64,000 bases of DNA from Minisyncoccota bacterium (GTDB lineage: Bacteria; Patescibacteriota; Minisyncoccia; Phycocordibacterales; Phycocordibacteraceae), in NCBI GenBank assembly GCA_041663025.1, contig JBAZRE010000001.1, positions 71,585 through 135,584 on the forward strand, in the 5' to 3' direction. The notes beneath the pieces are model-generated. The model was not told the origin of the DNA. It ran no database searches and saw nothing but the letters and a program-made list of their open reading frames with translations. How positions within the stretch are numbered: position 1 is the first letter of the stretch; each line of letters starts with the position of its first letter. Made by a program: the position numbers and the translations under genes. Shown here one piece after another: positions 1 through 64,000 of this stretch.

Positions 1-924
1 GATGCTTTGAGGAGTCGATCCTGCCTCAGCGAGCGCGAGTTCACCCTTAGCACTGGTAAGTGCCGTCTGTGCACTCGTTAGTGTCGTGAGCGCGCTCGCC
101 ACACTCGTGCGCGCGCTGGCTATGTCTGCCTCATAACTCGCCACGTTCGCCGCAGATAGACCTATCTCTCTAGCAAGTACGGCTGCTGCATCATTGAGGA
201 AGGTTCTGACTTGTGTGAGATGTTGAACCGCCTGCGTTGCCGCTGACGACGGATCGCTCGTACTGAAAGATGGTGAAACTACCTGTACATTCCAAGCGGA
301 AAGCATAGGCTCAAGTGCAACACGTTCCTGCACAACCGTATTAACGAGAGTCGCGTCAGGCACTGTGAATGTGAGCTCTGCATCCGAATTGCGCGGATTG
401 ATGAAAAACTGATCTGCGTTGATGTGTACTGCGCTGTCAGAGACGGCATATGCACTCGCTATTGCATTGATGAGTGTGGCTTGAGCTTGTGCGACAGTAC
501 TTCGATCTATCGCGAGTTGTTCCTGGCGTGTGCCAACGGTGAGCGCGTCCAGATTCGCCTGCGCAGCGGCGAGAGTTGCTTCAGCTTGTTGGAGTGCAGC
601 AGATAGATTCCCTGTAGAGAGTGACGCAATGACCGCTCCAGCATTCACATGAGCGCCTAGATTGTAATAAACCTGTGCGATGGTACCCGTGTTTTGAAAG
701 CCGAGAGAGACACTCTTCATAGGCGTCGTGTTCCCTGTTACCGAGACGGTTTGAGTGATCGATCCCTTCGTCACGGTGACGAATTGATAAGTGGATTTCG
801 CGCTCCCGAAGAAATACCACATGCCACCGACGATAAAAATCGCCATGATACTCGCTAGTATCCAATGCGCGAAGAGAAATTTTTTCACTCGGCGCAAGCG
901 GGTGATGACGATAGTTGGTACCAT
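1..924 (-). CDS. Efflux transporter periplasmic adaptor (HlyD / membrane-fusion protein family); N-terminal 308 codons, 3' end runs off the window
   Basis: Own translation of the minus strand from ATG 924..922 down to position 1 gives no stop. The product has an N-terminal TM helix (HWILASIMAIFIVGGMWYFF) followed by an Ala/Gln-rich coiled-coil periplasmic region typical of MFPs. It is absent from the ORF track because no stop falls inside the window. Confidence 0.5.
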   Translation of the reverse strand, partial: MVPTIVITRLRRVKKFLFAHWILASIMAIFIVGGMWYFFGSAKSTYQFVTVTKGSITQTVSVTGNTTPMKSVSLGFQNTGTIAQVYYNLGAHVNAGAVIASLSTGNLSAALQQAEATLAAAQANLDALTVGTRQEQLAIDRSTVAQAQATLINAIASAYAVSDSAVHINADQFFINPRNSDAELTFTVPDATLVNTVVQERVALEPMLSAWNVQVVSPSFSTSDPSSAATQAVQHLTQVRTFLNDAAAVLAREIGLSAANVASYEADIASARTSVASALTTLTSAQTALTSAKGELALAEAGSTPQSI

Positions 925-930
925 AGAAAA

Positions 931-1161
931 TTATTTGGATTTTTTAATAAGTGTTTGTAGTGCACTAAAGTGCTTCGCCATACTCTCAAGCGCAGCGGGT
1001 CGCATTAGGAAAACACTGCCCTGATGAGCGATCACCATAAGCTTCGTTCCCTTAGATAGTTTGAGTGCTTCACGAATATCGGCCGGGATAACAATCTGCC
1101 CTTTCTCTCCAACAGTTGTAACGCCAATAAGCGACTCCTCTTTTTTGTGTCGTGTTGCCAT
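931..1161 (-). CDS. AbrB/MazE/SpoVT-family swapped-hairpin DNA-binding protein (76 aa)
   Basis: Motif VGEKGQIVIPADIREALKL is typical of the AbrB/MazE fold. The gene lies immediately upstream of the MFP gene on the same strand. Confidence 0.55.
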   Translation of the reverse strand: MATRHKKEESLIGVTTVGEKGQIVIPADIREALKLSKGTKLMVIAHQGSVFLMRPAALESMAKHFSALQTLIKKSK

Positions 1162-1215
1162 GTAGGAAATATCCTACACCCGCGCTCGCACGGTGTCAAG
1201 ATGATGAGATGTGAA

Positions 1216-1614
1216 TTATTGAAAAATAATTTTGAAGTTGTACATGCCCATGGCACAGAGTCCTTGCAGGGTACCTTGTGCTTGGTCGGCGGTAAGAGAG
1301 ATCTCCTCAGTACCAGATGGCTTGAGGAATTTTTGATACGAAAGCTTCGGGATGACGAGACTCGCGGAACAATCAAATGTTCCGTTTGTCGTCACCCGCA
1401 CGATGGTGGGGATACCGGCCTTCGCGTTGACCTGTCGCGGTGAGTAACCGCCCTTTGCTGTGATGTCTATGATTTGCTTTCCATCAGTGGTGGTGGCCGT
1501 TGGTGATGTTGCGACAGGACCCGCGCCAGCGTTCGGTCTCGCAGAAACAAGCCACACTGCCCCACCTATGATGAGGGCGCAGAATACGAGCGAGATGAAG
1601 AGTTGTTTATTCAT
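1216..1614 (-). CDS. Secreted cupredoxin-like small protein, last gene of the Cu operon; start set at internal ATG (MNKQLF...)
   Basis: The product has an N-terminal hydrophobic signal/TM segment followed by a beta-rich domain with Cys and a Met-rich CAMGM motif. The upstream part of the track ORF (to 1806) is R/S-rich and overlaps the preceding gene, so it was not used. Confidence 0.45.
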   Translation of the reverse strand: MNKQLFISLVFCALIIGGAVWLVSARPNAGAGPVATSPTATTTDGKQIIDITAKGGYSPRQVNAKAGIPTIVRVTTNGTFDCSASLVIPKLSYQKFLKPSGTEEISLTADQAQGTLQGLCAMGMYNFKIIFQ

Positions 1615-1624
1615 ACTTCTTATA

Positions 1625-2650
1625 TTATACGTTAAAGAGCGGGCTAATAATTCCAGCGGTAGCGAGTGTGTTCGCGAGATTGAAGAGTGCAAGCGCAATG
1701 ACAATGATACCAGCCGTCTTGAAGAAAATCCCCTTCCACGACTTCTGCGCAATGTTGAGCGAGCCAAAGGAGAGCAGTGCGAGAACGGGGAGTGTCCCGA
1801 GAGCAAAGACGGTCATCGTCAACGCCCCTTGCACGAAACTGCCCGTCGAGAGTGAATAGAGCTGCATAGATTGGGTGAATCCGCAGGGCAAGAAGAACGT
1901 CCCGATACCAACCAAGAGCGGCGCGAGATAATGATCTCTTTTGCTCCCACCCACGACTTTCTTAGAAAAACTGGTGGGCAGCGTGAATTGTAGCTTCTTG
2001 GTGAAGTGAAAGACGTCAAGCAAGTTGATGCCGAGAGTGAGCATCACGAGCGCGACGATCCCTCCGAGCACAATGTTTGCGGTTAACCCAAGATGCAGTG
2101 AATTTCCGATAACACCCACAAGACCACCAAGGATAAAGAATCCGCCAAGTCGACCAACATGGAAGAGTGATTGGGTTCGCCACGTGCCACCCTCTCTTGC
2201 CGAGCTCGCAGAGAGCGAGAGGACGAGCCCACCAACAATCGCGAGGCATGAAGAGACCGAGGCAATGAGTCCAATAATAAATGCTGTACCGTAACTCACG
2301 CTTGAACCCGTAATGAGCGAGGTAAGCCCTGCCTTTTGTAAGAGCAGAAATCCTGCGATGAGTACGAGAGCGATCGGGAGCGCATACGCGAAGTCGCCCC
2401 ACCCGGCACTCGATATCGCCTTTTCTACTGAGAGTGTATAGCCATGGGTTCGTATCAGCTCGGTCAATTCTTGCGCAACTTCTTCAGGCGAACCATCAAA
2501 TTCACCGGTCACCGTCACTTGGCTGTTCGCTAGAGACACCTCCGCATTCTCAATGTGCGGGAGCTCCGTAAAGGTGTCTTCTATAAGAACCGTGCACGCC
2601 TTGCAGTGCATGCCGTTCACATAGAAAAGATGCGTTGTTTTATTGTTCAT
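1625..2650 (-). CDS. HMA (GMHCxxC) metal-binding domain fused to a polytopic CcdA/DsbD_2-like membrane domain; putative metal/thiol transporter
   Basis: The N-terminus carries GMHCKAC. At least six TM helices follow, with Cys in TM segments (SSCLA, LPCG). The start codon overlaps the copA stop. Confidence 0.6.
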   Translation of the reverse strand: MNNKTTHLFYVNGMHCKACTVLIEDTFTELPHIENAEVSLANSQVTVTGEFDGSPEEVAQELTELIRTHGYTLSVEKAISSAGWGDFAYALPIALVLIAGFLLLQKAGLTSLITGSSVSYGTAFIIGLIASVSSCLAIVGGLVLSLSASSAREGGTWRTQSLFHVGRLGGFFILGGLVGVIGNSLHLGLTANIVLGGIVALVMLTLGINLLDVFHFTKKLQFTLPTSFSKKVVGGSKRDHYLAPLLVGIGTFFLPCGFTQSMQLYSLSTGSFVQGALTMTVFALGTLPVLALLSFGSLNIAQKSWKGIFFKTAGIIVIALALFNLANTLATAGIISPLFNV

Positions 2651-4878
2651 AGATTTTTTGTTTTAAGGCGCAATGAATTAGAGACGACCGAAACACTCGA
2701 GAGCGCCATCGCGAGTCCTGCGAAAACTGGGTTCAAGAGTATCCCGAAGAATGGATACAGCAGGCCACTCGCCACCGGGATGCCGACGATATTATACGCG
2801 AACGCCCAGAATAGATTCTGCTTGATGCCGCGCATCGTGAATTTGGAGAGGCGAATTGCCTTCACCATCTTGCTGATGTCGCCATTCAAGAGTGTGATGC
2901 CTGCACTCTCTATTGCCACATCAGTGCCCGTTGCCATCGCGATGCCCACATCTGCCTGCGCGAGCGCCGGTGCATCATTGATACCATCGCCTGCCATAGC
3001 GACGATGTGACTTTGTGATTGGAGCTCTTTGATTTTGTTCAATTTGTCTTCTGGCATTACCTCAGCGACAATTTCATCTATTCCCGCCTGCTCCGCGATA
3101 TACTGTGCCGTTTGTGCATTATCGCCCGTGAGCATGACAACGCGGATGCCGAGCTTATGGAGATTCGCGACTGCCTCCTTTGCTTCTGGCTTTATCGCGT
3201 CAGCCACCATCGCGACAGCAAGTGTCTTCCCATTCGCAATGAGGATAACCGGTGTCTTCCCCTCAGAGGTGTCTTTATCTAGTGACTCAAAAGATGCTCC
3301 AAGTTCTCTCGCAAGTTTTTCGCTGCCAACGTGATATGTCACACCGCCTATTGCCCCGACAACTCCTTTACCTTTCAGCATTTCAAACCCCTCTACCGGC
3401 ATAAACGGAATATTCTTCTCATGAGCATACGAGACAATCGCGTGAGCTATTGGGTGCTCCGATTTGTTATCAAGTGACGCGAGAATTGAGGTGATATCAG
3501 CATCGCTCTTTTCAGAAAAATTCTTTAGTGACACCAACTCCGGTTTCCCTCTTGTTATCGTACCTGTTTTATCAACTACGACTGTGGTTACTTTGTGCAA
3601 TTTTTCAAGTGTGCTCGCATCCTTGATGAGAATACCTTCTTTTGCACCTTTTCCGACACCGACAATAATCGCGGTTGGCGTTGCGAGCCCTAGCGCGCAA
3701 GGGCATGCAATGACCAGCACTCCGACAAACGAGACGAGCCCGAGCGAGAGCGCCTGTGCGAATCCGAGATATGCCGCCCCAACAAAAATCCAGAGCCCAA
3801 GTGAGGCAAAGGCTATGACGAGCACAATCGGCACAAAGACGCTCGAGATCTTATCCGCAAGCGCCTGGATGGGTGCCTTGCTCCCTTGTGCATCTTCAAC
3901 CATTTGAATGATGTGCGCGAGCAGAGTCTCAGAGCCGACCTTCGTTGCCTTGAAGGTGAACGAACCGGTGGTGTTCAGTGTCCCTGCCACGACCTTATCG
4001 CCAACATTCTTCTCTACCGGCACCGGCTCACCAGAGATCATCGCTTCATCTATATAAGATGATCCCTCGGTGATAACGCCATCCACGGGGATTCTGCCGG
4101 CGGGCTTCACGATGATGAGCTCACCATGCACCACTTGCTCTATGGGGATCTCTATCTCGACACCATCGCGAATCACGAGCGCAGTCTTCGCCTGCAAATT
4201 AAGCAATTTTTCAATTGCATCGCCAGTCTTCAACTTCGCCCTCGCCTCAAGATATTTACCGAGCGAGATAAACGCGATGACGACGATCGCCACATCGAAG
4301 TAGGCGACCTCAACATTCACATACGCGCTCAATTGCTCGGCAAATACCGTGACGGCTGTGCTGTAGAGAAACGCCGCGGAGGTACCGATGCCTATGAGTG
4401 TGTCCATGTTCGCCTTGCCATAGCGCACAAATCGGTAGAAGCCGAGTAAATAGGGCTTGCCAACGAAGAAGAGCGCGTAGGCCGCCATAACTGCCAAGAG
4501 ATAACGGAGGAAACCGCTCACTGCCTCTGGAGCAGCAACCACGCGATTGAATTCTACGAGAATATCCCACGACATGATGAAGATGGCGATGACCGCCATC
4601 GGCATGATGGTGAAGATCTTCGTCTTCATTACAGCGAGCTCGGCAAGTTTCTCGCCCTTAGATTGATTCGTAACAAATGAATAGCCGAGTGGTTCTATAT
4701 TTTTAGAAAGTTGTTGTGAGTTCGTTTTTGTTTCATCAAAAACTACTTTTGCCGATTCATTTCCATAATTCACTTGCACCTCCTCAACTCCAACAACTTT
4801 CTTTAAAGACTTTTCAATGATGTGTGCACAGGAGGCACAATGCATGCCGCGAATCCGATAGGTTTGTGTGGTATTCAT
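2647..4878 (-). CDS. copA: Copper-translocating P1B-type ATPase
   Basis: The product carries an N-terminal HMA motif GMHCASCA, the CPC ion-transduction motif, the DKTGT phosphorylation site and GDGINDAP. Length is 743 aa. Confidence 0.95.
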   Translation of the reverse strand: MNTTQTYRIRGMHCASCAHIIEKSLKKVVGVEEVQVNYGNESAKVVFDETKTNSQQLSKNIEPLGYSFVTNQSKGEKLAELAVMKTKIFTIMPMAVIAIFIMSWDILVEFNRVVAAPEAVSGFLRYLLAVMAAYALFFVGKPYLLGFYRFVRYGKANMDTLIGIGTSAAFLYSTAVTVFAEQLSAYVNVEVAYFDVAIVVIAFISLGKYLEARAKLKTGDAIEKLLNLQAKTALVIRDGVEIEIPIEQVVHGELIIVKPAGRIPVDGVITEGSSYIDEAMISGEPVPVEKNVGDKVVAGTLNTTGSFTFKATKVGSETLLAHIIQMVEDAQGSKAPIQALADKISSVFVPIVLVIAFASLGLWIFVGAAYLGFAQALSLGLVSFVGVLVIACPCALGLATPTAIIVGVGKGAKEGILIKDASTLEKLHKVTTVVVDKTGTITRGKPELVSLKNFSEKSDADITSILASLDNKSEHPIAHAIVSYAHEKNIPFMPVEGFEMLKGKGVVGAIGGVTYHVGSEKLARELGASFESLDKDTSEGKTPVILIANGKTLAVAMVADAIKPEAKEAVANLHKLGIRVVMLTGDNAQTAQYIAEQAGIDEIVAEVMPEDKLNKIKELQSQSHIVAMAGDGINDAPALAQADVGIAMATGTDVAIESAGITLLNGDISKMVKAIRLSKFTMRGIKQNLFWAFAYNIVGIPVASGLLYPFFGILLNPVFAGLAMALSSVSVVSNSLRLKTKNL

Positions 4879-4884
4879 AAAAAA

Positions 4885-5148
4885 TTATTTACGCTTCAGG
4901 CGATATACCTTGAGTATCTCACCTATCGCGGTGCGCTCCTTCCCCTTCTTAATCTGGTGCACCACGCAGGTTCCAAGATGCTGCTCCATGAGAGCATCTT
5001 CAATACCACAGAGTGCCTGCTTCACCGCAGAGGTCTGCGTGATGACATCAATACAATAAGAATCCTTCTCGAGCATCTCCTGCAATCCACGTACCTGCCC
5101 CTCTACGATCTTCAATCGCCGAATCAATTTTGCTTTATTTTGTTTCAT
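4885..5148 (-). CDS. csoR: CsoR/RcnR-family copper-sensing repressor; start set at ATG 5148 rather than the upstream TTG
   Basis: Signature LIRRLKIVEGQVRGLQEML plus a Cys...His...Cys metal site. The ATG at 5148..5146 sits directly behind the -10 element and operator. The TTG-extended ORF would include the operator, so it was rejected. Confidence 0.85.
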   Translation of the reverse strand: MKQNKAKLIRRLKIVEGQVRGLQEMLEKDSYCIDVITQTSAVKQALCGIEDALMEQHLGTCVVHQIKKGKERTAIGEILKVYRLKRK

Positions 5149-5154
5149 CCGCCC

Positions 5155-5184
5155 ATGATACCCCCCAGGGGTATCATCCGTCAA
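5155..5184 (-). promoter_or_regulatory. Putative sigma70-type promoter of the csoR-copA operon (TTGACG-N18-TATCAT); likely leaderless transcript
   Basis: Minus-strand -35 at 5184..5179 and -10 at 5160..5155. The predicted TSS falls at about the A of the csoR ATG (5148). Confidence 0.4.
5157..5175. promoter_or_regulatory. CsoR operator: perfect inverted repeat GATACCCC-cca-GGGGTATC
   Basis: An 8 bp perfect palindrome of the TACCC/GGGTA type, as bound by CsoR-family repressors. It overlaps the -10 element and is immediately upstream of csoR. Confidence 0.6.
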
Positions 5185-5190
5185 GCCGTC

Positions 5191-5218
5191 TACTTGTGAA
5201 CAACAGAAAACCGCCTTC
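5191..5218 (-). terminator. Intrinsic terminator after tRNA-fMet (hairpin CCGCC-agaa-GGCGG followed by a U-run)
   Basis: Plus-strand sequence aaaaccgccttctggcggtttt; on the minus strand the hairpin is followed by UUUUCUGUUG. Confidence 0.5.
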
Positions 5219-5238
5219 TGGCGGTTTTCTGTATTACG

Positions 5239-5523
5239 TGGTTGCGGGGGTCGGAATTGAACCGACGTCTGGAGGTTATGCTTACCACTACAATTTTCAT
5301 TGCCCTTTGGTTTGTGGTCTGGACTATGCCTTCATCCGCCAACTGGTGGATGTCTACCGTCTAGTCTCTACACCTTTTCCGCCGAAAGCGGAACTTGGCT
5401 CGGTGTTGCCTTTTGCTATTCGCAAGAGGGGTTCGCCGAATTTGGCAGATGATCTTATGCGCAATTGCTCGCGCACACGCCCGAATACTCAAGCCTCCCG
5501 AGGTACCTCTCCTCTACCCCGCT
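5239..5523 (-). tRNA. Initiator tRNA-fMet(CAU) interrupted by a 211 nt group I intron in the anticodon loop
   Basis: The 5' exon (5523..5492) and 3' exon (5280..5239, CCA encoded) fold as a canonical cloverleaf. Initiator hallmarks are present: A11:U24, unpaired 1:72, anticodon loop CUCAUAA. The 3' half is nearly identical to E. coli tRNA-fMet. Confidence 0.75.
5281..5491 (-). ncRNA. Group I intron (no ORF) inserted after U33 of tRNA-fMet
   Basis: The intron follows an exon U and ends with G (omega-G). P1 can form from exon GCU plus intron UGA paired with the IGS UCGGGC, giving a splice-site U:G wobble. R/S-like elements GAGACUAG and CAUAGUCC could form P7. Confidence 0.6.
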
Positions 5524-5528
5524 CCTAT

Positions 5529-5557
5529 AGTTTACTCTTCTGTAATGGAATTGGCTA
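5529..5557 (-). promoter_or_regulatory. Possible promoter of tRNA-fMet (TAGCCA-N17-TAAACT)
   Basis: The -10 TAAACT ends 6 nt before tRNA position 1. The -35 overlaps the stop codon of the upstream gene. Confidence 0.3.
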
Positions 5558-6133
5558 GATGGCCTTCAATTCACGGAAAACATTCTCGTAGTGCGCAATG
5601 GTGCGGCGCGCAAGAGTTTCAGAGAGATCAAAGGCGGATCCTTGGTGTGCAATCTGATTGCGCACCTTGTGCGCCTCCCACGCTTCTTGAAGTGTTTTAA
5701 ACTCTGTTGGCTCAACACTCTTCAATTTCTCGCCAACACCGTCACCTACATATCCATTTTTTGTAAGCAGGTCGTCGAGCATGATATCTGCCTCAATGAT
5801 TGCGTCTCGCCACTCGCTTGTAGTCGCACCGTTAATAAGCGACTCGATATGTTGCCAGCGCAGATTTGTTCCACCAATAGCATCAGGCGCGAGAATGACC
5901 GTGCTGTAATACTTTTCTTCACGCGCACGCAATTCGAAGATCCGTATGGTGCAATACACAATAATAAAGAGCCCAATAACTGCGAGCGCGTAACCGATGA
6001 TGACGATCCAGATCCAAAGATGTGCGAGCCACGCTGAGAGTCCAGTTAGTCCTGGCGACCCATAACACGTGCCACGTAGACAATCGTAAAGGAGACGGTA
6101 CCAGAATTCGACATTGAGCTGATTCGCCGGCAT
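5555..6133 (-). CDS. Hypothetical membrane-anchored protein with C-terminal HEPN-like Rx4H motifs (VRNQIAH, RRTIAH)
   Basis: The product has a 32-residue hydrophobic segment (1-2 TM) followed by an alpha-helical C-terminal domain ending in RN-x3-H, as in HepT/Abi HEPN RNases. No partner gene is present. Confidence 0.5.
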   Translation of the reverse strand: MPANQLNVEFWYRLLYDCLRGTCYGSPGLTGLSAWLAHLWIWIVIIGYALAVIGLFIIVYCTIRIFELRAREEKYYSTVILAPDAIGGTNLRWQHIESLINGATTSEWRDAIIEADIMLDDLLTKNGYVGDGVGEKLKSVEPTEFKTLQEAWEAHKVRNQIAHQGSAFDLSETLARRTIAHYENVFRELKAI

Positions 6134-6139
6134 GTGCGT

Positions 6140-7558
6140 TTATTGTAGCGCGGATCCGGCAGTGAAAAGCGAGTTTTCCGCCTGGTGCGGGGCGGTGATG
6201 TGAATGCCAACCGGGAGCTGCTTCCCTTCCCTTTCTACCGTGCCCATCGGGACAGAGATCGCCGGCATGCCAGTAAGATTTGCAGTCACGGTGAAGATAT
6301 CTTCAAGATACATTGAGAGCGGATCATTCTTATCGCCAAACTTGAATGCTGGAGATGGCGTTGTTGGGAAAGCGATGACATCGCATGATTCAAACGCTTT
6401 TTCGTATTCGCGACGCAACACAGCGCGTGCCGTGTCCGCTTTATAGTAATACGCATCAATATAACCAGAAGAGAGCACGAACGTGCCTAGCAAGATACGT
6501 CGACGCGTTTCTTCACCAAAGCCCTCGGTGCGCGAATTAATATAATCATCAAGGAGAGTCTCCCCACGCGCCGCATGCCCGTAGCGCATGCCATCGAGTC
6601 GTGCGAGATTTGTTGAGACTTCTGCAGGCATGATGACGTAGTATGCCGCGAGCGCAGTGGTGCTCATGGGCAGTTTGATCTCTATAATCTCATGCCCTGC
6701 TTGTGTAAGTTTATCGAGCACCGTATCGAATGCGGCGAGCACATCTTTATCAACGCCCTCGCCAAGTAGATGATAAGGAACTCCTATACGAAGGTGTTTG
6801 GAGATTTTATGCACACCATACAATCCATTTGGAATGGTTGTGGAGTCGAGTGCATCTTTACCGCTAATTGCATCATGGATAATGCGCGCATCAGTAATCG
6901 ATTTAGCCAAAGGACCGATTTGATCAAGCGAGGAGCCCATCGCAATAAGTCCATAGCGCGAGACTGCACCATACGTTGGTTTAAGACCAACAATACCGCA
7001 ATGAGCTGCCGGCTGACGTACTGAACCACCCGTATCACTGCCCAGAGCTGCAATACAAAGATGTGCGGCCACTGCAGCGGCAGAGCCTCCCGAAGAGCCG
7101 CCTGGCACACGCGAAATATCATGTGGATTTTTCGTTGGGCCGAAGGCCGAATGTTCGGTTGATGAACCCATCGCAAACTCGTCCATGTTGGTACGACCGA
7201 GAAATAATGCGCCGGCTTCTTTTAATTTTTTAATAACCGTTGCGTCATAGGTCGCGCGATAATTCTCAAGCATCTTAGACGCGGCGCTCGCAATCTTCCC
7301 TTCTATCAGAATGTTGTCTTTAATTGCGAGCGGAATGCCGCAAAGAAGTTGGGCTGATTCGCCTTCAGTATCAATGCGTTTTTGCGCTGATTCAATAGCC
7401 GCATCATCTGCTTCAAAAATTTCAAGATATGCGTGCAGTTCTGGATTCTTCTCGTGCGCGGCAGCCGCGCACGCATCCCAGAGCTCACGTACTGAGCATT
7501 CCCGCGCGCGGAGCGCGCGGGCAGCTTCTACGATCGTCATTTCATTTAATTTAGTCAT
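6140..7558 (-). CDS. gatA: Glu/Asp-tRNA amidotransferase subunit A (amidase signature family)
   Basis: Amidase signature GGSSGGSAAAVAA and a Ser-cisSer-Lys context. The start was set at MTKLNEMTIVEAARAL so that it overlaps the gatC stop by 8 nt. Confidence 0.9.
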   Translation of the reverse strand: MTKLNEMTIVEAARALRARECSVRELWDACAAAAHEKNPELHAYLEIFEADDAAIESAQKRIDTEGESAQLLCGIPLAIKDNILIEGKIASAASKMLENYRATYDATVIKKLKEAGALFLGRTNMDEFAMGSSTEHSAFGPTKNPHDISRVPGGSSGGSAAAVAAHLCIAALGSDTGGSVRQPAAHCGIVGLKPTYGAVSRYGLIAMGSSLDQIGPLAKSITDARIIHDAISGKDALDSTTIPNGLYGVHKISKHLRIGVPYHLLGEGVDKDVLAAFDTVLDKLTQAGHEIIEIKLPMSTTALAAYYVIMPAEVSTNLARLDGMRYGHAARGETLLDDYINSRTEGFGEETRRRILLGTFVLSSGYIDAYYYKADTARAVLRREYEKAFESCDVIAFPTTPSPAFKFGDKNDPLSMYLEDIFTVTANLTGMPAISVPMGTVEREGKQLPVGIHITAPHQAENSLFTAGSALQ

Positions 7559-7844
7559 GCTGGATGATCTGTTTGACCGAGAGTGCGTCGCCTTCGCGCG
7601 AGGGAAACTGCTCAGCAAGCTTCTCAGTGTAGGCATGTGCTTGGTGTGGCTCGCCATCCACACGCATCACATTGCGTAATACAGGAGGCAGGATGCAGGA
7701 TGCAGGATGCAGGTCTAGCGTCTCGAGTTGTCCGATATACGAGAGTATCGCGTCAAATTCGTTCGTGAATTTCTCGAGTTCTGTATCCTCCACTCGTATC
7801 CGCGCGAGCGCTGCGAGCTTTTTAACGTCTTCTGTCGTCGCCAT
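7551..7844 (-). CDS. gatC: Glu/Asp-tRNA amidotransferase subunit C
   Basis: 97 aa, beginning MATTEDVKKLAALARIRVEDTELEKFTNEFDAILSYIGQL, typical of GatC. It is translationally coupled to gatA. Confidence 0.85.
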   Translation of the reverse strand: MATTEDVKKLAALARIRVEDTELEKFTNEFDAILSYIGQLETLDLHPASCILPPVLRNVMRVDGEPHQAHAYTEKLAEQFPSREGDALSVKQIIQHD

Positions 7845-7857
7845 TCTATGCACTTTA

Positions 7858-9876
<2,019 letters not shown>

Positions 9877-9881
9877 TTATT

Positions 9882-10343
9882 TCAGTACACGGAGCTGATA
9901 CCGCGTGATACGAAGCGCGCTCCACCAGGAGTCTCCACCGTGCCACACGGAACATCATATCCTTGTGAGAACATGTAGGTCGTCCCTGAAACATTTTTAT
10001 AGATTGTTATGTCTGCGCAACGAGCACCGTCACCAAGTGACAACCGTGATTTATAAATGACGTTTGACGCATCAGTGCTACTGGCGATTCCAAACTGACT
10101 ACCACCACAGAATAATTCCATCCCTCCACCAGATTTAAAACGATCACTCACATAGTCTTCATAGAGTGCACACTCAATACCGGCATCGGCAGCATAAAAT
10201 GCCTGTTGCGATTCGATAGCCGCAGAGGCGAGCAGTTGCTGTTTATACCCAAGCGAGCTAATCGAGAGACCGAGTGCCAGCATAACTGACATAAAAATGA
10301 CGGAAATCAGAAGTGCAAACCCTCTGTTATGTTTGTTTTTCAT
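9882..10343 (-). CDS. Minor pseudopilin (prepilin-type N-terminus RG|FALLISV, no Glu5)
   Basis: A class III signal-like N-terminus followed by a hydrophobic helix. First gene of a run of four pseudopilin genes. Confidence 0.55.
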   Translation of the reverse strand: MKNKHNRGFALLISVIFMSVMLALGLSISSLGYKQQLLASAAIESQQAFYAADAGIECALYEDYVSDRFKSGGGMELFCGGSQFGIASSTDASNVIYKSRLSLGDGARCADITIYKNVSGTTYMFSQGYDVPCGTVETPGGARFVSRGISSVY

Positions 10344-10939
10344 TGCAATGGCTTGAGATTGTCGGTAATAGTCACTGAATGTGGTCTACTGTGATAACTC
10401 CACGATACTTCTGAAACAATCTTCTCATCGGTTGTAGACATGCCTGTTACTTGAATCGTGCGAATAAAAGGCGTTATTGTATCGATCTGTTGTTGCGTAT
10501 AAATATCCATATCTGAAAGATATAGTGGCTCAGTACACACATCACCAGTACAGCCGGTGAGCTCGCCAGCCAGTGGGTCAAGTGTACATATTTTCGGTGC
10601 TTGGCATAAGGCCACTGATGCTAAAAAGTCGTCCCATGCGCCAGAAGCGTCTCCGCCGTTATACGCAGCAAGATACGCATTGTCGCGTAATAAACGCGCA
10701 TATTCTATACCTTCTTGTGCGAGGTAAGAGGCAATTAGTTGATCGCGGGCGACTCCTGCGGCGACCATTGAACTATTCGCGGCAAAAAAGGATCCGGAGA
10801 TCGCGAGGGTGAGAATGGCTATAGCGACCATAGTTTCAACAAGGGTGAAGCCGCCGTAGTGAGCAGGAGGCAGGAGGCAGGAGGCAGGATTCGAATTCCT
10901 GCTTAGTGCTTGCTGCTTACTGCTTACTGAGTTGCTCAT
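10340..10939 (-). CDS. Pseudopilin with prepilin cleavage/methylation motif GG|FTLVE; unusually long 28 aa leader derived from a dispersed repeat
   Basis: Carries the GFTLVETMVAIAIL N-methylation domain. The first ~24 codons are encoded by the GCAGGAGG palindromic repeat at 10862..10930. Confidence 0.6.
   Translation of the reverse strand: MSNSVSSKQQALSRNSNPASCLLPPAHYGGFTLVETMVAIAILTLAISGSFFAANSSMVAAGVARDQLIASYLAQEGIEYARLLRDNAYLAAYNGGDASGAWDDFLASVALCQAPKICTLDPLAGELTGCTGDVCTEPLYLSDMDIYTQQQIDTITPFIRTIQVTGMSTTDEKIVSEVSWSYHSRPHSVTITDNLKPLQ
10862..10930. repeat. Imperfect palindromic dispersed repeat, copy A (agcaggaggcaggaggcaggaggcagga-ttcgaa-ttcctgcttagtgcttgctgcttactgcttactg), inside the 5' end of a pseudopilin ORF
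   Basis: A G-rich arm and a C/T-rich arm centred on GAATTC; a related tandem 7-mer (cctgcat x3) occurs inside gatC at 7672..7712. Confidence 0.5.
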
Positions 10940-11457
10940 AGGTCAATACCGCGCATGGCGGCTCCAGTTTCAACCGTAAAAGATTGTGGATCCCCGTGAC
11001 CAGAAGAAACTGTGCCGGAAACGGTGATGACCACATATGGTTGAGAACTGTCACCAGTCGACGTACCAGAGACATAAAAAGTCAGAGAAGAAACAGTAAC
11101 CGAGGGATCGGTGAGATTAGCAGAGACGCTACCTTGTGTTTGTGTAATGGAACCTCCAGAGAGCTCATAGGATACTACATTCCCTTTTGAGTTTCTTGTT
11201 GAGAAGCTGTCTCCCCCAGAACAATCGTCCCCAGTTATTGCAGGACAGTGATATTCTGTGCCAGTACGGATCGTGCGCGTCATCGTCTCAAGTGCGAATG
11301 AGAGGCTACCAATTCCGGTTGCAGTGCCTTGGGCCTTTCGTGTGAGATCTATCATTACGATATATGCACCTGAAGCAAGGGTCATCACAAGAGCGAAGAG
11401 TCCGACTGCGATAATAAGTTCAACGAGCGTGTATCCTCTTTTTATTTTCATAGGCAT
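10936..11457 (-). CDS. Pseudopilin (KRG|YTLVELIIAV)
   Basis: Canonical type IV prepilin N-terminus. Confidence 0.65.
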   Translation of the reverse strand: MPMKIKRGYTLVELIIAVGLFALVMTLASGAYIVMIDLTRKAQGTATGIGSLSFALETMTRTIRTGTEYHCPAITGDDCSGGDSFSTRNSKGNVVSYELSGGSITQTQGSVSANLTDPSVTVSSLTFYVSGTSTGDSSQPYVVITVSGTVSSGHGDPQSFTVETGAAMRGIDL

Positions 11458-12146
11458 GATGTGGCACTTGCGGTTATTCTCCCTGATTGGTCAACTGAGA
11501 CAAAATAGGTGCCGCCTTGTGGTGAAGCAATCGTCAAACATACTTTCGTTATCAGCTTCGAGTACGAACCGTTTGTACTGGTGAACACATCAGGGTTTGG
11601 GCGTGAGAACACGATGTCGAGCGAGGACAATCCCACACTGGAACATGACCAACTAACGTTAAAAACACAGAAGTCGCTCACTGTAATGCCATTCCCGAGC
11701 GTATACTCAACCACTTTTTGATCTTGAGCTGCTTGGTAGGCGCAGTCGCCAGGCTGGGCGTCAGGTGAAGTTATGAAACTCCTTGATACATGACAATTGT
11801 TTTCATCTGTAGTTGGAGATGGATAAATATCCGCAAAAAGGGTGAGTGAGCTAGGTGTCGCGGATTCGAAATGTACACCGTATCCAGTATTCGTGGATAT
11901 GATGACGCCCTCGTTTGTGCGCACACGACTGCCGAGACCATAGGTTTGTGCATTACGCAGAGTAAGCGCAATATCGTATGCGGTATTCTCGAGAATAATC
12001 GTCTTATTAAAAGAGCTCTGACCGGTCATGACGACTACCATAACGAACGTTATAATCGCCATTACGACGACGAGTTCTATAAGCATGAACCCGGCACCAG
12101 ATCTCAGTGGCTGGATAACGTCGCGATGAAGATGAAAGGATTCCAT
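11448..12146 (-). CDS. Pseudopilin (GAG|FMLIELVVVM)
   Basis: Prepilin-type N-terminal domain with Glu5. Confidence 0.6.
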   Translation of the reverse strand: MESFHLHRDVIQPLRSGAGFMLIELVVVMAIITFVMVVVMTGQSSFNKTIILENTAYDIALTLRNAQTYGLGSRVRTNEGVIISTNTGYGVHFESATPSSLTLFADIYPSPTTDENNCHVSRSFITSPDAQPGDCAYQAAQDQKVVEYTLGNGITVSDFCVFNVSWSCSSVGLSSLDIVFSRPNPDVFTSTNGSYSKLITKVCLTIASPQGGTYFVSVDQSGRITASATSCL

Positions 12147-12871
12147 TGGGTAAAGTATGCGAGAAGGAAGCCGGCGGCCAGATACGGCGCGAACGGCACC
12201 TCAACTCCCATTCTAGAGCCACTAGGCCTCCCCGCCAATATGATGATGCCGATAACTGCACCGATCCAGAATGAAAAGATGAACCCGGAGAAAGCGGCAG
12301 ATCCGGTGAGCAACGCTAGACCGAAGGAGAGAGGTGCGTCGGCGAGACCCATTGCACGACCGCGGGAAAAAACATGAATGAGTGCGAGCGAAAGTGCAAT
12401 AAGAAATGCTATGAAGAAAGAATTGAAAAAAGAGGTGTAAGATGGTGCGATAAGAAAACGAGTTATCACACTCGTGACAACAAAGAGAATAAGAAGTACC
12501 GAAGGCAATATCTGATGTGCAATGTCATAGAGGACGAGTGCGAGGAGTAGTGAGAGAGAAAGAAGCATACCAAACAACGCACTGGTGAGACCGAGCTTTA
12601 AATATGAGAGGAGAAAGAGGCCACCAAGCAGAAGTTCAGTAAGCGGCGCATACCATGAGATCCGCGCGCCACAGCAGCGCGCCCTCCCTCCCCAGCTCAC
12701 GAAAGAAATGATGGGCATAAGAGCAAGAGATGAGAGTGGCGCATCACACGCATCACAACGAGAACGTCCGATAACAAATCCCTGGCCCGTATAGAGACGC
12801 GCAACGAGCACACCGATAAAGCTCGCGATGATCGTGCCAAGTGCAAAAAATGCAATGGAAATGGGAAGCAT
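12104..12871 (-). CDS. pilD: Prepilin peptidase (A24 family)
   Basis: Polytopic membrane protein with a CxxC...CxxC zinc-binding tetrad (CDAC...CCGA) and a conserved Asp-containing loop. Confidence 0.8.
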   Translation of the reverse strand: MLPISIAFFALGTIIASFIGVLVARLYTGQGFVIGRSRCDACDAPLSSLALMPIISFVSWGGRARCCGARISWYAPLTELLLGGLFLLSYLKLGLTSALFGMLLSLSLLLALVLYDIAHQILPSVLLILFVVTSVITRFLIAPSYTSFFNSFFIAFLIALSLALIHVFSRGRAMGLADAPLSFGLALLTGSAAFSGFIFSFWIGAVIGIIILAGRPSGSRMGVEVPFAPYLAAGFLLAYFTQWNPFIFIATLSSH

Positions 12872-12947
12872 AGAAGCATCATAGCAGAAACCCGCTCGCC
12901 TATCGGCGGACGGGTTTCTGCTAATATAATATATTATGTCCTAGGAA

Positions 12948-13451
12948 CTATTCAGTTGAGGCACATGCTCCGCATACGACACCCGCAAGATCGTTTGCAT
13001 CAACGCCACAGTGTGCACCTGTACTGTCAATGCACCAATACGCTGAATCTGTTGATACTGCCACGTCTGCAGGCCGCGATACCGCTACCGCATAAGCTGT
13101 TTCTGACGAAATGCACTTTGCTGTGCCACCACCAGAGGCAACAAGGGCAGCAGCAATAGCATTTTCTATAGTCGTGTTGTAGAAGATGCTAGTGTCAGAA
13201 GTGTCGCCAGCTACCGGACAATCGGTCGAAGCTCCTGCTCCATCGTCGAGCGCCACGCCATACGATTCACTGTTGTCGGAGAGGAAGAGCGGCGCTTGGG
13301 TCGCGACGGTGCTCAGGTTTGATTTTATGGCTGCATCATTACCCTTGCCACGTGCTGAGTTAAGCGACGCGAGCACCACAGCCGAGAGGATGCCGATGAT
13401 TGCGATCACGACGAGCAATTCGATGAGAGTAAAACCGCGGTTATTCTTCAT
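12948..13451 (-). CDS. pilA: Type IV major pilin paralog 1
   Basis: N-terminus MKNNRGFTLIELLVVIAIIGILSAVVLASLN is the canonical PilA sequence. The C-terminus is Cys-containing and variable. Confidence 0.8.
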   Translation of the reverse strand: MKNNRGFTLIELLVVIAIIGILSAVVLASLNSARGKGNDAAIKSNLSTVATQAPLFLSDNSESYGVALDDGAGASTDCPVAGDTSDTSIFYNTTIENAIAAALVASGGGTAKCISSETAYAVAVSRPADVAVSTDSAYWCIDSTGAHCGVDANDLAGVVCGACASTE

Positions 13452-13474
13452 GCATTTAGGTTAATAAATAGTGA

Positions 13475-13942
13475 TTATGGACAAGTGAATGGAGCGGTAG
13501 GAAATGCGGTTGTACCTGTCAATACTGATTTAGCTACTCCACTCGAATCAACACACCACCATGACGCAGGTGTTCCGGTGAGCTTTACGGCGATGGCATA
13601 AGTCTGACCGGCAGCAACACATGCAAGATTACCTGCCGTTGAACCGCTCGCCGAATAAGCGGCTGTCAACGCGGCTTTAACGTTTGGATCAGCGAACATA
13701 GCAGAAGCGGTGCATCCAGCGAGTGTGTTGACAAAGCCTACCGTACCATAGACATTTGGACTCTGGGTGCCGTAGTATATCTCTGCTTGAGTCTGGACGG
13801 TATTGAGATCCGACATGATGGCCGCATTAGAACCCTTGCCGCGAGCTGTGTTAAGAGACGCGAGCACAACCGCCGAGAGGATGCCGATGATGGCAATCAC
13901 GACGAGGAGCTCGATGAGTGTGAAGCCGCGGTTATTCTTCAT
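13475..13942 (-). CDS. pilA: Type IV major pilin paralog 2
   Basis: First 30 aa identical to paralog 1; C-terminal domain diverged. Confidence 0.8.
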   Translation of the reverse strand: MKNNRGFTLIELLVVIAIIGILSAVVLASLNTARGKGSNAAIMSDLNTVQTQAEIYYGTQSPNVYGTVGFVNTLAGCTASAMFADPNVKAALTAAYSASGSTAGNLACVAAGQTYAIAVKLTGTPASWWCVDSSGVAKSVLTGTTAFPTAPFTCP

Positions 13943-13971
13943 AATTCCTAATTAATAAAGAATGAGACTCC

Positions 13972-14466
13972 CTACGATGCTGGGCAGGCGGTAGCTGTGC
14001 CGAGAGCTGTTGACCGCGAACCTGCAAAGCCTGTTGAGTCAACACACCAATATGATGCGGTACCAGTCAACGTTGAAGGAAGCTGAGAGGCGACAGCGTA
14101 GGCGACTCCTGCTGCAGCAACATTGCAAACAACTAGAGCAGAACCGTTAGCATTTTCTGCGCCAACGAGAGCATTTACAATTGATCCTGGGTCTACGAAT
14201 AGAGTAGTAGCAACTCCTGCGCCATTACAACCAGAGACTCCACCGGATGCCAAAGCCACATTGGCGCCATACTTATTTCCGTTATCTCCGTAGTAAATTT
14301 CTGCCTGTGTCTGAATGGTGCTCAAGTCTGATTGTACTGCAGCATCATTTCCTTTACTGCGAGCGGTGTTAAGCGATGCAAGCACGACTGCTGACAAGAT
14401 ACCGATGATTGCGATCACGACGAGTAATTCGATGAGGGTGAAACCTCGGGAACGATTTTTGTACAT
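13972..14466 (-). CDS. pilA: Type IV major pilin paralog 3
   Basis: Same conserved N-terminus (RGFTLIELLVVIAIIGILSAVVLASLN). Confidence 0.8.
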   Translation of the reverse strand: MYKNRSRGFTLIELLVVIAIIGILSAVVLASLNTARSKGNDAAVQSDLSTIQTQAEIYYGDNGNKYGANVALASGGVSGCNGAGVATTLFVDPGSIVNALVGAENANGSALVVCNVAAAGVAYAVASQLPSTLTGTASYWCVDSTGFAGSRSTALGTATACPAS

Positions 14467-14556
14467 AATATATTATATTTGGCTAATAACTGGATTATAC
14501 GCTATGCAAGTCATCAAATAAACACAGGTGTGGACAACCCAGACGCTTCGGTGTCT

Positions 14557-15762
14557 CTACATTGCACCGGTAAGGTTATAGATTGGGAGAAGTACGGCGG
14601 CAATAAGTGTCCCAACACCAAGGCCGAGAAGCACGACCATAATTGGCTCGATAAGGCCAACCAGCGTGTCAACGGCATTGGTAACCTCACGGTTATAAAA
14701 CTTGGCGAGTGTTAGGAGAATCTTCCCGAGCTCACCGGTCTCCTCACCAACTTTCGTCATCGCAATCATAATGCCCGGTATTTCAGGATGTTTGCCAAGA
14801 GCATCTGATATTGATGAACCACCCTTTACGTCTGTTCCGACATCAGTCATCGTCGCCGCGTAGATAGAGTTCCCCACGACCGAACCAGTAATCTCAATAG
14901 CCTCAACAACCGAGACGCCAGAAAGGAGCATGGTGGAGAAGTTGTCCGCGATGCGTGAAAGATAGAGTTTCTTATATAAGTCGCCTACATACGGTACCGA
15001 AAGCTTCAAACCATCAAGCACCATCTTGCCGTGCTCAGTCTTCTTGAGCTGCCACCCATAGAAGCCGAGCGCGACAAGCGCGATAAGTAAGAAGGCACCA
15101 TATTGCACAAGGAAGTTCGAAAAACCAATAACAATGGCTGTGTAGAGCGGTATGGGCTGGCCTGAATCAATCAAGACAGCACTAATCTTCGGGATAACGA
15201 GCGTGAGCATAAGCGCCATCACGGCGAAGAAGACCACGATGACAAAAATAGGATAGATAAGTGCATTCTCGGCTTTGCTCACGATGTCATAGGTGCGATC
15301 GAGGTAATCGGCGAGATATAAGAAGGTCTCTGACAATTTACCGGACTCTTCGCCCGCACGAACCATATTCACATAAAAAGATGAGAAGACCGCGGGATGC
15401 TGTGCAAGAGCCTTGCTGATAGGACTCCCGCCTTGGATATCATCCGCGACAGCAGAGAGAACGGTTGCGAGGCGCTTGCTGCCAACTTCAGCGGCTAGCA
15501 AACGGAATATGCGGAGTGAGGGTACTTGCGCTTCAAAGAGGGTCGCTATCTGACGCGAAAGGATGACAATGTCTTTGTTTGAGATCCTATCGAAGAGAGA
15601 AATATCAAGATCAAACAATGAACGCTTCTCGGCCGGTCCAATGATCGAAATAATGAGATTGCGTCGCTGAAGCGCAGAGACGGCAACCTCTTGAGAAGAA
15701 GCCTCAATAGTCCCGTCGCGCTCGTGCCCATCTTGATCAATCGCGTGGTAGGTGAATAACAT
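14557..15762 (-). CDS. pilC: Type IV pilus platform protein (GspF/PilC family)
   Basis: 401 aa with two T2SSF repeats and three TM segments. Confidence 0.9.
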   Translation of the reverse strand: MLFTYHAIDQDGHERDGTIEASSQEVAVSALQRRNLIISIIGPAEKRSLFDLDISLFDRISNKDIVILSRQIATLFEAQVPSLRIFRLLAAEVGSKRLATVLSAVADDIQGGSPISKALAQHPAVFSSFYVNMVRAGEESGKLSETFLYLADYLDRTYDIVSKAENALIYPIFVIVVFFAVMALMLTLVIPKISAVLIDSGQPIPLYTAIVIGFSNFLVQYGAFLLIALVALGFYGWQLKKTEHGKMVLDGLKLSVPYVGDLYKKLYLSRIADNFSTMLLSGVSVVEAIEITGSVVGNSIYAATMTDVGTDVKGGSSISDALGKHPEIPGIMIAMTKVGEETGELGKILLTLAKFYNREVTNAVDTLVGLIEPIMVVLLGLGVGTLIAAVLLPIYNLTGAM

Positions 15763-15771
15763 ATTTAAATA

Positions 15772-16833
15772 TCATAAATAGTGTTCAAACGTTTTTGGAT
15801 CCATCGTGTGTTCATAGGCGTGTTCAATGGTGACCTCGCCTCGGTGCACAAGCTCGGCGAGTGAACGATCTAGGTCAATCATACCCTCCTGAGAAGAGGT
15901 CTGGACCACTGCACTAATCTCGTGCGTCAACCCGTCACGAATTAGTGTGCTTATAGCGTTGTTGTTAATCAGGAGTTCGTAGGCCGGAATAAGACCTCCG
16001 GAGACACGCGGAATGAGCCGCTGGGAAAAGATACCCGCGAGAGACCCAGCCAATTGCACGCGCACTTGGGCTTGTTGTTCTGGAGGGAACATGTCGATGA
16101 TACGGTCGATGGTCTGCGCGGCGTTGTTTGTGTGAAGAGTTGAAAAGACCAAGTGGCCAGTCTCAGCGGCAGTGACCGCAGCTGAAATTGTCTCGTGGTC
16201 GCGCATTTCACCAACCATAATAACGTCCATATCCTCGCGAAAGGAGTTTTGTAATGCGGCATGAAAATCAGGCGTATCAATATGAACTTCGCGTTGATGG
16301 ATAAGCGACTTGTTCGGTGTGAACACATACTCAATAGGGTCTTCGATAGTGAGAATATGCTCGGCTCGTGAATCATTGATACGATTAAGCATAGCGGCAA
16401 GCGTAGTTGACTTGCCGTGCCCCACTGGCCCGACTACGATGAAAAATCCCTGTTTGCGCTGTGTGAAAACTTCGAGTATCGATGGCAAGTTTAATTCTGC
16501 AAATGTTTGAGCGATATGCGGTATAAGCCGGAGGGCGATAGCGGTTACTCCTTGTGCACAGTATCCATTGACGCGGAAACGCGCGTCCTTCTTGTGTTCA
16601 TACGAGAGGTCAATGGATTGGCTTTCTTTGAATATATTCCAACGGTGTTCTGGCACAATACTCTTGAGCATTGTTTCAGCTTCTTCGCCAGTGATAGCTG
16701 GATACTTCGTGAGTGGAACGAGTGTGCCAGCAACACGAATCATCGGCGGTCCTCCGGCATACACATGGAGATCCGAGCCGCCTTCTGCGACGACGCGGTC
16801 AAGAAGCTCTCCGAGACGGGCATTAGCAGTCAT
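15772..16833 (-). CDS. pilT: Twitching-motility retraction ATPase
   Basis: 353 aa with Walker A GPVGHGKSTT, Asp box and His box, typical of PilT. Confidence 0.88.
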   Translation of the reverse strand: MTANARLGELLDRVVAEGGSDLHVYAGGPPMIRVAGTLVPLTKYPAITGEEAETMLKSIVPEHRWNIFKESQSIDLSYEHKKDARFRVNGYCAQGVTAIALRLIPHIAQTFAELNLPSILEVFTQRKQGFFIVVGPVGHGKSTTLAAMLNRINDSRAEHILTIEDPIEYVFTPNKSLIHQREVHIDTPDFHAALQNSFREDMDVIMVGEMRDHETISAAVTAAETGHLVFSTLHTNNAAQTIDRIIDMFPPEQQAQVRVQLAGSLAGIFSQRLIPRVSGGLIPAYELLINNNAISTLIRDGLTHEISAVVQTSSQEGMIDLDRSLAELVHRGEVTIEHAYEHTMDPKTFEHYL

Positions 16834-17216
16834 GGTTTCCCTTCTATTATGCGCAGAGTCTCTGCAAGGACCTCAGAAGGAACCGCAGACGCTTTTATGA
16901 TATAGCCGGCGACCGCGAGCTGCTTCGCCTTCTCAATATCGGAGCTCTGACCCTGATTCGATAGAATGATGATCTTTGAGTCTTTTGCCAATTTTTCCTT
17001 GCGTATCGTCTCAAGCGCTTCAAAACCACTCACGCCAGGCATAATGATGTCGAGTAGGATGGCATCTGGCGCACTGGTATCTTTATTCCTAAGTGCAGAC
17101 AGGAGGTCCTCTCCACCACCGAACACACTCACCTCATGACCGGCGTTTTTAAACTTAACTGCATACAAATCAAGAAGGAACTTGTCGTCATCGACTAGAT
17201 AAATGTGATAGGCCAT
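16830..17216 (-). CDS. Single-domain response regulator (CheY-like REC only)
   Basis: Begins MAYHIYLVDDD, with phospho-acceptor Asp in LLDIIMPG and Lys in IILSNQG. It sits between pilB and pilT, and its stop overlaps the pilT start. Confidence 0.75.
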   Translation of the reverse strand: MAYHIYLVDDDKFLLDLYAVKFKNAGHEVSVFGGGEDLLSALRNKDTSAPDAILLDIIMPGVSGFEALETIRKEKLAKDSKIIILSNQGQSSDIEKAKQLAVAGYIIKASAVPSEVLAETLRIIEGKP

Positions 17217-17242
17217 TGGTAGATAGTATACACGCTTCAGCG

Positions 17243-19030
17243 TCAACTTATTTCCTCCTCGGGGAAAAGTTCCCCGCCGAGCGTATTTACCTCTTCAAAA
17301 GGTATCTCACCCGCAAGGGCCTTTATAATGGCATCTTCGCGCATGGTGAACATGCCCCCAGCGCGCGCGGCGGCATAGACATTCTCCTCAACCGGATTCT
17401 TCAATACTACTTGTTCAATATCCTTATTCATACGAAGTATTTCAAAGACAGCGGTACGACCGCGCGTGCCATTCGGGCTCTCAGCTGTTGCAGCGGCATG
17501 ATAGAAGTCCTTAAATGGAGGTAGGTTCCCTCTGTACTCTTTTGGCAAGTCCGCAAATTCACGCTCAAGGAGTATCTTGAGACTATCCGTAACTGGGAAA
17601 GGTTTCCCTCCACCTTCAGAAAACTTTCGGACGAGACGTTGTCCGATGACCGCAACGAGTGTTGGGGCAATAAGGAACGGGTCGACACCCATGTCGACTA
17701 GACGAGGAATCGCACCAGAAGCAGTATTGGTGTGAATAGTTGAGAATACGAGGTGACCGGTCAATGCCGCCTGAACAGCGAGTACCGCCGTCTCCTTATC
17801 ACGAATTTCTCCAACCATGATGATGTCAGGATCTTGGCGCAATACAGAGCGAAGTCCGCTCGCAAAAGTGTAACCAATCTCTGGTCGCACCTGACTCTGC
17901 GATACATTCGGGATCTCATATTCGACAGGATCTTCGAGCGACACGACGTTTGCCTTCTCGCGATCAAGCTCAGAAAGCATAGCGAAAAGTGTCGTCGACT
18001 TACCAGAACCAGTAGGGCCGGCTATGAGAATGATGCCATAGGGGGCCTTCACCATATCTCGCACGGCAATGAGATGAGTACTGGTGAATCCGACCGACTC
18101 AAGTGTTGCGGTCTTGGCTGATTGATCAAGAATACGCATCACCACCTTCTCACCATATTCAGTCGGGAACGTTGACACACGGAAGTCGATGCGGCGATTC
18201 TCTACAGTCGCCGAAAAACGTCCGTCCTGTGGTTTCCGCTTTTCATCGAGACGCAGTTTCGCGAGAATCTTGATGCGGGCAACAACCGCTTCGTGCACTT
18301 TTACCGGTAGTTCCAAAGAAGTGTGGAGGTCGCCGTCCATACGGAAACGAATGCGCGTTTTGGTTGGCGATGGCTCAACGTGAATATCTGACGAGTGCCC
18401 TTCAATGGCATACCGCAACATCGTTGAAACGATCTTTGTCACCGGAGCATCTTCCTTCAAGGTCTCATGGGGACCAGTTAGAACGAGTGATTCTTCGCTC
18501 CAGGCGGCTTCTTGTTGTGGAGTTGGCTCGCCACCCTTCTGTGCAGAGGCATCTCCAGGCGGCTTCGAGGTCGTTTCGTATTCAAAGAGCGCTTTGCCGA
18601 TTTCGCCAGAGAGATTTTCATACGCATTGAGTACTCGATCGAAATCTTCTTTTGTGATGAGAGAAATTTTATAGGGAATGCCTATTTTCCCAGAGATGAA
18701 CTGCAGTGCGTCGAGGGCTTCAATGTTGTCGGGATCGGTAATACCAACCTCGAGCGCGCCATCCACCTTCGCGAGCGGTACAAACCCATAATGTCGAGCT
18801 GAATCGATGGGCACATAGCTGAAAACAGAATCGTCAGCTGGCGGATCACCAAGAAGTCGCGTTGGGAGTCCATATTCCTTCCCCGCTTCGGCAAGTGCGC
18901 TCTCAAGTTTTACTCCGTGTTCAGAGAGCACTTCAGCAAGTGGACGCCCTTTCGCGAGATCCGATTCTACGATTGCTCGGTCGCTTGCAGAAAGGATTCC
19001 TTTATCAACAAATAATCCTAAAAGATTCAT
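17243..19030 (-). CDS. pilB: Type IV pilus assembly ATPase (GspE/PilB family)
   Basis: 595 aa with a T2SSE_N domain and Walker A LIAGPTGSGKSTTL. Confidence 0.9.
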   Translation of the reverse strand: MNLLGLFVDKGILSASDRAIVESDLAKGRPLAEVLSEHGVKLESALAEAGKEYGLPTRLLGDPPADDSVFSYVPIDSARHYGFVPLAKVDGALEVGITDPDNIEALDALQFISGKIGIPYKISLITKEDFDRVLNAYENLSGEIGKALFEYETTSKPPGDASAQKGGEPTPQQEAAWSEESLVLTGPHETLKEDAPVTKIVSTMLRYAIEGHSSDIHVEPSPTKTRIRFRMDGDLHTSLELPVKVHEAVVARIKILAKLRLDEKRKPQDGRFSATVENRRIDFRVSTFPTEYGEKVVMRILDQSAKTATLESVGFTSTHLIAVRDMVKAPYGIILIAGPTGSGKSTTLFAMLSELDREKANVVSLEDPVEYEIPNVSQSQVRPEIGYTFASGLRSVLRQDPDIIMVGEIRDKETAVLAVQAALTGHLVFSTIHTNTASGAIPRLVDMGVDPFLIAPTLVAVIGQRLVRKFSEGGGKPFPVTDSLKILLEREFADLPKEYRGNLPPFKDFYHAAATAESPNGTRGRTAVFEILRMNKDIEQVVLKNPVEENVYAAARAGGMFTMREDAIIKALAGEIPFEEVNTLGGELFPEEEIS

Positions 19031-19033
19031 TAC

Positions 19034-19333
19034 TTAAATTTCGCTTATTCCAGAAATAGGAGCGAATGGATCAAGGCGACCTGATGCTTCAGGGGCAATC
19101 GAGATAGTGAAATCGATCAGTGCATTGAAACGAGAGTCTGAAAAGATGCCGGTATCAAATGATATTGACTTCAATTCTCCAACTAGAGTCTGAAATTTAG
19201 TTTGTGCCTGATTTGATGACCCGCTCACAATCAAAGATGGCTGCTCTGTCCCGGTGAAGAAATACCAGTAACTAAATGCTGCAGCGATCAGTATGGCTAT
19301 TAAGAATGGGGTGACACTGGTTTTAGGTTTCAT
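19034..19333 (-). CDS. Small bitopic protein, possible PilP-like component (RLDPF motif)
   Basis: A single N-terminal TM helix followed by a periplasmic beta-rich region; located between pilO and pilB. Confidence 0.35.
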   Translation of the reverse strand: MKPKTSVTPFLIAILIAAAFSYWYFFTGTEQPSLIVSGSSNQAQTKFQTLVGELKSISFDTGIFSDSRFNALIDFTISIAPEASGRLDPFAPISGISEI

Positions 19334-19350
19334 AGTGGTACAGAGGCTTT

Positions 19351-19905
19351 TTAACGCAGCCAGTAAAGACGAAGATTTACGTTGTAGGTATACACACCTG
19401 TGCTGGAGCCCTTTACAACGATATCTTGTACATCAAGTAAGCGCTCACTCGACTCAACTTCTTTAAGAAAACTCTGCAGTGCTGTGTAGGTTCCAACAGC
19501 CGAGAGAGACATGTCAGCCGAACCTATCGGGTTCGTCACCGATGCTGGTAGGATTCCTGTAGAATCCTCAAGACTTTCTGAATTCGCTGTAACATCAACG
19601 TTAGAGAGCGAGATCCCTGTGCGTGCGGCAAGCGCGTTCAGGTTGAGAATAAGACCAACGTTATCAACGGAATCAGGCAAGAATACACTAAGCCGTTTGA
19701 TATCATTTGTGTTGATCGCGTTGCGCGCAGAAGAGAGTTGGTCTTGTTGCGCCCTATATTGACCCGCGGCAACGAGTGCCTGATCATCGGCAATGATGTT
19801 TGCTTTTGTTGTTGCTATTGAACCAGTCCATGCCGGATTGATATAACCAAAGAATATGCCTATGGCGGCAAGGAAGGCTATGGTGGGAAGAATTTTGTTA
19901 CTCAT
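19351..19905 (-). CDS. pilO: PilO-like pilus assembly protein
   Basis: N-terminal TM helix, then a coiled coil and an alpha/beta domain. Operon context is pilM-N-O. Confidence 0.55.
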   Translation of the reverse strand: MSNKILPTIAFLAAIGIFFGYINPAWTGSIATTKANIIADDQALVAAGQYRAQQDQLSSARNAINTNDIKRLSVFLPDSVDNVGLILNLNALAARTGISLSNVDVTANSESLEDSTGILPASVTNPIGSADMSLSAVGTYTALQSFLKEVESSERLLDVQDIVVKGSSTGVYTYNVNLRLYWLR

Positions 19906-20567
19906 GGTGTCGAAGTGGCAGTAGAAGTTGCCACCGGTGTAGTTATGCGCGGGGCTGCCACGCGTGACTTAGGAGAGAAGGCGATAAGCTCACGGTCAAG
20001 ATAGGCTGAGAGAGCGAAGGATACCGAATTGTTCTTTGGATTCACGACAATATCTGAGAAGATAGCGTCTTTGATGCGTCCATCTTTGGCAAATGCGGTT
20101 GAGGCAGCAGCTAGTGCATTGAAGTTCTTCGCGGTGCCAGAGCCTTCGAGCTTCACAGTGCCTGTGCTATCGACTGAGAGATGGAGCGACAAGAAACGAG
20201 TGTTAGAGGGTATGAGCGTTTCGAGGAGCGTGAAGAACCCAGAGAATGCCGTATGGTTCGTGAGGAGTTCTTGACCTGAAGTAAGACGGTTGCGAAGACG
20301 TACAAAATTCTCAGCCGCCTCAGAATCAATCGTCTTCTCTGCTTGAGCGAGTTCTGCATCCTTTGCAGACTGATTTGAAGCAAGTATACGACCATATGCA
20401 AAGATGCCGATCGCGAGCAAGAAAACAACACCCAAGGTGATGTACGCGAAAAAATTAAAAATGCTAGTCAAGTCAACGCGGAGACCATGCGTTGCTGTGG
20501 TCGAGTGAGGAACAAAGGACGTTGGTATGTTCGAGGGAAGGGCCATTTCTCTTTCAGTATACGACAC
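19902..20567 (-). CDS. pilN: PilN-like pilus assembly protein
   Basis: Short cytoplasmic N-terminus, a TM helix and a periplasmic domain; immediately downstream of pilM. Confidence 0.55.
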   Translation of the reverse strand: MSYTEREMALPSNIPTSFVPHSTTATHGLRVDLTSIFNFFAYITLGVVFLLAIGIFAYGRILASNQSAKDAELAQAEKTIDSEAAENFVRLRNRLTSGQELLTNHTAFSGFFTLLETLIPSNTRFLSLHLSVDSTGTVKLEGSGTAKNFNALAAASTAFAKDGRIKDAIFSDIVVNPKNNSVSFALSAYLDRELIAFSPKSRVAAPRITTPVATSTATSTP

Positions 20568-20608
20568 CTACGCAAGTAGTGTGCACAACCTCTGTGCAAA
20601 ACGTTTGC

Positions 20609-21724
20609 TCAAATCTCGTCAAGCTTGCGCAGCGCAATGCCGACGGCAACGGCAAACTCAGGACCAATCTCTGCAAGCACCGGACGGATGAAGGCCGGTG
20701 CTTCGGTTTTTGCAAAAGGATCTGCGACCTGCACGTCAATTGAAAAAACATTTTTTGCATATGCACCAAGCTCTTTGGTCACACCACCGCCACCAGTAAG
20801 TACAATGGATGTGATTGATTTTTTATGTGACATTTCATATTGCATCAAGACACGGCGTGCTTCAGAAAAGATACGTGAGAAAACGAGCTCAGGAGAGCCA
20901 AGTGTCCCGCCACTCTTAAGACCCTCTTCCTTTTTCAAAGTTTCGGCTTGTGCGATAGAGACGTTATTAGAAATCGAGATAGCGCGAGTGATGTCCTGAC
21001 TCCCAGCATTTATGGCATGAGAGAAGGCGACAACACCACGCTCGACAACATACGTCTTAGTCGAGGCAGCACCAACGTCGAGCACCATGACGGGCTTTAC
21101 TTTCTCACTGACAACGGCGCGGATGGTGCTGAAAATCTCAATCTCATAGAAACTCGCTTCTAGACCTGCACCAGCGATGACACTCTGCAACGCTAATAGT
21201 TCATTGCTATGAACCGCGACGAGAAGTACTTCAATCTTGTCGTTCGGAGTGGTCTTATCTCCGACATTTCCACCGCTCGGCTGCGATGGATTCGCCTTCG
21301 GCACGATGAACCAATCGAGTTGAACCTCACTCACAGGCACTGGGATGTATTTGCGTGCCTCGAGCTCGATGATGGTTTTTTGTTCTGCCGGATCTGCACG
21401 ATATGGGAGCTCAACCAGGGTGAGCAATGAACGTACGAAAGGTATCGAAACACCGCAGCTCTTGGTCGTCACCTTCGCTTCACGCAAGAGATCCTTCAAT
21501 GTCTCGGTAATCTGCTCGGATGAAAGATTTGTCGCTTGCCCCACTTCCCCTCCGCTATAGGGCCCGAGGGCAAGTTCGCCATAAGTCTCGAGTATCGCCT
21601 TGTCGTGCTCTTTGCGTAGCTGCACGACTTTCAAAGATGAGGATCCGAGGTCAACGCCGAGTACACTCTTTTCCTTCGCCTTAAAGAGATTATTTAGGAA
21701 CGACATATGCGAGAATAATACCAT
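20609..21724 (-). CDS. pilM: Actin-like ATPase PilM
   Basis: VLGVDLGSSSLKVVQL ASKHA phosphate-1 motif. The start is placed at MVLFSHMSF (or 18 nt later at MSF); the N-terminal extension of the track ORF was rejected. Confidence 0.8.
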   Translation of the reverse strand: MVLFSHMSFLNNLFKAKEKSVLGVDLGSSSLKVVQLRKEHDKAILETYGELALGPYSGGEVGQATNLSSEQITETLKDLLREAKVTTKSCGVSIPFVRSLLTLVELPYRADPAEQKTIIELEARKYIPVPVSEVQLDWFIVPKANPSQPSGGNVGDKTTPNDKIEVLLVAVHSNELLALQSVIAGAGLEASFYEIEIFSTIRAVVSEKVKPVMVLDVGAASTKTYVVERGVVAFSHAINAGSQDITRAISISNNVSIAQAETLKKEEGLKSGGTLGSPELVFSRIFSEARRVLMQYEMSHKKSITSIVLTGGGGVTKELGAYAKNVFSIDVQVADPFAKTEAPAFIRPVLAEIGPEFAVAVGIALRKLDEI

Positions 21725-22343
21725 GCTACGTTGGCTCGACTTCCTCTTTCCTCCACGTGTGGATGAAAACGCATTGCGTAACATCTCCCCCGATGAGTTT
21801 CTCACATTCGTCGCTCCGCGACTCGCGCCAGTAACCAGACCAGGCACGGTCGTATTACTTCCCTTCTCTAATCAGCTGGTACGGTCTGCTATTCACGAAG
21901 CCAAGTATCGCGGGAGCGAGCGCGCCTTCACCCTCCTCGCGCTTGCGCTCGCTGAATACCTTCGTGACTTTGATGATGAAAATTACGGACTTCGTAAGTC
22001 CGTAATTATCGTACCGGTGCCATTGGGGAAAGAACGGCGAAAAGAGCGTGGGTTTAATCAATCTGAAGAGATCTCCAGACGCGCGATTAAAGAGCTCAAC
22101 ATAACAATCGATACAACACTTCTTGAACGAACGCGCGAAACAACATCGCAAGTCTCACTCGCTCGAGAGAAACGTGAAAAGAACATGCGCGGCGCGTTCA
22201 AAGCAATTCGCCCAGCTGACACAAATAACACCTACGTGCTCATCGACGACGTCACCACCACCGGCGCCACGCTCCAAGCCGCCATTGATGCTCTCAAAGA
22301 AGCTGGCGCCGAGAACATCATCCCGCTCGCCCTTGCTCATTAA
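21723..22343 (+). CDS. comFC: ComF-family phosphoribosyltransferase-like competence protein
   Basis: PRTase motif VLIDDVTTTGATL. The start was set at internal ATG MLRWLDF, since the upstream part overlaps pilM. Confidence 0.75.
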   Translation: MLRWLDFLFPPRVDENALRNISPDEFLTFVAPRLAPVTRPGTVVLLPFSNQLVRSAIHEAKYRGSERAFTLLALALAEYLRDFDDENYGLRKSVIIVPVPLGKERRKERGFNQSEEISRRAIKELNITIDTTLLERTRETTSQVSLAREKREKNMRGAFKAIRPADTNNTYVLIDDVTTTGATLQAAIDALKEAGAENIIPLALAH

Positions 22344-22346
22344 AAC

Positions 22347-22391
22347 AAGGTGACTCCTTACGGAGTAAAGTGTCACCTTGTTTTGTAAGAT
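22347..22391 (+). terminator. Intrinsic terminator after comFC
   Basis: AAAACAAGGTGAC-loop-GTCACCTTGTTTT, a 10 bp stem flanked by an A-run and a T-run. Confidence 0.6.
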
Positions 22392-22394
22392 GCC

Positions 22395-22423
22395 TTGAGA
22401 AAAAACGAATAATAGAGCAATAT
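22395..22423 (+). promoter_or_regulatory. Putative promoter of tRNA-Ser (TTGAGA-N17-CAATAT)
   Basis: Positioned about 10 nt upstream of tRNA position 1. Confidence 0.35.
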
Positions 22424-22432
22424 GAAAGAAAC

Positions 22433-22521
22433 GGAGGGGTCGCATAGAGGCCTAGTGCGGCGGGTTGCTAACTCGCTATACGAGTAATATCGTATCGAGG
22501 GTTCGAATCCCTCCCCCTCCG
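22433..22521 (+). tRNA. tRNA-Ser(GCU), type II with long variable arm
   Basis: Acceptor GGAGGGG/CCCCTCC; anticodon stem GCGGG/CTCGC with loop TTGCTAA; a 6 bp variable-arm stem; T-arm GAGGG-TTCGAAT-CCCTC; discriminator G. Confidence 0.85.
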
Positions 22522-22524
22522 CAA

Positions 22525-22672
22525 TTTTGAAACGCAGTGAGAAACTGCGGATGGGAAAGCAAAGCGGAGCTTTGCGTGAGGGATTCGAAAGCCGGAGCGC
22601 GACGGCGCGAGGCGGGGTCGCGCAAATTTCTAGCAAGAAATTATGCGTGACCGGATCCCTCCCCCTCCGCAG
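22525..22672 (+). repeat. Degenerate duplicate of the tRNA-Ser 3' half (T-arm plus acceptor) interrupted by about 62 nt; includes a 17 nt exact direct repeat of the tRNA 3' end
   Basis: gagggAttcgaa[~62 nt]tccctccccctccgca compared with the tRNA's gagggttcgaatccctccccctccgca. Positions 22655..22671 are identical to 22506..22522. Confidence 0.45.
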
Positions 22673-22716
22673 CAACAAAAATGCCGATGCGAAAGCATCG
22701 GCATTTTTGTTGCTGA
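22673..22716. terminator. Perfect 19 bp palindrome with GAAA loop (bidirectional terminator-like)
   Basis: gcaacaaaaatgccgatgc-gaaa-gcatcggcatttttgttgc. Confidence 0.6.
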
Positions 22717-22727
22717 CAAAATAGGGA

Positions 22728-22961
22728 TTATTGCATCCCCGGAGCAGAATTGCCCATGCAGCAACTTCTCTTGGTGAATATGACCGCAAGTGCTGAGAGG
22801 CCAACAAGTAGGTAGACGAGATTCTCAACCGCCGGCATCGAGCCGAGAATGAGATTCACGACATTCAAGTTGCTGCCTGTGTAGGTACTGAGCGCGACAA
22901 GACCCCAGTTGAGGCCGCCGATAACAACAAGGACAAACGCTGTTTTATGCAGTGCTTTCAT
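22728..22961 (-). CDS. DUF378-family small membrane protein
   Basis: Carries GGLNWGLVAL, characteristic of DUF378, with two TM helices. Confidence 0.6.
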   Translation of the reverse strand: MKALHKTAFVLVVIGGLNWGLVALSTYTGSNLNVVNLILGSMPAVENLVYLLVGLSALAVIFTKRSCCMGNSAPGMQ

Positions 22962-23117
22962 GTGTGGTGAAAGATTGTTAAAGCGGGGGTGATAATCCGC
23001 TTCTTACAGTATGACTCCTTTCAAGCTATTTTGGAGACCGGCTGTGCAAAACCCAGTATCACTTTTGAAGTGGTACTGGGCAAAACGTTATTTGGGTGTC
23101 ACTATACCCAGTACTAC

Positions 23118-23819
23118 ATGCCACTTATCTTCATTACCTTATTTTCGATTGTCGCCGCCAGTGCCCTGTTCCTCATGCGCCCACGGCGATTCTATTTTGT
23201 CCGCCACGGCGAGACAATCTTGAATGCGAAACACATCCGTCAAGGTGAAGAAGGCGGCCTTTCTGAAAGCGGCCGGGACCAAGCAGAGAGAGTTGGCGTT
23301 TATCTTGCCGACTTCCCTATCACACGCATCATCGCGAGTAACTATCCTCGCGCGCAGGAGACTGCAATGATTATTAATAAGCACCTCGATGTGCCAGTTG
23401 TATACTCTGCACTCTTCGGTGAACGTAGGAACCCAAGGGAGATAATTGGAAAGAATAGAGACGAACCAGAGGTCATACGCATTATTGATCAGATGGATCT
23501 TGCATATCATACCGATGATTACCGGTTCTCTGATGAAGAGAACTTTGCAGATCTTAAGAAGCGCGCGAAAAAATGTCTGACTCTTCTCTCACGCCAGGTG
23601 ACACGCAATACTTGTGTCGTTACCCATCACGTTTTCCTCAAAATACTGCTCTCATATATGCTCCACAGCGAACAGTTGCGCGCTGCTGACTTTGCGAAAC
23701 TCGCCTTCTTTAATTATTCGGATAACGCAGGTGTCTCGGTTTGCGACTTTCACCCATGGAATATGTTCTCCCCAACACACGGTTGGGAGATAGTGACCTT
23801 CAACAAAACACCCTCCTAA
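23118..23819 (+). CDS. Histidine phosphatase superfamily protein (phosphoglycerate-mutase-like) with N-terminal TM anchor
   Basis: Catalytic motif FYFVRHGET. The start was placed at MPLIFITLF, and the upstream extension of the track ORF is uncertain. Confidence 0.7.
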   Translation: MPLIFITLFSIVAASALFLMRPRRFYFVRHGETILNAKHIRQGEEGGLSESGRDQAERVGVYLADFPITRIIASNYPRAQETAMIINKHLDVPVVYSALFGERRNPREIIGKNRDEPEVIRIIDQMDLAYHTDDYRFSDEENFADLKKRAKKCLTLLSRQVTRNTCVVTHHVFLKILLSYMLHSEQLRAADFAKLAFFNYSDNAGVSVCDFHPWNMFSPTHGWEIVTFNKTPS

Positions 23820-25761
<1,942 letters not shown>

Positions 25762-25769
25762 ATCGTTCT

Positions 25770-25800
25770 ATATAAATGAATAAAGCGCCCTGTGTTGAAG
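25770..25800 (-). promoter_or_regulatory. Possible groES promoter (TTCAAC-N17/18-TATATA) with a very short leader and no SD; no CIRCE element
   Basis: The -10 lies about 8 nt upstream of the ATG. Confidence 0.3.
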
Positions 25801-25845
25801 GAGTATAAGGATATCCACACCCGTTCGCAACCTCTCCTGCAACGC

Positions 25846-25874
25846 TTGACAAAAATGAGGCAGTATGCTAGACT
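25846..25874 (+). promoter_or_regulatory. Near-consensus sigma70 promoter TTGACA-N17-TAGACT driving the small secreted-protein gene
   Basis: Exact TTGACA at 25846..25851, a 17 nt spacer and TAGACT at 25869..25874. Confidence 0.5.
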
Positions 25875-25937
25875 GGTAGTTGGATGTTGTTTGGCAATAT
25901 ATAGGTATATAACTCAACCAAAAAGAGGAGGTGTGTT

Positions 25938-26225
25938 ATGTCGAAGACAAGATTCTTGGTCATTGGTGCGGTAGTGGTCACCATGTTCGCAGTTCTCGTC
26001 CCTTCCTTGCAAAAGGAAAACAGTCGGAACCTTCATTCATGGGAAATGATGTCTGAGCCAGAGATGGCAAGGATATCAAAACAGGCAACCACCCAAAAGG
26101 CTAAAGGCAAGGCAAAGTGTCTTGCATTGGCAACGGAAGCGACCACCAAAGACTATTACATAGTCGAGGTGCAAAACGTGGCAGGGCATCCTGAAATAGT
26201 TGGGAAGCCAGTGCCGATCAAATGA
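25938..26225 (+). CDS. Hypothetical small secreted/membrane protein (95 aa)
   Basis: A strong SD (AGGAGG) lies 8 nt upstream of the ATG. The product has an N-terminal hydrophobic signal sequence. Confidence 0.5.
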   Translation: MSKTRFLVIGAVVVTMFAVLVPSLQKENSRNLHSWEMMSEPEMARISKQATTQKAKGKAKCLALATEATTKDYYIVEVQNVAGHPEIVGKPVPIK

Positions 26226-26239
26226 TCTTTGTGAGATGC

Positions 26240-26280
26240 CCTGCAACCTAGTTGCGGGGCTCTCTTTTTTGTACACACCT
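26240..26280 (+). terminator. Intrinsic terminator after the small gene
   Basis: A 9 bp stem CCCUGCAAC/GUUGCGGGG followed by CUCUCUUUUUUG. Confidence 0.45.
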
Positions 26281-26320
26281 TGCGCATACTTCCCCACTTA
26301 TGCTATCCTTGCAGGTACAG

Positions 26321-26560
26321 ATGGAGGCATTCGTATCGGCACTGCCGTACGCAGAAATCATCCTCGCAACCCTCCTCATCGTTGGCATCGTGCTCCAGCA
26401 GCGCGGCGCAACCTTGGGTGGAGCTTTTGGCGGCGATAATTTCGCGTCGACCTTTTATAAGCGCAGAGGCGCCGAGAAATTTCTATTCAATGCGACAGTT
26501 GGTATTGCAGTCTTACTCGTGCTCGCAGCGATAGCAAACTTTCTCCTTGTGGGGTCATGA
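26321..26560 (+). CDS. secG: Preprotein translocase subunit SecG-like
   Basis: Two TM helices joined by a Gly-rich loop LGGAFGG. The start is ambiguous (26252, 26300 or 26321). Confidence 0.55.
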   Translation: MEAFVSALPYAEIILATLLIVGIVLQQRGATLGGAFGGDNFASTFYKRRGAEKFLFNATVGIAVLLVLAAIANFLLVGS

Positions 26561-28293
26561 GCGAAGAAACGCGTGAGCAGCTGACACGCCTGCGAAGCAT
26601 GCCGGCTCTTGAACGCTTGCATGAGCGTGTCCGCACATTTTCTTCAGGAGACCGCTTCCTCTTTTATGTACTCGCGACTTTCGTTGGTATCGCTTCTCTT
26701 TCTGGCCTCTACGCACTTGAACAATCACTCCTTATAGAAATACCGGCTTATGGTGGAACTTTGATTGAAGGAGAGGTTGGGAGTCCGAGATTCATAAATC
26801 CTCTCCTTGCCATAAGTGATGCTGATCGCGATCTCTCTACCCTCACCTATGCTGGCCTCATGGGTCTCTCGGGCTCTGGAGATTTCGTGCCAGTGCTCGC
26901 AGAGAGCTACACAATATCGACTGACGGCAAGACCTATACCTTCACTTTGCGTCCCGATGCAAAATTTTCAGACGGCACGCCCGTTACCGCAAATGATGTC
27001 GTTTTGACGGTAGAAAAAGCTCAGGACTCAGCGTTAAAAAGCCCTGAGTATGCGAATTGGTCTGGTGTAGATGTTATTGCTGTCGATCAGCGCACAGTGC
27101 GCTTCACTCTCCCGAAGGCCTATGCTCCATTCCTCGGACTCACTACCCTGGGCATCCTACCGGCTCACCTCTGGCAAAAGATCTCAGATGAACAATTCCC
27201 TTTCTCAGATCTGCAGACAAAACCAGTTGGTGCTGGACCATTCAAGATTGCAAGTATTTCGCGCAATGCATCCGGGCTCATTCAGAATGTGTCGCTTGTC
27301 GCGAATCCGTACTATGTGTCCGGTCGACCATATCTTGATAGTATTCGCTTCAATTTTTATTCGCGCACTGAAGATCTAGCGAATGCACTCGCGAGTGGTG
27401 CCATCGAGAGTGCCTATGACCTGCCTTCTGGAGAAGCAACAGATCGAACATTAACGGCACCGTATGCTCGTGTCTTTGGCGTGTTCTGGAACCCAGGTGA
27501 AAAGCAGGTGTACGCCCGCATTGAAGTACGCAAGGCGCTCTCCCTCGCTATAAACCGACAGACGATTATCGATACGGTTATTGGTGGTTATGCGACTGCA
27601 ATTATGGGACCAGTCCCACCGGGTGGGACGGTAAAACAAGTGCCAGTACCTCAATCAGAGAATTCTATAAAAGTTGCGGCACAGGTGCTCACGGCAGCTG
27701 GCTGGGTCTATGATGGCTCTACTCGAGTGTGGAAGAACGCATCTGCGAAACAAACGCTTGATGCTATCAATATTCGTACCTCAAACGTTCCTGAGCTGAA
27801 GAATGTCGCGAGTGCGGTGAAGGCAGATTGGGAAAAACTCGGTATTCCTGTCAACATCGAGCTTTATGAACCTGGCGATCTCTCGCAAAATGTCATCCGT
27901 CCTCGTAAATATGAGGCATTACTATATGGGATGGTCATCGGTCGCGACCAAGATCTCTACGCGTTCTGGGATTCACAAGAACGCAACGACCCAGGTCTCA
28001 ATATCGCTCTCTACGCGAATAAGACCGTTGATGCACTCCTCGAGGATGCGCGTAGTTCTACAAATCAGAAGGCGCGTATTTCTGATTTACAAAAAATTGA
28101 GGATCTCGTCGCTGCTGATTATCCAGCTGCTTTTATTTATGCACCAAATTTCACCTATGCCGTTCCCAATGGTCTCGAGGGAGTTGTTTTGCCACAGATT
28201 ATCATTCCTGCTGACCGATTTGCGACAGTCGCTTCGTGGTATCGCTCGACCGACGCAGTATGGCCGTTTTTAGTACATAAAAATAATAACTAA
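26557..28293 (+). CDS. ABC transporter substrate-binding protein, family 5 (oligopeptide/dipeptide OppA/DppA-like)
   Basis: 578 aa with an N-terminal TM/signal anchor and the SBP_bac_5 architecture. The ATG overlaps the secG stop. Confidence 0.8.
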   Translation: MSEETREQLTRLRSMPALERLHERVRTFSSGDRFLFYVLATFVGIASLSGLYALEQSLLIEIPAYGGTLIEGEVGSPRFINPLLAISDADRDLSTLTYAGLMGLSGSGDFVPVLAESYTISTDGKTYTFTLRPDAKFSDGTPVTANDVVLTVEKAQDSALKSPEYANWSGVDVIAVDQRTVRFTLPKAYAPFLGLTTLGILPAHLWQKISDEQFPFSDLQTKPVGAGPFKIASISRNASGLIQNVSLVANPYYVSGRPYLDSIRFNFYSRTEDLANALASGAIESAYDLPSGEATDRTLTAPYARVFGVFWNPGEKQVYARIEVRKALSLAINRQTIIDTVIGGYATAIMGPVPPGGTVKQVPVPQSENSIKVAAQVLTAAGWVYDGSTRVWKNASAKQTLDAINIRTSNVPELKNVASAVKADWEKLGIPVNIELYEPGDLSQNVIRPRKYEALLYGMVIGRDQDLYAFWDSQERNDPGLNIALYANKTVDALLEDARSSTNQKARISDLQKIEDLVAADYPAAFIYAPNFTYAVPNGLEGVVLPQIIIPADRFATVASWYRSTDAVWPFLVHKNNN

Positions 28294-28303
28294 CATATCA
28301 ATC

Positions 28304-30262
28304 ATGAACACAGCCCCAGCTCCAGCACCGTCGGCACGACCAAATCCTACACGCACAGATCGACCGTTTCCTGCGCGCCCGCTTCGCCGAAGCTTCAGTG
28401 AGACGAGTCCACGAAGACCGTTTGAGCGCCTGCCTGCCGGTAGGCAGGTTGGTCGCCCGCCCGTTGGTCGCGGAGCACCGCGCCCAGGTAGTGCATCGCG
28501 TCGTATTCAGCGCATACTGCGCCGCCCTTCAGCGAACCCTAGCCGTGTTGTCAAAGATGCGGACTACTTCCCTGAGCCAGTAGGGCCAACTTCGGTTCGC
28601 ATTATTCCGTTTGGTGGCGTTGAAGAAGTTGGTCGCAACATGCTTGCCGTTGAAGTGGGAGCAACTGGAGATATTCTCGTCCTCGATGCAGGATTCCAAT
28701 TTGTGTCTGAAGACGTCTCTCCTGGCGTCGACTACATTCTCCCGAATACGAAATATCTTGAGAAGAATGCCTCGCGTGTTAAGGGGGTCATAATCACTCA
28801 CGGTCACCTCGATCACATTGGCGGTATCCCATTCACCCTGCCGCGCTTTGGCACACCACCGATCTATACACAGAATCTGACATCAATCATGATCCAGAAG
28901 CGGCAAGAAGAATATCCAGACGTACCCAAATCAGAGATGATCATTGTCGAAGTAGGCCAATCGGTGACGATCGGCTCAACGAAGGTTAAATTCTTCCCAG
29001 TTACTCACTCGATTCCTGACTCTATGGGCGTTTCGATAGAAACTCCACAAGGCAATGTGGTCATCACTGGTGACTTGAAGCTCGAGCATGACGACGGTAC
29101 CCCATCAGAGCGCGAGCAGAAGACGTGGGGCGCCATCGGTAAAGACAAAAATATTTTCTTCATCGCTGATTCAACGAACGCCGAAAGGGACGGTTTCTCC
29201 ATCCCAGAGAAGCGTGTCATCCAGACGCTCGAGGATATCGTGAAGACAGTCTCTGGCCGCCTTATCATCGGCACCTTTGCTTCGCAATTCGAGCGCATGA
29301 TTCATATCATGGAGGCCGCGGAGAAATATAATAAGAAAATTGTTCTTGAAGGGCGCTCGATAAAAACTAATCTCGAGATTGCCGAGAAGACTGGACTTCT
29401 TAAGCTCGACAAGGGCACGATAATTCCAGCACAGGATATCGGCAATTATCCGCCTGATAAGATCGTCATTCTCTCGACCGGTGCGCAAGGCGAGGAATTT
29501 GCAGGACTCATGCGCATCGCAACAAAACAACATAAATACATCACGCTATCCGAGCGCGACACTATAGTGCTCTCTTCTTCAGTCATTCCTGGTAATGAAA
29601 TTTCTGTGCAAAAATTGAAGGATAACTTGTACCGTCATAATGTAACGCTTATTCACTATCGATCTTCAGATGTCCATTCAACCGGACATGGTAATGCCGG
29701 TGAGCTTGTGTGGATCAATCAGCAGGTACACCCGAAGTTCTTCATGCCATGCTATGGCTATCACTCGATGCTTCGCTGTCATGCAAAAGCTGTTGAACAA
29801 TCGGGATTCCCCAAAGAGAACATCGTGGTGCCGGACAATGGCTTTGTCATTGATATTGAGGATGGTGAGCGCATGAATGTGCATAAGCAAAAAGTGCCAT
29901 CTGCACAAATGGTAGTTGATGGGTTTAACATCGGTGACATTCAAGAAGTTGTGATTCGCGACCGCCAATCGCTCGCAAAAGATGGCATGTTTGTGATTAT
30001 CGCGAGCGTGAACCTGAAGACCGGCAAATTACGCAAGAGTCCAGACATCATCAGTCGCGGATTTATCTACTTGCGCGAATCACAAAATCTCCTCAACGAG
30101 GCACGTATTCTCATCAAAAAGACCGTTGAGGATTCAACGCGCAACATGAATCCGATTGATCTTGATTATGTGAAAAATAATCTCACCGACACCATCGCTG
30201 GCTACCTATTCAATCGCACCAACAAAGCCCCGATGGTAATTCCGGTGCTCATAGGAATGTAG
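28304..30262 (+). CDS. rnj: Ribonuclease J (MBL + beta-CASP) with a ~95 aa Arg/Pro-rich N-terminal extension
   Basis: Carries VRIIPFGGVEEVGRNM, the HxHxDH motif ITHGHLDHIGG, a beta-CASP domain and a C-terminal domain. Confidence 0.88.
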   Translation: MNTAPAPAPSARPNPTRTDRPFPARPLRRSFSETSPRRPFERLPAGRQVGRPPVGRGAPRPGSASRRIQRILRRPSANPSRVVKDADYFPEPVGPTSVRIIPFGGVEEVGRNMLAVEVGATGDILVLDAGFQFVSEDVSPGVDYILPNTKYLEKNASRVKGVIITHGHLDHIGGIPFTLPRFGTPPIYTQNLTSIMIQKRQEEYPDVPKSEMIIVEVGQSVTIGSTKVKFFPVTHSIPDSMGVSIETPQGNVVITGDLKLEHDDGTPSEREQKTWGAIGKDKNIFFIADSTNAERDGFSIPEKRVIQTLEDIVKTVSGRLIIGTFASQFERMIHIMEAAEKYNKKIVLEGRSIKTNLEIAEKTGLLKLDKGTIIPAQDIGNYPPDKIVILSTGAQGEEFAGLMRIATKQHKYITLSERDTIVLSSSVIPGNEISVQKLKDNLYRHNVTLIHYRSSDVHSTGHGNAGELVWINQQVHPKFFMPCYGYHSMLRCHAKAVEQSGFPKENIVVPDNGFVIDIEDGERMNVHKQKVPSAQMVVDGFNIGDIQEVVIRDRQSLAKDGMFVIIASVNLKTGKLRKSPDIISRGFIYLRESQNLLNEARILIKKTVEDSTRNMNPIDLDYVKNNLTDTIAGYLFNRTNKAPMVIPVLIGM

Positions 30263-30266
30263 GAAG

Positions 30267-30950
30267 CTACTTCGCTTTAGGCCAGCGGAGTGCCGCAGGT
30301 GGCCAGAGTTTGGTGAGTGGGTGCCGGGTGCAGTCATGCGGGCGGGCAGGACAAATGTAGCGACCGTAGAGGACGAGGCCGTTGTTTACATATTTCCAAT
30401 CTTTTTTGGGAATTAGCGCTTCAAGATCTTTTGAGATTTTTTTGAGGTCAGTATTATTTGTGAGATCAAACTTTTTCGCGAAGCGCTTCACGTGCGTATC
30501 AGTCGCGATGCCCTCCCAGGTATCATAGATCTCACCCAGAATCACATGTGCCGTTTTATATCCCACACCCGAGATCGTTACTAGCTCTGCTTCAGTCTGC
30601 GGAACTTTGCCGCCATACTTCCCCACTATCACCTGTGCTGCACTTAGAATCGCTTTGGCTTTATTTCTGAAAAAAGGTATCGAGGAAATTTCTTTTGTAA
30701 AAATCTTCAAATCTGCATTCGCAAAATTTTTTACTGTTTTATATTTTTTAAAAAGCGTTTTAGTGAGTTCATTTACTTTTTTATCCGTGCACTGTGCCGA
30801 GAGTATAACCGCAGCAACAAATTGAAACTGTGTTTGGTATTTGAGTTCACTCTTCGGCTTGGGATATGTTTTCTTCAGATACGCGACTATCTTTTTAGCT
30901 CGTTCCGCGCGGCTTGCCCCGTTAGAAATCTGATTTCTAACGGGGGTCAT
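30267..30950 (-). CDS. nth: HhH-GPD DNA glycosylase (endonuclease III-like)
   Basis: HhH motif LVTISGVGYKTAHVIL plus a catalytic Lys/Asp context. Only two Cys lie in the C-terminal region (CPARPHDC), so the FeS cluster may be incomplete. Confidence 0.7.
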   Translation of the reverse strand: MTPVRNQISNGASRAERAKKIVAYLKKTYPKPKSELKYQTQFQFVAAVILSAQCTDKKVNELTKTLFKKYKTVKNFANADLKIFTKEISSIPFFRNKAKAILSAAQVIVGKYGGKVPQTEAELVTISGVGYKTAHVILGEIYDTWEGIATDTHVKRFAKKFDLTNNTDLKKISKDLEALIPKKDWKYVNNGLVLYGRYICPARPHDCTRHPLTKLWPPAALRWPKAK

Positions 30951-32128
30951 AACAATTCAGAAGTATTTTCGCCGGAAAATGTAAAATCGAAGAAAATCTG
31001 TAGCAAGGCACCCGCAGCAAAGAACATGAGTAGAAATACAACAATCAAACCGATGGTTGGGATGAGCGAGATAATAGAGAGTACGAGCATACCGAGTACA
31101 CCATCGTGCCAAAGCGTTGTCTCGCGATGTATATAGCGACGCACGAATAGTCCGCCAAGAAGGATACCCGCGTATATGAGTGCGAGGAATACAACGAGTG
31201 CATAGGCAATAAAGAGGAGAAGTGCGATGCCGATACCAACGAACGTGAGCATTAGCACAACGAGGAGAATCGGTGTTGCAACGAGTATCGCGAATCCGAG
31301 TAAGATTGTGAGGAATATACTTCGTAAACGTTTTTTATAGGCATGTTCAACGACTGCTTGTGTTAGCTTAGGGAAAAGACCTGCGAGAAGACCCGCGAGA
31401 ATAAGTGCCCCGAGAATGCGCACAAGCAAAAAGAATCCGACGCTTACGAATGAAAGTATGCGCGACGTGCCCGCATTTGGCAGGTACGAGATGTTTTTAT
31501 ACTCAATTCCACCAAGTATTGTTACCGATGCTGGTAGATTTATCTTTTCTGGAGCCTCATAGGATAGCTTGCCATGAATCGTCGTACTCGCCATAACCCC
31601 CAAGTGACCGCCTGCGACAACCGTGACATCACCAGCGAAGTCACCAGCGAGCGAAACATTATTGCCATAGATGGTAACCGGGCCCACGGCTCCATTAGTC
31701 AGTGTCGTGTTCAGGGCAGTAATAAAAACGCTTCCGCTTGTGCGGCTAGAGTCATATACAGAGAAACCGAGGGCAACAAGGTCTCCTTTTATCGGTTTTT
31801 CAACAGAAATGCTCCCTCCAATAGCTCGAAAGTCTCCCGACACTTGAGCACGCGACCTTATAGATCCTGCGATGAGTAGTTCATCGCCTGCTACTGGTGC
31901 GGCAGTAATGACACTACCGCCAATCGCTGAGAGGTCACCCTCCACAGGAGCGGTGGTGACGACTGAAGCGCCAATAAAGTATGCATTCCCAGGAGAAGAG
32001 CTAGCGGAAAGAAGCGAACGTGCTGCTAAAAATGAGGATGGATTTGCCGCAAAGGCATTGCTTGCCGGCAGGCCTACACCCGCTGGAACGAGGAGCGAGA
32101 AGAGAAAAGTGAACACCACACGATTCAT
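30947..32128 (-). CDS. Signal-peptide protein with bactofilin-like beta-helix repeats and a C-terminal 4-5 TM domain
   Basis: Repeated units of the form GDxxAIGGSxxxxxPxxGD; the C-terminal third is hydrophobic. Confidence 0.5.
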   Translation of the reverse strand: MNRVVFTFLFSLLVPAGVGLPASNAFAANPSSFLAARSLLSASSSPGNAYFIGASVVTTAPVEGDLSAIGGSVITAAPVAGDELLIAGSIRSRAQVSGDFRAIGGSISVEKPIKGDLVALGFSVYDSSRTSGSVFITALNTTLTNGAVGPVTIYGNNVSLAGDFAGDVTVVAGGHLGVMASTTIHGKLSYEAPEKINLPASVTILGGIEYKNISYLPNAGTSRILSFVSVGFFLLVRILGALILAGLLAGLFPKLTQAVVEHAYKKRLRSIFLTILLGFAILVATPILLVVLMLTFVGIGIALLLFIAYALVVFLALIYAGILLGGLFVRRYIHRETTLWHDGVLGMLVLSIISLIPTIGLIVVFLLMFFAAGALLQIFFDFTFSGENTSELL

Positions 32129-32559
32129 GGCTGTGCAACCTTCATCACCGGCTCTATCAGACTCGCAAAAATCAAAACGATGAGCGCAATGAGTGCCGAA
32201 ACAAGACAGTAGATACAGAGTGCATGAATAACAAATATTTCAAGGAACGTGAGATAGGTTGACGCGACAACTCCAATAAGAGAAGCTGCCTGTAATACTC
32301 GACGCAATAGCCGATCGAATACAACGAGCTCGAGAGCTGCAACGACGAAAATGAAGGCATAGAACATTACACCGTATTCAGCAATCGAAATGCCGAGAAA
32401 GTGTGAGTATTGACTTGCAGCAACGATATTACAGCCAGAGAGATTATCAACGTTACAGATCAGCGGTGTATCACTCGCTTCAGTTTGGGCGAGATATATC
32501 GAGTCAGAAAGCCCAAAAAAGGCAAAGAGTAGGATGAGTATGACACCCACGCGTTTCAT
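32125..32559 (-). CDS. Vitamin K epoxide reductase (VKOR) family thiol-disulfide oxidoreductase
   Basis: Four TM helices, loop cysteines CNVDNLSGC and the active-site CIYC in a TM helix. Confidence 0.65.
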   Translation of the reverse strand: MKRVGVILILLFAFFGLSDSIYLAQTEASDTPLICNVDNLSGCNIVAASQYSHFLGISIAEYGVMFYAFIFVVAALELVVFDRLLRRVLQAASLIGVVASTYLTFLEIFVIHALCIYCLVSALIALIVLIFASLIEPVMKVAQP

Positions 32560-32601
32560 GATGCTAGAATACGCGTTTTGCTGATTCTGTGCAATCTATG
32601 A

Positions 32602-32787
32602 TTAAATGAAGCGCCGTGCGACAAAGAGCGCAATACCCGCAGCCAAATGAAGCCAGTTAGAAGCTCCATTCGTAACAAATAGAGCATTTTCGCCAATAAA
32701 CGGGTTTGAAGTGAATCCGAGAAGTCCGAGAAGCACAAAAATGGTACCGAGTATAATCGCAAATCTTTTGGTCATGTTCATAAGCAT
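32602..32787 (-). CDS. Small membrane protein (61 aa), unknown
   Basis: Two predicted TM helices; low evidence. Confidence 0.3.
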   Translation of the reverse strand: MLMNMTKRFAIILGTIFVLLGLLGFTSNPFIGENALFVTNGASNWLHLAAGIALFVARRFI

Positions 32788-32816
32788 ACTCCTCCAAGAA
32801 TAGGATAGGTTTCTGT

Positions 32817-33467
32817 GTGATGACGTCTGTGTATAACAAATCTGTTAGAATGAGACGATTCTTCCCCATGTTTGATTTTATTTCCCATCTTATCAACAGT
32901 GTGGCTGGTAATCCGATTATCTTGTCACTAACGATTATCGTCGGAACACTTTTTCTTGAAGATGCTGTTTCGGTCATTGTCGGCGTACTGGCTGCTGATG
33001 GTCATATATCAATTCCGCTCGCATTATTTTCACTCTACACTGGCGTTGTCGCAGGTGACATCGGATTCTATTTGCTCGGCTGGCTTGCAAGTACCCACAA
33101 GCGGCTCTCAAAGTATGTGGATCATGACCTCGTTGCGCCTTTGCGCGCATGGCTGGAGACACGTTTTATTCTCGCTGTTTTTTCTGCTCGATTTATCCCA
33201 GGCACCCGCTTCGCGACGTATACGGCGAGTGGTTTTTTCCGTTCTCCTTTTGCAACTTTTGTTGGCACAGCAATTACCGCAACTTCGGTTTGGATAACGT
33301 TTCTCTTCTTCTCATCATATCTGTTTGGTCATCTAACCTCAACGTGGATTGGGCCGGTGCGTTGGGGTGTAGCACTTATCTTCCTTCTTGTGCTTTTCTT
33401 TGTTGGTCGACATAATCTCCTCTCATACCGCGCAAAGCGGGATGAGTTGCGTGACACTATAAAATGA
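32817..33467 (+). CDS. DedA/TVP38 (VTT domain) membrane protein
   Basis: Motifs LFLEDAVS...GDIGFYLLG...ARFIPGTRFATYTASG. The start may be the internal MFDF. Confidence 0.75.
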   Translation: MMTSVYNKSVRMRRFFPMFDFISHLINSVAGNPIILSLTIIVGTLFLEDAVSVIVGVLAADGHISIPLALFSLYTGVVAGDIGFYLLGWLASTHKRLSKYVDHDLVAPLRAWLETRFILAVFSARFIPGTRFATYTASGFFRSPFATFVGTAITATSVWITFLFFSSYLFGHLTSTWIGPVRWGVALIFLLVLFFVGRHNLLSYRAKRDELRDTIK

Positions 33468-34381
33468 AAACGAAAATAATTCGTGCCGTCATCGCGATAC
33501 TCCTCACCTTCTCTGCTGGCGCCGCGGGATATACGCTCCGTGGAGAAACAATCGTTAGCACCCCTAGCATTCCCGCACAGACGGTCACCGCGCCAGCGGC
33601 AAATTCAGTGCGCGTGATCTATAGTTTGGACCAAAAGCAAAATGATAAAGAGATTATCGCGCTCATTGATGCCGCAAAAAGTCGTGTCTATTTCGCAATT
33701 TACACTTTTACCCTCCCAAGTATCGCCGATGCCCTCGTCGCCGCGAAAAAGCGCGGTGTGGATGTGCGCGGCATCATAGATTCAGAGCAAAGTAGTAATA
33801 GTTATGGCGCGCCCATTACTGCAAAACTACTCGCGGCAGGAATCCCAGTCGTGACCGAAAAACACTCAACTGGTAATGGCATCATGCATATAAAAACGCT
33901 CGTGACCGAATCAGCGTATGCCACCGGCAGCTACAACTGGACGAAGTCTGCAACAACCATAAATGATGAGATCCTCGAGATTGGAACTAATCCGGCGCTC
34001 CGTCAGACATATGAAAATATTTTAATAAAGTTACTCAACGCCTATAAAGGCAACAACGCGGTCCCGCTCAAAAGCGGGACCGCTTCCGTTTCTATCGGAC
34101 TTATTGATTACACCGAAGCCCCTAATCATATCGGCGAGACCGCCTCGGTGCGTGGCACCCTCGTCGAGGCTTACACCAGCAAGACCGGCACGGTCTTCCT
34201 CGACTTCTGCCAGAGCTACAAAACCTGCCCCTTCTCTGGGGTTATCTTCTCTGATGACGTAAAAGCCTTCGGCGACCTCTCGCGCTACGCTGGCACCACC
34301 GTCACCATCACCGGCAAAATCTCCTCCTACCAAGGCAAGGCCGAAATCGTCCTCTCCGACCCGAGCCAGATTTCAAAATGA
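33464..34381 (+). CDS. Secreted phospholipase D-family (Nuc-like) nuclease with C-terminal OB-fold domain
   Basis: Signal peptide; a single HKD motif MHIKTLV...GSYNWT; a C-terminal OB-like segment GKISSYQGKAEIVLSD. Confidence 0.7.
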   Translation: MKTKIIRAVIAILLTFSAGAAGYTLRGETIVSTPSIPAQTVTAPAANSVRVIYSLDQKQNDKEIIALIDAAKSRVYFAIYTFTLPSIADALVAAKKRGVDVRGIIDSEQSSNSYGAPITAKLLAAGIPVVTEKHSTGNGIMHIKTLVTESAYATGSYNWTKSATTINDEILEIGTNPALRQTYENILIKLLNAYKGNNAVPLKSGTASVSIGLIDYTEAPNHIGETASVRGTLVEAYTSKTGTVFLDFCQSYKTCPFSGVIFSDDVKAFGDLSRYAGTTVTITGKISSYQGKAEIVLSDPSQISK

Positions 34382-34426
34382 TATTGCGTTCCCTACCCTT
34401 TCCGTGCTATAGTCACCTTACTTCCA

Positions 34427-34987
34427 GTGGCTACTGAACGACTTCGCATAAATAATGAGATTCGCGCACCAGAGCTGCGCGTTATCGGTGCGGATGGTGG
34501 AAATCTCGGAGTTCTCTCGCTCGCCGATGCGCTCGCGGCCGCGAAGACCGCCGGATTGGATATTATCGAGATTTCTCCCTCGGCCGTCCCGCCCGTTGCG
34601 AAGATCATGGATTATGGTAAATTTGAATACGAGCGTAGCAAGAAGGAGAAGGTAGCCAAATCGAAGGTCAAAATATCAGAAACCAAGGAGGTCCAGATCA
34701 AGGTGGGCACTGGTGATAATGATATGCTCCTAAAGGCAAAAAAGGCAGCAGAATGGCTCGCCGAAGGGCACCGTGTCCGCGCCGAGCTCTTTCTGAAGGG
34801 TCGTTACAAGGGCATGAGTGAGGAGTTCCTCAAGACTCGTCTCGAGAAGTTCCTTTTGTGCATCCCCTACGCCTATAAGATTGCAGAGCCGGTCACTCGA
34901 AGCCCCAAGGGCTTCGCGGGCGTTATCGAGCGAGATGTAATCGCTCAGCAGAAGAGAGAAAAAGAGAATCCCACACCAAAATCATGA
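34427..34987 (+). CDS. infC: Translation initiation factor IF-3
   Basis: Begins RINNEIRAPELRVIGADGGNLGVLSLADAL, with a GTG start as is typical for infC. Confidence 0.9.
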   Translation: MATERLRINNEIRAPELRVIGADGGNLGVLSLADALAAAKTAGLDIIEISPSAVPPVAKIMDYGKFEYERSKKEKVAKSKVKISETKEVQIKVGTGDNDMLLKAKKAAEWLAEGHRVRAELFLKGRYKGMSEEFLKTRLEKFLLCIPYAYKIAEPVTRSPKGFAGVIERDVIAQQKREKENPTPKS

Positions 34988-35178
34988 AAACTAATAAATC
35001 ATATTCTAAGAGAATCCGCGTGACCCGTACGGGCAAGCTTATGGCGCGTAAGCCAGGCCAGGACCACTTCAACGCGAAGCAGAGCGGCTCAGAGCGAAGT
35101 GCCAAGCGTCGCTCGGTCTCTATCACGCTCTCCGCGCGCACTCGCCGACGCTTCCTCCCGGGAACGGGCGCTAAGTAA
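34984..35178 (+). CDS. rpmI: 50S ribosomal protein L35
   Basis: MKTNKSYSKRIRVTRTGKLMARK. Confidence 0.9.
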   Translation: MKTNKSYSKRIRVTRTGKLMARKPGQDHFNAKQSGSERSAKRRSVSITLSARTRRRFLPGTGAK

Positions 35179-35201
35179 TTAATTTTAGTAATAATTTTCG
35201 T

Positions 35202-35549
35202 ATGACAAGAATCAAAGGAGGTGTGCAGGCACAGAAGCGCCGCAAGAATGTGCTCGAAAGAGCGAAGGGCTTCCGCGGTGTCCGCTCGAAGAAGGAGCGT
35301 TACGCACACGAGGCGCTTATGCGCGCGGGCAAGTACTCCTTCGCCCACCGCCGCGATAAGAAGACCGACTTCCGCCAGCTCTGGATCGTTCGCCTTAATG
35401 CGGCGGTTCGTGAGGCAGGTCATAAGTCATACTCCACCTTTATTGCAAAGTTGAAGAAGAACGGCTTCACTCTGGATCGTAAGGTCCTCGCCGAATTCGC
35501 CGCCGACCGCCCCGAAATCTTCGAGAGAATCCAGAAGCAGGTTGTGTAA
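35202..35549 (+). CDS. rplT: 50S ribosomal protein L20
   Basis: MTRIKGGVQAQKRRKNVLERAKGFRG. Confidence 0.93.
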   Translation: MTRIKGGVQAQKRRKNVLERAKGFRGVRSKKERYAHEALMRAGKYSFAHRRDKKTDFRQLWIVRLNAAVREAGHKSYSTFIAKLKKNGFTLDRKVLAEFAADRPEIFERIQKQVV

Positions 35550-35659
35550 TGAAACAAACCTCGCCACGGAACTTGACTCTTTCACTAAATTAGTGATACC
35601 ATAGAGTTGGTGCTGGTTGGGCTGTCTTAATAGAGATAGATCATGAAAGGAGATGAACG

Positions 35660-35872
35660 ATGCTCGCTCACAAGAGGTTTAAAGAAAAAGTCCCTGTAGT
35701 AAATAAGGAAACTGGTCAAGAAGTTGGGGTGGCGCGCCCTTCATCTATACTTGCAGCGCACTTGCACAACAATTCGGTTTCGTGTTTGAAATTCGAGGGT
35801 AGGTATGTAGCGTGCATATTCGACCCCGATAACCCAACCGAAATTCAAATCTTCCCAACGAAAGATTTATAA
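35660..35872 (+). CDS. Hypothetical 70 aa protein
   Basis: AAAGGAG SD 8 nt upstream of the ATG; followed by an intrinsic terminator. Confidence 0.45.
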   Translation: MLAHKRFKEKVPVVNKETGQEVGVARPSSILAAHLHNNSVSCLKFEGRYVACIFDPDNPTEIQIFPTKDL

Positions 35873-35898
35873 CCCGCCTCAATGAATGAGGCATTGAG

Positions 35899-35925
35899 AC
35901 CCCACCGCTGTGGGGTTTTATATTA
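35899..35925 (+). terminator. Intrinsic terminator (CCCCAC-cgct-GTGGGG-TTTTATATT)
   Basis: Hairpin followed by a T-run. A second palindrome, CACCCCGCTC-gcaa-GAGCGGGGTG, lies at about 35985..36008. Confidence 0.6.
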
Positions 35926-36023
35926 TCCACACTAGCACTTGATTTTATCTAAGCGGTAGGATACATTGACTGAACAAACGGCTTCGGCCTGCACCCCGCT
36001 CGCAAGAGCGGGGTGAGAACGTT

Positions 36024-36416
36024 TTATAGGGAGAAACTTACTCTAACGACCTCTTGTAGAAGCGCACGAAACAGCTTTTCATCGAGAGTGCATATCTTAT
36101 TTTTCAATCGCTTGCGATCAATGAAGCGAACCTGTGAGAGTACCGCCACAGCATCTCGATCTTCGATTTTGCCAACAGAGAAATAATACTTACCCTGTTT
36201 TGGTCTCCCGGTTAGCGGCACGATAAGACATGCATCAAGGTTGAATTTTTTGAGGATAACAACGGGGCGTTCGAAGTCTTGACCACCATCTTGTTCAAAG
36301 CCAATATTTGCACCCAAGGCACACCACCACACTTCCCTTTCATGAAATAGAGCCGTGCCTTCAACCTTATTGAGATGTTCTTTTTTGGTATGCCACTTCC
36401 AAAAATCTTTTTCCAT
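36024..36416 (-). CDS. mazF: MazF/PemK-family endoribonuclease toxin (orphan)
   Basis: Blocks REVWWCALGANIGFEQDG-ERPVVILK, ACLIVPLTGRPKQGKYYF and DAVAVLSQVRFIDRKRL align with E. coli MazF. No antitoxin ORF lies in the 18 nt upstream gap. Confidence 0.75.
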   Translation of the reverse strand: MEKDFWKWHTKKEHLNKVEGTALFHEREVWWCALGANIGFEQDGGQDFERPVVILKKFNLDACLIVPLTGRPKQGKYYFSVGKIEDRDAVAVLSQVRFIDRKRLKNKICTLDEKLFRALLQEVVRVSFSL

Positions 36417-36434
36417 GCTTTTAAGTTTAAATAT

Positions 36435-37826
36435 TTAAATCTTTTTTACTGATTCTTTCGTGATCTCCCAGGTTTGGCCGACTTCGGGGACTATGGCGCG
36501 GGCGCCGAGGTAGTCGTGGACACGCTGAGCGAGAAATCGCTCGGTGGCGGGCTCACCCATCGCGACAAAGATCGCTTTTGGCCGCTTCTCGGCGAGCGCC
36601 GCCTCGGCGAAGGTGAGAAGTTCGTCCCGGTCAGCGTGTGCCGACCAACCCTCCAGAAGCTCCACTTTTGCTCTTATTTTGACCTCATGGCCATTGAGGC
36701 GTACAGAGGGCGAACCCTCCGCCATGCGCCTCCCAGGGCTCCCAGGGGCCTGATAACCGGCGATTATCAGGGTCGTGGTTGGATCGGGCAGATAGAGCGA
36801 CTCCCACTTCCCTATCCTGCCGCCATGACTCATGCCAGCGCCAGCGATAATGATCTTCGGGTTTGGAGTATTCTTTATCGCCTCAGACTCCTCGCGTGAA
36901 AGCGTCTCCTTGAGGAACGGAAATTCAAAAATACTTTTTTCTCTTTTCATCTCCTCTTCGGTCTCGGGCTTAAAATATTTCATCCCCCACTTTTCATAAA
37001 TAGCCGTAACGTGTATCGCGAGTGGCGAATCAAGAAAGACAGGGATCTTTGTTAATTGTTTGGCATCAAAAAAATTAGAGAGCTCATAGAGCATAAGTTG
37101 TGTGCGCTCGAGTGAAAATGCGGGGATGAGGATGGTGCCGTTCTTCGCAATTGCCTTTTTCAGCACCTCGACCAAGATCTCAGTGCGTCGCTGCTGCTCC
37201 GGATGAATTCTATCTCCGTACACACTCTCCATCACCATCGCATCGGCGTCAGGCACTGGCTCCCAATTGGGCAAGAGTGGTGAGGGTGAATTACCAATGT
37301 CGCCAGTTAGTACAATCGTTGTTCCCTCTTCATCAGTGATTCGCACGCTCGCCGAGCCAAGTATATGACCGGTATTGCGAAGATATATTGAAAGACCATC
37401 GGCAATTTTTTTCTCTTTATGATATTCAAGTGTTTCGATAAGCGAGATTGCCAGATCAACATCCTTTTCTTCATAGATAGGCAGCACGCCGTTTCTAGCA
37501 GCCTCTTCGCCCAAGATGCCAACCGAGTCACGCAAGATAAGCTCAGCGAGATCCTTGGTCGGCGGCGTCATGTATATCTTCCCGCGAAACCCGTCTCGAA
37601 CTAATTTTGGAATACGGCCGACATGGTCAAGATGTGCGTGCGTTAATACAAGCGCTTCAATAGTTTTTGCATCATACGGAAACGCATCGTGCATGTGTGC
37701 CTCACTGAAGTCATGGCCTTGTTCTATTCCACAATCAACGAGAATTTTTCCTTTTGATCCTTCAACCAAAAAATTTGAACCGGTTACTTTCCCGGTGCCA
37801 CCATAAAAACTTAAACGCAATGACAT
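36435..37826 (-). CDS. MBL-fold beta-CASP RNA-metabolising hydrolase (COG1236/CPSF73-like)
   Basis: HxHxDH motif LTHAHLDHVGR, beta-CASP motifs and a C-terminal His. Length is 463 aa. Confidence 0.75.
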   Translation of the reverse strand: MSLRLSFYGGTGKVTGSNFLVEGSKGKILVDCGIEQGHDFSEAHMHDAFPYDAKTIEALVLTHAHLDHVGRIPKLVRDGFRGKIYMTPPTKDLAELILRDSVGILGEEAARNGVLPIYEEKDVDLAISLIETLEYHKEKKIADGLSIYLRNTGHILGSASVRITDEEGTTIVLTGDIGNSPSPLLPNWEPVPDADAMVMESVYGDRIHPEQQRRTEILVEVLKKAIAKNGTILIPAFSLERTQLMLYELSNFFDAKQLTKIPVFLDSPLAIHVTAIYEKWGMKYFKPETEEEMKREKSIFEFPFLKETLSREESEAIKNTPNPKIIIAGAGMSHGGRIGKWESLYLPDPTTTLIIAGYQAPGSPGRRMAEGSPSVRLNGHEVKIRAKVELLEGWSAHADRDELLTFAEAALAEKRPKAIFVAMGEPATERFLAQRVHDYLGARAIVPEVGQTWEITKESVKKI

Positions 37827-37844
37827 ATAAGAACTTTAACACGT

Positions 37845-37882
37845 GAAAAAACCGTCCTCGCTGTTAGCGGGACGGTTTTTTC
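37845..37882. terminator. Bidirectional intrinsic terminator (A6-AACCGTCC-loop-GGACGGTT-T6)
   Basis: An 8 bp stem with a flanking A-run and T-run. Confidence 0.6.
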
Positions 37883-38072
37883 ACGGAGTCATTCCCTAGA
37901 GCAACTTTATCTTGCCAGGTGGGTGCTCTATCGCACACTCATCGGAACGCCGAAGCACTCAACCAGAATACGCGAACTAACGAGCTCCCAAAATATAGGC
38001 AAGTTGCGAAAAAAAGGAACGACTCCACTTACAAGTATACACCCCGTGTCAATAGATTTGATGAAGGATGGG

Positions 38073-38549
38073 TTAGAACGATTCTTCGGCGTTAATGAAT
38101 CCAAAATCATTACGCGTATAATCAAAAAGCTCCTCCTCTTTAAAGAATCGAGTGACTTCTGTGACACCTGCTTCGACACTATCTGACGCATGAACGATGT
38201 TTGATTGCATAGAGAGCGAGAGATCACCACGGATCGTGCCCGCAGCAGCCTCATAGGCCTTCGTCGGGCCGACAATAAGACGAGTTGCGGCAACCGCATT
38301 AATCCCCGAGAGAGCCATGACTACCACGGGAGCTGATTTCATATAGCTCTTGATGCCACTAAAGAACGGCTTATCCTTGATATGCGCATAATGTGCTTCG
38401 AGGAGAGCGTCTTCGAGCTGGATCATCTTCATGCCGATAATCTTGAGACCTTTGCGCTCTAAGCGACTGATGACTTCTCCCATAAGTCCGCGGTGCACCG
38501 CATCGGGTTTAAGAATAATAAGAGCCTTTTCTTCTTTTGGATGTGCCAT
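38073..38549 (-). CDS. ndk: Nucleoside diphosphate kinase
   Basis: Active-site His in NIVHASDS; 158 aa. Confidence 0.92.
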   Translation of the reverse strand: MAHPKEEKALIILKPDAVHRGLMGEVISRLERKGLKIIGMKMIQLEDALLEAHYAHIKDKPFFSGIKSYMKSAPVVVMALSGINAVAATRLIVGPTKAYEAAAGTIRGDLSLSMQSNIVHASDSVEAGVTEVTRFFKEEELFDYTRNDFGFINAEESF

Positions 38550-39313
38550 TATCTTGTGATGATACGCGCTCCGTCCTTTTGGAGCAAGATCGTGTGCTCG
38601 AAGTGGGCTGAACGCGAACCATCTTTTGTTCTGAAGGTGTAGCCGTCGGGAGAAAGTGTGACCGCTGATTTTCCTGCGGCTGAGATCGGCTCGAGAGCGA
38701 GTACCATACCTTCTTTCAGTTCTATCCCCTTACCAGCGCGGCCGAAGTTAGAGATATACGGTTCTTCGTGCACTTCATCACCCACTCCGTGCCCGCCGAG
38801 TGCCTTCACCACACTGAATCCTGCTCCTTCAATTTCTTCTTGAATCGCGTGTGAAATATCTCCCATATGACCTCCCACTTTTGCTGCGGCAATACCTGCA
38901 GCGAGTGCTGCTTCGGTAGTATGGAGCAACTTTTTTGATTCTCCATCTATTTTCCCAACGGGGACAGTAACAGCAGCATCAACAACAACGCCTTCATGAG
39001 TGAGCCCGAAATCCAAACCGACTATGTCACCTTCTTTCAAAACTTTCGGTGACTCATTTGGAATGCCGTGCACGACTTCGTCGTTTATCGAGACGCAAAG
39101 CGCTGCTGGATAAGAGCGCGAAGCGCCATCAGGTGTGTAGCCGAGGAAAGCGGGAGAATCACCACCTTCACGAATGAGTTGCTCAACCAAATCATCAAGC
39201 TCTTCTGCTGTTACCCCAGCCGCAACCTTGTCGCGAAGCACGGCCATGATGCGCGCGAGACGCTTCCCTGCTTCGACAAGCTTCTCCTGCTCAGAAGCAT
39301 TTGTAATTATCAT
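38549..39313 (-). CDS. map: Methionine aminopeptidase type I
   Basis: Pita-bread fold motifs and metal ligands (D, D, H, E, E) in the expected contexts. Confidence 0.92.
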   Translation of the reverse strand: MIITNASEQEKLVEAGKRLARIMAVLRDKVAAGVTAEELDDLVEQLIREGGDSPAFLGYTPDGASRSYPAALCVSINDEVVHGIPNESPKVLKEGDIVGLDFGLTHEGVVVDAAVTVPVGKIDGESKKLLHTTEAALAAGIAAAKVGGHMGDISHAIQEEIEGAGFSVVKALGGHGVGDEVHEEPYISNFGRAGKGIELKEGMVLALEPISAAGKSAVTLSPDGYTFRTKDGSRSAHFEHTILLQKDGARIITR

Positions 39314-39882
39314 TGCAAATTAAGCACCTTGAGAATATCTTCTGCGATTGGCTCGCGCGCCCGCTCGCCGTCTATTTCAATAAGCATGCCTTTCTCGCGA
39401 AACATCTCGACGACCGGCTCGGTGTTCGCATAATATTCTTTCAAACGCTCATCAACAATACTCCCCGTATCGTCCACGCGACCTTGAATCTCTTTGCGCA
39501 AAGAAATTCGTTTTTTAATTTCTTCATCAGATACTTTTAAATACAAAACAGAGAACGATCGGTTAAGCCAGCTAAGAGCTTCAACCGCCAGTTCTGCTTC
39601 GGGAAGTTTTCGGCTGAATCCGTCAAAGATGATACTTTCATCTTCTGCGAGCGAAAAAAGATTTTTTAAAAATAAATAGACGGCGAACCAGTGCGGAGCG
39701 AGAAGTCCAGCGTCTATTTCTGCTTTCATTTTTCGTCCAACCGGAGTATCTTCGGCCGCTATCGCGCGGAAGCCGTCTCCACTCGACAAGATTCTCCATC
39801 CTGTTTTTTCCGAGAGAAACTTCGACTGATCATCTTTCCCGCAGCCCGGCTTCCCGATAAAAAAAATGGTTTTTGTTTCCAT
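39310..39882 (-). CDS. adk: Adenylate kinase
   Basis: P-loop GKPGCGKDDQ with LID/NMP-binding segments. Confidence 0.9.
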   Translation of the reverse strand: METKTIFFIGKPGCGKDDQSKFLSEKTGWRILSSGDGFRAIAAEDTPVGRKMKAEIDAGLLAPHWFAVYLFLKNLFSLAEDESIIFDGFSRKLPEAELAVEALSWLNRSFSVLYLKVSDEEIKKRISLRKEIQGRVDDTGSIVDERLKEYYANTEPVVEMFREKGMLIEIDGERAREPIAEDILKVLNLQ

Positions 39883-39970
39883 CTGACTACTTTAACATTC
39901 TCGAAATGTTTCGCAATAAAATGAAAAACCTCCGAATCTCTGCTTGCGCAAAGACCCGGAGGGTAAAACT

Positions 39971-40360
39971 TTATTCAATTTCAATCCTCCCTTCACTTAC
40001 TGCTCTCCTTACGTCGACTGCTGCCACTTCCCGAAGCCAATTCAAGATTGAATTCATATCGAACGGCTTTTCAATCACTTCGTCGGCAAGATGATCGATT
40101 GGCACCCCATTTGGGTTACCGGTTATGATGAGTACCGGCATATTTGATTTTTGGCATTTTGCTATTTTCGTTAGCTCGGCGCCGTCCATTCTTGGCATCT
40201 CTAAGTCAGTGATTAATACATCTGCGTTGTTGAGATACTGAATAGCACTTCCTCCGTCTACACACGCGATTACTTCGAATTCGAAATTCTCAAGAAACCC
40301 TTTAAGAAATTCTCGCATCGTTTTCGAATCGTCAACAAGTAGCACTTTCTTTTTTCTCAT
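39971..40360 (-). CDS. Single-domain response regulator (REC only) inserted between secY and adk
   Basis: Begins MRKKKVLLVDDS, with DLEMPRMDG and a conserved Lys. AGGAGG SD 8 nt upstream; extended -10 TGaTATACT further upstream. Confidence 0.75.
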   Translation of the reverse strand: MRKKKVLLVDDSKTMREFLKGFLENFEFEVIACVDGGSAIQYLNNADVLITDLEMPRMDGAELTKIAKCQKSNMPVLIITGNPNGVPIDHLADEVIEKPFDMNSILNWLREVAAVDVRRAVSEGRIEIE

Positions 40361-40448
40361 CTCTATGCCTCCTCTTTTTAGACTTGTTTTGTACTTCTTA
40401 TCTCTGTCTGTGGAACAGTATATCACCCTTTTTGCAAAACGCAAACGG

Positions 40449-41723
40449 TTAATATTCCCGGAGGGAAACTTGTGCGTCGATCTTCTGTGCAAGGTCAAGA
40501 GCTACTTGGACAGCGATAAGGAGTGCCGTACCGCCAAGAACGAGTGTTGTAACGCCCGTGATGCCTTGAATGATTGATGGCGCAACTGCGAGAAGACCGA
40601 GGAAGCAGGCTCCGGGGAGCGTGACACGGGTCACAATGTTGCCGATGTATTCTTCAGTCTCACGGCCAGGGCGCACGCCAGGAACAAAGGCGCCTGTTTT
40701 CTGAAGATTCTCCGCGACGCGATGCGGCTCGAAGGTGACGGCAGTATAGAAGTAGGTGAAGAGCACAACGAGGACAAAATAGACCGCGCCATATTGCCAC
40801 GGATTAGAGAGGAAGGCGGTATACCAGAGTGCTGCACCAGCAGCAAACGAGACATGCACCGCACCCAACATCGAGAGCACCATCTGCGGTAAGAGTAGGA
40901 GTGAGAGTGCAAAAATAATCGGGATAACGCCCGCCTGCAAGAGACGTATCGGGAGATAGGTCGCCGCACCTTGAGACATCGCGGCGCCGCGCACCGCTCG
41001 CGCATACGCGATCGGTATAGAACGTTCAGCATCAGAGACGACAACGACTGCATAAATCATTGCGATTGCGAGGGCGAGAAAGGCGAGGTATGCCGGAATA
41101 TTTGCGGCAGTAGAAGCAAAAATGGCATTTGAGATACTTGAGGGCACGCTTGCGAGAATCCCTGCGAGAATGATGAGTGACACGCCATTGCCGATACCGA
41201 ATTCGGTGACGAGCTCGCCGAGCCACATGAGGAGCATCGATCCGGCAGCAACAATCGCGATGTCAGTGATAAACGCGACTGTGCCGAGACGCATCAAGAC
41301 ACCCTGGCTCTGGAGAAGAAGCAAGAATCCAATCGCTTGAAGGATAGCAATCGGAATAGTGAGAAGACGGCTCCATTCGATGAAACGAGCACGACCGGCC
41401 TCTCCTTCCTCAAAGTAAGCCTGCTTTATTTGTGGGAAGATGATCGTCCCAAGCTGCATGATGATTGAAGCGGTAATGTAGGGACCAACGCCAAGCATCA
41501 CAATGGAGAGTTGTGAGAGCCCGCCACCAGAAAAGATATTCAAAAGACCGAAAAATTGATTACTCGCAAAGAATGATGCGAGTGCAACACGATCAACACC
41601 AGGTATCGGTATCGAAGCGAGAAGGCGGAAGAGTGCGAGTGCACCGAGAAGAAAAAGTATGCGACGACGGATTTCAGAGTCGCCGAAAGCGAGTTTAATC
41701 TTCCGAATAAAAGAATTAAGCAT
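40449..41723 (-). CDS. secY: Preprotein translocase SecY
   Basis: Ten TM helices; start set at MLNSFIRKIK. Confidence 0.93.
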   Translation of the reverse strand: MLNSFIRKIKLAFGDSEIRRRILFLLGALALFRLLASIPIPGVDRVALASFFASNQFFGLLNIFSGGGLSQLSIVMLGVGPYITASIIMQLGTIIFPQIKQAYFEEGEAGRARFIEWSRLLTIPIAILQAIGFLLLLQSQGVLMRLGTVAFITDIAIVAAGSMLLMWLGELVTEFGIGNGVSLIILAGILASVPSSISNAIFASTAANIPAYLAFLALAIAMIYAVVVVSDAERSIPIAYARAVRGAAMSQGAATYLPIRLLQAGVIPIIFALSLLLLPQMVLSMLGAVHVSFAAGAALWYTAFLSNPWQYGAVYFVLVVLFTYFYTAVTFEPHRVAENLQKTGAFVPGVRPGRETEEYIGNIVTRVTLPGACFLGLLAVAPSIIQGITGVTTLVLGGTALLIAVQVALDLAQKIDAQVSLREY

Positions 41724-42168
41724 TGCAGGTACCGCCGGCTGCGAGAAGTGCCGCACGCGCAACGACTGAAACAGTACACCCGTTAACGATAAATGCCTTC
41801 GTGAGCGGGCCCTTACCGAGAATCTTCACGACTGGAGCGCGACCTTTCGCACGACGCACGAGCCCTTTCGCGAGAAGCGTCGATGGCGAAACGGTCTCGC
41901 CTGAAGTATACATCGCCTCAAGCTCTGTGAGATTAACTGCGGTAAGATCATTTCGGTTTGTTCGGACCGTGCGTGAACGATTCTTGCCATGCCCGCGAAG
42001 CTTCGGGAGTTTCTTGATCATGTCGCGCGATTCTGGACGAATCTTGTGCCCGGCGCGAGCACTCTGCCCCTTATGTCCGTGACCGCTGGTCTTGCCACGC
42101 TTGCCACCGCGACCAACTGGTTCGGGCTTCTTGTTCTTGGTGCGAGGGGCGATTGTGTTGAGTTGCAT
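41716..42168 (-). CDS. rplO: 50S ribosomal protein L15
   Basis: Gly/Lys/Arg-rich N-terminus GRGGKRGKTSGHGHKGQ. Confidence 0.9.
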   Translation of the reverse strand: MQLNTIAPRTKNKKPEPVGRGGKRGKTSGHGHKGQSARAGHKIRPESRDMIKKLPKLRGHGKNRSRTVRTNRNDLTAVNLTELEAMYTSGETVSPSTLLAKGLVRRAKGRAPVVKILGKGPLTKAFIVNGCTVSVVARAALLAAGGTCNA

Positions 42169-42181
42169 AATAGTAGAAAAG

Positions 42182-42802
42182 CTATTTTGAACGAAGCTTC
42201 TTCAGCGCCACAACGGTTGCCCGCGCGATCGTGAGCTTATTCTTCGAACGAGTGTGAATCTTCGTCACTACGTCGCTCACTCCTGCCAAGTCGAGAACCG
42301 TGCGCACTGCCGAACCAGCAACCAAGCCACGACCCTCTGAAGGAATGATTTCTACGGTGGAGGAGGCGTACCTTGCTTGCACAGAGTGCGGGATAGAACC
42401 CGACTTGGTGCGGAGAACGGTTATGAGATGTTTCTTGGCATCGCGTGTTGCCTTGTCGATGGCAAGTGCCGTGTCGACGGCCTTTCCCAAGCCGACGCCA
42501 ACACGACCCTTCTTATCACCGATGACAATCACGAGGGAGAAATTGAAACGGCGACCACCTGCCATAACGCGCGCCACGCGACGCACATCAATCGTCACCT
42601 GATCGAACTCTCCGCGTTCGCGTGGAGCTCTGCCACGGGCACCACCAGAACGTGGCGCGCGACCACGAATTGCGCCGCGACCACCACCGCGCGGTGCGGC
42701 AACACCAGCAATCTCAGCCGGAGCTACAACCTCTTCAGTGACTGCTGCTTTTCCTGGCACAATCACCTCCTCTATGATTTCTGTTTCCACTGGTGTAGTC
42801 AT
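42182..42802 (-). CDS. rpsE: 30S ribosomal protein S5 (with N-terminal extension)
   Basis: Contains GRRFNFSLVIVIGDKKGRVGVGLGKA. No rpmD (L30) lies between rpsE and rplO. Confidence 0.9.
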   Translation of the reverse strand: MTTPVETEIIEEVIVPGKAAVTEEVVAPAEIAGVAAPRGGGRGAIRGRAPRSGGARGRAPRERGEFDQVTIDVRRVARVMAGGRRFNFSLVIVIGDKKGRVGVGLGKAVDTALAIDKATRDAKKHLITVLRTKSGSIPHSVQARYASSTVEIIPSEGRGLVAGSAVRTVLDLAGVSDVVTKIHTRSKNKLTIARATVVALKKLRSK

Positions 42803-42807
42803 AATTA

Positions 42808-43158
42808 TTAAAAAGTGAGTCCGCCCTCACGTGCCGCATCGGCAAGTGCTTTTATCTGCCCTGCATAGCGATACCCAGCGCGATCGAAGACGATAGTGGT
42901 GATGCCCGCCGCCTTTGCCGCCTTCGCGATCGCAGAACCAACCGCCTTCGCCTGCAACGATTGCGATCCCTTGAAGTCGCGACCGTGCGCAGCGGCAACT
43001 GTGTTCCCTACTTCATCATTGATGAGTTGTGCGGAGACGAAGCGATTGCTGCGGAAGACCGCTAGACGCGGGCGCTCTGCCGTGCCCTTAATCATGGCCC
43101 TCACTCGCACGTGGCGGCGCTTGCGGAGTTCACTCGTGGTGGTTGGTTTTTTGTTCAT
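42808..43158 (-). CDS. rplR: 50S ribosomal protein L18
   Basis: RLAVFRSNRFVSAQLIND. Confidence 0.9.
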   Translation of the reverse strand: MNKKPTTTSELRKRRHVRVRAMIKGTAERPRLAVFRSNRFVSAQLINDEVGNTVAAAHGRDFKGSQSLQAKAVGSAIAKAAKAAGITTIVFDRAGYRYAGQIKALADAAREGGLTF

Positions 43159-43164
43159 GGTAGA

Positions 43165-43695
43165 TTACACGGCCTTCTTACCCTGCTTGCGGCGGATAAT
43201 CTCGCCATCATAGCGAATGCCTTTTCCGAGATATGGTTCTGGCGGCTTCACCCGGCGAATATTTGCTGCAAACTGCCCAGCTGACTCCTTGTTGATGCTC
43301 TCGATTTTCATGATGTTCTTCTCGAGCACAACCGTCACATCCTCGGGGATCGCGAGCGGGACGGTGTGCGAGAAGCCGACGGTCAATACCAAATCTTTGC
43401 CCTTGAGCTCAACGCGATAGCCGACGCCCTCGAGAATCAGTTTTATCATATAGGGCGTCTCGACGCCCTGCACCATATTCTTCACATGCGAGGCAAAGGT
43501 GCCCGTGAGCGCCTTCGCGAGCTTGGAGTGATCCTTCGGTGTGATCATGACACCATCCGCACCGACATTAATATCAACCGCTGGGTGCACGCGCTTGGTG
43601 AGCGTGCCCTTGGTGCCCTTCACCGTCAGCGTGCCACCAGCGACCGAAACAGCGGTCTTTCCTACGGCTATTGGCTTCTTTGCAAGGCGTGACAT
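43165..43695 (-). CDS. rplF: 50S ribosomal protein L6
   Basis: Begins MSRLAKKPIAVGKTAVSVAGGTLTVKG, with the start at an internal Met 16 nt after the rpsH stop. Confidence 0.9.
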   Translation of the reverse strand: MSRLAKKPIAVGKTAVSVAGGTLTVKGTKGTLTKRVHPAVDINVGADGVMITPKDHSKLAKALTGTFASHVKNMVQGVETPYMIKLILEGVGYRVELKGKDLVLTVGFSHTVPLAIPEDVTVVLEKNIMKIESINKESAGQFAANIRRVKPPEPYLGKGIRYDGEIIRRKQGKKAV

Positions 43696-43711
43696 ACAAA
43701 AATAATTACAA

Positions 43712-44113
43712 TTACCAAATCTCAAAAAGCTCTTCGCCACCCGTGCGATTCTTGCGTGCCTCCGCATCAGAGATGATGCCAACTGAGGAGGAGAGTATGC
43801 GCGCTCCCGTGCCACCCTTCACCGAGTGTGCAGCAGTAGAAGGAGTATAAAGTCGGCGACCTGGCTTAGAGATGCGCTTCACCCCACGGAGCTTCGCCTC
43901 GCCACGCTCGTTGTAGGAGAGCGTTATAACGAGCATTCTTCCTTTTGTATTTGCATCGCCGTCAATAGCAATCGTGGCGATAAACCCGAGCTCCTTGAGC
44001 TTCTTCGCAATAGCGAGCAGGTGTGCTGAATATGGAGCGACGACTTCACGCTTGCCGACCATGGCGGCATTCTGTAAACGAATTATGAAATCTCCAACGC
44101 GGTCAGTTACCAT
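43712..44113 (-). CDS. rpsH: 30S ribosomal protein S8
   Basis: Begins MVTDRVGDFIIRLQNA, with the start 4 nt after the rpsN stop. Confidence 0.9.
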   Translation of the reverse strand: MVTDRVGDFIIRLQNAAMVGKREVVAPYSAHLLAIAKKLKELGFIATIAIDGDANTKGRMLVITLSYNERGEAKLRGVKRISKPGRRLYTPSTAAHSVKGGTGARILSSSVGIISDAEARKNRTGGEELFEIW

Positions 44114-44117
44114 ACAA

Positions 44118-44387
44118 TTACCAAGAGGCTTTCTTAACACCAGGGATCTTGCCGTCGCGAGCGAGCTCGCGGAACTGGATGCGAGAGAGGCCGAAGGCGC
44201 GCATATAGCCGCGCGAGCGGCCCGTGATCGCACAACGGTTCTTGAGGCGCACTGGTGAGGAGTTTCTCGGGAGCTTCTGGAGACCTTCAGAGTCGCCAGC
44301 CAACTTCAAAGCAGCACGCTTGACCGCGTACTTCTTAACGAGTTTCGTCTTTTTGACTAGTCGTGCGAGTTGGGACTTTTTAGCCAT
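44118..44387 (-). CDS. rpsN: 30S ribosomal protein S14 (long, non-zinc type)
   Basis: [20 protein letters not shown]...[17 protein letters not shown]. Confidence 0.88.
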
Positions 44388-44648
44388 GAAAAAATAATGG
44401 CTCCGAAGAGCTCCTGCTACTGTAGCAAATAGGCACTACGCCGTCAAACGACCCTCGGAAGCAACCAAAACTTGCCCAACAAAAGCCCTCCCCTCCTACG
44501 GGCAGGTATCCCTATTTTCTGCTATAGCAGTATTATTGGGTCATAAGTAGGGGTTAGCCCTCGTTGCTATTGCCCCTGAATCTGGTACCGTCTGGATAGA
44601 AGCAAATGTTGGTTGTAAAAATATAAAACAGAAAGGGGGTAAGAAGAG

Positions 44649-44930
44649 ATGGCAAGAAAGGGAATAGTGGTAAAAACAGAAATAACGGTGAACAAAGTTC
44701 CTAAGATTCCTGAGTGGCCAGAGTCGCTTCGAGAAGCCATGCTGGGCGTCGTGTTGGCTGGATGCAACCGCCCAGATGGGTTTGCTGTTGTTTGGGTGAC
44801 CATTCACGCGGCCCTTATGAAGAAGGGGGTTGCCGAGGCAAGCCTGTTCATGAAAAATCTTCCCCTGCATGTGAATCATTTTCTTTTCAAAAAATCTGGG
44901 AAGATTGAAATTGTTCCTTTCCCACAATAA
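44649..44930 (+). CDS. Hypothetical 93 aa protein encoded antisense within the spc operon
   Basis: AAAGGGGGT SD-like element 8 nt upstream; followed by an intrinsic terminator. No recognisable motifs. Confidence 0.35.
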   Translation: MARKGIVVKTEITVNKVPKIPEWPESLREAMLGVVLAGCNRPDGFAVVWVTIHAALMKKGVAEASLFMKNLPLHVNHFLFKKSGKIEIVPFPQ

Positions 44931-44952
44931 CTGCACATAAGGTGCCTAAACC

Positions 44953-44995
44953 AAAACCCGCTCTACGAGCGGGTTTTCACTTTTTTATTTTTAAA
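44953..44995. terminator. Intrinsic terminator (AAAACCCGCTC-tac-GAGCGGGTTTT + T-run)
   Basis: Downstream of both the plus-strand small ORF and minus-strand rplE. Confidence 0.55.
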
Positions 44996-45004
44996 TCTGT
45001 AAAC

Positions 45005-45571
45005 TTATTTCTTTGGCGCGGCTGAATCAACGATGAGCGGCATGCCGAGATGTCGGAAGAATGCTTCTGCCTCGGGCTTCGATTTGGCGGTAGTCACGAC
45101 GGTCACCGCGAGACCGAAAACATCTTTCAAATCTTCATCAGATGTTTCTGGAAAAATGGTGTGATCCTTGAGCCCAATTGTGATGTTGCCCATGTCATCG
45201 ATCGCCTTGGCCGAGAGACCACGGAAGTCGCGTGTGCGCGGGAGCGCGATGTGGATGAGCTTGTCGATAAAGTCATACATACGCGCGCCGCGCAGCGTCA
45301 CTTGGAGGCCAACCGTGTCACCCTCACGCACCTTGAAGGCGGCGATGGAGGTCTTGGCAGAGCGCGGTGCAGCTTTCTGACCGGTAATCTTTGCAAGACG
45401 ATCGGCGATGAGCTCAAGCTGCTTTTTATCGCGCTTCTTGCCGACACCCGAGGAGACAATCGCCTTGGTGATGCGCGCACCCTGCATCGGGCTGGTGTAG
45501 CCAAACTCCTTCGCGAGCGCGAGGTAGGCGGACTGCTGTCTTTGTTTGGTGATTGAAATTGGAGTAGCCAT
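45005..45571 (-). CDS. rplE: 50S ribosomal protein L5
   Basis: 188 aa, canonical L5. Confidence 0.92.
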   Translation of the reverse strand: MATPISITKQRQQSAYLALAKEFGYTSPMQGARITKAIVSSGVGKKRDKKQLELIADRLAKITGQKAAPRSAKTSIAAFKVREGDTVGLQVTLRGARMYDFIDKLIHIALPRTRDFRGLSAKAIDDMGNITIGLKDHTIFPETSDEDLKDVFGLAVTVVTTAKSKPEAEAFFRHLGMPLIVDSAAPKK

Positions 45572-45573
45572 AA

Positions 45574-45831
45574 TTATTTTACGCTCAAGAGAGACTCTTT
45601 CTTCTTGGTAACGCCCGACTGTACCCGCTTCACGTTTGAGGCATCGATCGCGCGCGGGCGTTCAACAATGCGACCCACCTTCCCTGCCGCACCCTTCAAA
45701 TGGCGCTTATAGAGCGCAACGCCATCAATCACGACCTTATTCTCACTCGGGAGTGCACGCACGATAGCTCCGGACTTGCCCTTGTCCTTACCCGATATCA
45801 CCAATACTTCATCTCCTTTTTTTACATGCAT
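45574..45831 (-). CDS. rplX: 50S ribosomal protein L24
   Basis: KOW motif KKGDEVLVISGKDKGKSG. Confidence 0.85.
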   Translation of the reverse strand: MHVKKGDEVLVISGKDKGKSGAIVRALPSENKVVIDGVALYKRHLKGAAGKVGRIVERPRAIDASNVKRVQSGVTKKKESLLSVK

Positions 45832-45841
45832 ACAAATATAA

Positions 45842-46219
45842 TTAGACGACTTCTTGTGCCAGAGACACAATAGAGTGCCAGCCCTTCTCTGATAGTTCGC
45901 GTGGCACGGGGCCGAAGATACGATTCCCCTTCGGGCCCATCTCCTTGCCCTGCTTCTCTATCAGTACGATCGCATTCTCATCAAAGCGGATGCTGGAACC
46001 ATCTTTTCGTTGAAACGGTTTAACTTGGCGCACGACCACCGCACGGAAGATGTCCTTCTTCTTCACCGCTTTGCGCGGTTCAGCAGTCTGCACCGAAATA
46101 ACAACCGTATCGCCAATGCGTGCATAGCGACGATGCGATCCGCCGAGCACCTTGAAAACTCGTGCAACTTTGCCGCCTGAGTTATCTGCAATCATGACGA
46201 TGGATTGTGGTTGTAACAT
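45842..46219 (-). CDS. rplN: 50S ribosomal protein L14
   Basis: MLQPQSIVMIADNSGGKVARVFKVLGG. Confidence 0.92.
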   Translation of the reverse strand: MLQPQSIVMIADNSGGKVARVFKVLGGSHRRYARIGDTVVISVQTAEPRKAVKKKDIFRAVVVRQVKPFQRKDGSSIRFDENAIVLIEKQGKEMGPKGNRIFGPVPRELSEKGWHSIVSLAQEVV

Positions 46220-46220
46220 A

Positions 46221-46541
46221 TTATTTTTCCGAGTCAGCCGAGGAGACACCTCGCGGCGAGGAGTCACCTCGGCTGGTGTCTCCTCGGTCTGATTTCTCGA
46301 TTTTTGAAATCTTGAAACGCTTCAACTTTGAAATCGGACGTGTAGCTACGATAGTTACCTTGTCACCGACCTGTGCTGTATTGCCGACATCATGCACAAG
46401 GTACTTTTTAGAGAGCACAAAATATTTCTTCAACTTCGCATTCTTCTCGAAACGATCGACACGAACCGTGGCCGTATCTTTCATGGCCGTCTTCACGACG
46501 ACGCCAGAGAATGATTGTGGGTTTGAGGTTTCTTTTTTCAT
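46221..46541 (-). CDS. rpsQ: 30S ribosomal protein S17 (with C-terminal extension)
   Basis: VVKTAMKDTATVRVDRFEKNAKLKKY. Confidence 0.88.
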   Translation of the reverse strand: MKKETSNPQSFSGVVVKTAMKDTATVRVDRFEKNAKLKKYFVLSKKYLVHDVGNTAQVGDKVTIVATRPISKLKRFKISKIEKSDRGDTSRGDSSPRGVSSADSEK

Positions 46542-46546
46542 AGGAT

Positions 46547-46747
46547 TTATACGGCCTTCAGATTACGACCATGTTGCTCGGTCAGAATACGCGCGATAGT
46601 CGTGCGAAGTTTCTTCGGAGCATTACTCTCTTTAGCACGTGAGCCAGCAGCTGAGAAACGCTCGGTGCGCAGGGCGGCACGCGTATCGGCAAGAAGCCCC
46701 GTGAGCTCCTGGTCAGTCTTGGTTGTCATAGATTCTTTTTTTGTCAT
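46547..46747 (-). CDS. rpmC: 50S ribosomal protein L29
   Basis: 66 aa, with the LTGLLADTRAALRTERF helix. Confidence 0.85.
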   Translation of the reverse strand: MTKKESMTTKTDQELTGLLADTRAALRTERFSAAGSRAKESNAPKKLRTTIARILTEQHGRNLKAV

Positions 46748-46768
46748 ACAAATGGAAGAAAAGCAAAC

Positions 46769-47191
46769 TTAATGGGATAGAACGATCGCTGTCTTGACCG
46801 GAAGCTTCATGCCAGCCTTGCGCAGGTGCTCACGTGCGATTGCTTCTGGGACACCGTCATACTCGAATAGAACACGGCCCGGACGCACCTCAAAAACGTA
46901 GTGCTTTGGTTCGCCCTTTCCACTTCCCATGCCCACTTCCGCTGGCTTCTGCGTCACGGGGCGGTCGGGAAAGATGCGAATCCAGAGCTTGCCGGTCTTC
47001 GCTGTTGCGCGTGTGAGCACCTTGCGCGCCGCCTCAATCTGATTGCTCGTTACGCGCGCACTCGAGAGCGCCTTGAGTGCAATTGAGCCGAAGACCACAG
47101 TGATACCGCGTGTGTCAGGACGCGAAAGACGCTTCAAGCTCTTGCGCTGCGTCTGCCACTTGCGATGCTTAACTTTTTTAGGAAACAACAT
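46769..47191 (-). CDS. rplP: 50S ribosomal protein L16
   Basis: Begins [17 protein letters not shown], with the start at an internal Met 10 nt after the rpsC stop. Confidence 0.92.
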
Positions 47192-47201
47192 ACAAAAAAT
47201 A

Positions 47202-47903
47202 TTAGCCGCGTGACACTCCCTCAGGAATGCGCACTGGGGTCTTCTTGTCTTGATAGACATTCCCGCGGAAGATCCACACCTTGATGCCGATAACACCATA
47301 CGGCAAGTGCGCTTCCTCATAAGCAAAGTCAATGTCGGCACGGAAGGTTTGGAGTGGAATACGACCTTTCTTCGCCTCCTCCTTGCGGCTCATCTCTGCT
47401 CCGCCCAAGCGACCAGAGAGAGTGATGCGAACGCCCTCGACCTCGCGCGCCGCAATAACCTTCTCAACCGTTTGCTTCATTACCCGGCGAAACGGCATGC
47501 GCTTCTCGAGTCCTTCAGCAACCATGTAGGCGACGACCGCAGCGTCGGTCTCTGGCTGACGCATTTCGACAATGTCGAGCTTCAAGGTACGCGTATCCTT
47601 TGGCGCAACAGCGCGGATAGCATCTGATACCTCCTTACGCAACTTGGTCGCGTTCTCTCCTGAACGTCCGATGACGAGTCCTGGGCGCGCAGTCGAGAGA
47701 ATAACGCGAAGCGTACTCGCCGAGCGCTCGATCTCGATGCCACTCGTATAGGTACCGCGAAGACGCTTTGTGAGGAAGCGACGAATCGTCTCATCGACCT
47801 TGATGTTCTCGCAGTAACTCTTCTTATCGGCAGCGAACCAACGACTCTTCCAATCTCGGATGATGCCGAGACGGTGTGCGTAAGGATGTACTGTGTGAGT
47901 CAT
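47202..47903 (-). CDS. rpsC: 30S ribosomal protein S3
   Basis: KH domain plus an S3 C-terminal domain; 233 aa. Confidence 0.93.
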   Translation of the reverse strand: MTHTVHPYAHRLGIIRDWKSRWFAADKKSYCENIKVDETIRRFLTKRLRGTYTSGIEIERSASTLRVILSTARPGLVIGRSGENATKLRKEVSDAIRAVAPKDTRTLKLDIVEMRQPETDAAVVAYMVAEGLEKRMPFRRVMKQTVEKVIAAREVEGVRITLSGRLGGAEMSRKEEAKKGRIPLQTFRADIDFAYEEAHLPYGVIGIKVWIFRGNVYQDKKTPVRIPEGVSRG

Positions 47904-47907
47904 AAGT

Positions 47908-48228
47908 TTATGCGAGCGTCACGATTACCCTGCTCTTGCGACGGCGAATAGCTGAAGCACGTCCGAATGCACGCGGCATAAAGCGTTTCGTCATACCGGC
48001 ATTCTCGACAATAATGTTTTTCACTATAAGTTCATCGGGTTTTTTGCCCTGCTCCTTTGCACTCGCAACCGCGCTCTTGATGAGCTTCGCCACCGGCTCT
48101 GCAGCGCGCTTGGGGAGGAACTGGAGTGCGGCGAGTGCGGCGGCAATCTTCTTGCCCTTAACGAGCTCAGTCACCAAGCGCGTCTTGCGCGGTGATTGAT
48201 TATGACTCTTGAGTGTTGCATTCGCCAT
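47908..48228 (-). CDS. rplV: 50S ribosomal protein L22
   Basis: 106 aa. Confidence 0.9.
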   Translation of the reverse strand: MANATLKSHNQSPRKTRLVTELVKGKKIAAALAALQFLPKRAAEPVAKLIKSAVASAKEQGKKPDELIVKNIIVENAGMTKRFMPRAFGRASAIRRRKSRVIVTLA

Positions 48229-48230
48229 AC

Positions 48231-48587
48231 TTATTTTTTAGCGGCGGGTTTCGCAGCGGCAGTAGATTCTTTTGCCGCTTTTGCAGAAGCAATCTCAGAC
48301 TCGGCCTTCTTGGCCTCCATCTCCTTCTGCATCTTGCCGCCATGACGGATGAACTTCTTGGTTGGCGAGAATTCGCCGAGGCGATGCCCCACCATCTCTT
48401 CAGAGACGAGCACCTCGAGATGTTGCTTGCCGTTATGGACACCAAAGGTGAAGCCGATCATGTCTGGGCTGATCTGGCTGCGGCGTGCCCACGTCTTAAT
48501 CACTCCCGCCGTGGACGGTTTTGCATTCTGAACCTTCTTCAAGAGTTTGAAGTCTATGAAAGGTCCTTTTTTGAGTGAGCGTGACAT
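48231..48587 (-). CDS. rpsS: 30S ribosomal protein S19 (with Lys/Ala-rich C-terminal tail)
   Basis: [19 protein letters not shown]...GHRLGEF. Confidence 0.92.
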
Positions 48588-48599
48588 GTAAAAGCAATG

Positions 48600-48627
48600 A
48601 AAAGCCCGCGCAGCGGGATAGTTAGAA
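48600..48627 (-). terminator. Hairpin CCCGC-gca-GCGGG followed by a T-rich tract, immediately upstream of rpsS
   Basis: On the minus strand: CCCGCUGCGCGGG followed by CUUUUCAUUGCUUUUAC. Confidence 0.4.
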
Positions 48628-48727
48628 GATACAGGAAGGCGTCTGTAGAGTCAACTGTACCGTTCCCAGACACCCTCATAAATCCTAGGCGATTTCAGAA
48701 CCTTGACAAATGCAAAATAAGACGTGC

Positions 48728-49840
48728 TTAGAGAGCGAAGACCTTCGCACGGGTCATAGGCCCAAACCACCCCGTCGGAGGGAGCCCGACACTCTTCTGG
48801 AATTTTATGAGTGCCGTATAGGTTTTGAAGCCGAAGTAGGTAGTCTCATTGCCGGGAGAGCCGACACCGCCAGCAGCGATACTGAAGCCGTGGGTATTGA
48901 GGAATTGCTGGAGCACTTTGACGTCATTATTTGTCTGGTAGAGCGAGAGATTACGCGTAAAGGAAAACGAAGTTTTTTTAGTAGAAGCGGATGTGATGGG
49001 AGTGGAAGTGGCTGGAGAAGATGGGGCTGTGAACGCCACTTTTACCGAAGAAGATTGTGGAGAAACGCGGCCTTTTGTGTCATACGATGCGATTGTATAG
49101 GTATGTGTGCTTCCTGGGGAGACAGTTGCTGTATACGAGGTCAATGTGGTGTTTCCGATCTGATATCCATCCTGATAGATATAATATCCAACGACGGAGG
49201 CTGATGGGCTCCATGAGAGCGTCACCTGATAGGAACTATTTGCTGTCGCGGTGAGATTGGTCGGTTGTGGAAGCGATATACCAATAACAGATGCTGGGGT
49301 TGGCGATGGTTGCGTTGTTATCGTAGCAGTCGGTTGTGGTGCACTCGATCCTGATGACGATTGTGTTGTGTTAGAAGAAGGGTTTGAAGCGGGAGCAGAA
49401 GTAACAGGGGCAGAAGTAATTTGAGCTATTGCTTTATGTACTTCACTGGAGAAAGCGCTTTCGTTTCCAGATGTATCAACCGCACTGGTGGAAAAATAAT
49501 ATGTTTGGCCATTGGTCAGGCCGGTGAATGCATAGGTCGTAACGTTGCCTACAGTAATACCCGTGATGTATCCGCACGTGCCACACACCTTGGGGTCAGT
49601 ACCAGTTCGCGGCGAAGTACCATAGTAGATTCTATAATTCGCAAGATCCGATTCGGTGTTGGCATTCCATGTTAGTGTGGCCGTCCCTGTCCCTGAACCA
49701 ATCACTGCAGCCACGTTTGATTTTAGAATCTGATTCTGGAAAAGAGTAACGATGCTTGGATAAGAGACCCATGCAACCCCGGCGAGTAACACCACCGCGA
49801 TTGTCGCCACCACCAGAGTTAGTGCTTTTTTGTTATTCAT
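48728..49840 (-). CDS. Membrane-anchored surface protein with two fibronectin type III domains, Ser/Thr/Pro linker and C-terminal PG_binding_1 peptidoglycan-binding domain
   Basis: FN3 signature LTWNANTESDLANYRIYYGTS. PG-binding motif VKVLQQFLNTHGF...GVGSPGNETTYFGFKTYTALIKFQKSVGLPPTGWFGPMT. Start set at MNNKKALTL. Confidence 0.7.
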   Translation of the reverse strand: MNNKKALTLVVATIAVVLLAGVAWVSYPSIVTLFQNQILKSNVAAVIGSGTGTATLTWNANTESDLANYRIYYGTSPRTGTDPKVCGTCGYITGITVGNVTTYAFTGLTNGQTYYFSTSAVDTSGNESAFSSEVHKAIAQITSAPVTSAPASNPSSNTTQSSSGSSAPQPTATITTQPSPTPASVIGISLPQPTNLTATANSSYQVTLSWSPSASVVGYYIYQDGYQIGNTTLTSYTATVSPGSTHTYTIASYDTKGRVSPQSSSVKVAFTAPSSPATSTPITSASTKKTSFSFTRNLSLYQTNNDVKVLQQFLNTHGFSIAAGGVGSPGNETTYFGFKTYTALIKFQKSVGLPPTGWFGPMTRAKVFAL

Positions 49841-49915
49841 ACGTAACCCGACACGGCCTATGGTAGCACGCAAACTAAAATCCCGTGCCAAGGCACGGGA
49901 TTTTAGTTTTCGGTG

Positions 49916-50764
49916 TTACCCTTTCCTCTTTTTGCCGACTTTGCGGCGAGAGACGATGAAGACGTTTGAATACTTCTTCGGGGTGCGGGTCTTCTGACCC
50001 TTGCCGGACGGCTTGCCCCACATGGTCTTAGCACGTTTGAGGCCTCTACCCTGCTTGCCCTCGCCGCCGCCATGCGGATGGTCAACAGGGTTCATCGCGG
50101 TGCCACGAACGGTAGGACGAATACCGAGCCATCGGGAGCGACCTGCTTTACCGATGACGACGAGGTTGTATTCTTCATTTCCAACTGCTCCTATGGATGC
50201 CCAGCAGAGATCGGAGATCTTTCGAATCTCGGTTGACGGGAGCTTCACCTGCGCGTAGCCGGAGTCATGTGCGACAACTTCTGCAAATACTCCTGCACCA
50301 CGTGCAAGAATAGCGCCTGCTGCAGGAGAAAGTTCAATATTATAAACAAATGTACCAACAGGGATCTTCCCGAGCGGCATGCGATTGCCCATGGTGAGCG
50401 GTGCGTTCTCTCCGACGACAAAAGTCGAGCCGACCTTCATCTCCTTTGGCAAGATGACATAGCGGCGCTCGCCGTCTCGATAGAGTGCGAGGCCGATGAA
50501 GGCCGAACGGAACGGATCGTATTCAACAGTTTCAATCTTCGCAGGGATATCCTTCTTGTTGTAGGAGAAATCAACATCGCGATAGCACTTCTTGTGTCCG
50601 CCGCCCTGATGACGCGTCGTGATACGCCCGAAGCCGTTACGGCCACCCTTGCTTCTGTTCGCCTTCATCAAAGGCTTGTGCGGCGCATCACCCGAGAGAA
50701 GCTCTCGGTATGGCAGTGTGGTCATGAAACGACGACTCTTGGTGGTTGGCTTGTAGGTTTTCAT
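49916..50764 (-). CDS. rplB: 50S ribosomal protein L2
   Basis: 282 aa, with the conserved HPHGGGEGK stretch. Confidence 0.95.
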   Translation of the reverse strand: MKTYKPTTKSRRFMTTLPYRELLSGDAPHKPLMKANRSKGGRNGFGRITTRHQGGGHKKCYRDVDFSYNKKDIPAKIETVEYDPFRSAFIGLALYRDGERRYVILPKEMKVGSTFVVGENAPLTMGNRMPLGKIPVGTFVYNIELSPAAGAILARGAGVFAEVVAHDSGYAQVKLPSTEIRKISDLCWASIGAVGNEEYNLVVIGKAGRSRWLGIRPTVRGTAMNPVDHPHGGGEGKQGRGLKRAKTMWGKPSGKGQKTRTPKKYSNVFIVSRRKVGKKRKG

Positions 50765-50794
50765 ATTTGTAAATTGAAAATTGGGAATTAAAAA

Positions 50795-51178
50795 TTATGA
50801 AAACTGTATGGTGTCTCCGGCATTTAGATACACCGAAGCCTTGCGGCGTGCAGGACGCGTGCCGACGCCACGCTTCGTGCGCATCGCCTTCTTCTTGCCT
50901 GGTAGATTCACAATGCAGATTTTGCGAGGTTCAACCTTGTAAATTTCTTTTACTGCTGCAGCAATCTCAGCCTTGGTTGCACGCTTGGGCACCATGAATG
51001 TATAGATGCCCTTGTCGGTCACGATGAGTGCCTTCTCTGAGAACCATGGTGCACGAAGAATCTCATTGGCCATGCCATCAGCGAGCTTCGTCGTGCGTGC
51101 ATGATGCACTCGAGCAGTTTTTGCTGTTTTCGCTTTTTTTGTCTTCTTTTCTACCTTTTTGTTGCCAAATAGTGCCAT
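50795..51178 (-). CDS. rplW: 50S ribosomal protein L23 (about 35 aa Lys-rich N-terminal extension, or internal start at 51073)
   Basis: EILRAPWFSEKALIVTDKGIYTFMV. Confidence 0.88.
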   Translation of the reverse strand: MALFGNKKVEKKTKKAKTAKTARVHHARTTKLADGMANEILRAPWFSEKALIVTDKGIYTFMVPKRATKAEIAAAVKEIYKVEPRKICIVNLPGKKKAMRTKRGVGTRPARRKASVYLNAGDTIQFS

Positions 51179-51188
51179 ACGTATTTAA

Positions 51189-51932
51189 TTATTTTCCGCC
51201 GGAGGCGGATTCGCCTTTGGCGAAAGATGCCACGCGAGCAACTAGCGCCGCAAAAACCTCCTCAGGCTTCTCAATGACGAGATACTTGTGCGTCATGATA
51301 GAGAGTGGGTTCAGGTTGCGAGCCTCTTCGGTGAGCACGCTACCGATATTGCTGAAGCTCTTCACTGTATTGGTGTCATAGGCCGCAAGCGCGAGCAACG
51401 CGGCGTTCTTCTTCTTGGTCGCGAGGAACTTGGCATCGCTACCTGCCGCAAGCGCAACGAGAGCAGATTTCGCTGTTGCTGTTTTTGGTGTGGCAAAGGC
51501 AAAAGAGTTAACGAGAATAATCTCTCCATCTTTCGCTTTACGTGAGAGAACTGCGAGGAGCGCGCCAACGCGCATCTTGCGATTAATCTTTTCACTATAG
51601 TCGCGCTCTGAGAGCGGACCGAATGTCACGCCGCCGTGGCGCCAGATCGGTGAGCGATTTGATCCTGTACGCGCTTGACCGGTGCCTTTCTGCTTCCACG
51701 GTTTCTTGCCACCACCCGAGACTTCAGAGCGATCTTTTGTGTTCGCGCGATTCTGACGGAGGTTGGCCTGCATCGCGGTTGTCACCTGATGCACGAGGTC
51801 ATTCTTCCATGCCACATTAAAAACGCTCGCAGGAAGTGCGATGCTCCCAACCTTCTTGCCTTCCATAGAAAAAATAGACATCTCTGTTGGTGCCTCTTTA
51901 GTTTTCTTCGCGATTTTGTTTGCCGTAGACAT
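51189..51932 (-). CDS. rplD: 50S ribosomal protein L4
   Basis: Start at an internal Met 10 nt after the rplC stop; 247 aa. Confidence 0.9.
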   Translation of the reverse strand: MSTANKIAKKTKEAPTEMSIFSMEGKKVGSIALPASVFNVAWKNDLVHQVTTAMQANLRQNRANTKDRSEVSGGGKKPWKQKGTGQARTGSNRSPIWRHGGVTFGPLSERDYSEKINRKMRVGALLAVLSRKAKDGEIILVNSFAFATPKTATAKSALVALAAGSDAKFLATKKKNAALLALAAYDTNTVKSFSNIGSVLTEEARNLNPLSIMTHKYLVIEKPEEVFAALVARVASFAKGESASGGK

Positions 51933-51942
51933 ACTATTGAAA

Positions 51943-52611
51943 TTATTTATCGATTGCGCCGTGCTTCTTAGTAGGTACTGAAACGATCTCAAGGAGAGTA
52001 CCGCGTGCCCCCGGCACTGCGCCCGAGACAATGATCTTGCCCGCTTTCACATCCACAGCGAGAATCTTCAAATTCTCAACGCGAACGCGATCTTGACCCA
52101 TACGTCCGGCCATGCGGATGCCCTTGGCGACACGGCCGCCGGCACGACCGCCCGATCCGCCGATAGACCCTGGCTCGCGCTCAGAGTGTTTCTGTCCGTG
52201 CGAACGTGGGCCGCCGTGGAATCCGTGACGCTTCACCCCGCCTTGGAAGCCTTTGCCCTTCGTCAAACCCGAAACACTGACCATGTCACCGACAGCAAAT
52301 GTAGAAGCATCGATAGTACCGCCAACCTCAGCCGCATTATTGATCGCATCAGAACCGCCAAAAGCGACCGGGAACTCGCGAATTGCTTCATAGCCCTTAC
52401 CCTTGGTGTGGCCCAAGACCGACTTAGAGATATTCTTCACCTTACGGACGCCCATGCCGACCTGGACTGCTGAGTAGCCATCCTTCCCCTCCTTGGTCTT
52501 CACGGCAGTCACGGTGATTGGGTTGGCAACGAGAATAGTCCCCGCGCGGGCGCGGCCATCCTCCCCGAAGATACGGGTCATGCTTTCTTTTTTGGCTAGA
52601 ATGAATTTCAT
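51943..52611 (-). CDS. rplC: 50S ribosomal protein L3
   Basis: MKFILAKKESMTRIFGEDGRA. Confidence 0.93.
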   Translation of the reverse strand: MKFILAKKESMTRIFGEDGRARAGTILVANPITVTAVKTKEGKDGYSAVQVGMGVRKVKNISKSVLGHTKGKGYEAIREFPVAFGGSDAINNAAEVGGTIDASTFAVGDMVSVSGLTKGKGFQGGVKRHGFHGGPRSHGQKHSEREPGSIGGSGGRAGGRVAKGIRMAGRMGQDRVRVENLKILAVDVKAGKIIVSGAVPGARGTLLEIVSVPTKKHGAIDK

Positions 52612-52623
52612 TTTTTAAAGCAA

Positions 52624-52652
52624 AACGCGCGATGACAGACGCATCGCGCGTT
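52624..52652 (-). promoter_or_regulatory. Leader hairpin 12 nt upstream of the rplC start (GCGCGATG-acagac-CATCGCGC); candidate autoregulatory/attenuator structure
   Basis: A 10 bp stem followed on the minus strand by UUUGCUUUAAAAAA. Confidence 0.35.
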
Positions 52653-52687
52653 CTGCCATAGGACCAGCCGCGGGCACTGTTCTTAGC

Positions 52688-52715
52688 GTTATAAGCACTC
52701 TACACTAGGCGACAA
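52688..52715 (-). promoter_or_regulatory. Candidate promoter for rplC-...-rpsS (TTGTCG-N16-TATAAC)
   Basis: Located between the rpsJ terminator and the rplC leader hairpin. Confidence 0.3.
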
Positions 52716-52753
52716 AAACATGCAACCGCCCCAGAGGGGCGGTTGCATGTTTT
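52715..52753. terminator. Strong bidirectional intrinsic terminator 17 nt after rpsJ (AAAACATGCAACCGCCCC-agag-GGGGCGGTTGCATGTTTT)
   Basis: Perfect 18 bp stem flanked by A and T runs. Confidence 0.6.
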
Positions 52754-52769
52754 CTATCTTGGCGATCGG

Positions 52770-53192
52770 TTAAACCATCTTCACATCAATCGTGACTCCC
52801 GAGGGGAGATTGAGGTTCGTGAGGGCCTCAACCACCTTTTGTGAGGGATTCATGATGTCGATAAGGCGCTTATGAATGCGCATTTCAAACTGTTCGCGCG
52901 CATCCTTGTGCACGAATGTTGAGCGATTGACCGTCCAACGCTTGATTTCGGTCGGGAGTGGAACTGGACCAACGACGATCGCATCGAAACGAGCAGCGGT
53001 GTCCATGATCTGCTTTACCGAGAGATCGAGAATCTTGTGTTCATAGGCGCGGACGCGAATGCGGAGTTTGTGCTCCACCAGAGCAGGTGCTGCGACTTTT
53101 TTCGTCACAACTCTCGCCCGCGGCGCCTTCGGCGCCGCGACTTTGGGGGCTGCGCGTTTTACTTTTGGTTTTGTGGCTGTCGCTGTAGGCAT
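52770..53192 (-). CDS. rpsJ: 30S ribosomal protein S10 (38 aa Lys/Ala/Pro-rich N-terminal extension, or a later start)
   Basis: HKLRIRVRAYEHKILD...VGPVPLPT...HKDAREQFEMRIHKRLIDI. Confidence 0.9.
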   Translation of the reverse strand: MPTATATKPKVKRAAPKVAAPKAPRARVVTKKVAAPALVEHKLRIRVRAYEHKILDLSVKQIMDTAARFDAIVVGPVPLPTEIKRWTVNRSTFVHKDAREQFEMRIHKRLIDIMNPSQKVVEALTNLNLPSGVTIDVKMV

Positions 53193-53198
53193 AATTGA

Positions 53199-53262
53199 AT
53201 AGTTAGCAGGAGGCAGTAGCTGGAGGCAGGAATTTCAGACTGCTTGGTGCTCCTGCTTACTG
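53199..53262. repeat. Imperfect palindromic dispersed repeat (GCAGGAGGCAG...CTGCTTACTGCTTAC), copy B, filling the tuf-rpsJ spacer
   Basis: Same architecture as the copy at 10862..10930. Confidence 0.5.
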
Positions 53263-53263
53263 C

Positions 53264-54463
53264 TTACGCAGTTATTTTAGTTACGACACCGGCACCAACG
53301 GTCTTGCCGCCTTCGCGAATAGCGAAGTGCTGTTGCTCTTCAAGAGCGACTGGCGCAACAAGCTTCACTTTGAAAGTGACTGTGTCACCAGGCATGACCA
53401 TCTCCTTACCCTCTGCGAGGGTCACTTCACCCGTCACGTCTGTCGTGCGGATATAGAACTGTGGCTTGTAGCCAGAAAAGAACGGCGTGTGACGGCCACC
53501 TTCATCCTTGCCCAAGATGTAGACCTCAGCGTCAAAGTCCGTGTGCGGAGTAACCGCTCCAGTCTTCGAGAGAACTTGTCCACGATGCACGTCTTCTTTC
53601 TTGGTACCGCGAAGGAGGATACCAGCATTGTCGCCTGCCTGACCTTCTTGGAGCTGCTTGTTGAACATTTCAATACCAGTGACGGTCGTCTTCATGGTCG
53701 GCTTGATGCCAACGATTTCAACCTCTTCACCAACTTTGATGACACCGCGCTCAATGCGGCCAGTGACCACAGTGCCCCTGCCTTCAATCGAGAAGATGTC
53801 TTCAATCGGCATGAGGAACGGTTTGGTAACTTCACGCTCTGGTTGATCGAAGTATGTGTCCATCGTGTCAACGAGCTCCTTAACCTTAACCGCCCACTCA
53901 TCACTGACGTCCTTAGCATCAAGTGCTTTGAGGCCAGAACCGCGGATAATCGGCGTATTTGCGCCATCGTAGCCCTGCTTTGTGAGAAGCTCGCGAATCT
54001 CCTCTTCGACGAGATCAATAAGATCTGCCTCGGCGACCATATCTACTTTGTTCAAGAAAACGATGAGTTTCTTGAGACCCACCTGCTTTGCAAGCAAAAT
54101 GTGCTCGCGCGTTTGCGGCATAACGCCGTCAGTCGCGGCGACTACGAGAACTGCACCGTCCATCTGGGCCGCACCCGTAATCATGTTCTTGATGTAGTCA
54201 GCGTGTCCTGGCGCGTCGATGTGCGCGTAGTGACGATTCGGTGTCTCGTACTCCGAGTGGTGGAGCGCAATGGTGATACCGCGTGCCTTCTCTTCTGGTG
54301 CACTGTCGATCTTATCAACGCCCTCAACACGCGCGCTGTAGCCCGATCCTGTCAACATTGAGAGGATGTGCAGGATGCTTGCGGTGAGGGTCGTCTTGCC
54401 GTGGTCAACGTGGCCAATGGTGCCGACGTTCATGTGCGGCTTGCTGCGATTAAATTCTGCCAT
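53264..54463 (-). CDS. tuf: Elongation factor Tu
   Basis: [14 protein letters not shown] and NKxD motifs; 399 aa. Confidence 0.97.
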
Positions 54464-54680
54464 ATATCGGATAATTTATTTAATAAATCACGAATAAATC
54501 CGACGTGAGTCGGAACAATCTAAGGCTTGCCGACTCACAGAAGCAGACAAGCCAAAGAGCGACGCCAAGATGCGTTATGAACACTATACGCAAACCTATA
54601 AGGAAATGCAAATGATTGTGGGGAAACACTAAAGCCTACCGCGAGGCAGGCTTTATTGGATGAAGTGGTTTGGCCACCAC

Positions 54681-54878
54681 TTATTCTTCAGGTGACCCAC
54701 GCATCAATTCGGTTACACAGAACACTGCGAGGGCAAGAAACAGTAGAAATCCTACCCGCCACAACCCCATACCGAAATAATTAACTAGAACAAAGAGGAA
54801 CAGGGTCGCTAGTACCGTGATGCTACAGAAATACCGTTTGTTTGTACCAAAGAACAAAAGAACCAATTTATTATTCAT
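54681..54878 (-). CDS. Hypothetical 65 aa two-TM membrane protein between fusA and tuf
   Basis: AGGAGG SD 7 nt upstream; a hairpin AAAGCCU...AGGCUUU just downstream. Confidence 0.45.
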   Translation of the reverse strand: MNNKLVLLFFGTNKRYFCSITVLATLFLFVLVNYFGMGLWRVGFLLFLALAVFCVTELMRGSPEE

Positions 54879-54965
54879 GACTTCCCTCCTCTTTGTAGTT
54901 GAACTTCTGACAAAAACCTCCTCAATCTGACCGTAGCATAGCGCATTAGGTCAGCTTTATCAAAC

Positions 54966-57113
54966 TTACTTACGCGAGGCGATGATATCCGTCGCAATGT
55001 TGTTCGGCACCGTGTCGTAGTGGTCAAATTCCATCGTCATACTGCCGCGGCCTTCGGTCATGGAACGGAGGGTAGTGGTGTAGCCGAACATTTCAGAGAG
55101 CGGCACTTTAGCATGCACGATTTTGTTCTGACCTCGCTCTTCCATACCCTCTATCTGACCGCGCTTGCCTGAGAGATTGCCGGTGATATCGCCCATGAAT
55201 TGTTCTGGAACAATGACGTCAACTTTCATAATCGGTTCAAGAATAACTGCCTTCGCTTTCGAAGCGGCCTCTTGGAAAGCCATAGATGCAGCAATTTTGA
55301 AAGCGATTTCTGAAGAGTCCACATCGTGGAATGACCCATCGTAGAGGTCGACAGAGATGTCCACCATCGGGAAGCCTGCGAGGAATCCTCTCGACATCGC
55401 CTCGCGTATACCCTTCTCCACGGGAGCAATGAACTCTTGTGGAATAACACCGCCCTTGATGTTGTTGATGAACTCGAAGTGATCTTCGCGCGTGATATTT
55501 TTTGAAACTTTCTTATCCGGATCCACTGGTTCCATCTTCTTCATCTTGATCTTCACATGACCATACTGGCCGCGACCGCCGGTCTGCTTGATGTACTTCC
55601 CTTCTGCTTCGGCGGAGCCGAGAATTGTCTCACGATATGCCACCTGCGGCTTACCCACATCAGCGACAACGTTAAATTCGCGCTTCATGCGCTCCACGAG
55701 AATTTCCAAGTGCAACTCGCCCATACCAGAGATAATCGTCTCCCCAGTCTCTTCGTCGGTCTTGATGCGGAAGGTCGGATCTTCATCTGAGAGCTTACGG
55801 AGCGCGATGCCCATCTTCTCTTGATCTGCCTTTGTCTTCGGCTCAATGCGGAGCGACACCACCGGCTCAGGGAATTTAATCTGTTCAAGAATGATCGGAT
55901 TCGCTTCATCGCAGAGTGTGTGCGATGTTTTGGTATCTTTGAGACCAACAGCCGCAGCAATCTCACCAGTGAATACCTGCGCCACTTCTTCACGCTTGTC
56001 AGCCTGGAGGCGCACAATGCGACCAACGCGCTCCTTACCACCAGTGGTCGAGTTATAGACATACGAACCAGCAGTGAGTGTGCCTGAATACACACGGAAG
56101 AAGGTCAGAGCACCAACGAATGGGTCGGTCTGGAGCTTGAAGGCGAGCGCACAAAACGGCTCATCGTCTGACGCATGGCGCTCAACCGGCTCGCCGGTCT
56201 TTGGGTTGATACCGGTGACAGGCTTCAGATCTACTGGAGATGGGAGAAGATCGACGACCGCATCAAGCACCAACTGGACACCCTTATTCTTCAACGCAGA
56301 GCCGGTGAATACCGGGAATATCTCATTGTTAATGACTGCGTTACGCAAGATCGCCTTCAATTCTTCAAGACTCGGCTCTTTGCCGTCCAAGTAGGCGCCC
56401 ATTGCTGCATCATCTTGCTCCACAATGCGCTCAATAAGCTCGGCGCGATATTTCTTCGCATCTTCCAAGAGATTCGCGGGTATTTCACCCTCAACCACTT
56501 CTTCGCCCATGTTCCCCACAAAGGTGTATGCCTTCATGGTGAGGAGATCGACAGAACCCTCGTGTGCTCCCTCTTCGCCAATCGGGATTTGCATGCGAAT
56601 CGCCTTGGGTGAGAGTCGATCGAGGATGCTTGCGTAAGAACGCTCAAAGGACGCACCCGTGCGGTCAAGCTTGTTGATGAAACAGAGACGTGGCACTGCG
56701 GCATCATCGGCATAACGCCAGTTGGTCTCAGACTGCGGCTCGACGCCTGACACGCCGTCGAAGACAACAATAGCGCCATCAAGCACGCGCATCGAGCGCT
56801 GCACCTCGGCGGTGAAGTCGATGTGTCCGGGGGTGTCGATAATATTGAAACGATTTTTCTTCGCAGTATCTTTTTTATCTTTCTCGCCTGTCTTGGTCCA
56901 GAAGCAGGTGATAGCGGCGGAGGTGATGGTGATGCCACGCTCGCGCTCCTGCTCCATCCAGTCGGTGGTAGTCTCGCCCTCATGCACTTCACCGATCTTG
57001 TGCTGACTGCCAGTATAGAAAAGGATGCGCTCACTGCAGGTAGTTTTCCCCGCGTCGATGTGAGCGATGATGCCGAAATTTCGAACTTTCTCTAGTGGGT
57101 AATCTCTGTTCAT
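54966..57113 (-). CDS. fusA: Elongation factor G
   Basis: Begins [14 protein letters not shown]; 715 aa; all five EF-G domains. Confidence 0.97.
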
Positions 57114-57127
57114 AAAGTTTTTAAAAA

Positions 57128-57150
57128 AATAATCCGCCGGCTGGCGGACG
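57128..57150 (-). terminator. Hairpin CCGCC-ggct-GGCGG followed by U7, only 14 nt upstream of the fusA start
   Basis: Minus strand: GGCGUCCGCCAGCCGGCGGAUUAUUUUUUUAAAAAC. Confidence 0.4.
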
Positions 57151-57194
57151 CCGTAGCGCTAAGGAGAGAATAACCCAAATGAGGTGAAAAGAAA

Positions 57195-57228
57195 AGAGGC
57201 GGTGTTTCCATCCGCCTCTCGGAACTCG
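57195..57228 (-). terminator. Intrinsic terminator after the 104 aa gene (GAGGCGG-loop-CCGCCUC + UUUUCUUUUC)
   Basis: Hairpin followed by a U-run on the minus strand. Confidence 0.5.
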
Positions 57229-57236
57229 TCGCAACC

Positions 57237-57551
57237 TTAGGGCTGCACTTCGAAACGAACATTCACTCGTGATAGAGCTTTCTTAAGTAACTTTTTTGTA
57301 GAGTCCAGAAGAGGCTGTGGCGAAGTAACTTTTGCTCCTCCCGCAACAGAACACTCTCCTGTTACATTAACCTGAACGAGTACCTCTTCTGCCCGTTTAC
57401 ACCACCGACAAGCTGGCACATACAACTCCGCGCACCTTTGTTCTAAATTGAAACGAGTTTTTGCTCCCAACAATTTGGCGACTTCATCTAACTCCTTTCG
57501 AAATTCGCTGACATAAGAGCCACCGCTATCCTTCCAAGCATTTCTAGACAT
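57237..57551 (-). CDS. Hypothetical 104 aa protein (start at ATG 57551 with GGGAGG SD); contains a CRWC pair
   Basis: Strong SD 7-8 nt upstream of the internal ATG; the TTG-extended track ORF (to 57596) was rejected. Confidence 0.5.
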   Translation of the reverse strand: MSRNAWKDSGGSYVSEFRKELDEVAKLLGAKTRFNLEQRCAELYVPACRWCKRAEEVLVQVNVTGECSVAGGAKVTSPQPLLDSTKKLLKKALSRVNVRFEVQP

Positions 57552-57658
57552 AGCATTACCTCCCTCTCTCTTTATTGTACTGGCGTTATATACCAAAAGA
57601 CCCGATTTATCTCGATTCTTTTTACCACTCTCTATAAGAAAAGTCGAGTCGAGGTACC

Positions 57659-57685
57659 ATGTTCTAAGGTTAAACCTCAGAACAT
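57659..57685. repeat. REP-like 27 bp palindrome IR1 (ATGTTCTAAGG-TTAAA-CCTCAGAACAT)
   Basis: 11 bp arms with a 5 nt loop; the first of four copies bounding gene cassettes next to the RAYT transposase. Confidence 0.7.
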
Positions 57686-58006
57686 TTGCCCGTGCGATAT
57701 CGTATACTTAAACATGTGGTAACAAACACGATTACAAAACGACGAGATATATCCTGCTCGATATGCGGGAAATCCATGCACGTCGTCTTTTATAAAGACC
57801 GCAGGTATAGGGGCGGACATTACTTTGGGGAAGTACCTGTGTATTCTAAATCCGAGTTGGCGAAAATGCACAGAAGCGGAACTCACCAATCAAAAATTAC
57901 ACCGACGTGGACCATAGATGTGTGTAATTATGATCCAAAACCCCATGCACATTTTGAATATTGGGAGTGCCCGAACTGCTATTGGCATCCGAAATCTAAA
58001 TCTTGA
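57686..58006 (+). CDS. Hypothetical 106 aa zinc-ribbon protein (CSIC...CPNC) bounded by IR1 and IR2
   Basis: Four Cys in two CxxC pairs; the track start is TTG, and an internal ATG at about 57776 is possible. Confidence 0.4.
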   Translation: MPVRYRILKHVVTNTITKRRDISCSICGKSMHVVFYKDRRYRGGHYFGEVPVYSKSELAKMHRSGTHQSKITPTWTIDVCNYDPKPHAHFEYWECPNCYWHPKSKS

Positions 58007-58033
58007 GTGTTCTGAGGTTTAACCTTAGAACAT
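58007..58033. repeat. REP-like palindrome IR2 (inverted orientation: gTGTTCTGAGG-TTTAA-CCTTAGAACAT)
   Basis: Reverse complement of IR1 apart from one base. Confidence 0.7.
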
Positions 58034-58051
58034 CATGCTATGATTTAACCC

Positions 58052-58732
58052 ATGGCGAACAATATCTGTGTTACTGGCGAGTGGTATCACTGCTACAACC
58101 GCGGAACGGATAAAAGAACTGTGTTTGAAGATGTTGCTGATTATGAAAGGTTCCTCACCCTGCTATATGTCAGTAACGGCACAAATTCAATTCGAATTTC
58201 TGATCAACGAACAGGCAGCTTATCTATGTTCCTTGAAAATACATCTATCGACCGCACAGAACCGCTTGTAGAGATTGGTGCGTACGCTCTTATGCCGAAC
58301 CATCCGCATCTAATCTTAAAACAAGTGGCGGATGGGGGCATTGCCCGTTTTATGCAAAAAGTATTCACCGGTTATACCATGTATTTCAATCTTAAAAATA
58401 AACGCACTGGTGCACTTTTTGCGGGTACATATAAATCACGGCACATATCCAACGATCAATATCTGAAACAGGCTATTTCGTACGTTCTGTTGAACCCTGC
58501 AGAGTTGTTCGCAGACGACTGGAAAAAAGGAATGATAGATCTTTCCCAAATAAGAGAGCCTCTCCTTGCCTACCGCTTTTCAAGTCTTTCGGATTTCCTC
58601 GGATCAAAAAGACAAGAAAACAAGATCGTCACAGAGATGGGTGAGTTTTATGAGAAAAAACCAACCCTGGATGAAATGCTCTCGTATGCGATTTCCTACC
58701 ACCAAGAGAACCCCGCAGATACGGAGGTTTAA
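58052..58732 (+). CDS. REP-associated tyrosine transposase (RAYT / IS200-like Y1 HUH transposase, TnpA_REP)
   Basis: HUH motif MPNHPHLIL and catalytic Tyr in ISYVLLNPAE (Y-x3-NP). The stop codon TAA lies in the loop of IR3. Confidence 0.75.
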   Translation: MANNICVTGEWYHCYNRGTDKRTVFEDVADYERFLTLLYVSNGTNSIRISDQRTGSLSMFLENTSIDRTEPLVEIGAYALMPNHPHLILKQVADGGIARFMQKVFTGYTMYFNLKNKRTGALFAGTYKSRHISNDQYLKQAISYVLLNPAELFADDWKKGMIDLSQIREPLLAYRFSSLSDFLGSKRQENKIVTEMGEFYEKKPTLDEMLSYAISYHQENPADTEV

Positions 58733-58741
58733 CCTTAGAAC
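58715..58741. repeat. REP-like palindrome IR3 (left arm degenerate: agatacGGAGG-TTTAA-CCTTAGAACAT)
   Basis: Right arm and loop identical to IR2/IR4. Confidence 0.55.
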
Positions 58742-59509
58742 ATGTGCCGCTTTTTATTTGAAGCGGTGTTTGCTTGAAACGCATTCGTGAGCTCTTCATG
58801 CGAAGGTTGGCGATGTTCTTCTTTAGCCTTACGCATTACTCGACACACCGGACAGTCATCGTCTTCTTTCGAGGAACCTTCGTGTAACCATTCGCTTATA
58901 AGAGTCAAATTTTCTTCAATTTCTGAAACAGAAAGATCTGCTGGTTCAACGTTTCCGTGGATGACTTCATTGTATACCTCACGCGAATCTCGAATGTGGC
59001 GTGAACGTATGATCTCCCAATCTCGGACGGTTGGTTGCAACGCTAATACAGAGGAATTAAGAACTCTCCACTCACCTTTTATTGGAGCAATCCTGCATAT
59101 AAAAACATCTCCTGCGGCAACATCCAAAACACCCGCAGTATCAGCTATCTCATACTGTTTACTGTCATCAATGGCCATCAACATCATGCGGCCATGATTT
59201 GTTGCTTTCACTTCGAAATATCCAAAACGATTGTGTTCCAAAATTGACTTGAGACCCTCGAGGTCCTCGAGGGAAAAATTAAGTGGGTTTGTTCTATGGG
59301 TATAACTAAGCGGCGTTTCGCTTCCCTGATAATGAAAGTTGAAAAGAAACCAATCTAGAAAATATTCGTAAGCATCTTCGCTAATTGGGCCAGTGTCTCC
59401 CGAAAATTCATCCATAGCACGATGGACTTCATTGCCAAACATCCATACATGATCTGGGTGAAGAAAATAATTCAACAAACGTGAAAGTATTTCGACAAGC
59501 ATGCCCATA
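58735..59509 (-). CDS. Hypothetical 257 aa protein (cassette cargo), acidic with C-terminal CPVC
   Basis: Bounded by IR3 and IR4; start set at ATG (MGMLVEIL) with GGAGG 12 nt upstream. No recognised domain. Confidence 0.5.
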
Positions 59510-59535
59510 TTAAAACACAAACCTCCGATGCCAGG

Positions 59536-59562
59536 AGGTTCGGAGGTTTAACCTTAGAACAT
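59536..59562. repeat. REP-like palindrome IR4 (AGGTTCGGAGG-TTTAA-CCTTAGAACAT)
   Basis: 9/11 match in the left arm; the right arm is perfect. Confidence 0.65.
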
Positions 59563-59572
59563 TCTCAGTGGA

Positions 59573-60037
59573 CTACCACGCGAAGTGAGCAAAGGCCTTG
59601 TTGGCTTCAGCCATGCGATGCATCTCGTCCTTCTTCTTAATCGCATCGCCCTCATTCTTAGCAGCGAGCTGGAGTTCGGTGGCAAGTTTGTCTGCCATCG
59701 GCTTGCCCTTCTTGGCACGGGCGGCGTTGATGAGCCAACGGAACGAGAGCGCGAGGCGGCGCGCCTGAGGCACTTCGCGCGGCACCTGATAGTTCGCCCC
59801 GCCGACGCGACGTGAACGCACCTCCATCAGTGGCGACACGTTGCGGAGTGCTGACTCAAAAGTTTCAAGAGGATTCGCACCGTCCTTTTCAATAACCGCG
59901 AGAGCATCATAGACAATAGTGCGCGCTGTATCTTTCTTACCGTTCCACATGATGGCATTGATAAAACGAGAGAGCGTCTCCGAACCGTATTTCAGATCAG
60001 GTCTCCATGTTCTCTTGTGCTTAAGTGGTCGGCGCAT
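59573..60037 (-). CDS. rpsG: 30S ribosomal protein S7
   Basis: SETLSRFINAIMWNGKKDTARTIVYDAL. Confidence 0.95.
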   Translation of the reverse strand: MRRPLKHKRTWRPDLKYGSETLSRFINAIMWNGKKDTARTIVYDALAVIEKDGANPLETFESALRNVSPLMEVRSRRVGGANYQVPREVPQARRLALSFRWLINAARAKKGKPMADKLATELQLAAKNEGDAIKKKDEMHRMAEANKAFAHFAW

Positions 60038-60039
60038 AA

Positions 60040-60447
60040 TTATTTCGGTCTTTTAGCACCATAGCGCGAGCGACCGCGACGGCGCTTATCAACACCACTG
60101 GCATCGAGCTTGCCGCGGACGATGGTGTACTGCACACCAATATCCTTCACACGGCCGCCACGAAGCATCACGACAGAGTGCTCTTGGAGATTGTGTCCGA
60201 TGCCCGGAATATAGGCGGTCACCTCCATGCCGTTGGTGAGCTTCACGCGGGCGATCTTACGAATAGCGGAGTTCGGCTTCCTCGGGGTCTTGGTGGTCAC
60301 CTTGGTGCAAACGCCGCGCTTGAAGGGCGATGGATAGTAGGTCGGGCGATTCTTGAGTGCATTAAAGCCACGGGCCAGCGCAAGCACGCTCGTCTTCGAC
60401 GTGCGATCCTTGCGACCTCTCTTAGAGAGCTGGTTGATGGTGGGCAT
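60040..60447 (-). CDS. rpsL: 30S ribosomal protein S12
   Basis: MPTINQL...PKKPNSA-like...RGGRVKDLPGV-like; 135 aa. Confidence 0.95.
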
Positions 60448-60586
60448 TTTTTTAAGTAAAACTTCCTCCCTTCGCTTGCCTCAGACAAATGCATGAGGAC
60501 ATGCTTTGCCACTCGGCTCACTTGGTAGTAGAAAGCCCGCGAACGCGGGATATGAGCACTATATATAAGGACACGATGAAATGCAA

Positions 60587-61384
60587 CTATTTTTCGTCGA
60601 GAGGCTCACGGTATGGGTCAGTCGAGTATGGCCGAACTGTAGCAGCTGGTTTTATGAATTCGATTTTTGGAATCGCTGGCCCTCCTCCGCTCAGAGCCGC
60701 TGCGGGGCGCGGCGAAGGTCGAACCTTGGGCATGGCGGGCGATGTCATTGTACCCGGGAGATTCGGTGGTACTGAGTTTTTATTCAAATCAATATGGGGT
60801 TCTTCGTGATCTTCAAGTAGTCTGCCGATATTTACTGCTCTCGCTGGCTGTATTTGCGGGACACTAGGCGCTGGTGCAATCTGCTGTTGTATCGGACGAG
60901 GTTGTACTGGTGGAGGTGCCTGAACGATTGGTTGAGCAGGCTTTGGAGGAATAGGTTGAGGCGAGGACTGTTTCGGTTGCGCATATGCATAACTCGGCAC
61001 CGGCGCTTGCACTTGCACTGGTCGTGGTGCGGGCGGTGTTGCTGTTTGTGGACGCTGTTGTGAGGTATTCCCTGCCCCACTTTTCATCTGTTCGCGCAAA
61101 GGAACAAAAATCTTTTGGTTAATCTCTGTCATGATCTCTCGCGCATCTTTGTCTGAGACTCCAGCCGCAATCAATTCTTTCAAAAAATCTTCAGGACCGA
61201 TAAGTCCGAGGAGCATTAGCACATTTAGTGCGGCTATTTTCCCTATCACATCGATGTGAAGACCGAGACGAGTTCCAAGCCCAGAAATAGTCGCTGCGGT
61301 TGTCTTTGCTTCAATTGCTTTCTGCACAGGCAATGGCGACGCATCCATCAACTTTATTAATTCATCATTTGAATAGGAGCGCAT
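60587..61384 (-). CDS. Hypothetical protein with a structured N-terminal domain and a long Pro/Gln-rich low-complexity C-terminal region
   Basis: 265 aa; PxQP-type repeats; downstream of the large membrane protein on the same strand. Confidence 0.5.
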   Translation of the reverse strand: MRSYSNDELIKLMDASPLPVQKAIEAKTTAATISGLGTRLGLHIDVIGKIAALNVLMLLGLIGPEDFLKELIAAGVSDKDAREIMTEINQKIFVPLREQMKSGAGNTSQQRPQTATPPAPRPVQVQAPVPSYAYAQPKQSSPQPIPPKPAQPIVQAPPPVQPRPIQQQIAPAPSVPQIQPARAVNIGRLLEDHEEPHIDLNKNSVPPNLPGTMTSPAMPKVRPSPRPAAALSGGGPAIPKIEFIKPAATVRPYSTDPYREPLDEK

Positions 61385-61387
61385 ACA

Positions 61388-63547
61388 TTAAGGAATACTA
61401 TAGTAAGCTTTGAACTTCGGATTTACCGCAGCCGCAGCCAAGTCCGCAGCAAGAGCCGGTGGTACACCAGCGGCAATTACTCCTCGCACATATGTAGCGA
61501 TTGTTGTCTTCTCTCCTGGTTGCAGTTTTGCACTTCGAATATTGTCAAAATCGTCTGCTGTGAGATTTTCGTACACTTCTCGTTTCTCAAGAATTTTTCC
61601 TCCGAGTGCAACGCGCTCGTCTTCAGTCATGCGCCCAAGTGCAGCTGCACTTGTCGCATGTGTAGCAAATTGAGCCTCCCACTTCGTTTTGATCTGAGAT
61701 TTTTCGCTATCAAGAAGATTTTTGTTCTTCATCAGACTGTCATATGCGGTCGGTCTAAGAGCTTGAATAAGCCGATCTTGACCCTGACGGATGCCTTTCA
61801 GTTCGGCAAGTTCATCGTCAGACATCTTCTTAAGTTCTGACTGCAGCGCGCCTGGTGCTCCAGTAGCGAGAATATCTTTACGTTTGAGATCTGCTGCCGC
61901 CTTTTCGTGCTCTTTTGATGACTCTCTAAACCATTCTTTTGTGGGTTTCAACCCATATTGCTTTTCTTGTAATTGTTTCGCCGTTAATTGAGAGGGAGCA
62001 CCAGCATTAATACCTAATGATCCAAGCCCAGATTGGGCGCCTGGCATGTTCCGAACATCAAATGTTCTATTTTGTAGACGCTTGCCAGTGAAGGACAATG
62101 CTCTTGAACCGTATTTTATGAACCTATTGTCACTGACGGCACCTCTCTTAATTAATCTGTTGCCCAGAAGACCCCTGCCGATAGCTGTGCCGACAGTAGC
62201 GCGACCAGCCCACGCAGTTGCACCAAAAGTGAGCTTACCAGCGCCCTTCGTCGCCAAGTCAGCGCCAACGGCGGACATACTTTTTGCTTTAATCACCACA
62301 ATCATAAGGAGCCCCATTGCGACGAGGAAAGAGAGCATCATGCTCGCGAAACCGGTAAAGTTACCGTTTGCAAATCCTGTCCAATCAGGAGTGCAGTTAA
62401 GATTGGTCGAGCCTGCAGCAGGAATACAGAAGCCGGTAAGGAAATGTGCATCAGTAATAACCGCGAGCGCAACATAGAGCAAGAGAAGTAATACAGGTGC
62501 AGTGATAATTTGTTCAGTGAAATGCTTCCACCACTGACTCATCCGGTACTCTAGCCAAGGCACCGCCCACCCCATAAAAGCGACTGGGGAAACAAGTATG
62601 AGGAAGATGAGTGCGACGAAACGTGCAATGAGTATGAATGCGAGTGAGAACATTACAAATGCTGTAACAATGAAAAGAAGGATCGCCATAAAACCAATGA
62701 CCCAGGTATTCCCCGCTTGGAATATTTCTGTTTTTACAGCCCCGTTGCCATAGATTGTCTGCAATCCAACCTGACTCATAATTTTATTTGAAATGCCGTC
62801 ATTTTGCACAGAAACTTTATCAAAGTTCTTCGCCCCAGACGGTTTACCTCCATTGATCTGTGTATAAAACTGAGTTGCTACGAGATTGGTGCCATCAATC
62901 ATCGCCTCTGAAACGAAAAGCGAGAAATTAATGAGAACCGCGGCAATCAGTAATTTCGGAAGCAATTTTGTTCCAAATCCGTATTGATCAACATTTAGAA
63001 TTATCGCGATACCAGATCCGATGAAACCAAAGATAAGCAAAATGTTCGCGAGGTCGCGCAAAATGCGCCACGCAACGCCGATGGCAGAGAGTTTAGACAC
63101 ATAGTCCCCCATTGTAACCACGGTGTAGTACACCGCATTGTCGAGTGTAATCGCCGCAACACCTACGAGCCACGCAAAGAGGCTCATGATCCAGATCATG
63201 ACGCTGCTATATTGAGAGCCAGCATCTTTCCCGAGATTTGGATCAGTCGGTGTTTTAGTGGCAGCGATGTCTGCAGCTGTTTGTGTACCACCTACAGTTG
63301 CTGTGAGATTTGCTTGTGCCTTCGCTGCATCGGCAGCTTTCTGGGAGTTGGGGACGCAGGTGTTGAGTTGGGGACTGTTCTGAATAAGTTCGCAATATGA
63401 AGTCGCCGGGTCGCAGGCCGAGTCGTTTTCTTCACTACAGGCACTTCCGATTGCAGCGTGCACGGCGGGCGCTGCGCCCGCCGTGCCTACAAGAAGCGCG
63501 AGGATGACAAACGCTGTGGTAAAGAAATTACGCATATCATGCATCAA
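61388..63547 (-). CDS. Large polytopic membrane protein (719 aa): signal peptide, Cys-rich extracytoplasmic N-domain, at least six TM helices and a C-terminal coiled-coil domain; tentatively TrbL/VirB6-like
   Basis: Hydrophobicity pattern only; no catalytic motif recognised. Confidence 0.55.
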   Translation of the reverse strand: MMHDMRNFFTTAFVILALLVGTAGAAPAVHAAIGSACSEENDSACDPATSYCELIQNSPQLNTCVPNSQKAADAAKAQANLTATVGGTQTAADIAATKTPTDPNLGKDAGSQYSSVMIWIMSLFAWLVGVAAITLDNAVYYTVVTMGDYVSKLSAIGVAWRILRDLANILLIFGFIGSGIAIILNVDQYGFGTKLLPKLLIAAVLINFSLFVSEAMIDGTNLVATQFYTQINGGKPSGAKNFDKVSVQNDGISNKIMSQVGLQTIYGNGAVKTEIFQAGNTWVIGFMAILLFIVTAFVMFSLAFILIARFVALIFLILVSPVAFMGWAVPWLEYRMSQWWKHFTEQIITAPVLLLLLYVALAVITDAHFLTGFCIPAAGSTNLNCTPDWTGFANGNFTGFASMMLSFLVAMGLLMIVVIKAKSMSAVGADLATKGAGKLTFGATAWAGRATVGTAIGRGLLGNRLIKRGAVSDNRFIKYGSRALSFTGKRLQNRTFDVRNMPGAQSGLGSLGINAGAPSQLTAKQLQEKQYGLKPTKEWFRESSKEHEKAAADLKRKDILATGAPGALQSELKKMSDDELAELKGIRQGQDRLIQALRPTAYDSLMKNKNLLDSEKSQIKTKWEAQFATHATSAAALGRMTEDERVALGGKILEKREVYENLTADDFDNIRSAKLQPGEKTTIATYVRGVIAAGVPPALAADLAAAAVNPKFKAYYSIP

Positions 63548-64000
63548 CCTCCATAAGAATTACTGCATACGGATTGCGCCGTATTGAGCTCCGTTTGGAA
63601 CGATGCGATGAGTCCCTTTGCATTTGCACTGATGAGATTCATTCGATCGACCGTGGTGCCACCTGAGACCGTGAGTGTCATTGCCGGTGCCGCACCATAG
63701 GCAGGTTTTGTTCCGTCCCAATTCAGTGCGGTAGCAGCACCGGTCGCTGTCGCGTCTGATTGCGCATTCATGACATCAATTGCTCCAGGAGGCATTTGCG
63801 CGAGTGATGCAACATCAATACTGAATTGCATCGGATCTTCAATAGGAACCACTGCGGCTTCTTCTTGAACTTTAAGTGCGATCGCCTTGGTCGTCGATGC
63901 ACTCTCGAATGCCGTATTCACCGAGGTGAACACCGAGCCGATTGTTCCTGCCGGTGTCAACATCTCCTGTGCTTGTGCAAACGCCGCCTGAGCATTGGCA
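63544..64000 (-). CDS. Hypothetical protein, 5' end beyond the window end (reading frame open through 64000); overlaps the start of the 719 aa gene (ATGA)
   Basis: No in-frame stop between 63964 and 64000; Ala/Thr-rich soluble sequence. Confidence 0.4.
   Translation of the reverse strand, partial: ANAQAAFAQAQEMLTPAGTIGSVFTSVNTAFESASTTKAIALKVQEEAAVVPIEDPMQFSIDVASLAQMPPGAIDVMNAQSDATATGAATALNWDGTKPAYGAAPAMTLTVSGGTTVDRMNLISANAKGLIASFQTELNTAQSVCSNSYGG

Follow-up and report, generated by a model that had tools for sequence, protein, structure and literature searches.

Known tRNA introns and the closest described systems

[quoted passage not shown] 2026, who report 333 intron-containing tRNAs from 18 phyla across 4,934 complete genomes (PMC13011429). 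Introns of subgroup IC make up 81% of bacterial tRNA introns, and the well-characterised insertion sites are 33/34 in tRNA-fMet, 34/35 in tRNA-Leu and 36/37 in tRNA-Arg (PMC13011429). The tables of that survey list IC3 introns at 33/34 of tRNA-fMet for Bacteroidota, as well as Met(CAU) 33/34 introns between initiator-like exons in two Microgenomatia (Patescibacteria) genomes (PMC13011429). Its main text places none of the Patescibacteria tRNA introns in IC, the absence of IC3 from the tRNA genes of this phylum being given there for 95 complete genomes (PMC13011429). In Synechocystis PCC 6803 the tRNA-fMet intron is 655 nt long and encodes the PD-(D/E)XK homing endonuclease I-Ssp6803I (U10482; PMC1995217).

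The stretch of DNA analysed here, which we call the window, is 64 kb long. The segment 5523..5239 on its minus strand is very probably an initiator tRNA(CAU) gene interrupted between tRNA positions 33 and 34 by an IC3-type group I intron. The host is a Parcubacteria/Paceibacteria-like Patescibacteria bacterium.

For the subgroup comparison the window intron was aligned with subgroup-labelled sequences taken from the supplement of PMC13011429, and a neighbour-joining tree was built. Within that set, core identity is 0.62-0.66 to IC3-labelled Ile2/fMet 33/34 introns of Bacillota_B, Acidobacteriota and Bacteroidota, and 0.50-0.53 to the published Patescibacteria introns, the Microgenomatia Met 33/34 introns included. 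In the tree, a rough one drawn from the same labelled references, the window intron falls within the IC3 clade together with the introns of three relatives (L001, L006 and L010), apart from the IA/IB-labelled references. Its P7-P3-P8 region is compact and lacks a P7.1/P7.2 insert, and the 3' domain is of the IC3 style (AGUCCAGACCACAAA...GAAA...GUAGUGGUAAG). On this similarity and the rough tree we assign the intron, with moderate confidence, to the IC3 type.

The nearest counterparts are IC3 introns at 33/34 of bacterial tRNA-fMet and tRNA-Ile2(CAU) genes, such as those of Bacteroidota (GCA_951812585.1, GCF_001988955.1), Bacillota_B (GCF_000018425.1) and Acidobacteriota (GCA_016700075.1), which occupy the same insertion site according to the entries in Table S5 of PMC13011429. 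They share with the window intron the core blocks CAAAUUCGG, CCGAGCCAAG, GUGUAGAGACU and AGUCCAGACCACAAA, the GNRA...GUAGUGGUAAG|CAUAA ending and the compact P7-P3-P8. The window differs from them in its host, a Patescibacteria-type initiator tRNA with A1, A29:U41 and a short D loop, in intron length (211 nt compared with 244-305 nt in the listed references) and in the start of P1, which reads UGA instead of CAA or UAA.

The Synechocystis intron lies in the same host gene, 33/34 being the characteristic tRNA-fMet site (PMC13011429), but the window intron, likened to it by description, has neither ORF nor homing endonuclease and belongs to another phylum. The sequence-only reading had regarded tRNA-fMet introns as classically cyanobacterial and their occurrence here as notable for that reason. 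This view is outdated, as such introns are found in several phyla including Patescibacteria (PMC13011429) and are common in metagenomes. The two Microgenomatia introns (GCA_001029755.1 and GCA_013426185.1, entered in Tables 1 and S3 of PMC13011429) match the window in phylum and site and have an initiator-like host (UGCGGGG...CCCGCAA). However, judged from the sequences supplied with those tables they represent a different lineage, with a core identity of 0.51, another 3' domain and a grouping with IA-like Patescibacteria introns.

The IC3 intron in tRNA-Leu(UAA) at 34/35, found in Anabaena PCC 7120 and many other bacteria, has the overall architecture and conserved core of the window intron, yet its host tRNA is different, its site lies one nucleotide downstream and core identity to the Anabaena sequence is 0.52. 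The structural model system for IC3 is the Azoarcus tRNA-Ile(CAU) intron, which is sited at 36/37, after the CAU. We take it to share with the window intron a size of about 200 nt and GNRA loops on both P2 and P9, and presumably also the blocks CAAAUUCGGCGAA, CCGAGCCAAG and GUGUAGAGACUAGACGG.

Scanning metagenomes for the conserved P7 motif returned at least 120 DNA stretches. tRNA-Leu(UAA) at 34/35 is the majority host among the matches listed, while initiator-type tRNA(CAU) interrupted at 33/34 occurs at no fewer than 15 loci, many having the same Patescibacteria-like exons; the other hosts among the matches listed are Ile2-type tRNA(CAU) at 33/34, Thr(UGU) and Arg(UCU) at 34/35 and Arg(CCU) at 36/37. 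The P7 motif is abundant in IMG/VR viral contigs as well, with the tRNA-Leu type accounting for 92 of 120 sampled. No initiator-type tRNA host was present among those 120 viral contigs, and a phage route for the window insertion is thus without support.

Layout of the interrupted gene

Coordinates of the gene, its exons and the intron helices are collected in Table 1. The 5' exon supplies its share of the acceptor stem, the D arm, the 5' strand of the anticodon stem, C32 and U33. The 3' exon begins with the anticodon CAU, followed by A37, A38, the 3' strand of the anticodon stem, the variable loop, the T arm, the 3' strand of the acceptor, A73 and CCA. When spliced in silico the exons give a 74-nt tRNA(CAU) cloverleaf in ARAGORN. 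By manual reading, a single boundary, GGCU|...G|CAUAA, gives a 7-nt loop with U as the last nucleotide of the exon and G as the last of the intron. The exon and intron coordinates of the sequence-only reading were all right, as were its assembly of the exons into a tRNA, which ARAGORN folds, and its placement of the insertion after an exon U (U33) with an omega-G as last intron nucleotide.

Table 1. Features of the interrupted tRNA gene in the window, and the state of the gatA-linked tRNA gene in relatives
Feature	Position or locus	Strand	Details
Initiator tRNA(CAU) gene (very probable), whole	5239..5523	-	285 nt; mature product 74 nt, CCA encoded
5' exon	5523..5492	-	AGCGGGGUAGAGGAGAGGUACCUCGGGAGGCU; 32 nt; tRNA positions 1-33
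Intron	5491..5281	-	211 nt; group I, IC3-like, without ORF
3' exon	5280..5239	-	CAUAACCUCCAGACGUCGGUUCAAUUCCGACCCCCGCAACCA; 42 nt; terminal CCA
P1	5494..5479	-	exon G31-C32-U33 and intron U1-G2-A3 with guide UCGGGC; loop GUAU; Rfam and R1 alignments
P2 hairpin, GCAA (GNRA) tetraloop	5475..5458	-	7/7 pairs with compensatory changes; RNAalifold de novo
P3 5' strand UCUGCC	5449..5444	-	with 5358..5353; 99.2% of cells paired, double changes at 4/6 pairs
P4 (UCGGCG / CACCGA), encloses P5	5439..5434 with 5405..5400	-	whole span 5400..5439
P5	5429..5409	-	
P6 and P6a	5399..5372	-	6/6 P6a pairs covary; RNAalifold de novo
P7 5' strand GACUA	5366..5362	-	guanosine-binding helix, pseudoknotted with P3; read in sequence
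P3 3' strand GGUAGA	5358..5353	-	partner of 5449..5444
P8 hairpin, one A·C mismatch	5351..5334	-	6/7 pairs covary; RNAalifold de novo
J8/7 GAAGGCA	5333..5327	-	directly before P7 3' strand
P7 3' strand UAGUC	5326..5322	-	agrees with Rfam consensus AUAGUC
P9 domain	5318..5284	-	stem ACCAC/GUGGU, CC-AAA-GG hairpin, CAAU-GAAA-AUUG hairpin with GAAA tetraloop
omega-G, last intron nucleotide, 3' splice site	5281	-	G in 22/22 homologues, right before CAUAA
Terminator-like hairpin	5232..5203	-	6 nt after tRNA; 13-bp stem, then UGUUGUU; -22 kcal/mol, z = -7.7 (folding)
tRNA downstream of gatA, same intron and site	L001, L006, L010		Rfam 58.6, 69.8 and 61.6 bits, respectively
tRNA downstream of gatA, different intron	L008		group I intron of about 262 nt after U36 (36/37)
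tRNA downstream of gatA, uninterrupted	L002, L005, L020, L004, L012, L014, L003, L011, L013, L019		at least 10 loci

The locus is easily overlooked. ARAGORN under default settings and an Rfam scan at the gathering threshold both return nothing there, each yielding in the whole window only a tRNA-Ser at 22433-22522; detection needed a sensitive, region-limited E-value Rfam scan, or the intron mode of ARAGORN, with which the split gene is found at c[5239,5523]. No homing endonuclease ORF is present in the 211-nt intron, which is overlapped solely by chance ORFs of 40-50 aa, and the intron structure leaves no space for such an ORF.

Evidence that the insertion is a group I intron

The Rfam model Intron_gpI (RF00028) aligns over its full length (1-253) to 5501..5288, with an E-value of 4.6e-10 when calculated for the region and of 4.9e-8 when calculated over all 64 kb of the window, and it is the window's only group I signal. 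The score is 44.4 bits against a gathering cut-off of 50; the Rfam check proposed in the sequence-only reading thus gave a full-length match below the threshold. Applied to the same intron in the three relatives the model scores above the cut-off in every case (Table 1). A covariance model, R1, was trained on 12 homologous introns, a set from which the window and its two nearest relatives (L001 and L082) were excluded. This model gave a single match in the window, full length, at 5501..5271 with 186.6 bits and E~5e-48, the E-value being rough owing to a short calibration; L001 scored similarly at 184.9 bits.

Covariation was assessed in a MAFFT alignment of 22 CAU 33/34 introns carrying the P1-P9 structure drawn in this analysis. 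Across these introns 90.7% of P1-P9 cells are paired, compared with 32-41% in slid controls whose partners are displaced by 1-3 columns, 38 pairs show double changes, and the covariation score is 0.436 compared with about 0.09 in the slid controls. None of 500 shuffles reached any observed covariation measure. P7 does not vary in this set, since the search pattern included it, and is uninformative for covariation. From the alignment without the window, RNAalifold recovered the exon-exon anticodon stem, P1, P2, P3, P4, P5, P6a, P8 and both P9 hairpins, with 40 of 61 pairs kept through double changes. The group I intron of the sequence-only reading is thereby borne out by the full-length RF00028 match, the R1 score and the pairing excess over the slid controls.

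At the 5' splice site U33 forms a wobble with G11 in P1, a U·G in 22/22 homologues whose flanking pairs covary. The P1 drawn in the sequence-only reading (GCU|UGA-GUAU-UCGGGC, with its splice-site U:G) is present and was aligned in the same way by Rfam and R1, and both of its candidate P7 strands, GACUA at 5366..5362 and UAGUC at 5326..5322, lie where expected. Four of the five pairs in the P9 GAAA hairpin covary, and the 3' domain is the same as in the IC3 references.

Relatives with and without the intron

The gene for GatA lies at 6140..7663 on the minus strand, 617 bp upstream of the tRNA gene. Best matches to GatA come from Patescibacteria MAGs (Parcubacteria/Paceibacterota), with a maximum of 74% in L001, and the window is collinear with L001 over more than 13 kb at approximately 75-78% amino-acid identity. 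In relatives gatA is the conserved neighbour of the tRNA, and this linkage allowed orthologous tRNA genes to be compared directly (Table 1). They fall into genes with the same intron, one with a different intron and genes with none, a patchy distribution among the gatA-linked relatives. In two of the intron-less genes (L002 and L005) the 5' exon part matches that of the window exactly, the sequence at the junction reads GGCU|CAUAACC, and the T stem carries compensatory changes. The presence/absence series among relatives fixes the splice junction as GGCU|CAUAACC. In L006 and L010 second, weak group I matches were seen, which are tRNA-Asp 35/36 introns unrelated to the initiator intron.

Integrity of the window copy

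An intron that is real by descent might have lost splicing, leaving a tRNA pseudogene in a genome whose uninterrupted initiator tRNA lies elsewhere; the visible part of this genome is 64 kb. The Rfam score of 44.4 bits, under the cut-off of 50, could be taken in that sense, but by R1 the window copy scores like that of L001. Several pairing defects point the same way, namely the A·C mismatch in P8, a P10 with the 3' exon that is weak in the window variant by manual pairing (C34-G10 only), and a C57·A88 mismatch in P4 (5435/5404) that is unique to the window copy among the 22 introns. At large, though, the window deviates at just 1 of the 100 columns that are at least 85% conserved in the other 21 sequences, and most homologues deviate more; the single deviating column is C87, where a G·U becomes a G-C pair. 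The P4 column reads UA in 12 of the other introns, GC in 4, UG in 3 and AU in 2. C·A+ is isosteric with the U·G wobble. Because U·G is tolerated at this same pair and C·A+ has the same geometry, C57·A88 is read as a halfway state between U-A and C-G rather than as decay.

The exons are intact and agree with those of the intron-less orthologues. Patescibacteria genomes are small (0.5-1.5 Mbp, PMC13011429), which would make a spare initiator gene unlikely. On balance we consider a pseudogene quite unlikely and favour an intact interrupted gene.

Initiator identity of the tRNA

The ARAGORN cloverleaf of the joined exons has an A1·A72 mismatch at 1:72 in place of a Watson-Crick pair. The D stem contains A11:U24 and the anticodon loop is CUCAUAA, so that each of the initiator hallmarks listed in the sequence-only reading is present. 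Two of the three canonical initiator G:C pairs occur in the anticodon stem, which reads A29:U41, G30:C40 and G31:C39. A29:U41 is common to all Patescibacteria orthologues examined, with or without the intron, and is therefore a lineage trait, not damage to the window copy.

Identity to E. coli metY is 80.3% overall, with 24 of 34 positions agreeing in the 5' half compared with 37 of 43 in the 3' half; the description of the 3' half as nearly identical to E. coli tRNA-fMet was too strong. The best E. coli match lies between argG and rimP and is a tRNA-Met gene that we take to be metY, an initiator tRNA gene; there are four matching places per genome, the known copy number of initiator genes.

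It is very improbable that the gene encodes some other tRNA, be it tRNA-Ser(UGA) or an elongator Met or Ile2 (lysidine) tRNA(CAU). A serine identity is what ARAGORN with the -i option reports, as the tRNA finder run in intron mode found the split gene but labelled it Ser(tga), setting the intron 3 nt further downstream. This boundary would make the exon end in A and the intron in U, contrary to what group I chemistry requires, and the variable loop is short with no long variable arm; the label was rejected as an artefact of the program's fixed intron position. As to the other two, the CAU anticodon cannot by itself tell fMet, Met and Ile2 apart and the initiator G:C pairs number two out of three. 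Against them stand the 1:72 mismatch together with A11:U24, the CUCAUAA loop read in intron-less orthologues, the matches at four places in E. coli, of which the one examined lies between argG and rimP, and a second, different tRNA(CAU) without initiator marks that is found nearby in relatives.

A chance resemblance to group I, with the 211 nt being some other structured RNA or insertion (tmRNA-like, a group II intron or a mobile-element scar), has a negligible probability: the tmRNA match overlapping the 3' exon was rejected, as its 13.7 bits fall far under the cut-off of 47 and are confined to the tRNA-like 3' half, whereas the group I model aligned end to end, every group I helix other than the invariant P7 is backed by covariation, and the same element sits in the anticodon loops of other tRNAs, always after an exon U and ending in G, so that the covariation, RNAalifold and R1 results effectively refute this reading. 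Because the Rfam match, the family model, covariation, intron homologues in relatives and intron-less orthologues all bear on it, we judge the core interpretation, an initiator tRNA(CAU) gene with a group I intron at 33/34, to be correct as far as sequence comparison can tell.

Predicted splicing and transcription context

The 211-nt intron is probably self-splicing. From its family membership and established group I chemistry, a guanosine-initiated, two-step reaction that restores the anticodon loop may be proposed. The minus-strand precursor would be transcribed up to the hairpin at 5232..5203, and its exons would fold into the body of the tRNA, anticodon stem included. The intron would fold into P1-P9, the guide UCGGGC pairing with exon G31-C32-U33 to give the U33·G wobble. 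Exogenous guanosine bound in P7 would then attack after U33, following which the terminal G211 would take the same P7 site and the free 3'-OH of U33 would attack after G211. Joining of the exons would restore the CUCAUAA loop and release a 74-nt tRNA with its encoded CCA. Splicing has been shown for the related Anabaena tRNA-Leu intron and for Patescibacteria introns, which are other sequences than that of the window (PMC13011429).

The terminator-like hairpin downstream of the tRNA was recognised by folding and is not listed by a simple terminator scan. Beyond it a sigma-70-like site (TTGACG-18-TATCAT, 5184..5155) precedes csoR-copA. An exact look-up of the CopA protein matched no recorded entry. 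Because hairpin and promoter-like site lie between them and the tRNA, the copper genes are most likely a separate transcription unit whose proximity to the tRNA is incidental. The position next to a copper operon, which had been thought notable, is thus unrelated to the intron, gatA being the conserved neighbour. Upstream of the tRNA no sigma-70-like promoter passed the scan, and a weak TAGCCA-17-TAAACT was seen by eye only. Since no convincing promoter lies directly upstream, co-transcription of the tRNA with the upstream genes is possible.

Implications

The kind of arrangement described here is already well documented and the finding leaves knowledge of how such introns work unchanged; the only, and modest, new point is the IC3 subgroup in a Patescibacteria tRNA gene. 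It adds an IC3-type tRNA intron to a phylum for which the main text of the only systematic survey reports other subgroups (PMC13011429). For annotation the consequence is practical, as default tRNA finders and the Rfam gathering threshold miss the gene and the genome would appear to be without an initiator tRNA, which flagging the intron fixes.

Two broader readings may be considered, protein-free control of translation initiation and the occurrence of IC3 introns in Patescibacteria tRNA genes. Taken together they are unlikely, the second, more modest one being much more likely than the first. If this were the sole initiator tRNA gene, both the provision of mature initiator tRNA and, through it, the initiation of translation would hinge on how the intron folds and how much guanosine is available, and the intron would act as a protein-free throttle on growth in a minimal-genome bacterium. 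A regulatory role of this kind has been raised as speculation (PMC13011429). If IC3 introns do occur in the tRNA genes of Patescibacteria, their patchiness among close relatives without a homing endonuclease would point to repeated gain or loss, or exchange with other phyla. The relatives with no intron, the same intron or a different one at 36/37 offer a natural series in which such gain and loss without a homing endonuclease may be followed.

Introns in related initiator and aspartate tRNA genes

The split initiator tRNA of locus L008, in a Ca. Parcubacteria MAG, is orthologous to that of the window and has an identical 5' exon. Its group I intron of approximately 262 nt is inserted after U36 (36/37), a site different from the window's, and scores 60.2 bits against Rfam. 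Core identity with the window's intron is only 0.49 and, judged by sequence, the two introns are unrelated. Separate intron invasions have thus struck the same gene at two different sites in related genomes.

Two other Patescibacteria relatives, L006 and L010, carry, about 0.9-1.4 kb away from their split tRNA-fMet, a split tRNA-Asp(GUC) which ARAGORN misses in both loci. The intron is at 35/36, with junctions …GCCUGU|aga…gug|CACGCGAG…, and matches the kind described as typical of Patescibacteria (PMC13011429); Rfam scores for these introns are only 29.9-35.3 bits.

Coordinates of split tRNA genes, metagenome copies and additional window features
Feature	Locus	Position	Strand	Remark
Split initiator tRNA	L008	10716-11052	+	JBEDID010000022.1, Ca. 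Parcubacteria MAG
Split tRNA-Asp(GUC)	L006	5616-5900	+	
Split tRNA-Asp(GUC)	L010	about 9911-10200	+	
Metagenome copy	L101	6641-6891	+	
Metagenome copy	L177	597-843	-	
192-aa ORF	window	5555-6133	-	between gatA and tRNA
Plastid-psbl-rps4 match	window	22468-22521	-	sub-threshold in Rfam; antisense to tRNA-Ser gene

Variation in the 33/34 intron and its host gene

Exons of the metagenome copies L101 and L177 equal those of the window across 10 nt on either side of the intron and match nearly elsewhere, differing near the 5' end (GCGGGUU versus GCGGGGU in the window) and in the T stem. Their introns begin with CAAUAGGGCU, the other P1 variant, rather than the window's UGAGUAUUCGGGC; two intron variants therefore circulate in nearly identical host genes.

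Within P4, the window's C57·A88 (5435 and 5404, minus strand) is the sole non-standard pair there among the 22 aligned homologues. Relative to the Patescibacteria orthologue L001 (U57-A88, G58·U87), the window has changed at two positions, 57 and 87, with C replacing U at each. The window's tRNA gene also encodes a 3' CCA (GCAACCACG, 5239-5244), while its closest orthologues, L001 and L002, have GCAACACG without CCA, a difference of one extra C.

Additional features of the window

The 192-aa ORF has a homologue in L006 and gives no match in Pfam; its N-terminal part looks hydrophobic. The Plastid-psbl-rps4 match (53 bits, cut-off 68) is almost certainly an artefact, because that family contains antisense tRNA-Ser.

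Viral contigs

The exact P7 motif of the window's intron type is found in at least 120 IMG/VR viral contigs (L202-L321). Among the matches listed, hosts are of the tRNA-Leu(UAA) type in 92 of 120 contigs and of the CAUAAU-type tRNA(CAU) in a few. Phage-borne tRNA genes with IC3 introns therefore seem to be common.

Follow-up and report, generated by a model that had tools for sequence, protein, structure and literature searches.

In prokaryotes, HEPN nucleases have hardly been described outside toxin-antitoxin, CRISPR, restriction and abortive-infection systems. Bacterial HEPN proteins that are associated with the membrane have been sorted into three groups (Anantharaman et al. 2013, PMC3710099), and a stimulus-dependent degradation of RNA has been proposed for them in the same work. 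The HEPN domain is defined there by a bundle of four helices that has an insert between the second and the third; helix 3 ends in an Rx4-6H motif whose arginine is followed by a polar residue (N, D or H), and helix 2 carries an acidic residue, often in the form E-x3-K/R (PMC3710099). Two of the membrane-associated groups, the DUF4145 and the Abi2/Swt1 group, have a single membrane helix and, C-terminal to it, a HEPN domain in the cytoplasm whose Rx4-6H motif is intact, and it was suggested that they sense a stimulus at the cell surface and cleave RNA at the membrane (PMC3710099).

The gene analyzed here lies in a stretch of 64,000 nucleotides, referred to as the window, and encodes a protein of 192 residues which shows 100% identity to a Paceibacterota hypothetical protein. 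RNase Y of the Firmicutes is laid out in the same way overall, with a membrane helix at the N-terminus and an endoribonuclease domain behind it in the cytoplasm. However, the KH and HD domains of RNase Y are of unrelated folds. The parts of the 192-residue protein are the following, all of them on the minus strand:

5555..6133, minus strand: the whole open reading frame of the membrane-anchored HEPN-domain protein, 192 residues, from the list of open reading frames (stop codon 5555-5557).
6050..6133, minus strand: N-terminal segment, residues 1-28, with a short amphipathic helix (residues 3/8-19 in the models, at modest confidence).
5936..6040, minus strand: hydrophobic membrane helix, about residues 32-66, from hydropathy windows over residues 28-70 and the AlphaFold helix.
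5864..5905, minus strand: linker, residues 77-90, of low confidence (pLDDT below 50 for residues 79-88 and 80-87 in the two models).
5558..5863, minus strand: HEPN-fold domain, residues 91-192, with helices H1 (91-100), H2 (105-125, carrying E114 and D116), an insert (126-147), H3 (148-167) and H4 (172-188).
5645..5662, minus strand: RNQIAH, residues 158-163, the Rx4H motif that closes helix 3 and is predicted to be catalytic, from its conservation and position.
5591..5608, minus strand: RRTIAH, residues 176-181, a second R-x4-H pattern, not a conserved motif.

Sequence comparison with curated families gave little. No match to the protein was found in Pfam or NCBIfam even at E <= 10, and profile searches of PDB sequences (alignments A1 and A2) returned no relatives, the only matches, to membrane helices and to a BAG domain, being due to chance. 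When 36 diverse members of the family were compared with Pfam, the sub-threshold matches fell most commonly on HEPN_Swt1 (11/36, best E 7e-4), in addition to HEPN_RiboL-PSP (5), HEPN pEK499_p136 (4) and DUF4145 (3, best E 1e-4); DUF86 was not among these sub-threshold families, and neither the protein itself nor any of the 36 members gave an Abi or RnlA match. The missing match to a curated HEPN profile points to a new family inside the HEPN superfamily and not to an exclusion from it.

Two AlphaFold models, obtained with different alignments, concur in the four helices listed above and in a further short one at 132/133-139, and the second model reaches pLDDT values of 90-95 across the HEPN domain. 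The E-values of a Foldseek search against the PDB are weak, the best being 0.1. The closest structures include the HepT toxins, AbiA, LsoA, RnlA and HepS, and further matches were obtained to 8xdj, Csm6, YutE, HI0074 and others as well as to kanamycin nucleotidyltransferase, Roquin and sacsin, whose HEPN domains are non-catalytic. These fold matches are specific and were obtained reproducibly.

The original prediction started from two R-x4-H motifs. The rate at which such patterns arise by chance was estimated by shuffling the 192-residue protein. At least one R....H was present in 25% of the shuffles, two or more in 2.6% and RNxxxH in 1%, and because of this chance frequency the bare R-x4-H pattern is weak evidence. 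Both motifs are indeed present in the sequence, but they have fared differently. RNxxxH (residues 158-163) is found in 120/120 close homologues and in every full-length member among the 150 diverse representatives listed, and alignments A2 and A4, which reach down to 31-50% identity, show no variation at H155, R158, N159 and H163. R....H at residues 176-181, on the other hand, is present in only 28/120 close homologues and in 0/145 diverse representatives, in which the position of the histidine is mostly occupied by leucine; R177 is conserved in close homologues and position 181 is H, R or Q. RRTIAH was rejected as a catalytic site on account of this lack of conservation, and judged by the alignments it is a chance feature, with only RNQIAH being meaningful.

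All four parts of the published HEPN definition are found in the protein. The polar residue after the arginine is the invariant N159, and the acidic residues on helix 2 (105-125) are E114, conserved at 90% or more, and D116, for which A1 and A4 show no variation and A2 a conservation of at least 90%; the E-x3-K/R form is absent, E114-ADI-M118 being found instead. We conclude that the C-terminal 100 residues constitute the HEPN domain of a family for which no curated model exists. The HEPN assignment of the original prediction has thus been borne out by the fold prediction and the invariant RNxxxH, that is, at both points on which its refutation had been made to depend beforehand: the predicted structure has the four-helix fold, and the motif residues R158, N159 and H163 are conserved in homologues.

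The hydrophobic anchor of 32 residues that had been placed at the N-terminus is real as well, although it begins only near residue 30 and is preceded by about 30 residues. In the AlphaFold models it forms part of one continuous helix (29/30-76/77) with pLDDT above 90 over residues 41-70, and its conserved residues are G47-Y48 and Y60. The linker that follows (residues 77-90) is variable in length and sequence in the alignments. On average over 146 representatives, 3.46 lysine and arginine residues are found among the 15 residues that follow the last membrane helix, as compared with 0.86 before it, and in 93% of these representatives the number is higher after the helix than before; from this bias C-terminal to the membrane helix it is concluded that the HEPN domain faces the cytoplasm. 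By the same charge bias the N-terminal segment (residues 1-28) is predicted to lie outside the cytoplasm. Within this tail N7, E9, R13, Y16, C18 and C23 are invariant in alignment A1, N7-x-E9-Y/F10 is conserved, and LN-x-EY is widespread among the one-helix members of the family. The Cys18/Cys23 pair is confined to the closest clusters, a Kaiserbacteria-like subgroup, which rules it out as a family-wide redox sensor.

Many relatives are considerably longer and possess two membrane helices with 100-300 residues between them. Between one and three bacterial SH3 repeats make up these inserts: SH3_3 was matched at E 2e-6 in one such protein (P0220), precomputed SH3_3 matches exist in several homologues and a repeated G..G....GP....G.RWW.V....GWV motif is visible in alignment A3. 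The 192-residue protein is the minimal form, with a tail of about 30 residues instead of SH3 domains.

The family shares its layout with the known membrane HEPN groups but differs from them in score, in the WP helix, in the N-terminal parts and in residency. In common with the DUF4145 and Abi2/Swt1 groups it has a cytoplasmic HEPN domain with intact motif C-terminal to a membrane helix, and its weak matches fall on the Swt1-like HEPN and DUF4145. However, no family member reaches either of the two curated Pfam scores. The membrane helix of the DUF4145 group is characterized by 'WP', whereas the helix here, AWLAHLWIWIVIIGYALAVIGLFIIVY, contains no WP by direct reading. The Abi2/Swt1 group has a globular all-alpha domain ahead of the helix, in contrast to the tail or the SH3 domains of the new family. 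Finally, both known groups are sporadic and linked to conflict systems, whereas the new family occupies a fixed place on the chromosome and diverges together with housekeeping genes (see below). The family also differs from HepT, the toxin of the HEPN-MNT toxin-antitoxin systems (SO_3166, PDB 5yep; 7ae2; 8xdj): HepT is soluble and the protein here is membrane-anchored, there is no MNT gene, no HepT/DUF86 Pfam match was obtained and the identity is 7-11%.

More than 2,100 homologues of the 192-residue protein were found at E <= 1e-3, and a profile search of 1.84 billion cluster representatives yielded 2,691 clusters (50% identity), with E <= 1e-30 for 550. The organism names attached to the homologues are Kaiserbacteria, Nomurabacteria, Parcubacteria, Paceibacterota, Minisyncoccia and Patescibacteria; the family is seen here only in Paceibacteria-type Patescibacteria. 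The name "AC78 family protein", given to one homologue in its source, is without support from any model. In the literature, searched for HEPN in combination with Patescibacteria, CPR, transmembrane or SH3b, a description of the family was not found.

The surroundings of the gene within the window are the following:

6140..7558, minus strand: gatA, amidase subunit of the Glu/Asp-tRNA amidotransferase, directly upstream (open reading frame; Amidase Pfam in the syntenic genes).
7551..7853, minus strand: gatC, in the same operon-like block (open reading frame; GatC Pfam in the syntenic genes).
7858..9864, minus strand: ligA, NAD-dependent DNA ligase, at the head of the ligA-gatC-gatA-HEPN block (open reading frame; ligase Pfam in the syntenic genes).
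5238..5523, minus strand: initiator-like tRNA(CAU), interrupted by a group I intron of 211 nt (exon 1 5523-5492, intron 5491-5281, exon 2 5280-5241, CCA to 5238).

The gatA start at 7558 was placed where homologues begin to align, and the ATG of the HEPN-like gene lies 6 nt past the gatA stop codon. That the gene is located between an intron-containing tRNA and gatA, with neither an MNT nor an antitoxin gene adjacent to it, had already been stated correctly in the original prediction, and the same neighbours, gatA upstream and the tRNA downstream, are found in related loci. These loci, 12-16 kb each, were collected from 80 species genomes, 80 metagenome contigs and lookups of the exact protein. 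In 155/164 of them gatA lies directly upstream on the same strand, and the other nine end just upstream of the HEPN gene; the median gap between the gatA stop and the HEPN start is 26 nt (82 loci). The complete ligA-gatC-gatA-HEPN block is conserved in Kaiserbacteria-like genomes, and its order is kept down to 37-46% identity of the HEPN protein and 43-53% identity of LigA to the window copies. The forms with an SH3 ectodomain likewise begin 12-87 nt after gatA. Downstream gene content is variable across the loci, the tRNA apart.

When identities to the window copies are compared across loci, the HEPN protein correlates with GatA (r 0.73), GatC (r 0.80) and LigA (r 0.87), and its rate of divergence resembles that of GatC. 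Together with the fixed place after gatA and the PADLOC and viral-contig searches described below, this suggests that the gene is vertically inherited and under purifying selection and does not belong to a conflict system. Synteny and co-divergence would likewise make it a core gene, among loci which were themselves found through the HEPN gene. Abortive-infection HEPN genes are by comparison sporadic and variable in location, being found on islands, prophages and plasmids, a trait which this gene does not share.

Taken together, the evidence leans towards a membrane-tethered HEPN endoribonuclease that faces the cytoplasm and is vertically inherited, that is, a resident enzyme found throughout the lineage and neither a toxin of a toxin-antitoxin pair nor a phage defence protein. 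It would be a single-pass protein of the inner membrane, with the short N-terminal tail directed outward and the C-terminal HEPN domain in the cytoplasm. H155, R158, N159 and H163, together with E114/D116, most likely form a metal-independent endoribonuclease site, which by analogy with other HEPN enzymes may be active as a dimer. Cleavage of the HEPN kind would leave a 2',3'-cyclic phosphate. Ribonuclease activity is deduced from the invariance of the active-site residues, since families without activity have typically lost the motif. The activity is probably controlled through the membrane and the outer segment, which is represented by SH3 domains in the longer relatives and by the short tail here; both this control and the pairing of the HEPN domains are suggested by the architecture and by the earlier proposal for other membrane HEPN proteins. 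The gene would then be a resident one throughout a class of bacteria that are ultra-small, dependent on a host and poor in spare genes. If an active ribonuclease is indeed encoded, it would provide an entry point to the turnover of RNA or the control of translation in Patescibacteria, in which this biology is almost unknown.

Among eukaryotic membrane-linked HEPN ribonucleases, the KEN domains of Ire1 and RNase L as well as C6orf70 (PMC3710099) follow the same logic without being of the same family, in that a HEPN nuclease is held at the membrane, combined with an outward sensor and controlled by self-association. The protein described here differs from Ire1 and RNase L in that it has only 192 residues without a kinase or pseudokinase domain and shows no detectable sequence relationship, and its dimer-dependent activation is for the present our own deduction. 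One could nevertheless go further and regard it as an essential, signal-gated membrane ribonuclease of Paceibacteria and the bacterial counterpart of Ire1/RNase L. The outer part (SH3 domains that bind the cell wall in the long forms, the Cys-bearing tail here) would then sense the envelope or the contact with a host cell and pair the HEPN domains, which would cut specific tRNAs or mRNAs and so reset translation, with the fixed position in the gatB slot, flanked by gatCA and the initiator tRNA, reflecting a tRNA-linked role. We offer this extended version as a speculation that is unlikely to hold in full. Given an active ribonuclease, the forms with an SH3 ectodomain would represent a simple bacterial case of an outside signal switching on an inside ribonuclease.

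A role directed at tRNA has also to be considered. The gene is found at the position of gatB. In a Nomurabacteria-type locus (L166) the order is SecDF-LemA-M48 peptidase-gatC-gatA-HEPN and ligA is absent, so that gatC-gatA-HEPN persists where LemA-M48 replaces ligA. Several other Patescibacteria have LemA-M48-gatC-gatA-gatB-dnaE, and one more locus has gatC-gatA-gatB. The HEPN gene can be said to occupy the gatB position because related lineages with the same upstream genes carry gatB there. A tblastn search for gatB, made with a GatB query, recovered GatB in all five gatCAB-type loci, where it was confirmed by Pfam GatB_N/GatB_Yqey on the called genes. Among the 167 HEPN-bearing loci and the 64-kb window, by contrast, gatB was found by tblastn only once, in L075, with the order gatA-gatB-HEPN and an unusually divergent gatA (38% identity). 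The exchange of gatB for the HEPN gene at one operon position raises the question of how the tRNA amidotransferase is organized in these genomes.

On the downstream side, a 72-nt tRNA(CAU) follows the HEPN gene in most loci with enough downstream sequence, usually 30-200 nt past the stop, and lies on the same strand in 86/90 loci where both exons were matched. The initiator marks were read from the ARAGORN fold and consist of a 1:72 mismatch (A or C opposite A), A11:U24 and a G:C-rich anticodon stem. In the window the spliced sequence was called as tRNA-Met(cat), and the group I intron was identified by Rfam RF00028 (44.4 bits, E 1e-9). In more distant lineages the tRNA(CAU) is the first of an array that also contains elongator tRNA-Met, Asp and Thr.

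An enzyme tied to the GatCA pathway that cleaves or checks particular tRNAs, for example the initiator tRNA, those of the array next to the gene or mis-acylated tRNA-Gln/Asn, would account for the fixed location of the gene in the gatB slot, with gatA on one side and tRNA genes on the other, and several HEPN nucleases, such as PrrC and RloC, do cut tRNA (PMC3710099). We consider such an enzyme an improbable solution all the same. The argument for it is one of gene order throughout, which can be conserved without a functional link, and the locus with gatA-gatB-HEPN indicates that the HEPN gene is not simply an alternative to gatB. Furthermore, the chemistry of GatB is beyond a HEPN domain of 100 residues, and membrane anchoring would have no obvious role in tRNA amidation. 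The tRNA/Gat neighbourhood is regarded here as a lead to the substrate of the membrane-tethered ribonuclease and not as evidence for it.

The domain could also be catalytically silent and serve as a binding or scaffold module at the membrane, like the HEPN domains of nucleotidyltransferases, sacsin and Roquin; such non-catalytic domains are among the structural matches. However, HEPN domains lacking catalysis have typically lost the Rx4-6H motif (PMC3710099), whereas in the present family R, N and H are invariant throughout and are accompanied by a second histidine and the acidic residues on helix 2, which makes a silent domain quite unlikely.

The original prediction had proposed a solo membrane-tethered toxin or abortive-infection ribonuclease. 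In this reading the HEPN domain would be a suicide nuclease set free by phage attack or stress, with an antitoxin that is absent, encoded elsewhere or built in. In its favour, most prokaryotic HEPN proteins belong to conflict systems (PMC3710099), HepT toxins, AbiA, LsoA, RnlA and HepS are among the closest structures and two of the sub-threshold Pfam families, DUF4145 and pEK499_p136, are linked to defence or plasmids. It is however not supported by our data. The place after gatA is fixed across very divergent genomes and the divergence tracks that of the housekeeping neighbours, a partner gene is present on neither side, PADLOC-DB gave 0 families at E <= 10 and a search of 2.9 million viral contigs detected no family member. 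Matches in PHROGs are weak and involve the hydrophobic helix alone (a holin at E 0.016 and an unannotated family at E 0.051). The open reading frame 5591-6037 on the plus strand, antisense to the gene, was considered as a hidden antitoxin and rejected, as open antisense stretches are unconserved, with a median of 111 and a minimum of 47 codons. Because of the fixed location and the co-divergence in the absence of a partner gene, a defence-model match or a conserved antisense frame, we regard this reading as very doubtful.

An ordinary small membrane protein with a coincidental R-x4-H and no HEPN domain at all is hardly credible and already largely refuted. In its favour, the bare pattern is present in 25% of the shuffles, the second motif is indeed due to chance and curated family models give no match. 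Against it stand the specific and reproducible matches of the fold, the invariance of the first motif and the convergence of the sub-threshold profiles on HEPN families.

As for its expression, the gene of the putative resident ribonuclease is probably co-transcribed with gatC-gatA (and with ligA in this lineage), perhaps together with the downstream tRNA. In a pattern scan, no terminator-like site appeared in the stretch from the HEPN stop to the tRNA. Behind the tRNA, a site which the same scan does not list was read directly from the sequence:

5205..5235, minus strand: hairpin followed by a T-run, cagaaaaccgccagaaggcggttttctgttg, a possible terminator of the whole block.

The position that gatB occupies in related Patescibacteria (loci L168 and L170-L172) is taken by the HEPN gene, which encodes the membrane-anchored HEPN-domain protein, in the related locus L166, where the context of LemA, M48, gatC and gatA is the same. 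Among the 167 related loci that carry the HEPN gene, gatB was not found within 6-8 kb of it in 166, nor was it found in the 64-kb window. The sole exception is L075 (3174-6570), in which the order is gatA-gatB-HEPN and gatA is divergent (38% identity). The features of the window that surround the ligA-gatC-gatA-HEPN block or lie further away, together with one longer relative of the HEPN protein, are as follows.

2647-4878, minus strand: heavy-metal P-type ATPase with a GMHCASC metal-binding motif, read from the sequence by eye, without a tool
4885-5184, minus strand: small CsoR-like repressor ORF directly after the tRNA, likewise read by eye, without a tool
5238-5523, minus strand: initiator-like tRNA(CAU) with a 211-nt group I intron
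9882-12871 and 14557-21847, minus strand: run of short ORFs upstream of ligA, then type IV pilus / type II secretion genes
28304-30262, plus strand, and 36435-37826, minus strand: RNase J, plus another RNA nuclease of the beta-CASP/metallo-beta-lactamase kind
Related locus L165, 7001-8347: P0288, an SH3-bearing longer family member

Longer members of the family (P0220, P0288 and others in alignment A3) contain one to three bacterial SH3 repeats (SH3_3) between two membrane helices, followed by the same HEPN domain, and their genes likewise lie directly 3' of gatA. Such a layout is sensor-like. For another homologue, P0060, the source name 'AC78 family protein' was supported by no model.

The group I intron of the window interrupts the initiator-like tRNA between U33 and C34. 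ARAGORN missed the unspliced tRNA and called a tRNA-Met(cat) on the spliced sequence. Where both tRNA exons were found, an intron of 202-341 nt was present in 35 of 90 related loci and absent from the other 55, and it is therefore variable among close relatives. In more distant lineages (L123, L128, L132, L143, L147, L148 and L155) a tRNA array lies 3' of the HEPN gene, in which the initiator-like tRNA comes first and is followed by tRNA-Met (75 nt), tRNA-Asp, tRNA-Thr(GGU) and tRNA-Thr(CGU), with tRNA-Cys in addition in L148. According to ARAGORN some tRNAs downstream of the HEPN gene bear introns, e.g. tRNA-Asp in L123 and tRNA-Arg in L150.

On the other side of the block, the order pilin-ligA-gatCA-HEPN recurs in related loci. 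Counterparts of the window's short ORFs there carry the pilin N-methylation motif (N_methyl), in L167 in a setting that includes a prepilin peptidase; in the window the short ORFs are followed by T2SSF and PilM genes. The pair of CsoR-like ORF and P-type ATPase is found close to the block in few loci only (L020, L067).

The metagenome-assembled genome WY4.bin53 contains two copies of the whole block on different contigs (L065, L076), with HEPN proteins 68% and 56% identical to that of the window; two organisms seem to have been combined in this bin, and the copies do not look like paralogues. Many third-party assemblies are labelled 'uncultured Candidatus Saccharibacteria bacterium', a label that is probably generic, because their loci are 56-71% identical to the Paceibacterota/Kaiserbacteria-type block of the window. 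Finally, RNase J and the second beta-CASP nuclease provide useful context for RNA-decay models of the bacterium from which the window comes.

Follow-up and report, generated by a model that had tools for sequence, protein, structure and literature searches.

The 64,000-nucleotide stretch of Minisyncoccota DNA analysed here (the window) contains two copies of a family of hairpin elements that is real, dispersed and unusual in its heptamer architecture; one copy is translated within the leader of a minor type IV prepilin, and the other fills the spacer between tuf and rpsJ. We interpret the two copies, with a probability of roughly 0.6, as members of a family of 75- to 80-bp imperfect palindromes dispersed in Paceibacteria (CPR), a small non-autonomous repeat of a REP-, MITE- or RPE-like kind.

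Both copies are imperfect palindromes with about four 7-nt units per arm, (GCAGGAG)n and (CTGCTTN)n on the plus strand, and they are 78% identical to each other (63 of 81 aligned columns). The plus strand of copy 1 reads AGTGAGCAGGAGGCAGGAGGCAGGAGGCAGGA-TTCGAAT-TCCTGCTTAGTGCTTGCTGCTTACTGCTTACT; in the mRNA its 5' arm becomes (CCTGCCT)n, which encodes PASCLLPP, and its 3' arm becomes GTAAGCA GTAAGCA GCAAGCA CTAAGCA. Copy 2 departs from this regular phasing by one 6-nt unit in each arm, at mirrored positions. Within the window, GCAGGAGGCAG has nine matches with at most one mismatch (1.17 expected; nine were reached in 0 of 100 shuffles), and CTGCTTACTGCTTAC has six with at most three mismatches (1.14 expected). 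A covariance model (R1) built from a 14-copy alignment finds, within the 64-kb window, no copies other than 1 and 2, at 94.6 and 83.1 bits and with a best unrelated match of 14.2 bits, although the first two scores are partly circular because both copies are among the 14 training sequences. The two sequences are identical in independent assemblies of the same organism, L001 (Logan SRR6484324) and L002 (ENA ERZ27249449), and are therefore not assembly artefacts. By the protein names in the source records, the organism belongs to Candidatus Paceibacterota, close to Kaiserbacteria.

Table 1. Positions of the hairpin copies, related arrays and neighbouring genes in the window
Feature	Position	Strand	Basis or remark
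Copy 1, subfamily I	10855..10933	+	G-rich, strongly folding strand; R1, fold, 14-copy alignment
5' arm of copy 1	10863..10889	+	(GCAGGAG)x3.9, 100% matches (TRF)
3' arm of copy 1	10899..10929	+	(CTGCTTA)x4.4, imperfect, 83% matches (TRF)
Copy 2, subfamily II	53198..53273	+	R1, alignment, spacer comparison with relatives
Matching arms of copy 2	53204-53229 and 53240-53267		TRF
Short terminator-like site	53259-53272	+	
tuf (EF-Tu)	53264..54463	-	On the mRNA strand, stop TAA opens the first TAAGCAG unit of copy 2
rpsJ (S10)	52770..53192	-	71 nt separate its start from the upstream tuf stop
Minor prepilin pilin3, 199 aa	10340..10939	-	ORF list; Pfam N_methyl at residues 29-50; type IV pilus operon
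Minor prepilin	10936-11457	-	Type IV pilus operon
Minor prepilin	11448-12146	-	Type IV pilus operon
Prepilin peptidase (PilD)	12104-12871	-	Type IV pilus operon of copy 1
PilX_N protein (pilin4)	9882-10343	-	After pilin3; then ligA, gatC, gatA
gatC	7551-7853	-	Array encodes HPASCILPP
Tandem array in gatC	7682..7713	+	(CAGGATG)x4.6 (TRF)
Heptamer array, L23-L2 junction	50767-50796		About four units
RAYT-like (Y1_Tnp-like) ORF	58052-58732		Pfam E 0.002, below cut-off

Copy 1 in a prepilin leader and copy 2 at an operon junction

The genes around both copies all lie on the minus strand. Copy 1 covers approximately codons 3 to 28 of the pilin3 ORF, whose ATG overlaps the stop codon of the upstream pilin gene (ATGA); it is therefore translated, because no other start codon precedes the cleavage motif G|FTLVE. 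The resulting leader, MSNSVSSKQQALSRNSNPASCLLPPAHYGG|FTLVETMVAIA, is 30 aa long, with about 23 residues contributed by the element, compared with 6 to 19 aa in the neighbouring prepilins; the window's own pilin4 has a plain leader of 8 aa. In the first mRNA-strand arm, unit three reads GCAAGCA and not GTAAGCA, and its CAA removes the in-frame TAA that a perfect unit would contain.

The pilin3 leader is also long by the standard of its relatives. Among 118 homologues with a recognisable cleavage site, 70 have leaders of 3 to 13 aa (for example MKG or MNMKG), 15 have leaders of 14 to 23 aa and 33 have leaders of at least 25 aa, and approximately 10 of the long ones carry a copy-1-type element (...SSKQQAASRN.NPASCLLPPARYSG). 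Pilin4 leaders are typically 9 aa. The situation at the second site is comparable: copy 2 starts at the tuf stop codon and fills the 71-nt tuf-rpsJ spacer, and of four relatives with 87 to 94% identical S10, L226 has the same element in a spacer of 71 nt, L228 has a spacer of 6 nt without the element (GCGTAA-ACAAAC-ATG), and L229 and L231 have unrelated sequence of 25 and 32 nt. The bimodal leader lengths, together with spacers of 6 to 32 nt versus 71 nt, amount to presence and absence of the element at orthologous sites.

These results agree with most of what the original prediction had claimed from the window, namely that two look-alike hairpins belong to a dispersed imperfect-palindrome family distinct from the REP/RAYT palindromes of the same stretch, that one forms the first codons of a pseudopilin ORF with a possibly overlong leader, and that the other fills the tuf-rpsJ spacer. 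The family extends beyond these two copies, with further members at non-orthologous loci in other Paceibacteria genomes and empty sites in relatives.

Distribution, conservation and pairing of the family

Scanning one genome per species with a sequence pattern recovered three copies from the Paceibacterota MAG STC_91 and a single copy from a MAG that carries the label Saccharibacteria, and a metagenome scan gave additional copies. Fourteen copies align well, and R1 finds further ones (L078b, L117b and L186), the second L078 copy being such that frr is flanked by the element on both sides. Subfamily I, built of regular heptamers, occupies pilin3 in the window, L103, L128 and L200b and the adjacent pilin4 (FALLISVIFMSV, PilX_N) in L071, L011, L136, L200a and L201. 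Subfamily II comprises copy 2, L226, L062 and L117a, and its helix stays in register because the 6-nt units are mirrored in both arms; it lies in the tuf-rpsJ spacer in the window and L226, and in L062 inside a 2136-aa ORF, at a site unrelated to tuf-rpsJ where the reading frame remains open. Family members are 72 to 85 bp long with 19 to 30 paired positions, and non-orthologous copies have non-repetitive parts in common, the termini AGTAG(T/C)GAGC...CTG(A/G)GTT and the loop GGATTCGAAT(T)CC. At the 5' foot, GTAG precedes the stem in copy 1, L071, L128 and L136 (GTAGTGAGC), ATAG does so in copy 2 and L103, and GTTG, AGAG or GTGG is found in other copies.

Searches for a means of movement gave no candidate in the material covered. 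Target-site duplications were absent from the junctions of copy 1, copy 2 and the pilin4 copies, no transposase-like family recurs among 2762 clustered ORFs around the 219 listed hairpins, and ~1.9 Mb of loci showed no parent insertion sequence whose terminal inverted repeats match. In viral contigs one pattern had 0 matches and the other had 3 identical non-hairpin matches, and thus there is no sign of phage carriage. We rejected a function as a DNA uptake sequence, for which the copy density is far too low. No account of such elements turned up in literature searches on the literal repeat strings, on heptamer hairpins and on CPR prepilin leaders.

Turnover at the leader sites appears to be rapid. 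A single 90%-identity pilin3 cluster combines a near-constant mature protein with three unrelated leaders, one of which is the element, and leader turnover therefore outpaces point substitution by far. The nine pilin-leader copies all share one orientation and keep the reading frame; seven of the nine were chosen without regard to frame, because they came from a DNA-pattern search. Where the element does persist, it is well conserved. Copy 2 and its L226 counterpart are identical at 65 of 71 positions (92%), compared with 64% at third codon positions of tuf and 60% at those of rpsJ (binomial P 1.6e-8); pilin3 copies are 80 to 85% identical versus 24 to 42% at third codon positions nearby, and pilin4 copies ~84% versus 48%. 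Such high identity at orthologous sites, unlike that of a decaying selfish insertion, points to function or to a very recent arrival. The copies are either young, derived from a conserved source or under nucleotide-level constraint, and the data do not separate these; youth is favoured for the pilin copies because leader turnover is rapid, and constraint is favoured for copy 2 because the tuf-rpsJ junctions are identical.

The same conservation at orthologous positions, far above that of synonymous sites, could instead mean that the element is a selected cis-acting RNA or DNA hairpin that sets the expression or stability of tuf relative to the S10 operon and couples or throttles minor-pilin translation, with dispersal as a secondary matter. 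We consider this unlikely. Every location is a cistron boundary in an operon (tuf|rpsJ, the two flanks of frr in L078 and the pilin genes with ATGA overlaps) and 96.6% of alignment cells pair, as a functional hairpin would have it, yet the element is found in only ~8% of pilin3 and ~1-3% of pilin4 orthologues, is missing from the tuf-rpsJ junction in three of the four relatives examined, and is exchanged for unrelated leaders between near-identical pilins. The strand transcribed in the window folds weakly, and a terminator scan found no site that fits the element as an intrinsic terminator (a G+C-rich hairpin plus U tract) on the mRNA strand. The 14-copy alignment contains no covariation or compensatory changes, the stem never varying on both sides, and covariation therefore neither supports nor refutes the structure.

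The element lands at cistron boundaries, copy 2 at the tuf stop and copy 1 a few codons past the prepilin start. If the copies are small non-autonomous repeats, as we prefer, it would persist as a passenger where cistrons meet and in the disposable leader of prepilins. Insertion into the pilins may be tolerated because the prepilin peptidase removes the leader. Copy 2, conserved far above synonymous sites, probably forms an intercistronic mRNA hairpin at tuf-rpsJ. Spread might proceed in trans by some enzyme or by recombination between conserved prepilin 5' ends. Against a mobile element, the sharing between pilin3 and pilin4 could be gene conversion between paralogous 5' ends, and the presence of only two copies in 64 kb means that copy number per genome may be low.

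Heptamer arrays and strand asymmetry

Heptamer arrays occur in other settings in these genomes. The original prediction had described a related 7-mer inside gatC, and the kinship holds insofar as this is a heptamer array of similar type, but it has a single arm with no inverted partner and no significant fold (z ~0). It also brings no net insertion, since GatC is not longer than its relatives and the heptamers take the place of a variable linker of 12 residues beside the ancestral CCTCCTGTA. The gatC array is a separate tandem array and not a copy of the element, and it shows, as far as sequence comparison reaches, that in the window genome heptamer arrays of CCTGC type also expand locally. 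Its unit CAGGATG equals the CsrB repeat; a role as a CsrA sponge was dropped, as neither the window nor any other locus was found to encode a CsrA homologue and the motif lies antisense to gatC. The L23-L2 junction, in the window and in L228, also has heptamer arrays with roughly four units. In Paceibacteria one set of insertion families recurs in the leaders of pilin3 and of pilin4, namely A (the element), B, C, D, E, F and H, of which C is (AATTTTC)n, D (AAACTAC)n, E (CTGGAAA)n and H (AAATCCG)n. Those checked at the DNA level are likewise heptamer arrays or heptamer hairpins. Family B, in the same gene of L236, is flanked by an 8-bp direct repeat, GGTTYACT.

GCAG/CTGC-phased heptamer hairpins are also common outside CPR. 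The genome scan listed 100 loci versus ~17 expected by our own uniform-composition estimate, with at least three phased units in each arm at 34 of the 100. Phyla with such hairpins are Acidobacteriota, Chloroflexota, Abditibacteriota, Bacteroidota, NC10, Planctomycetota, Cyanobacteria and CPR. Prepilin leaders hold 7 of the 219 pattern matches listed, compared with 4 of 2190 random strand-positions. Among the matches listed the order GCAG..CTGC occurs 65 times and the reverse 0 times, a count that is not evidence because the search patterns selected that order. We discarded a coding-versus-intergenic test of open frames in the cross-phylum hairpins, since spurious open frames confound it where GC content is high. 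It is conceivable, but doubtful, that GCAG/CTGC hairpins form an uncatalogued class found across phyla, with the window copies as its CPR branch; the class would spread by a structure-directed mechanism, repeatedly colonise prepilin 5' ends and stay under nucleotide-level constraint because it tunes the expression of pilus subunits and operon junctions.

Hairpins of unrelated sequence with the same heptamer architecture leave room for a generating process as opposed to a single mobile lineage. Each hairpin might have arisen where it stands, with polymerase slippage producing the arrays, fold-back template switching producing the inverted arm, and convergence, not movement of a unit, accounting for the likeness. 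Among longer simple repeats, heptanucleotides are reported to be the most abundant kind in many prokaryotes (reviewed in PMC4679880), the gatC array apparently expanded where it lies, beside an ancestral CCTCCTG, unrelated arrays of about four heptamers stand at other gene starts, and periodic mismatches would fit separately homogenised arms. What makes independent origins quite improbable in our view is that non-orthologous copies of the element share non-repetitive termini and loop and that the pair of 6-nt units diagnostic of subfamily II is met again in different genomes at loci that are unrelated; the present alignment also suggests grouping by subfamily across genomes and loci and not by locus.

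Tandem 7-nt units in the leader-coding part of surface-filament genes also bring to mind a phase-variation (contingency) repeat, in which gain or loss of a unit would switch the minor pilin on or off. Type IV pili are important in CPR episymbiosis (bioRxiv 10.1101/2024.11.25.624915), and the (AATTTTC)n family has in-frame variants three units apart (MISNFQKKG versus MRNNFQFSIFNFQKNG). For the element itself switching is very hard to credit: the leader copies are all in frame, including the seven found by DNA pattern, and the G-rich arm is constant at 3.7 to 3.9 units in eight subfamily I copies covering all genomes sampled, L136 being the only imperfect one through a 1-nt deletion. Independent assemblies of the same strain are identical, and copy 2 is intergenic, where frame is irrelevant.

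The two strands of the element fold unequally. RNA from the plus strand of copy 1 folds at -45.5/-47.1 kcal/mol (z -7.6 for -45.5) versus -25.6, about -26, for the minus strand; the values for copy 2 are -30.7 and -25.7 kcal/mol. The original prediction that G:U pairing makes the plus-strand hairpin more stable thus stands for copy 1 and applies to copy 2 with a weaker asymmetry. The G-rich strand folds better in 12 of 12 copies (-29 to -57 versus -18 to -32 kcal/mol), its heptamer forming six pairs (A-U, G.U, G-C, C-G, A-U, G-C) and one G-N mismatch, with G:U fixed at three stem positions. The same strand bias is seen in leader family E and in the pilin2 insert of L237 (-57 versus -33 kcal/mol). 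Orientation relative to genes is uniform in coding copies, where the weak strand is the mRNA in every case, across at least three independent sites (pilin3, pilin4 and L062) and two prepilin genes of the Blastocatellia MAG L004, but intergenic copies lie both ways, copy 2 and L226 in one direction and L078a and L078b in the opposite one.

In the window the better-folding plus strand is antisense to every gene adjoining the two copies, and, since the alignment shows no covariation, the asymmetry does not demonstrate an RNA function of that strand. Nor need it imply an antisense RNA, because transitions that give A.C in the mRNA strand leave G.U in the complement; the G:U asymmetry may be a by-product of such transitions. 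The opposite orientation would be counter-selected within ORFs, because a -45 kcal/mol hairpin with repeated AGGAGG would then enter the mRNA. A small RNA gene or antisense regulator expressed from the plus strand, with a hairpin made very stable by G:U, could make use of the consistent asymmetry, the fixed G:U positions and the short terminator-like site at copy 2, but is highly improbable given that a promoter scan found no promoter-like site near either copy, that covariation is lacking in the 14-copy alignment, that Rfam returns tRNA only at the gathering threshold (in the window and 18 related loci) and generic microRNA-precursor hairpins only in permissive scans (8 to 19 bits versus thresholds of 47 to 110 bits), that in L078 the flanking genes have the G-rich strand as their sense strand, so that orientation to transcription is not fixed, and that transitions weakening the mRNA hairpin are a simpler cause of the asymmetry.

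Significance and comparison with known repeats

CPR/Patescibacteria genomes are usually called streamlined and repeat-poor, and the window shows several families of tiny hairpin elements, with at least six insertion families occupying the leaders of two adjacent minor-pilin genes. The elements are translated within the cleavable leader of proteins of the type IV pilus, an organelle thought to mediate host attachment, and insertions find a natural safe harbour in the prepilin leader. The elements also mark strain-level turnover, because members of one 90%-identity cluster can differ in their leaders. For annotation, long prepilin leaders in these genomes would be insertions and not mis-called starts.

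Like REP/REPIN elements associated with RAYTs, the element is a short imperfect palindrome of conserved sequence at gene boundaries, non-coding and without target-site duplication. REPs have an unpaired GTAG (or CGTC) tag at one end; the element has GTAG at the 5' foot in several copies and other tetranucleotides in the rest. It is two to three times longer (72 to 85 bp versus a 20- to 40-bp palindrome), its arms are tandem heptamers with a periodic mismatch, and copy 1 is translated. REPs are extragenic and high-copy, whereas copy 1 and most of its relatives lie inside ORFs and the window holds two copies in 64 kb, although REPs inside genes are on record (PMC3733652). No cognate RAYT flanked by the element occurs within the 64 kb; the window's single Y1_Tnp-like ORF has another palindrome, of 26 to 32 nt (ATGTTCTAAGGTTAAACCTCAGAACAT), at its flanks.

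The RPEs of Rickettsia are small palindromic repeats that sit in frame in protein genes with the ORF kept open and also between genes (PMC10969869), and the element likewise is inserted in frame with an open ORF in all nine leader copies and in L062. RPEs are about 100 to 150 bp, belong to Rickettsia and are not built of heptamers, and, unlike them, the Paceibacteria element inserts almost only in a cleaved leader and not in mature protein, L062 being the exception. Judged by heptamer make-up and taxon, homology to the Rickettsia RPE families is unlikely. With bacterial MITEs (Correia/NEMIS, ERIC, RUP and BOX) the element shares presence and absence at orthologous sites, a co-transcribed stem-loop and possible effects on mRNA stability; it differs in that neither a target-site duplication nor a parent insertion sequence sharing its ends was found among the loci searched. 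We would place the element outside both REPs and MITEs: its size and the absence of a cognate RAYT from the 64 kb separate it from the former, and the absence of target-site duplications, and probably of a parent insertion sequence, from the latter. Known REP and MITE biology does not explain its heptamer build, fixed strand asymmetry or above-synonymous conservation, and a dedicated mobilising enzyme or an RNA-level role, if either exists, would be new.

In the opa genes of Neisseria, CTCTT repeats in the signal-peptide region switch the gene on and off. The element resembles these loci in a unit length that is not a multiple of three and in its position in the leader-coding part of a gene for a surface structure, and differs from a contingency locus in that neither unit-number variation nor an out-of-frame allele is seen. 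The cyanobacterial heptamers and the TAACTGA repeats of Beggiatoaceae (PMC4679880) share with the element a 7-nt unit, arrays of few units at or before gene starts, an occurrence in ribosomal-protein operons and a scattered phylogenetic distribution. TAACTGA-type repeats are direct repeats without an inverted partner, whereas the Paceibacteria element consists of two different heptamer arrays that face each other and are dispersed as a unit.

Heptamer hairpins across phyla

Hairpins whose arms take the form (GCAGNNN)n ... (NNNCTGC)n are widespread over many phyla (loci L003-L102 and L108-L225), and among the matches listed are Acidobacteriota, Chloroflexota, Abditibacteriota, Bacteroidota, NC10, Gemmataceae and Nostoc. 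These counts are lower bounds, with at least 100 loci in the genome scan and the metagenome total likewise to be read as "at least." The arms of these hairpins are complementary mosaics of differing heptamers. A further heptamer hairpin, in L117, is built of units unrelated to these. No Rfam family covers the (GCAGNNN)n/(NNNCTGC)n hairpins.

Insertions in prepilin leaders

In a Blastocatellia (Acidobacteriota) MAG, L004, two neighboring prepilin genes each have one GCAG-phased heptamer hairpin translated in the leader; one of these leaders reads MKSEGSQQKAASRRQKTAPRFLPAARCPLHSQTNG followed by FSLIELV. Among the other insertion families in Paceibacteria prepilin leaders, family B is a double hairpin between direct repeats GGTTYACT, family E consists of (CTGGAAA)x4 plus a C-rich arm, and family H contains (AAATCCG)x3 and (TTCGTGC)x3. 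The insert in the minor-pilin gene pilin2 of L237 has a folding energy of -57 kcal/mol on the antisense strand, versus -33 kcal/mol on the sense strand. We note that long prepilin leaders elsewhere in Paceibacteria also hold small insertions (L236 3001-3110; L237 2049-2140 and 2639-2735; L238 2416-2515).

Gene-start arrays and further copies of the element

Arrays of about four heptamers each recur at gene starts in the genome of the window and its relatives. At the L23-L2 junction, the arrays of the window and of L228, a relative, are unrelated in sequence and share the site.

Coordinates of heptamer arrays, hairpins and other features
Feature	Source	Position	Strand	Remarks
GCAG-phased heptamer hairpins	L004	4262-4333, 5032-5100		
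Hairpin, (ATTGCCG)x3.9 facing (AATCGGC)x3.4	L117	3344-3419		
Degenerate (TTGAAAA)x4.3 array	Window	50767-50796		L23-L2 spacer, immediately upstream of rplB start
(CCTAAAG)x4.6 array	L228	8468-8499		L23-L2 junction
Two element copies	L078 (Paceibacterota STC_91)	6835-6925, 7475-7563		One each side of frr
158-nt segment, three tandem copies	Window	13294-14460		~500-nt spacing
Perfect hairpin AGCAGAAACCCG...CGGGTTTCTGCT	Window	12874-12929		Between major pilin and prepilin peptidase genes
S10 N-terminal extension (MPTATATKPKVKRAAPKVAAPKAPRARVVTKKVAAP...)	Window	53070-53192	-	~40 residues, Lys/Ala/Pro-rich
RAYT-like ORF	Window	58052-58732	+	NHPHLIL as HxH motif; sub-threshold Pfam match to Y1_Tnp (E 0.002)
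Palindrome ATGTTCTAAGGTTAAACCTCAGAACAT	Window	57654-57685, 58002-58033, 58712-58743, 59531-59562		Around RAYT-like ORF

In both frr-flanking copies the sense strand is the G-rich strand. The separate perfect hairpin does not belong to the element family, scoring only 14 bits with the covariance model built from 14 aligned copies.

Other features of the window and likeness to known elements

Each 158-nt segment corresponds to the conserved 5' part of one of three major-pilin paralogues arranged in tandem. S10 proteins of relatives are similar in length to that of the window (mostly 121-166 aa), in keeping with an N-terminal extension common to them and the window.

The apex of copy 1 of the element, in the pilin3 leader (10888-10900), is GGA-TTCGAAT-TCC, with similar loops in L011 and L200b; it may resemble a tRNA T-arm, GGTTCGAATCC, and its TTCGAA is simply the palindrome center as well. 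The palindrome on both sides of the RAYT-like ORF differs from the heptamer hairpin element; together, this ORF and its palindromes appear to be a REP/RAYT insertion in the interval from fusA to rpsG.

Follow-up and report, generated by a model that had tools for sequence, protein, structure and literature searches.

Conserved elements imitating the 3′ ends of neighbouring tRNA and tmRNA genes in Paceibacteria-like CPR bacteria, a predicted family of tRNA-like RNAs

Behind the tRNA-Ser(GCU) gene of the window, by which is meant the whole 64,000-nt stretch of DNA that was analysed, from a Minisyncoccota host placed in the Paceibacterota (CPR), lies an element (22545-22672) which carries copies of the 3′ end of that tRNA. 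The explanation to which we give slightly better than even credence is that it is one of a family of tRNA-end mimics, conserved and so far uncatalogued, which occurs in Paceibacteria-like CPR bacteria and has a tRNA-like RNA as its predicted product. Observed in the sequences compared are how the units are built, that their stems covary and their loops are conserved, where and on which strand they lie, and that they match the gene upstream; transcription, processing and any downstream function of the units are predicted from this.

ARAGORN finds a single tRNA in the 64-kb window, a class II tRNA-Ser(GCU) with a long variable arm on the + strand (22433..22522; Rfam RF00005, 51.3 bits), whose 3′ boundary falls at 22522 or 22521 in the ARAGORN and Rfam calls. 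Its T-arm is GAGGG/TTCGAAT/CCCTC and its acceptor GGAGGGG/CCCCTCC, with discriminator G at 22521 and an incompletely encoded CCA. The segment running from the T-loop through the T-stem 3′ strand and the acceptor 3′ strand to the discriminator and CA (segment X, 22502..22523, + strand) is present in the downstream element both as a direct and as a reverse-complement copy, as seen by repeat search and blastn, which upholds the derivation from the neighbouring tRNA's 3′ end proposed in the preliminary description. The direct repeat is the 17-mer ATCCCTCCCCCTCCGCA at 22507-22523 and 22655-22671 (one mismatch when taken as a 20-mer), and 22655-22671 is the sole other match of that length to the tRNA-Ser 3′ end in the whole 64-kb window (blastn-short, E 4.5e-4). 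The inverted copy GAGGGATTCGAA at 22578-22589 is the exact reverse complement of TTCGAATCCCTC at 22502-22513 of the tRNA, and is separated by 65 nt (22590-22654) from the ATCCCTC of the direct copy. ARAGORN, Rfam and the repeat search thus agree with the first observation of a tRNA-Ser(GCU) followed by its repeated 3′ end; the 17-nt length of the repeat holds, with a start-to-start spacing of 148 in place of the 149 given, and the degenerate T-arm seen ahead of it is GAGGGATTCGAA, with an insert of 65 rather than about 62 nt. The direct repeats enclose 131 nt that are conserved and structured. A repeat dispersed within the window was rejected, as blastn and covariance model R1 gave no second copy in the 64 kb.

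Folding, which the preliminary description had proposed for 22525..22672, gave for 22545-22672 (128 nt) one compact multi-branch structure of -73.7 kcal/mol against -48.9 ± 3.8 for shuffled sequences (z -6.5), and R1 matches the whole element at 22542..22671 on the + strand with 70.8 bits (E 8e-17), its only match in the window. All parts lie on the + strand. The acceptor-like 5′ strand of P1, GGATGGG at 22549..22555 (folds and family table), pairs with CCCCTCC at 22662-22668 in the tRNA's own register, with six of seven pairs formed and one U·C mismatch. The P2 hairpin GCAAAGC-GGA-GCTTTGC (22559..22575; folds) has 7 bp here and 9 bp with a 4-nt loop in most family members, occupies the point where the tRNA body would branch off the acceptor/T stack, and is directly followed by GT at 22576-22577. 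The 5′ strand of P3, GAGGGATTC(GAA) at 22578..22589, corresponds in reverse complement to the T-loop and the T-stem 3′ strand of the tRNA. It leads into the P4 hairpin GCC-GGA-GCGC-GACG-GCGC-GA-GGC (22591..22613; folds, RNAalifold and motif counts), which retains the type-A internal loop (5′ GGA / 3′ GA) on a tip shorter than in relatives, and the long P5 hairpin GGTCGCGCAAATTTCT-AGCA-AGAAATTATGCGTGACC (22616..22652; folds, with partial covariation in type-A members). The direct copy of segment X closes the element at 22653..22671 with the P3 3′ strand GGATCCCTC, the P1 3′ strand CCCCTCC, discriminator G and CA. An acceptor/T minihelix is marked by a 7-bp end-pairing stem whose 3′ strand runs directly into a second helix, with a discriminator base after it; in the window GGATGGG/CCCCTCC is contiguous with GGATCCCTC and followed by G, and across the family table mostly 6-7 of the 7 P1 pairs are formed and the discriminator is that of the tRNA. 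Compared with a cloverleaf, the folds have one hairpin of 7-9 bp where the D and anticodon arms would stand, and a three-way junction instead of the T-loop. The element looks like a tRNA arm with extra sequence at the T-loop position, as had been described. The acceptor-like GGATGGG (22549-22555) and the compact fold of the whole element had been overlooked.

A metagenome scan together with R1 gave a family of more than 70 copies with about 50 distinct sequences, all of a single architecture. It is seen in the minimum-free-energy folds of the roughly 50 distinct sequences, which stem from 68 metagenome loci found with one sequence pattern. Each unit consists in order of a 7-bp P1, one A, a 9-bp P2, GU and a 9-12-bp P3, the T-stem-like helix under P1, which opens into the P4 and P5 hairpins. 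P2, P4 and P5 come in few types that are common to many units. Against the 70.8 bits of the window, the remaining members score 35-121 bits by R1, and 524 kb of control sequence with more than 100 phage tRNAs scored at most 27 bits. A first DNA pattern, lacking the leading GT, found only ordinary tRNA-Ser genes on the opposite strand in viral contigs; with GT the viral contigs gave one match (L093), which was rejected as a tRNA fragment next to an integrase in a high-GC phage, scoring 27 bits by R1. A contig search with ComF alignment gave two close relatives among the matches listed; the patterns were too general.

Pairing is maintained while the stem sequences change. All nine P2 pairs vary on both sides, with a covariation score of 0.346 compared with 0.130 for shuffles (0/500 reach 0.346) and at most 0.123 for slid partners, and the 34 canonical members hold 31 distinct P2 strands. 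RNAalifold on 21 type-A members, the window included, recovered P2, P3, P4 and part of P5, with compensatory changes in 25 of 34 predicted pairs. The conserved unpaired nucleotides argue for a strand-specific function: the A after P1 is kept in 33/34 members and the P2 loop CUGC in 25/34, the GUA-centred P5 loop in all 27 type B members, and the P4 internal loop CGGAGCG...GAG in 18-20 of 21 type-A members, with the tip GCGACGGC in 14 of the 21. The conservation of P3 is partly an ascertainment effect, since the search pattern fixed its sequence, including GAGGG. The helices are almost purely Watson-Crick, with 295 Watson-Crick, 6 G-U and 4 A-C pairs in P2 and 12 G-U to 16 A-C in P1, so the pair types in P1 and P2 show no preference for an RNA strand; counted over whole elements, G-U pairs outnumber A-C pairs by 58 to 14 and 41/51 fold more stably as the + strand, which weakly favours the RNA strand. 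Mismatches are common in the first one or two base pairs of P1, and the 3′ acceptor strand is missing from one low-scoring copy behind tRNA-Glu and from another behind tmRNA.

These comparative data contradict the reading of the element as a functionless relic, whether a displaced attR copy from a deleted integrated element or a disrupted second tRNA-Ser gene, which we regard as highly improbable. A direct repeat of a tRNA 3′ end is what integration leaves, mobile-element genes occur at the same tRNA-Ser in relatives, and the unit of the window, with 70.8 bits, a shortened P2, a shortened P4 and one P1 mismatch, is one of the weaker in the family. Relics, however, do not covary, and the stems covary across copies; more than 70 copies from unrelated samples keep the five-helix architecture while their stem sequences differ. 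Integration produces neither a reverse-complement tRNA end nor an acceptor 5′ strand, both of which are present, and the element has no D-arm or anticodon-arm remnants and no match to the tRNA model at E up to 10. Locus L087, whose ComF is 76-77% identical, retains the element with its P2 fully compensated. The decayed att site or disrupted tRNA copy first suspected is thus unsupported, for the relatives show a conserved, covarying structured element, the very finding that the preliminary description had set against a remnant.

The units lie 30-75 nt downstream of a tRNA or tmRNA gene on the same strand, and all those with a detectable upstream gene share its strand. P1 and P3 match the 3′ end of that gene, be it tRNA-Ser, Tyr, Arg, Glu or tmRNA: P1 is GGAGAGG/CCUCUCC behind Ser and GCUCCCG/CGGGAGC behind Arg, and the Glu unit has GACCUUA with CGGGGAAUCGAA and the tmRNA unit GGAGAUG with GCGGGAAUCGAA. 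At L106 the acceptor of the element no longer equals that of its tRNA, and the change is compensated (GAAGAGG/CCUCUUU). The claim that the 5′ arm is always a perfect complement of the 3′ arm, and not a copy of the tRNA 5′ strand, was given up, cases being found both ways and GAGGG being fixed by the pattern. In the window the locus is flanked by comF and DUF378, and elsewhere the genes downstream of units, read by eye, are ordinary, such as those for ClpB, the CCA-adding enzyme and ComF.

About half of the loci have, between gene and unit, a spacer that resembles an intrinsic terminator, complete with U-run, and production of the element there would depend on read-through alone. The spacer of the window holds a hairpin without a U-run, CGCAGT-GAGAA-ACTGCG (22533..22549, + strand), within a block that is 24/25 identical in the alignment with L087, and the hairpin recurs in L132. 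A consensus scan found no promoter-like or terminator-like site between tRNA-Ser and element in the window. After the element follows a perfect palindrome (22670..22715, both strands), which had been described as GAAA-looped with 19 bp and 42 nt; the loop is as stated, and the arms (22670-22690 and 22695-22715) are 21 nt each and 100% complementary around the 4-nt loop, 46 nt in all. Its core is GCCGATGC-GAAA-GCATCGGC, an 8-bp GC-rich stem followed by ATTTTTGTT on both strands, and beyond it lies the convergent DUF378 gene (22728-22961, - strand; Pfam). The palindrome is a putative bidirectional intrinsic terminator, for tRNA and element on the + strand and DUF378 on the - strand: a GC-rich stem-loop, a U-run and the end of a transcription unit come together in 22670-22715. 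The consensus scanner did not list it, as the T-run lies inside the extended stem, and the call was therefore made by reading the sequence itself. With Rho-independent terminators it shares the GC-rich core, the 4-nt loop, the T-run on both strands and the convergent setting, and it differs in the A-run/T-run pair that extends the stem to 21 bp. The lack of a terminator between tRNA and element in the window, with a strong one after it, fits the proposal of transcription in the tRNA trailer.

The close tie between arms and neighbouring gene could also arise without any function in RNA or recombination, if the units were selfish or neutral palindromic repeats made by replication template-switching at the tRNA terminator and T-arm hairpins. 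The tRNA end would then be duplicated by fold-back copying, inverted at first and afterwards direct, and the match between the arms would be maintained by quasipalindrome correction. Many spacers are perfect palindromes whose stem continues into the tRNA acceptor 3′ strand and the element's 5′ strand, the stems are nearly perfectly Watson-Crick, identical units occur in tandem, and the arms track the neighbouring gene despite near-identical inner hairpins, as on the L171 contig, where a unit directly behind a genuine tmRNA and a tRNA-Ser unit share P4. Template switching leaves unexplained, however, the fixed-length P2, the GU linker and the P4/P5 types with conserved loops, and the inserted modules are common to many samples and to units behind different tRNAs. 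A single origin with long-term conservation implies selection on something, and we hold this origin to be quite unlikely.

The patchy distribution, the identical tandem copies and the islands between duplicated units are also typical of mobile or selfish DNA. A unit is present at only two of eight ComF-linked tRNA-Ser loci of close relatives, three identical tandem units of 155 nt each stand at L150, and some contigs elsewhere carry 2-3 units, always after tRNA/tmRNA genes or island ends, compared with the one copy in the window. In this clade mobile DNA concentrates at the 3′ ends of tRNA-Ser genes, where relatives carry an integrase fragment, a serine recombinase and homing-endonuclease ORFs. 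Two restriction-modification islands are enclosed by duplicated units. That of L159, 4.5 kb long and with a C5 methylase, has on either side a 172-nt unit, the two units differing at 2 positions and the boundaries of the repeat coinciding exactly with the ...CTCCGC ends; a DpnII restriction-modification island is similarly placed between duplicated units on contig JACKQG010001463, and a matching island end precedes the units in L111, L112, L165 and L155.

Accordingly the main rival to a tRNA-like RNA is a DNA-level site, a folded single-stranded or duplex attachment or recombination module for islands that target tRNA/tmRNA genes, comparable to an integron attC or an attP region, with solitary units such as that of the window as landing pads or footprints. 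We judge it rather unlikely. Besides the islands and the recombinase genes at tRNA-Ser in relatives, it would account for the confinement of units to tRNA/tmRNA 3′ ends, the classic integration sites of islands, for their repetition of the exact segment used by integrases, from T-loop to 3′ end, and for near-pure Watson-Crick stems with G-U about equal to A-C, as expected if the arms are matched at the DNA level. Recombinases, however, are scarce. The integrase remnants sought in the vicinity did not appear, tblastn of the 64-kb window with a tyrosine integrase fragment, XerD and a large serine recombinase giving no tyrosine or large serine recombinase homologue, and the 537 kb of element-bearing loci contain one XerD-like gene, 5 kb from its element, so that an association of units with recombinases was rejected. 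The islands are without a recognisable recombinase, PHROGs and NCBIfam adding for their ORFs only an excisionase-type HTH. About 80% of units have a tRNA on one side and ordinary genes on the other. Asymmetric conserved loops and junctions and a fixed-length P2 are unexpected for duplex att sites, and an inverted copy with a hairpin exactly at the acceptor/T junction is not known from attP or attB sites. The L159 unit has no match or complementarity of at least 8 nt to its island ends, and an IS110-type bridge or seek RNA was discarded on this ground and for want of a recombinase gene beside the units.

For the favoured tRNA-like RNA the following course is proposed. The unit would be transcribed within the 3′ trailer of the tRNA and fold independently into a tRNA-like minihelix, with P3 stacked under P1. 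RNase P would cut its 5′ side, and the 3′ side would be handled by the tRNA 3′-end enzymes, RNase Z or exonucleases and the CCA-adding enzyme. This would yield a stable RNA, some 125 nt long, with the acceptor/T surface of its partner tRNA and without an anticodon, which may act as partner, competitor or decoy for factors that read this surface, P2/P4/P5 possibly serving as a protein-binding module. In CPR/Patescibacteria, whose genomes are tiny, very little non-coding RNA has been characterised, and here is an element that is widespread, structured, tied to tRNA/tmRNA genes and an imitation of its neighbour's acceptor/T surface. As an RNA it would be a new class on the short list of bacterial tRNA mimics and would point to a partner reading tRNA ends, for example a processing enzyme, a toxin or a synthetase-like factor; as a DNA site it would show by what means small restriction-modification islands that lack a recognisable integrase find their way to tRNA genes. 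Annotation and island-finding pipelines will miscall the units as tRNA fragments or att scars. A bolder and unlikely reading is that the units are re-programmable tRNA-end modules, a shared P2/P4/P5 core whose arms are re-templated from the tRNA or tmRNA behind which it has landed. This would imply a dedicated copying or guiding mechanism, for which an unrecognised recombinase, a reverse transcriptase, a template-switch system or an RNA/ssDNA guide taking restriction-modification islands to tRNA 3′ ends would be candidates, and hence mobile or guide elements of a new, target-matched kind in CPR bacteria.

The element matches none of the 4227 Rfam 15 families. A scan of 22400-22760 at E up to 10 gave chance-level matches only, and 22545-22672 had no Rfam tRNA match even at that threshold, excluding the downstream element as a tRNA (RF00005). 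At gathering scores, the window and 15 element-bearing loci yielded only tRNA and one genuine tmRNA, so that tmRNA, Y RNA and other Rfam 15 families were rejected as identities of the unit. The P2 loop as an anticodon mimic (CUGC with Ser(GCU), CUUC with Glu(UUC)) was dropped, as Tyr and tmRNA units also have CUGC, and a P2-P4 kissing-loop was inconsistent across types. [quoted passage not shown]

Among known systems, attL/attR sites share with the units the direct repeat from T-loop to 3′ end, the tRNA/tmRNA hosts and, for some units, an island alongside. The repeats of the window, by contrast, stand 148 nt apart around a covarying structure instead of an island, an inverted copy accompanies them, no integrase or remnant of one was found in the window, and across about 50 distinct sequences the sequence between the repeats covaries and keeps its loops. 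Integron attC sites and REP/BIME sequences are imperfect palindromes of 60-150 nt that act as folded single strands, are found alone or as arrays and may stand on either side of cassettes; the units differ in that no IntI or RAYT-type gene was seen in their flanks, their arms are copied from the adjacent tRNA without a fixed consensus, and the window has 1 copy in 64 kb. With the tRNA-like domain of tmRNA and with YrlA they have in common an acceptor stem on a T-arm-like helix, other helices replacing the anticodon arm, but the roughly 125-nt unit has no T-loop, D-loop analogue, ORF or Ro-binding stem and no Rfam match. Small stable tRNA-like RNAs are also known, in tRNA operons, as the species 1 and 2 RNAs of phage T4 (rnaC/rnaD) and as eukaryotic mascRNA, cut from the 3′ end of MALAT1, non-tRNA RNAs beside or behind tRNA-type genes whose paired ends imitate an acceptor/T minihelix, and which are released and capped by RNase P, RNase Z and the CCA-adding enzyme and have no anticodon function. 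Unlike these, the predicted mimic reproduces exactly the acceptor and T-stem of the gene ahead of it, has a three-way junction in place of the T-loop and a fixed 9-bp side hairpin, and stands, sometimes in tandem, behind many different tRNAs and tmRNA.

The only tRNA in the 64 kb of the window is a tRNA-Ser(GCU) at 22433-22522, on which ARAGORN and Rfam agree. Upstream lies a ComF-type phosphoribosyltransferase gene, with type IV pilus genes farther upstream, and downstream a convergent DUF378 gene, then those for a histidine phosphatase and GroEL. The ComF is identical to a protein annotated in a Candidatus Paceibacterota MAG, which identifies the host as a CPR/Patescibacteria bacterium. At the comF stop codon begins a 20-nt inverted repeat (22342-22384; 90% complementary, 3-nt loop), which precedes the tRNA-Ser promoter region and is probably the comF terminator.

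The preliminary description had reported a repeat of the tRNA 3′ end, an insertion and a palindrome, and as a whole this observation was borne out with small corrections. The repeat ATCCCTCCCCCTCCGCA is genuine (22507-22523 and 22655-22671; E 4.5e-4) and has no comparable match in the window, its spacing being 148 and not 149 nt, with one mismatch when taken as a 20-mer. The inserted stretch is present but measures 65 nt from GAGGGATTCGAA to the second ATCCCTC, not about 62, and the GAAA-looped palindrome has 21-nt arms at 22670-22715 in place of 19 bp in 42 nt. Read on the opposite strand, GAGGGATTCGAA (22578-22589) is identical to TTCGAATCCCTC of the tRNA. Two features had been missed: GGATGGG (22549-22555) pairs with the repeated CCCCTCC in the register of the tRNA's own acceptor, and the 128 nt at 22545-22672 form a single compact branched fold of -73.7 kcal/mol (shuffles -48.9 +/- 3.8; z -6.5). 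An identical copy of this element occurs in two further assemblies of the same organism.

A first DNA pattern matched just ordinary tRNA-Ser genes in reverse reading and was discarded. The pattern GTGAGGGATTCGAA-N60-90-ATCCCTCC matched 68 metagenome loci, giving about 50 distinct family sequences after removal of 4 false positives, and their minimum-free-energy folds share one architecture. An acceptor-like stem of 7 bp (P1) and one A are followed by a 9-bp hairpin with a 4-nt loop (P2) and GU, then by P3, in which GAGGGAUUC(GAA) pairs with (UUC)GAAUCCCUC; beyond P3 lies a three-way junction with hairpins P4 and P5, and the element ends with the P1 3′ strand and discriminator. P4/P5 fall into a few types across the family: type A, including the window, has the P4 base CC-GGA-GCG...GCG-GA-GG and GCGACGGC-like tips, whereas in types B1-B3 P4 is a long AU-rich hairpin, the junction reads GUAC, and P5, of 5-6 bp, carries a loop centred on GUA.

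Neither a decayed att site nor a broken tRNA copy is a tenable reading, as relatives carry a conserved structured element. Double-sided changes occur at all nine P2 pairs (MAFFT alignment, n=50); the covariation score, 0.346, exceeds that of shuffles (0.130; 0/500 reach it) and of slid partners (0.123 at most). From 21 type-A members RNAalifold recovered P2, P3, P4 and a portion of P5, and 25 of the 34 pairs show compensatory changes. Conserved unpaired positions are the A after P1 (33/34), CUGC (25/34), the GUA-centred P5 loop (27/27), CGGAGCG...GAG (18-20/21) and GCGACGGC (14/21). With the covariance model R1 the window element reaches 70.8 bits (E 8e-17) and the remaining members 35-121 bits; the top score on 524 kb of control sequence, including more than 100 phage tRNAs, was 27 bits. 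Derivation from the tRNA 3′ end was correctly recognised; that the element is a relic without function is, given this conservation, very improbable.

Units lie 3′ of tRNA-Ser (GCU, CGA, GGA), tRNA-Tyr(GUA) and tRNA-Arg(UCG); they invariably share the gene's strand and start 30-75 nt past it, and R1 added units behind tRNA-Glu(UUC) and a tmRNA gene. In every case the P1 and P3 5′ strands complement the upstream gene's own 3′ end, being GACCUUA and CGGGGAAUCGAA behind tRNA-Glu, and GGAGAUG and GCGGGAAUCGAA behind tmRNA. The 3′ acceptor strand and discriminator are the tRNA's in most loci and have drifted in a few, in L106 with a compensating change (GAAGAGG/CCUCUUU). Unlike the arms, the P2/P4/P5 types are common to units behind different genes, and on one contig (L171) P4 is almost alike in the tmRNA and tRNA-Ser units. 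Directly 3′ of one tRNA-Arg unit, a 490-aa ORF (L107:1660-190, - strand) resembles by eye the CCA-adding enzyme/poly(A) polymerase family, which may be coincidence.

We somewhat favour the reading of the element as a putative tRNA-like RNA, carried in the tRNA 3′ trailer, that tRNA end-processing enzymes would release and cap and that would then present its partner's acceptor/T surface. Several observations count for an RNA: units are strictly co-oriented with the gene before them; the topology is tRNA-like, the side hairpin sitting precisely where the acceptor and T helices meet; strand-specific loops and an asymmetric internal loop are conserved; most units lie amid ordinary genes (by eye); and recombinases are lacking, with none found across the window and a single XerD-like gene across 537 kb. 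Against or neutral to an RNA are the near-pure Watson-Crick stems, with G-U in P1 and P2 not commoner than A-C; whole-element counts favour the + strand only weakly (58 G-U vs 14 A-C), this strand being more stable in 41 of 51. A selfish palindromic repeat, its arms held matched through template switching, is improbable beside the conserved loops.

The main rival, in which tRNA-targeting islands use the unit as an attachment or hairpin module at the DNA level, is possible but rather unlikely. It is here that the patchy distribution, the identical tandem copies and the restriction-modification islands between duplicated units, likewise against or neutral to an RNA, have to be weighed. L150 has three identical tandem units of 155 nt each, and more than one unit also occurs in L144, L109, L170, L119, L146 and L130. 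Two islands lie between duplicated units, in L159 and contig JACKQG010001463, and near-identical spacer-plus-element copies bracket L159:6830-11340 and L168:3290-7979 (with L113:1-213). The L159 island is 4510 bp, its 172-nt units differ at 2 positions, and the repeat ends exactly at ...CTCCGC. One island encodes a C5 methylase, a LexA-like protein, DUF2130 and an HTH_17 ORF, and the other, with inverted ends of about 95 nt, DpnII and two methylases. In L111, L112, L165 and L155, too, units are preceded by the same island end (...ACACACCGC). Neither island has a recognisable recombinase or integrase, nor are their ends complementary to the unit.

The arrangement of comF followed by tRNA-Ser(GCU) is conserved in relatives, and 2 of 8 such loci, the window and L087 (ComF identity 76-77%), carry the element. 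The two share 24 of 25 nt of the spacer hairpin block, GTGAGGGATTCGAA and ATCCCTCCCCCTCCGC; the L087 side hairpin CAAGTCGC/GCGACTTG is wholly different from GCAAAGC/GCTTTGC yet fully compensated, and its inner hairpins differ within the same overall fold (z -7.4). L086 and L088 have nothing inserted at tRNA-Ser. The locus was rightly seen as a mobile-DNA hot spot, with LAGLIDADG or GIY-YIG ORFs in L003, L083, L087 and L089. An ORF of 333 aa, absent from the window and weakly matching LAGLIDADG_3, separates comF from tRNA-Ser in three relatives (L083:3717-4718, L087:3747-4748, L003:3140-4100) and looks like a free-standing homing endonuclease. In L089:3150-3661 a GIY-YIG ORF (3240-3494) separates two partial tRNA-Ser 5′ halves, each with a 22-nt insert (CCACCCCGCTAAGCGGGGCAAG), before an intact tRNA-Ser(GCU) at 3572-3661. 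Directly 3′ of tRNA-Ser, both on the - strand, are a 131-aa C-terminal tyrosine integrase fragment (L004:3280-3680; ...HTLRHTFASHL...LLGHS...) and, by eye, a large serine recombinase gene with 42-nt inverted repeats on both sides (L083:4903-6400). The close relative L086, without the element, has a reverse transcriptase (RVT_1) and bAvd gene (L086:1-845) about 2.5 kb from comF, likely a diversity-generating retroelement.

Returning to the putative trailer RNA, the window spacer forms a short hairpin that lacks a U-run, and scanning found no promoter-like or terminator-like site between tRNA and element there. The 46-nt palindrome directly 3′ of the element, with its GC-rich core and a T-run on either strand, faces the convergent DUF378 gene and from its sequence is read as a shared bidirectional terminator, which would make tRNA and element one transcription unit. 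In many other loci the spacer resembles a terminator whose stem extends into the tRNA acceptor 3′ strand and the element 5′ strand, so that the element would be made solely by read-through. A second class of spacers (L110, L149, L115, L150, L105, L170) has GCGAAGC, GCGTAGC, GCAAAGC or ACGAAGT motifs, which resemble the very stable GNA-triloop mini-hairpins of single-stranded DNA.

As far as shown here, the family extends over Paceibacteria-type CPR bacteria; for one locus besides the window, L122, the closest named ComF relatives belong to Paceibacterota and Nomurabacteria (about 40% identity). No Rfam 15 family matched the element in the window or 15 other loci, and no description of such an element was found in the literature, where the nearest paper concerns group I introns of the anticodon loop only.
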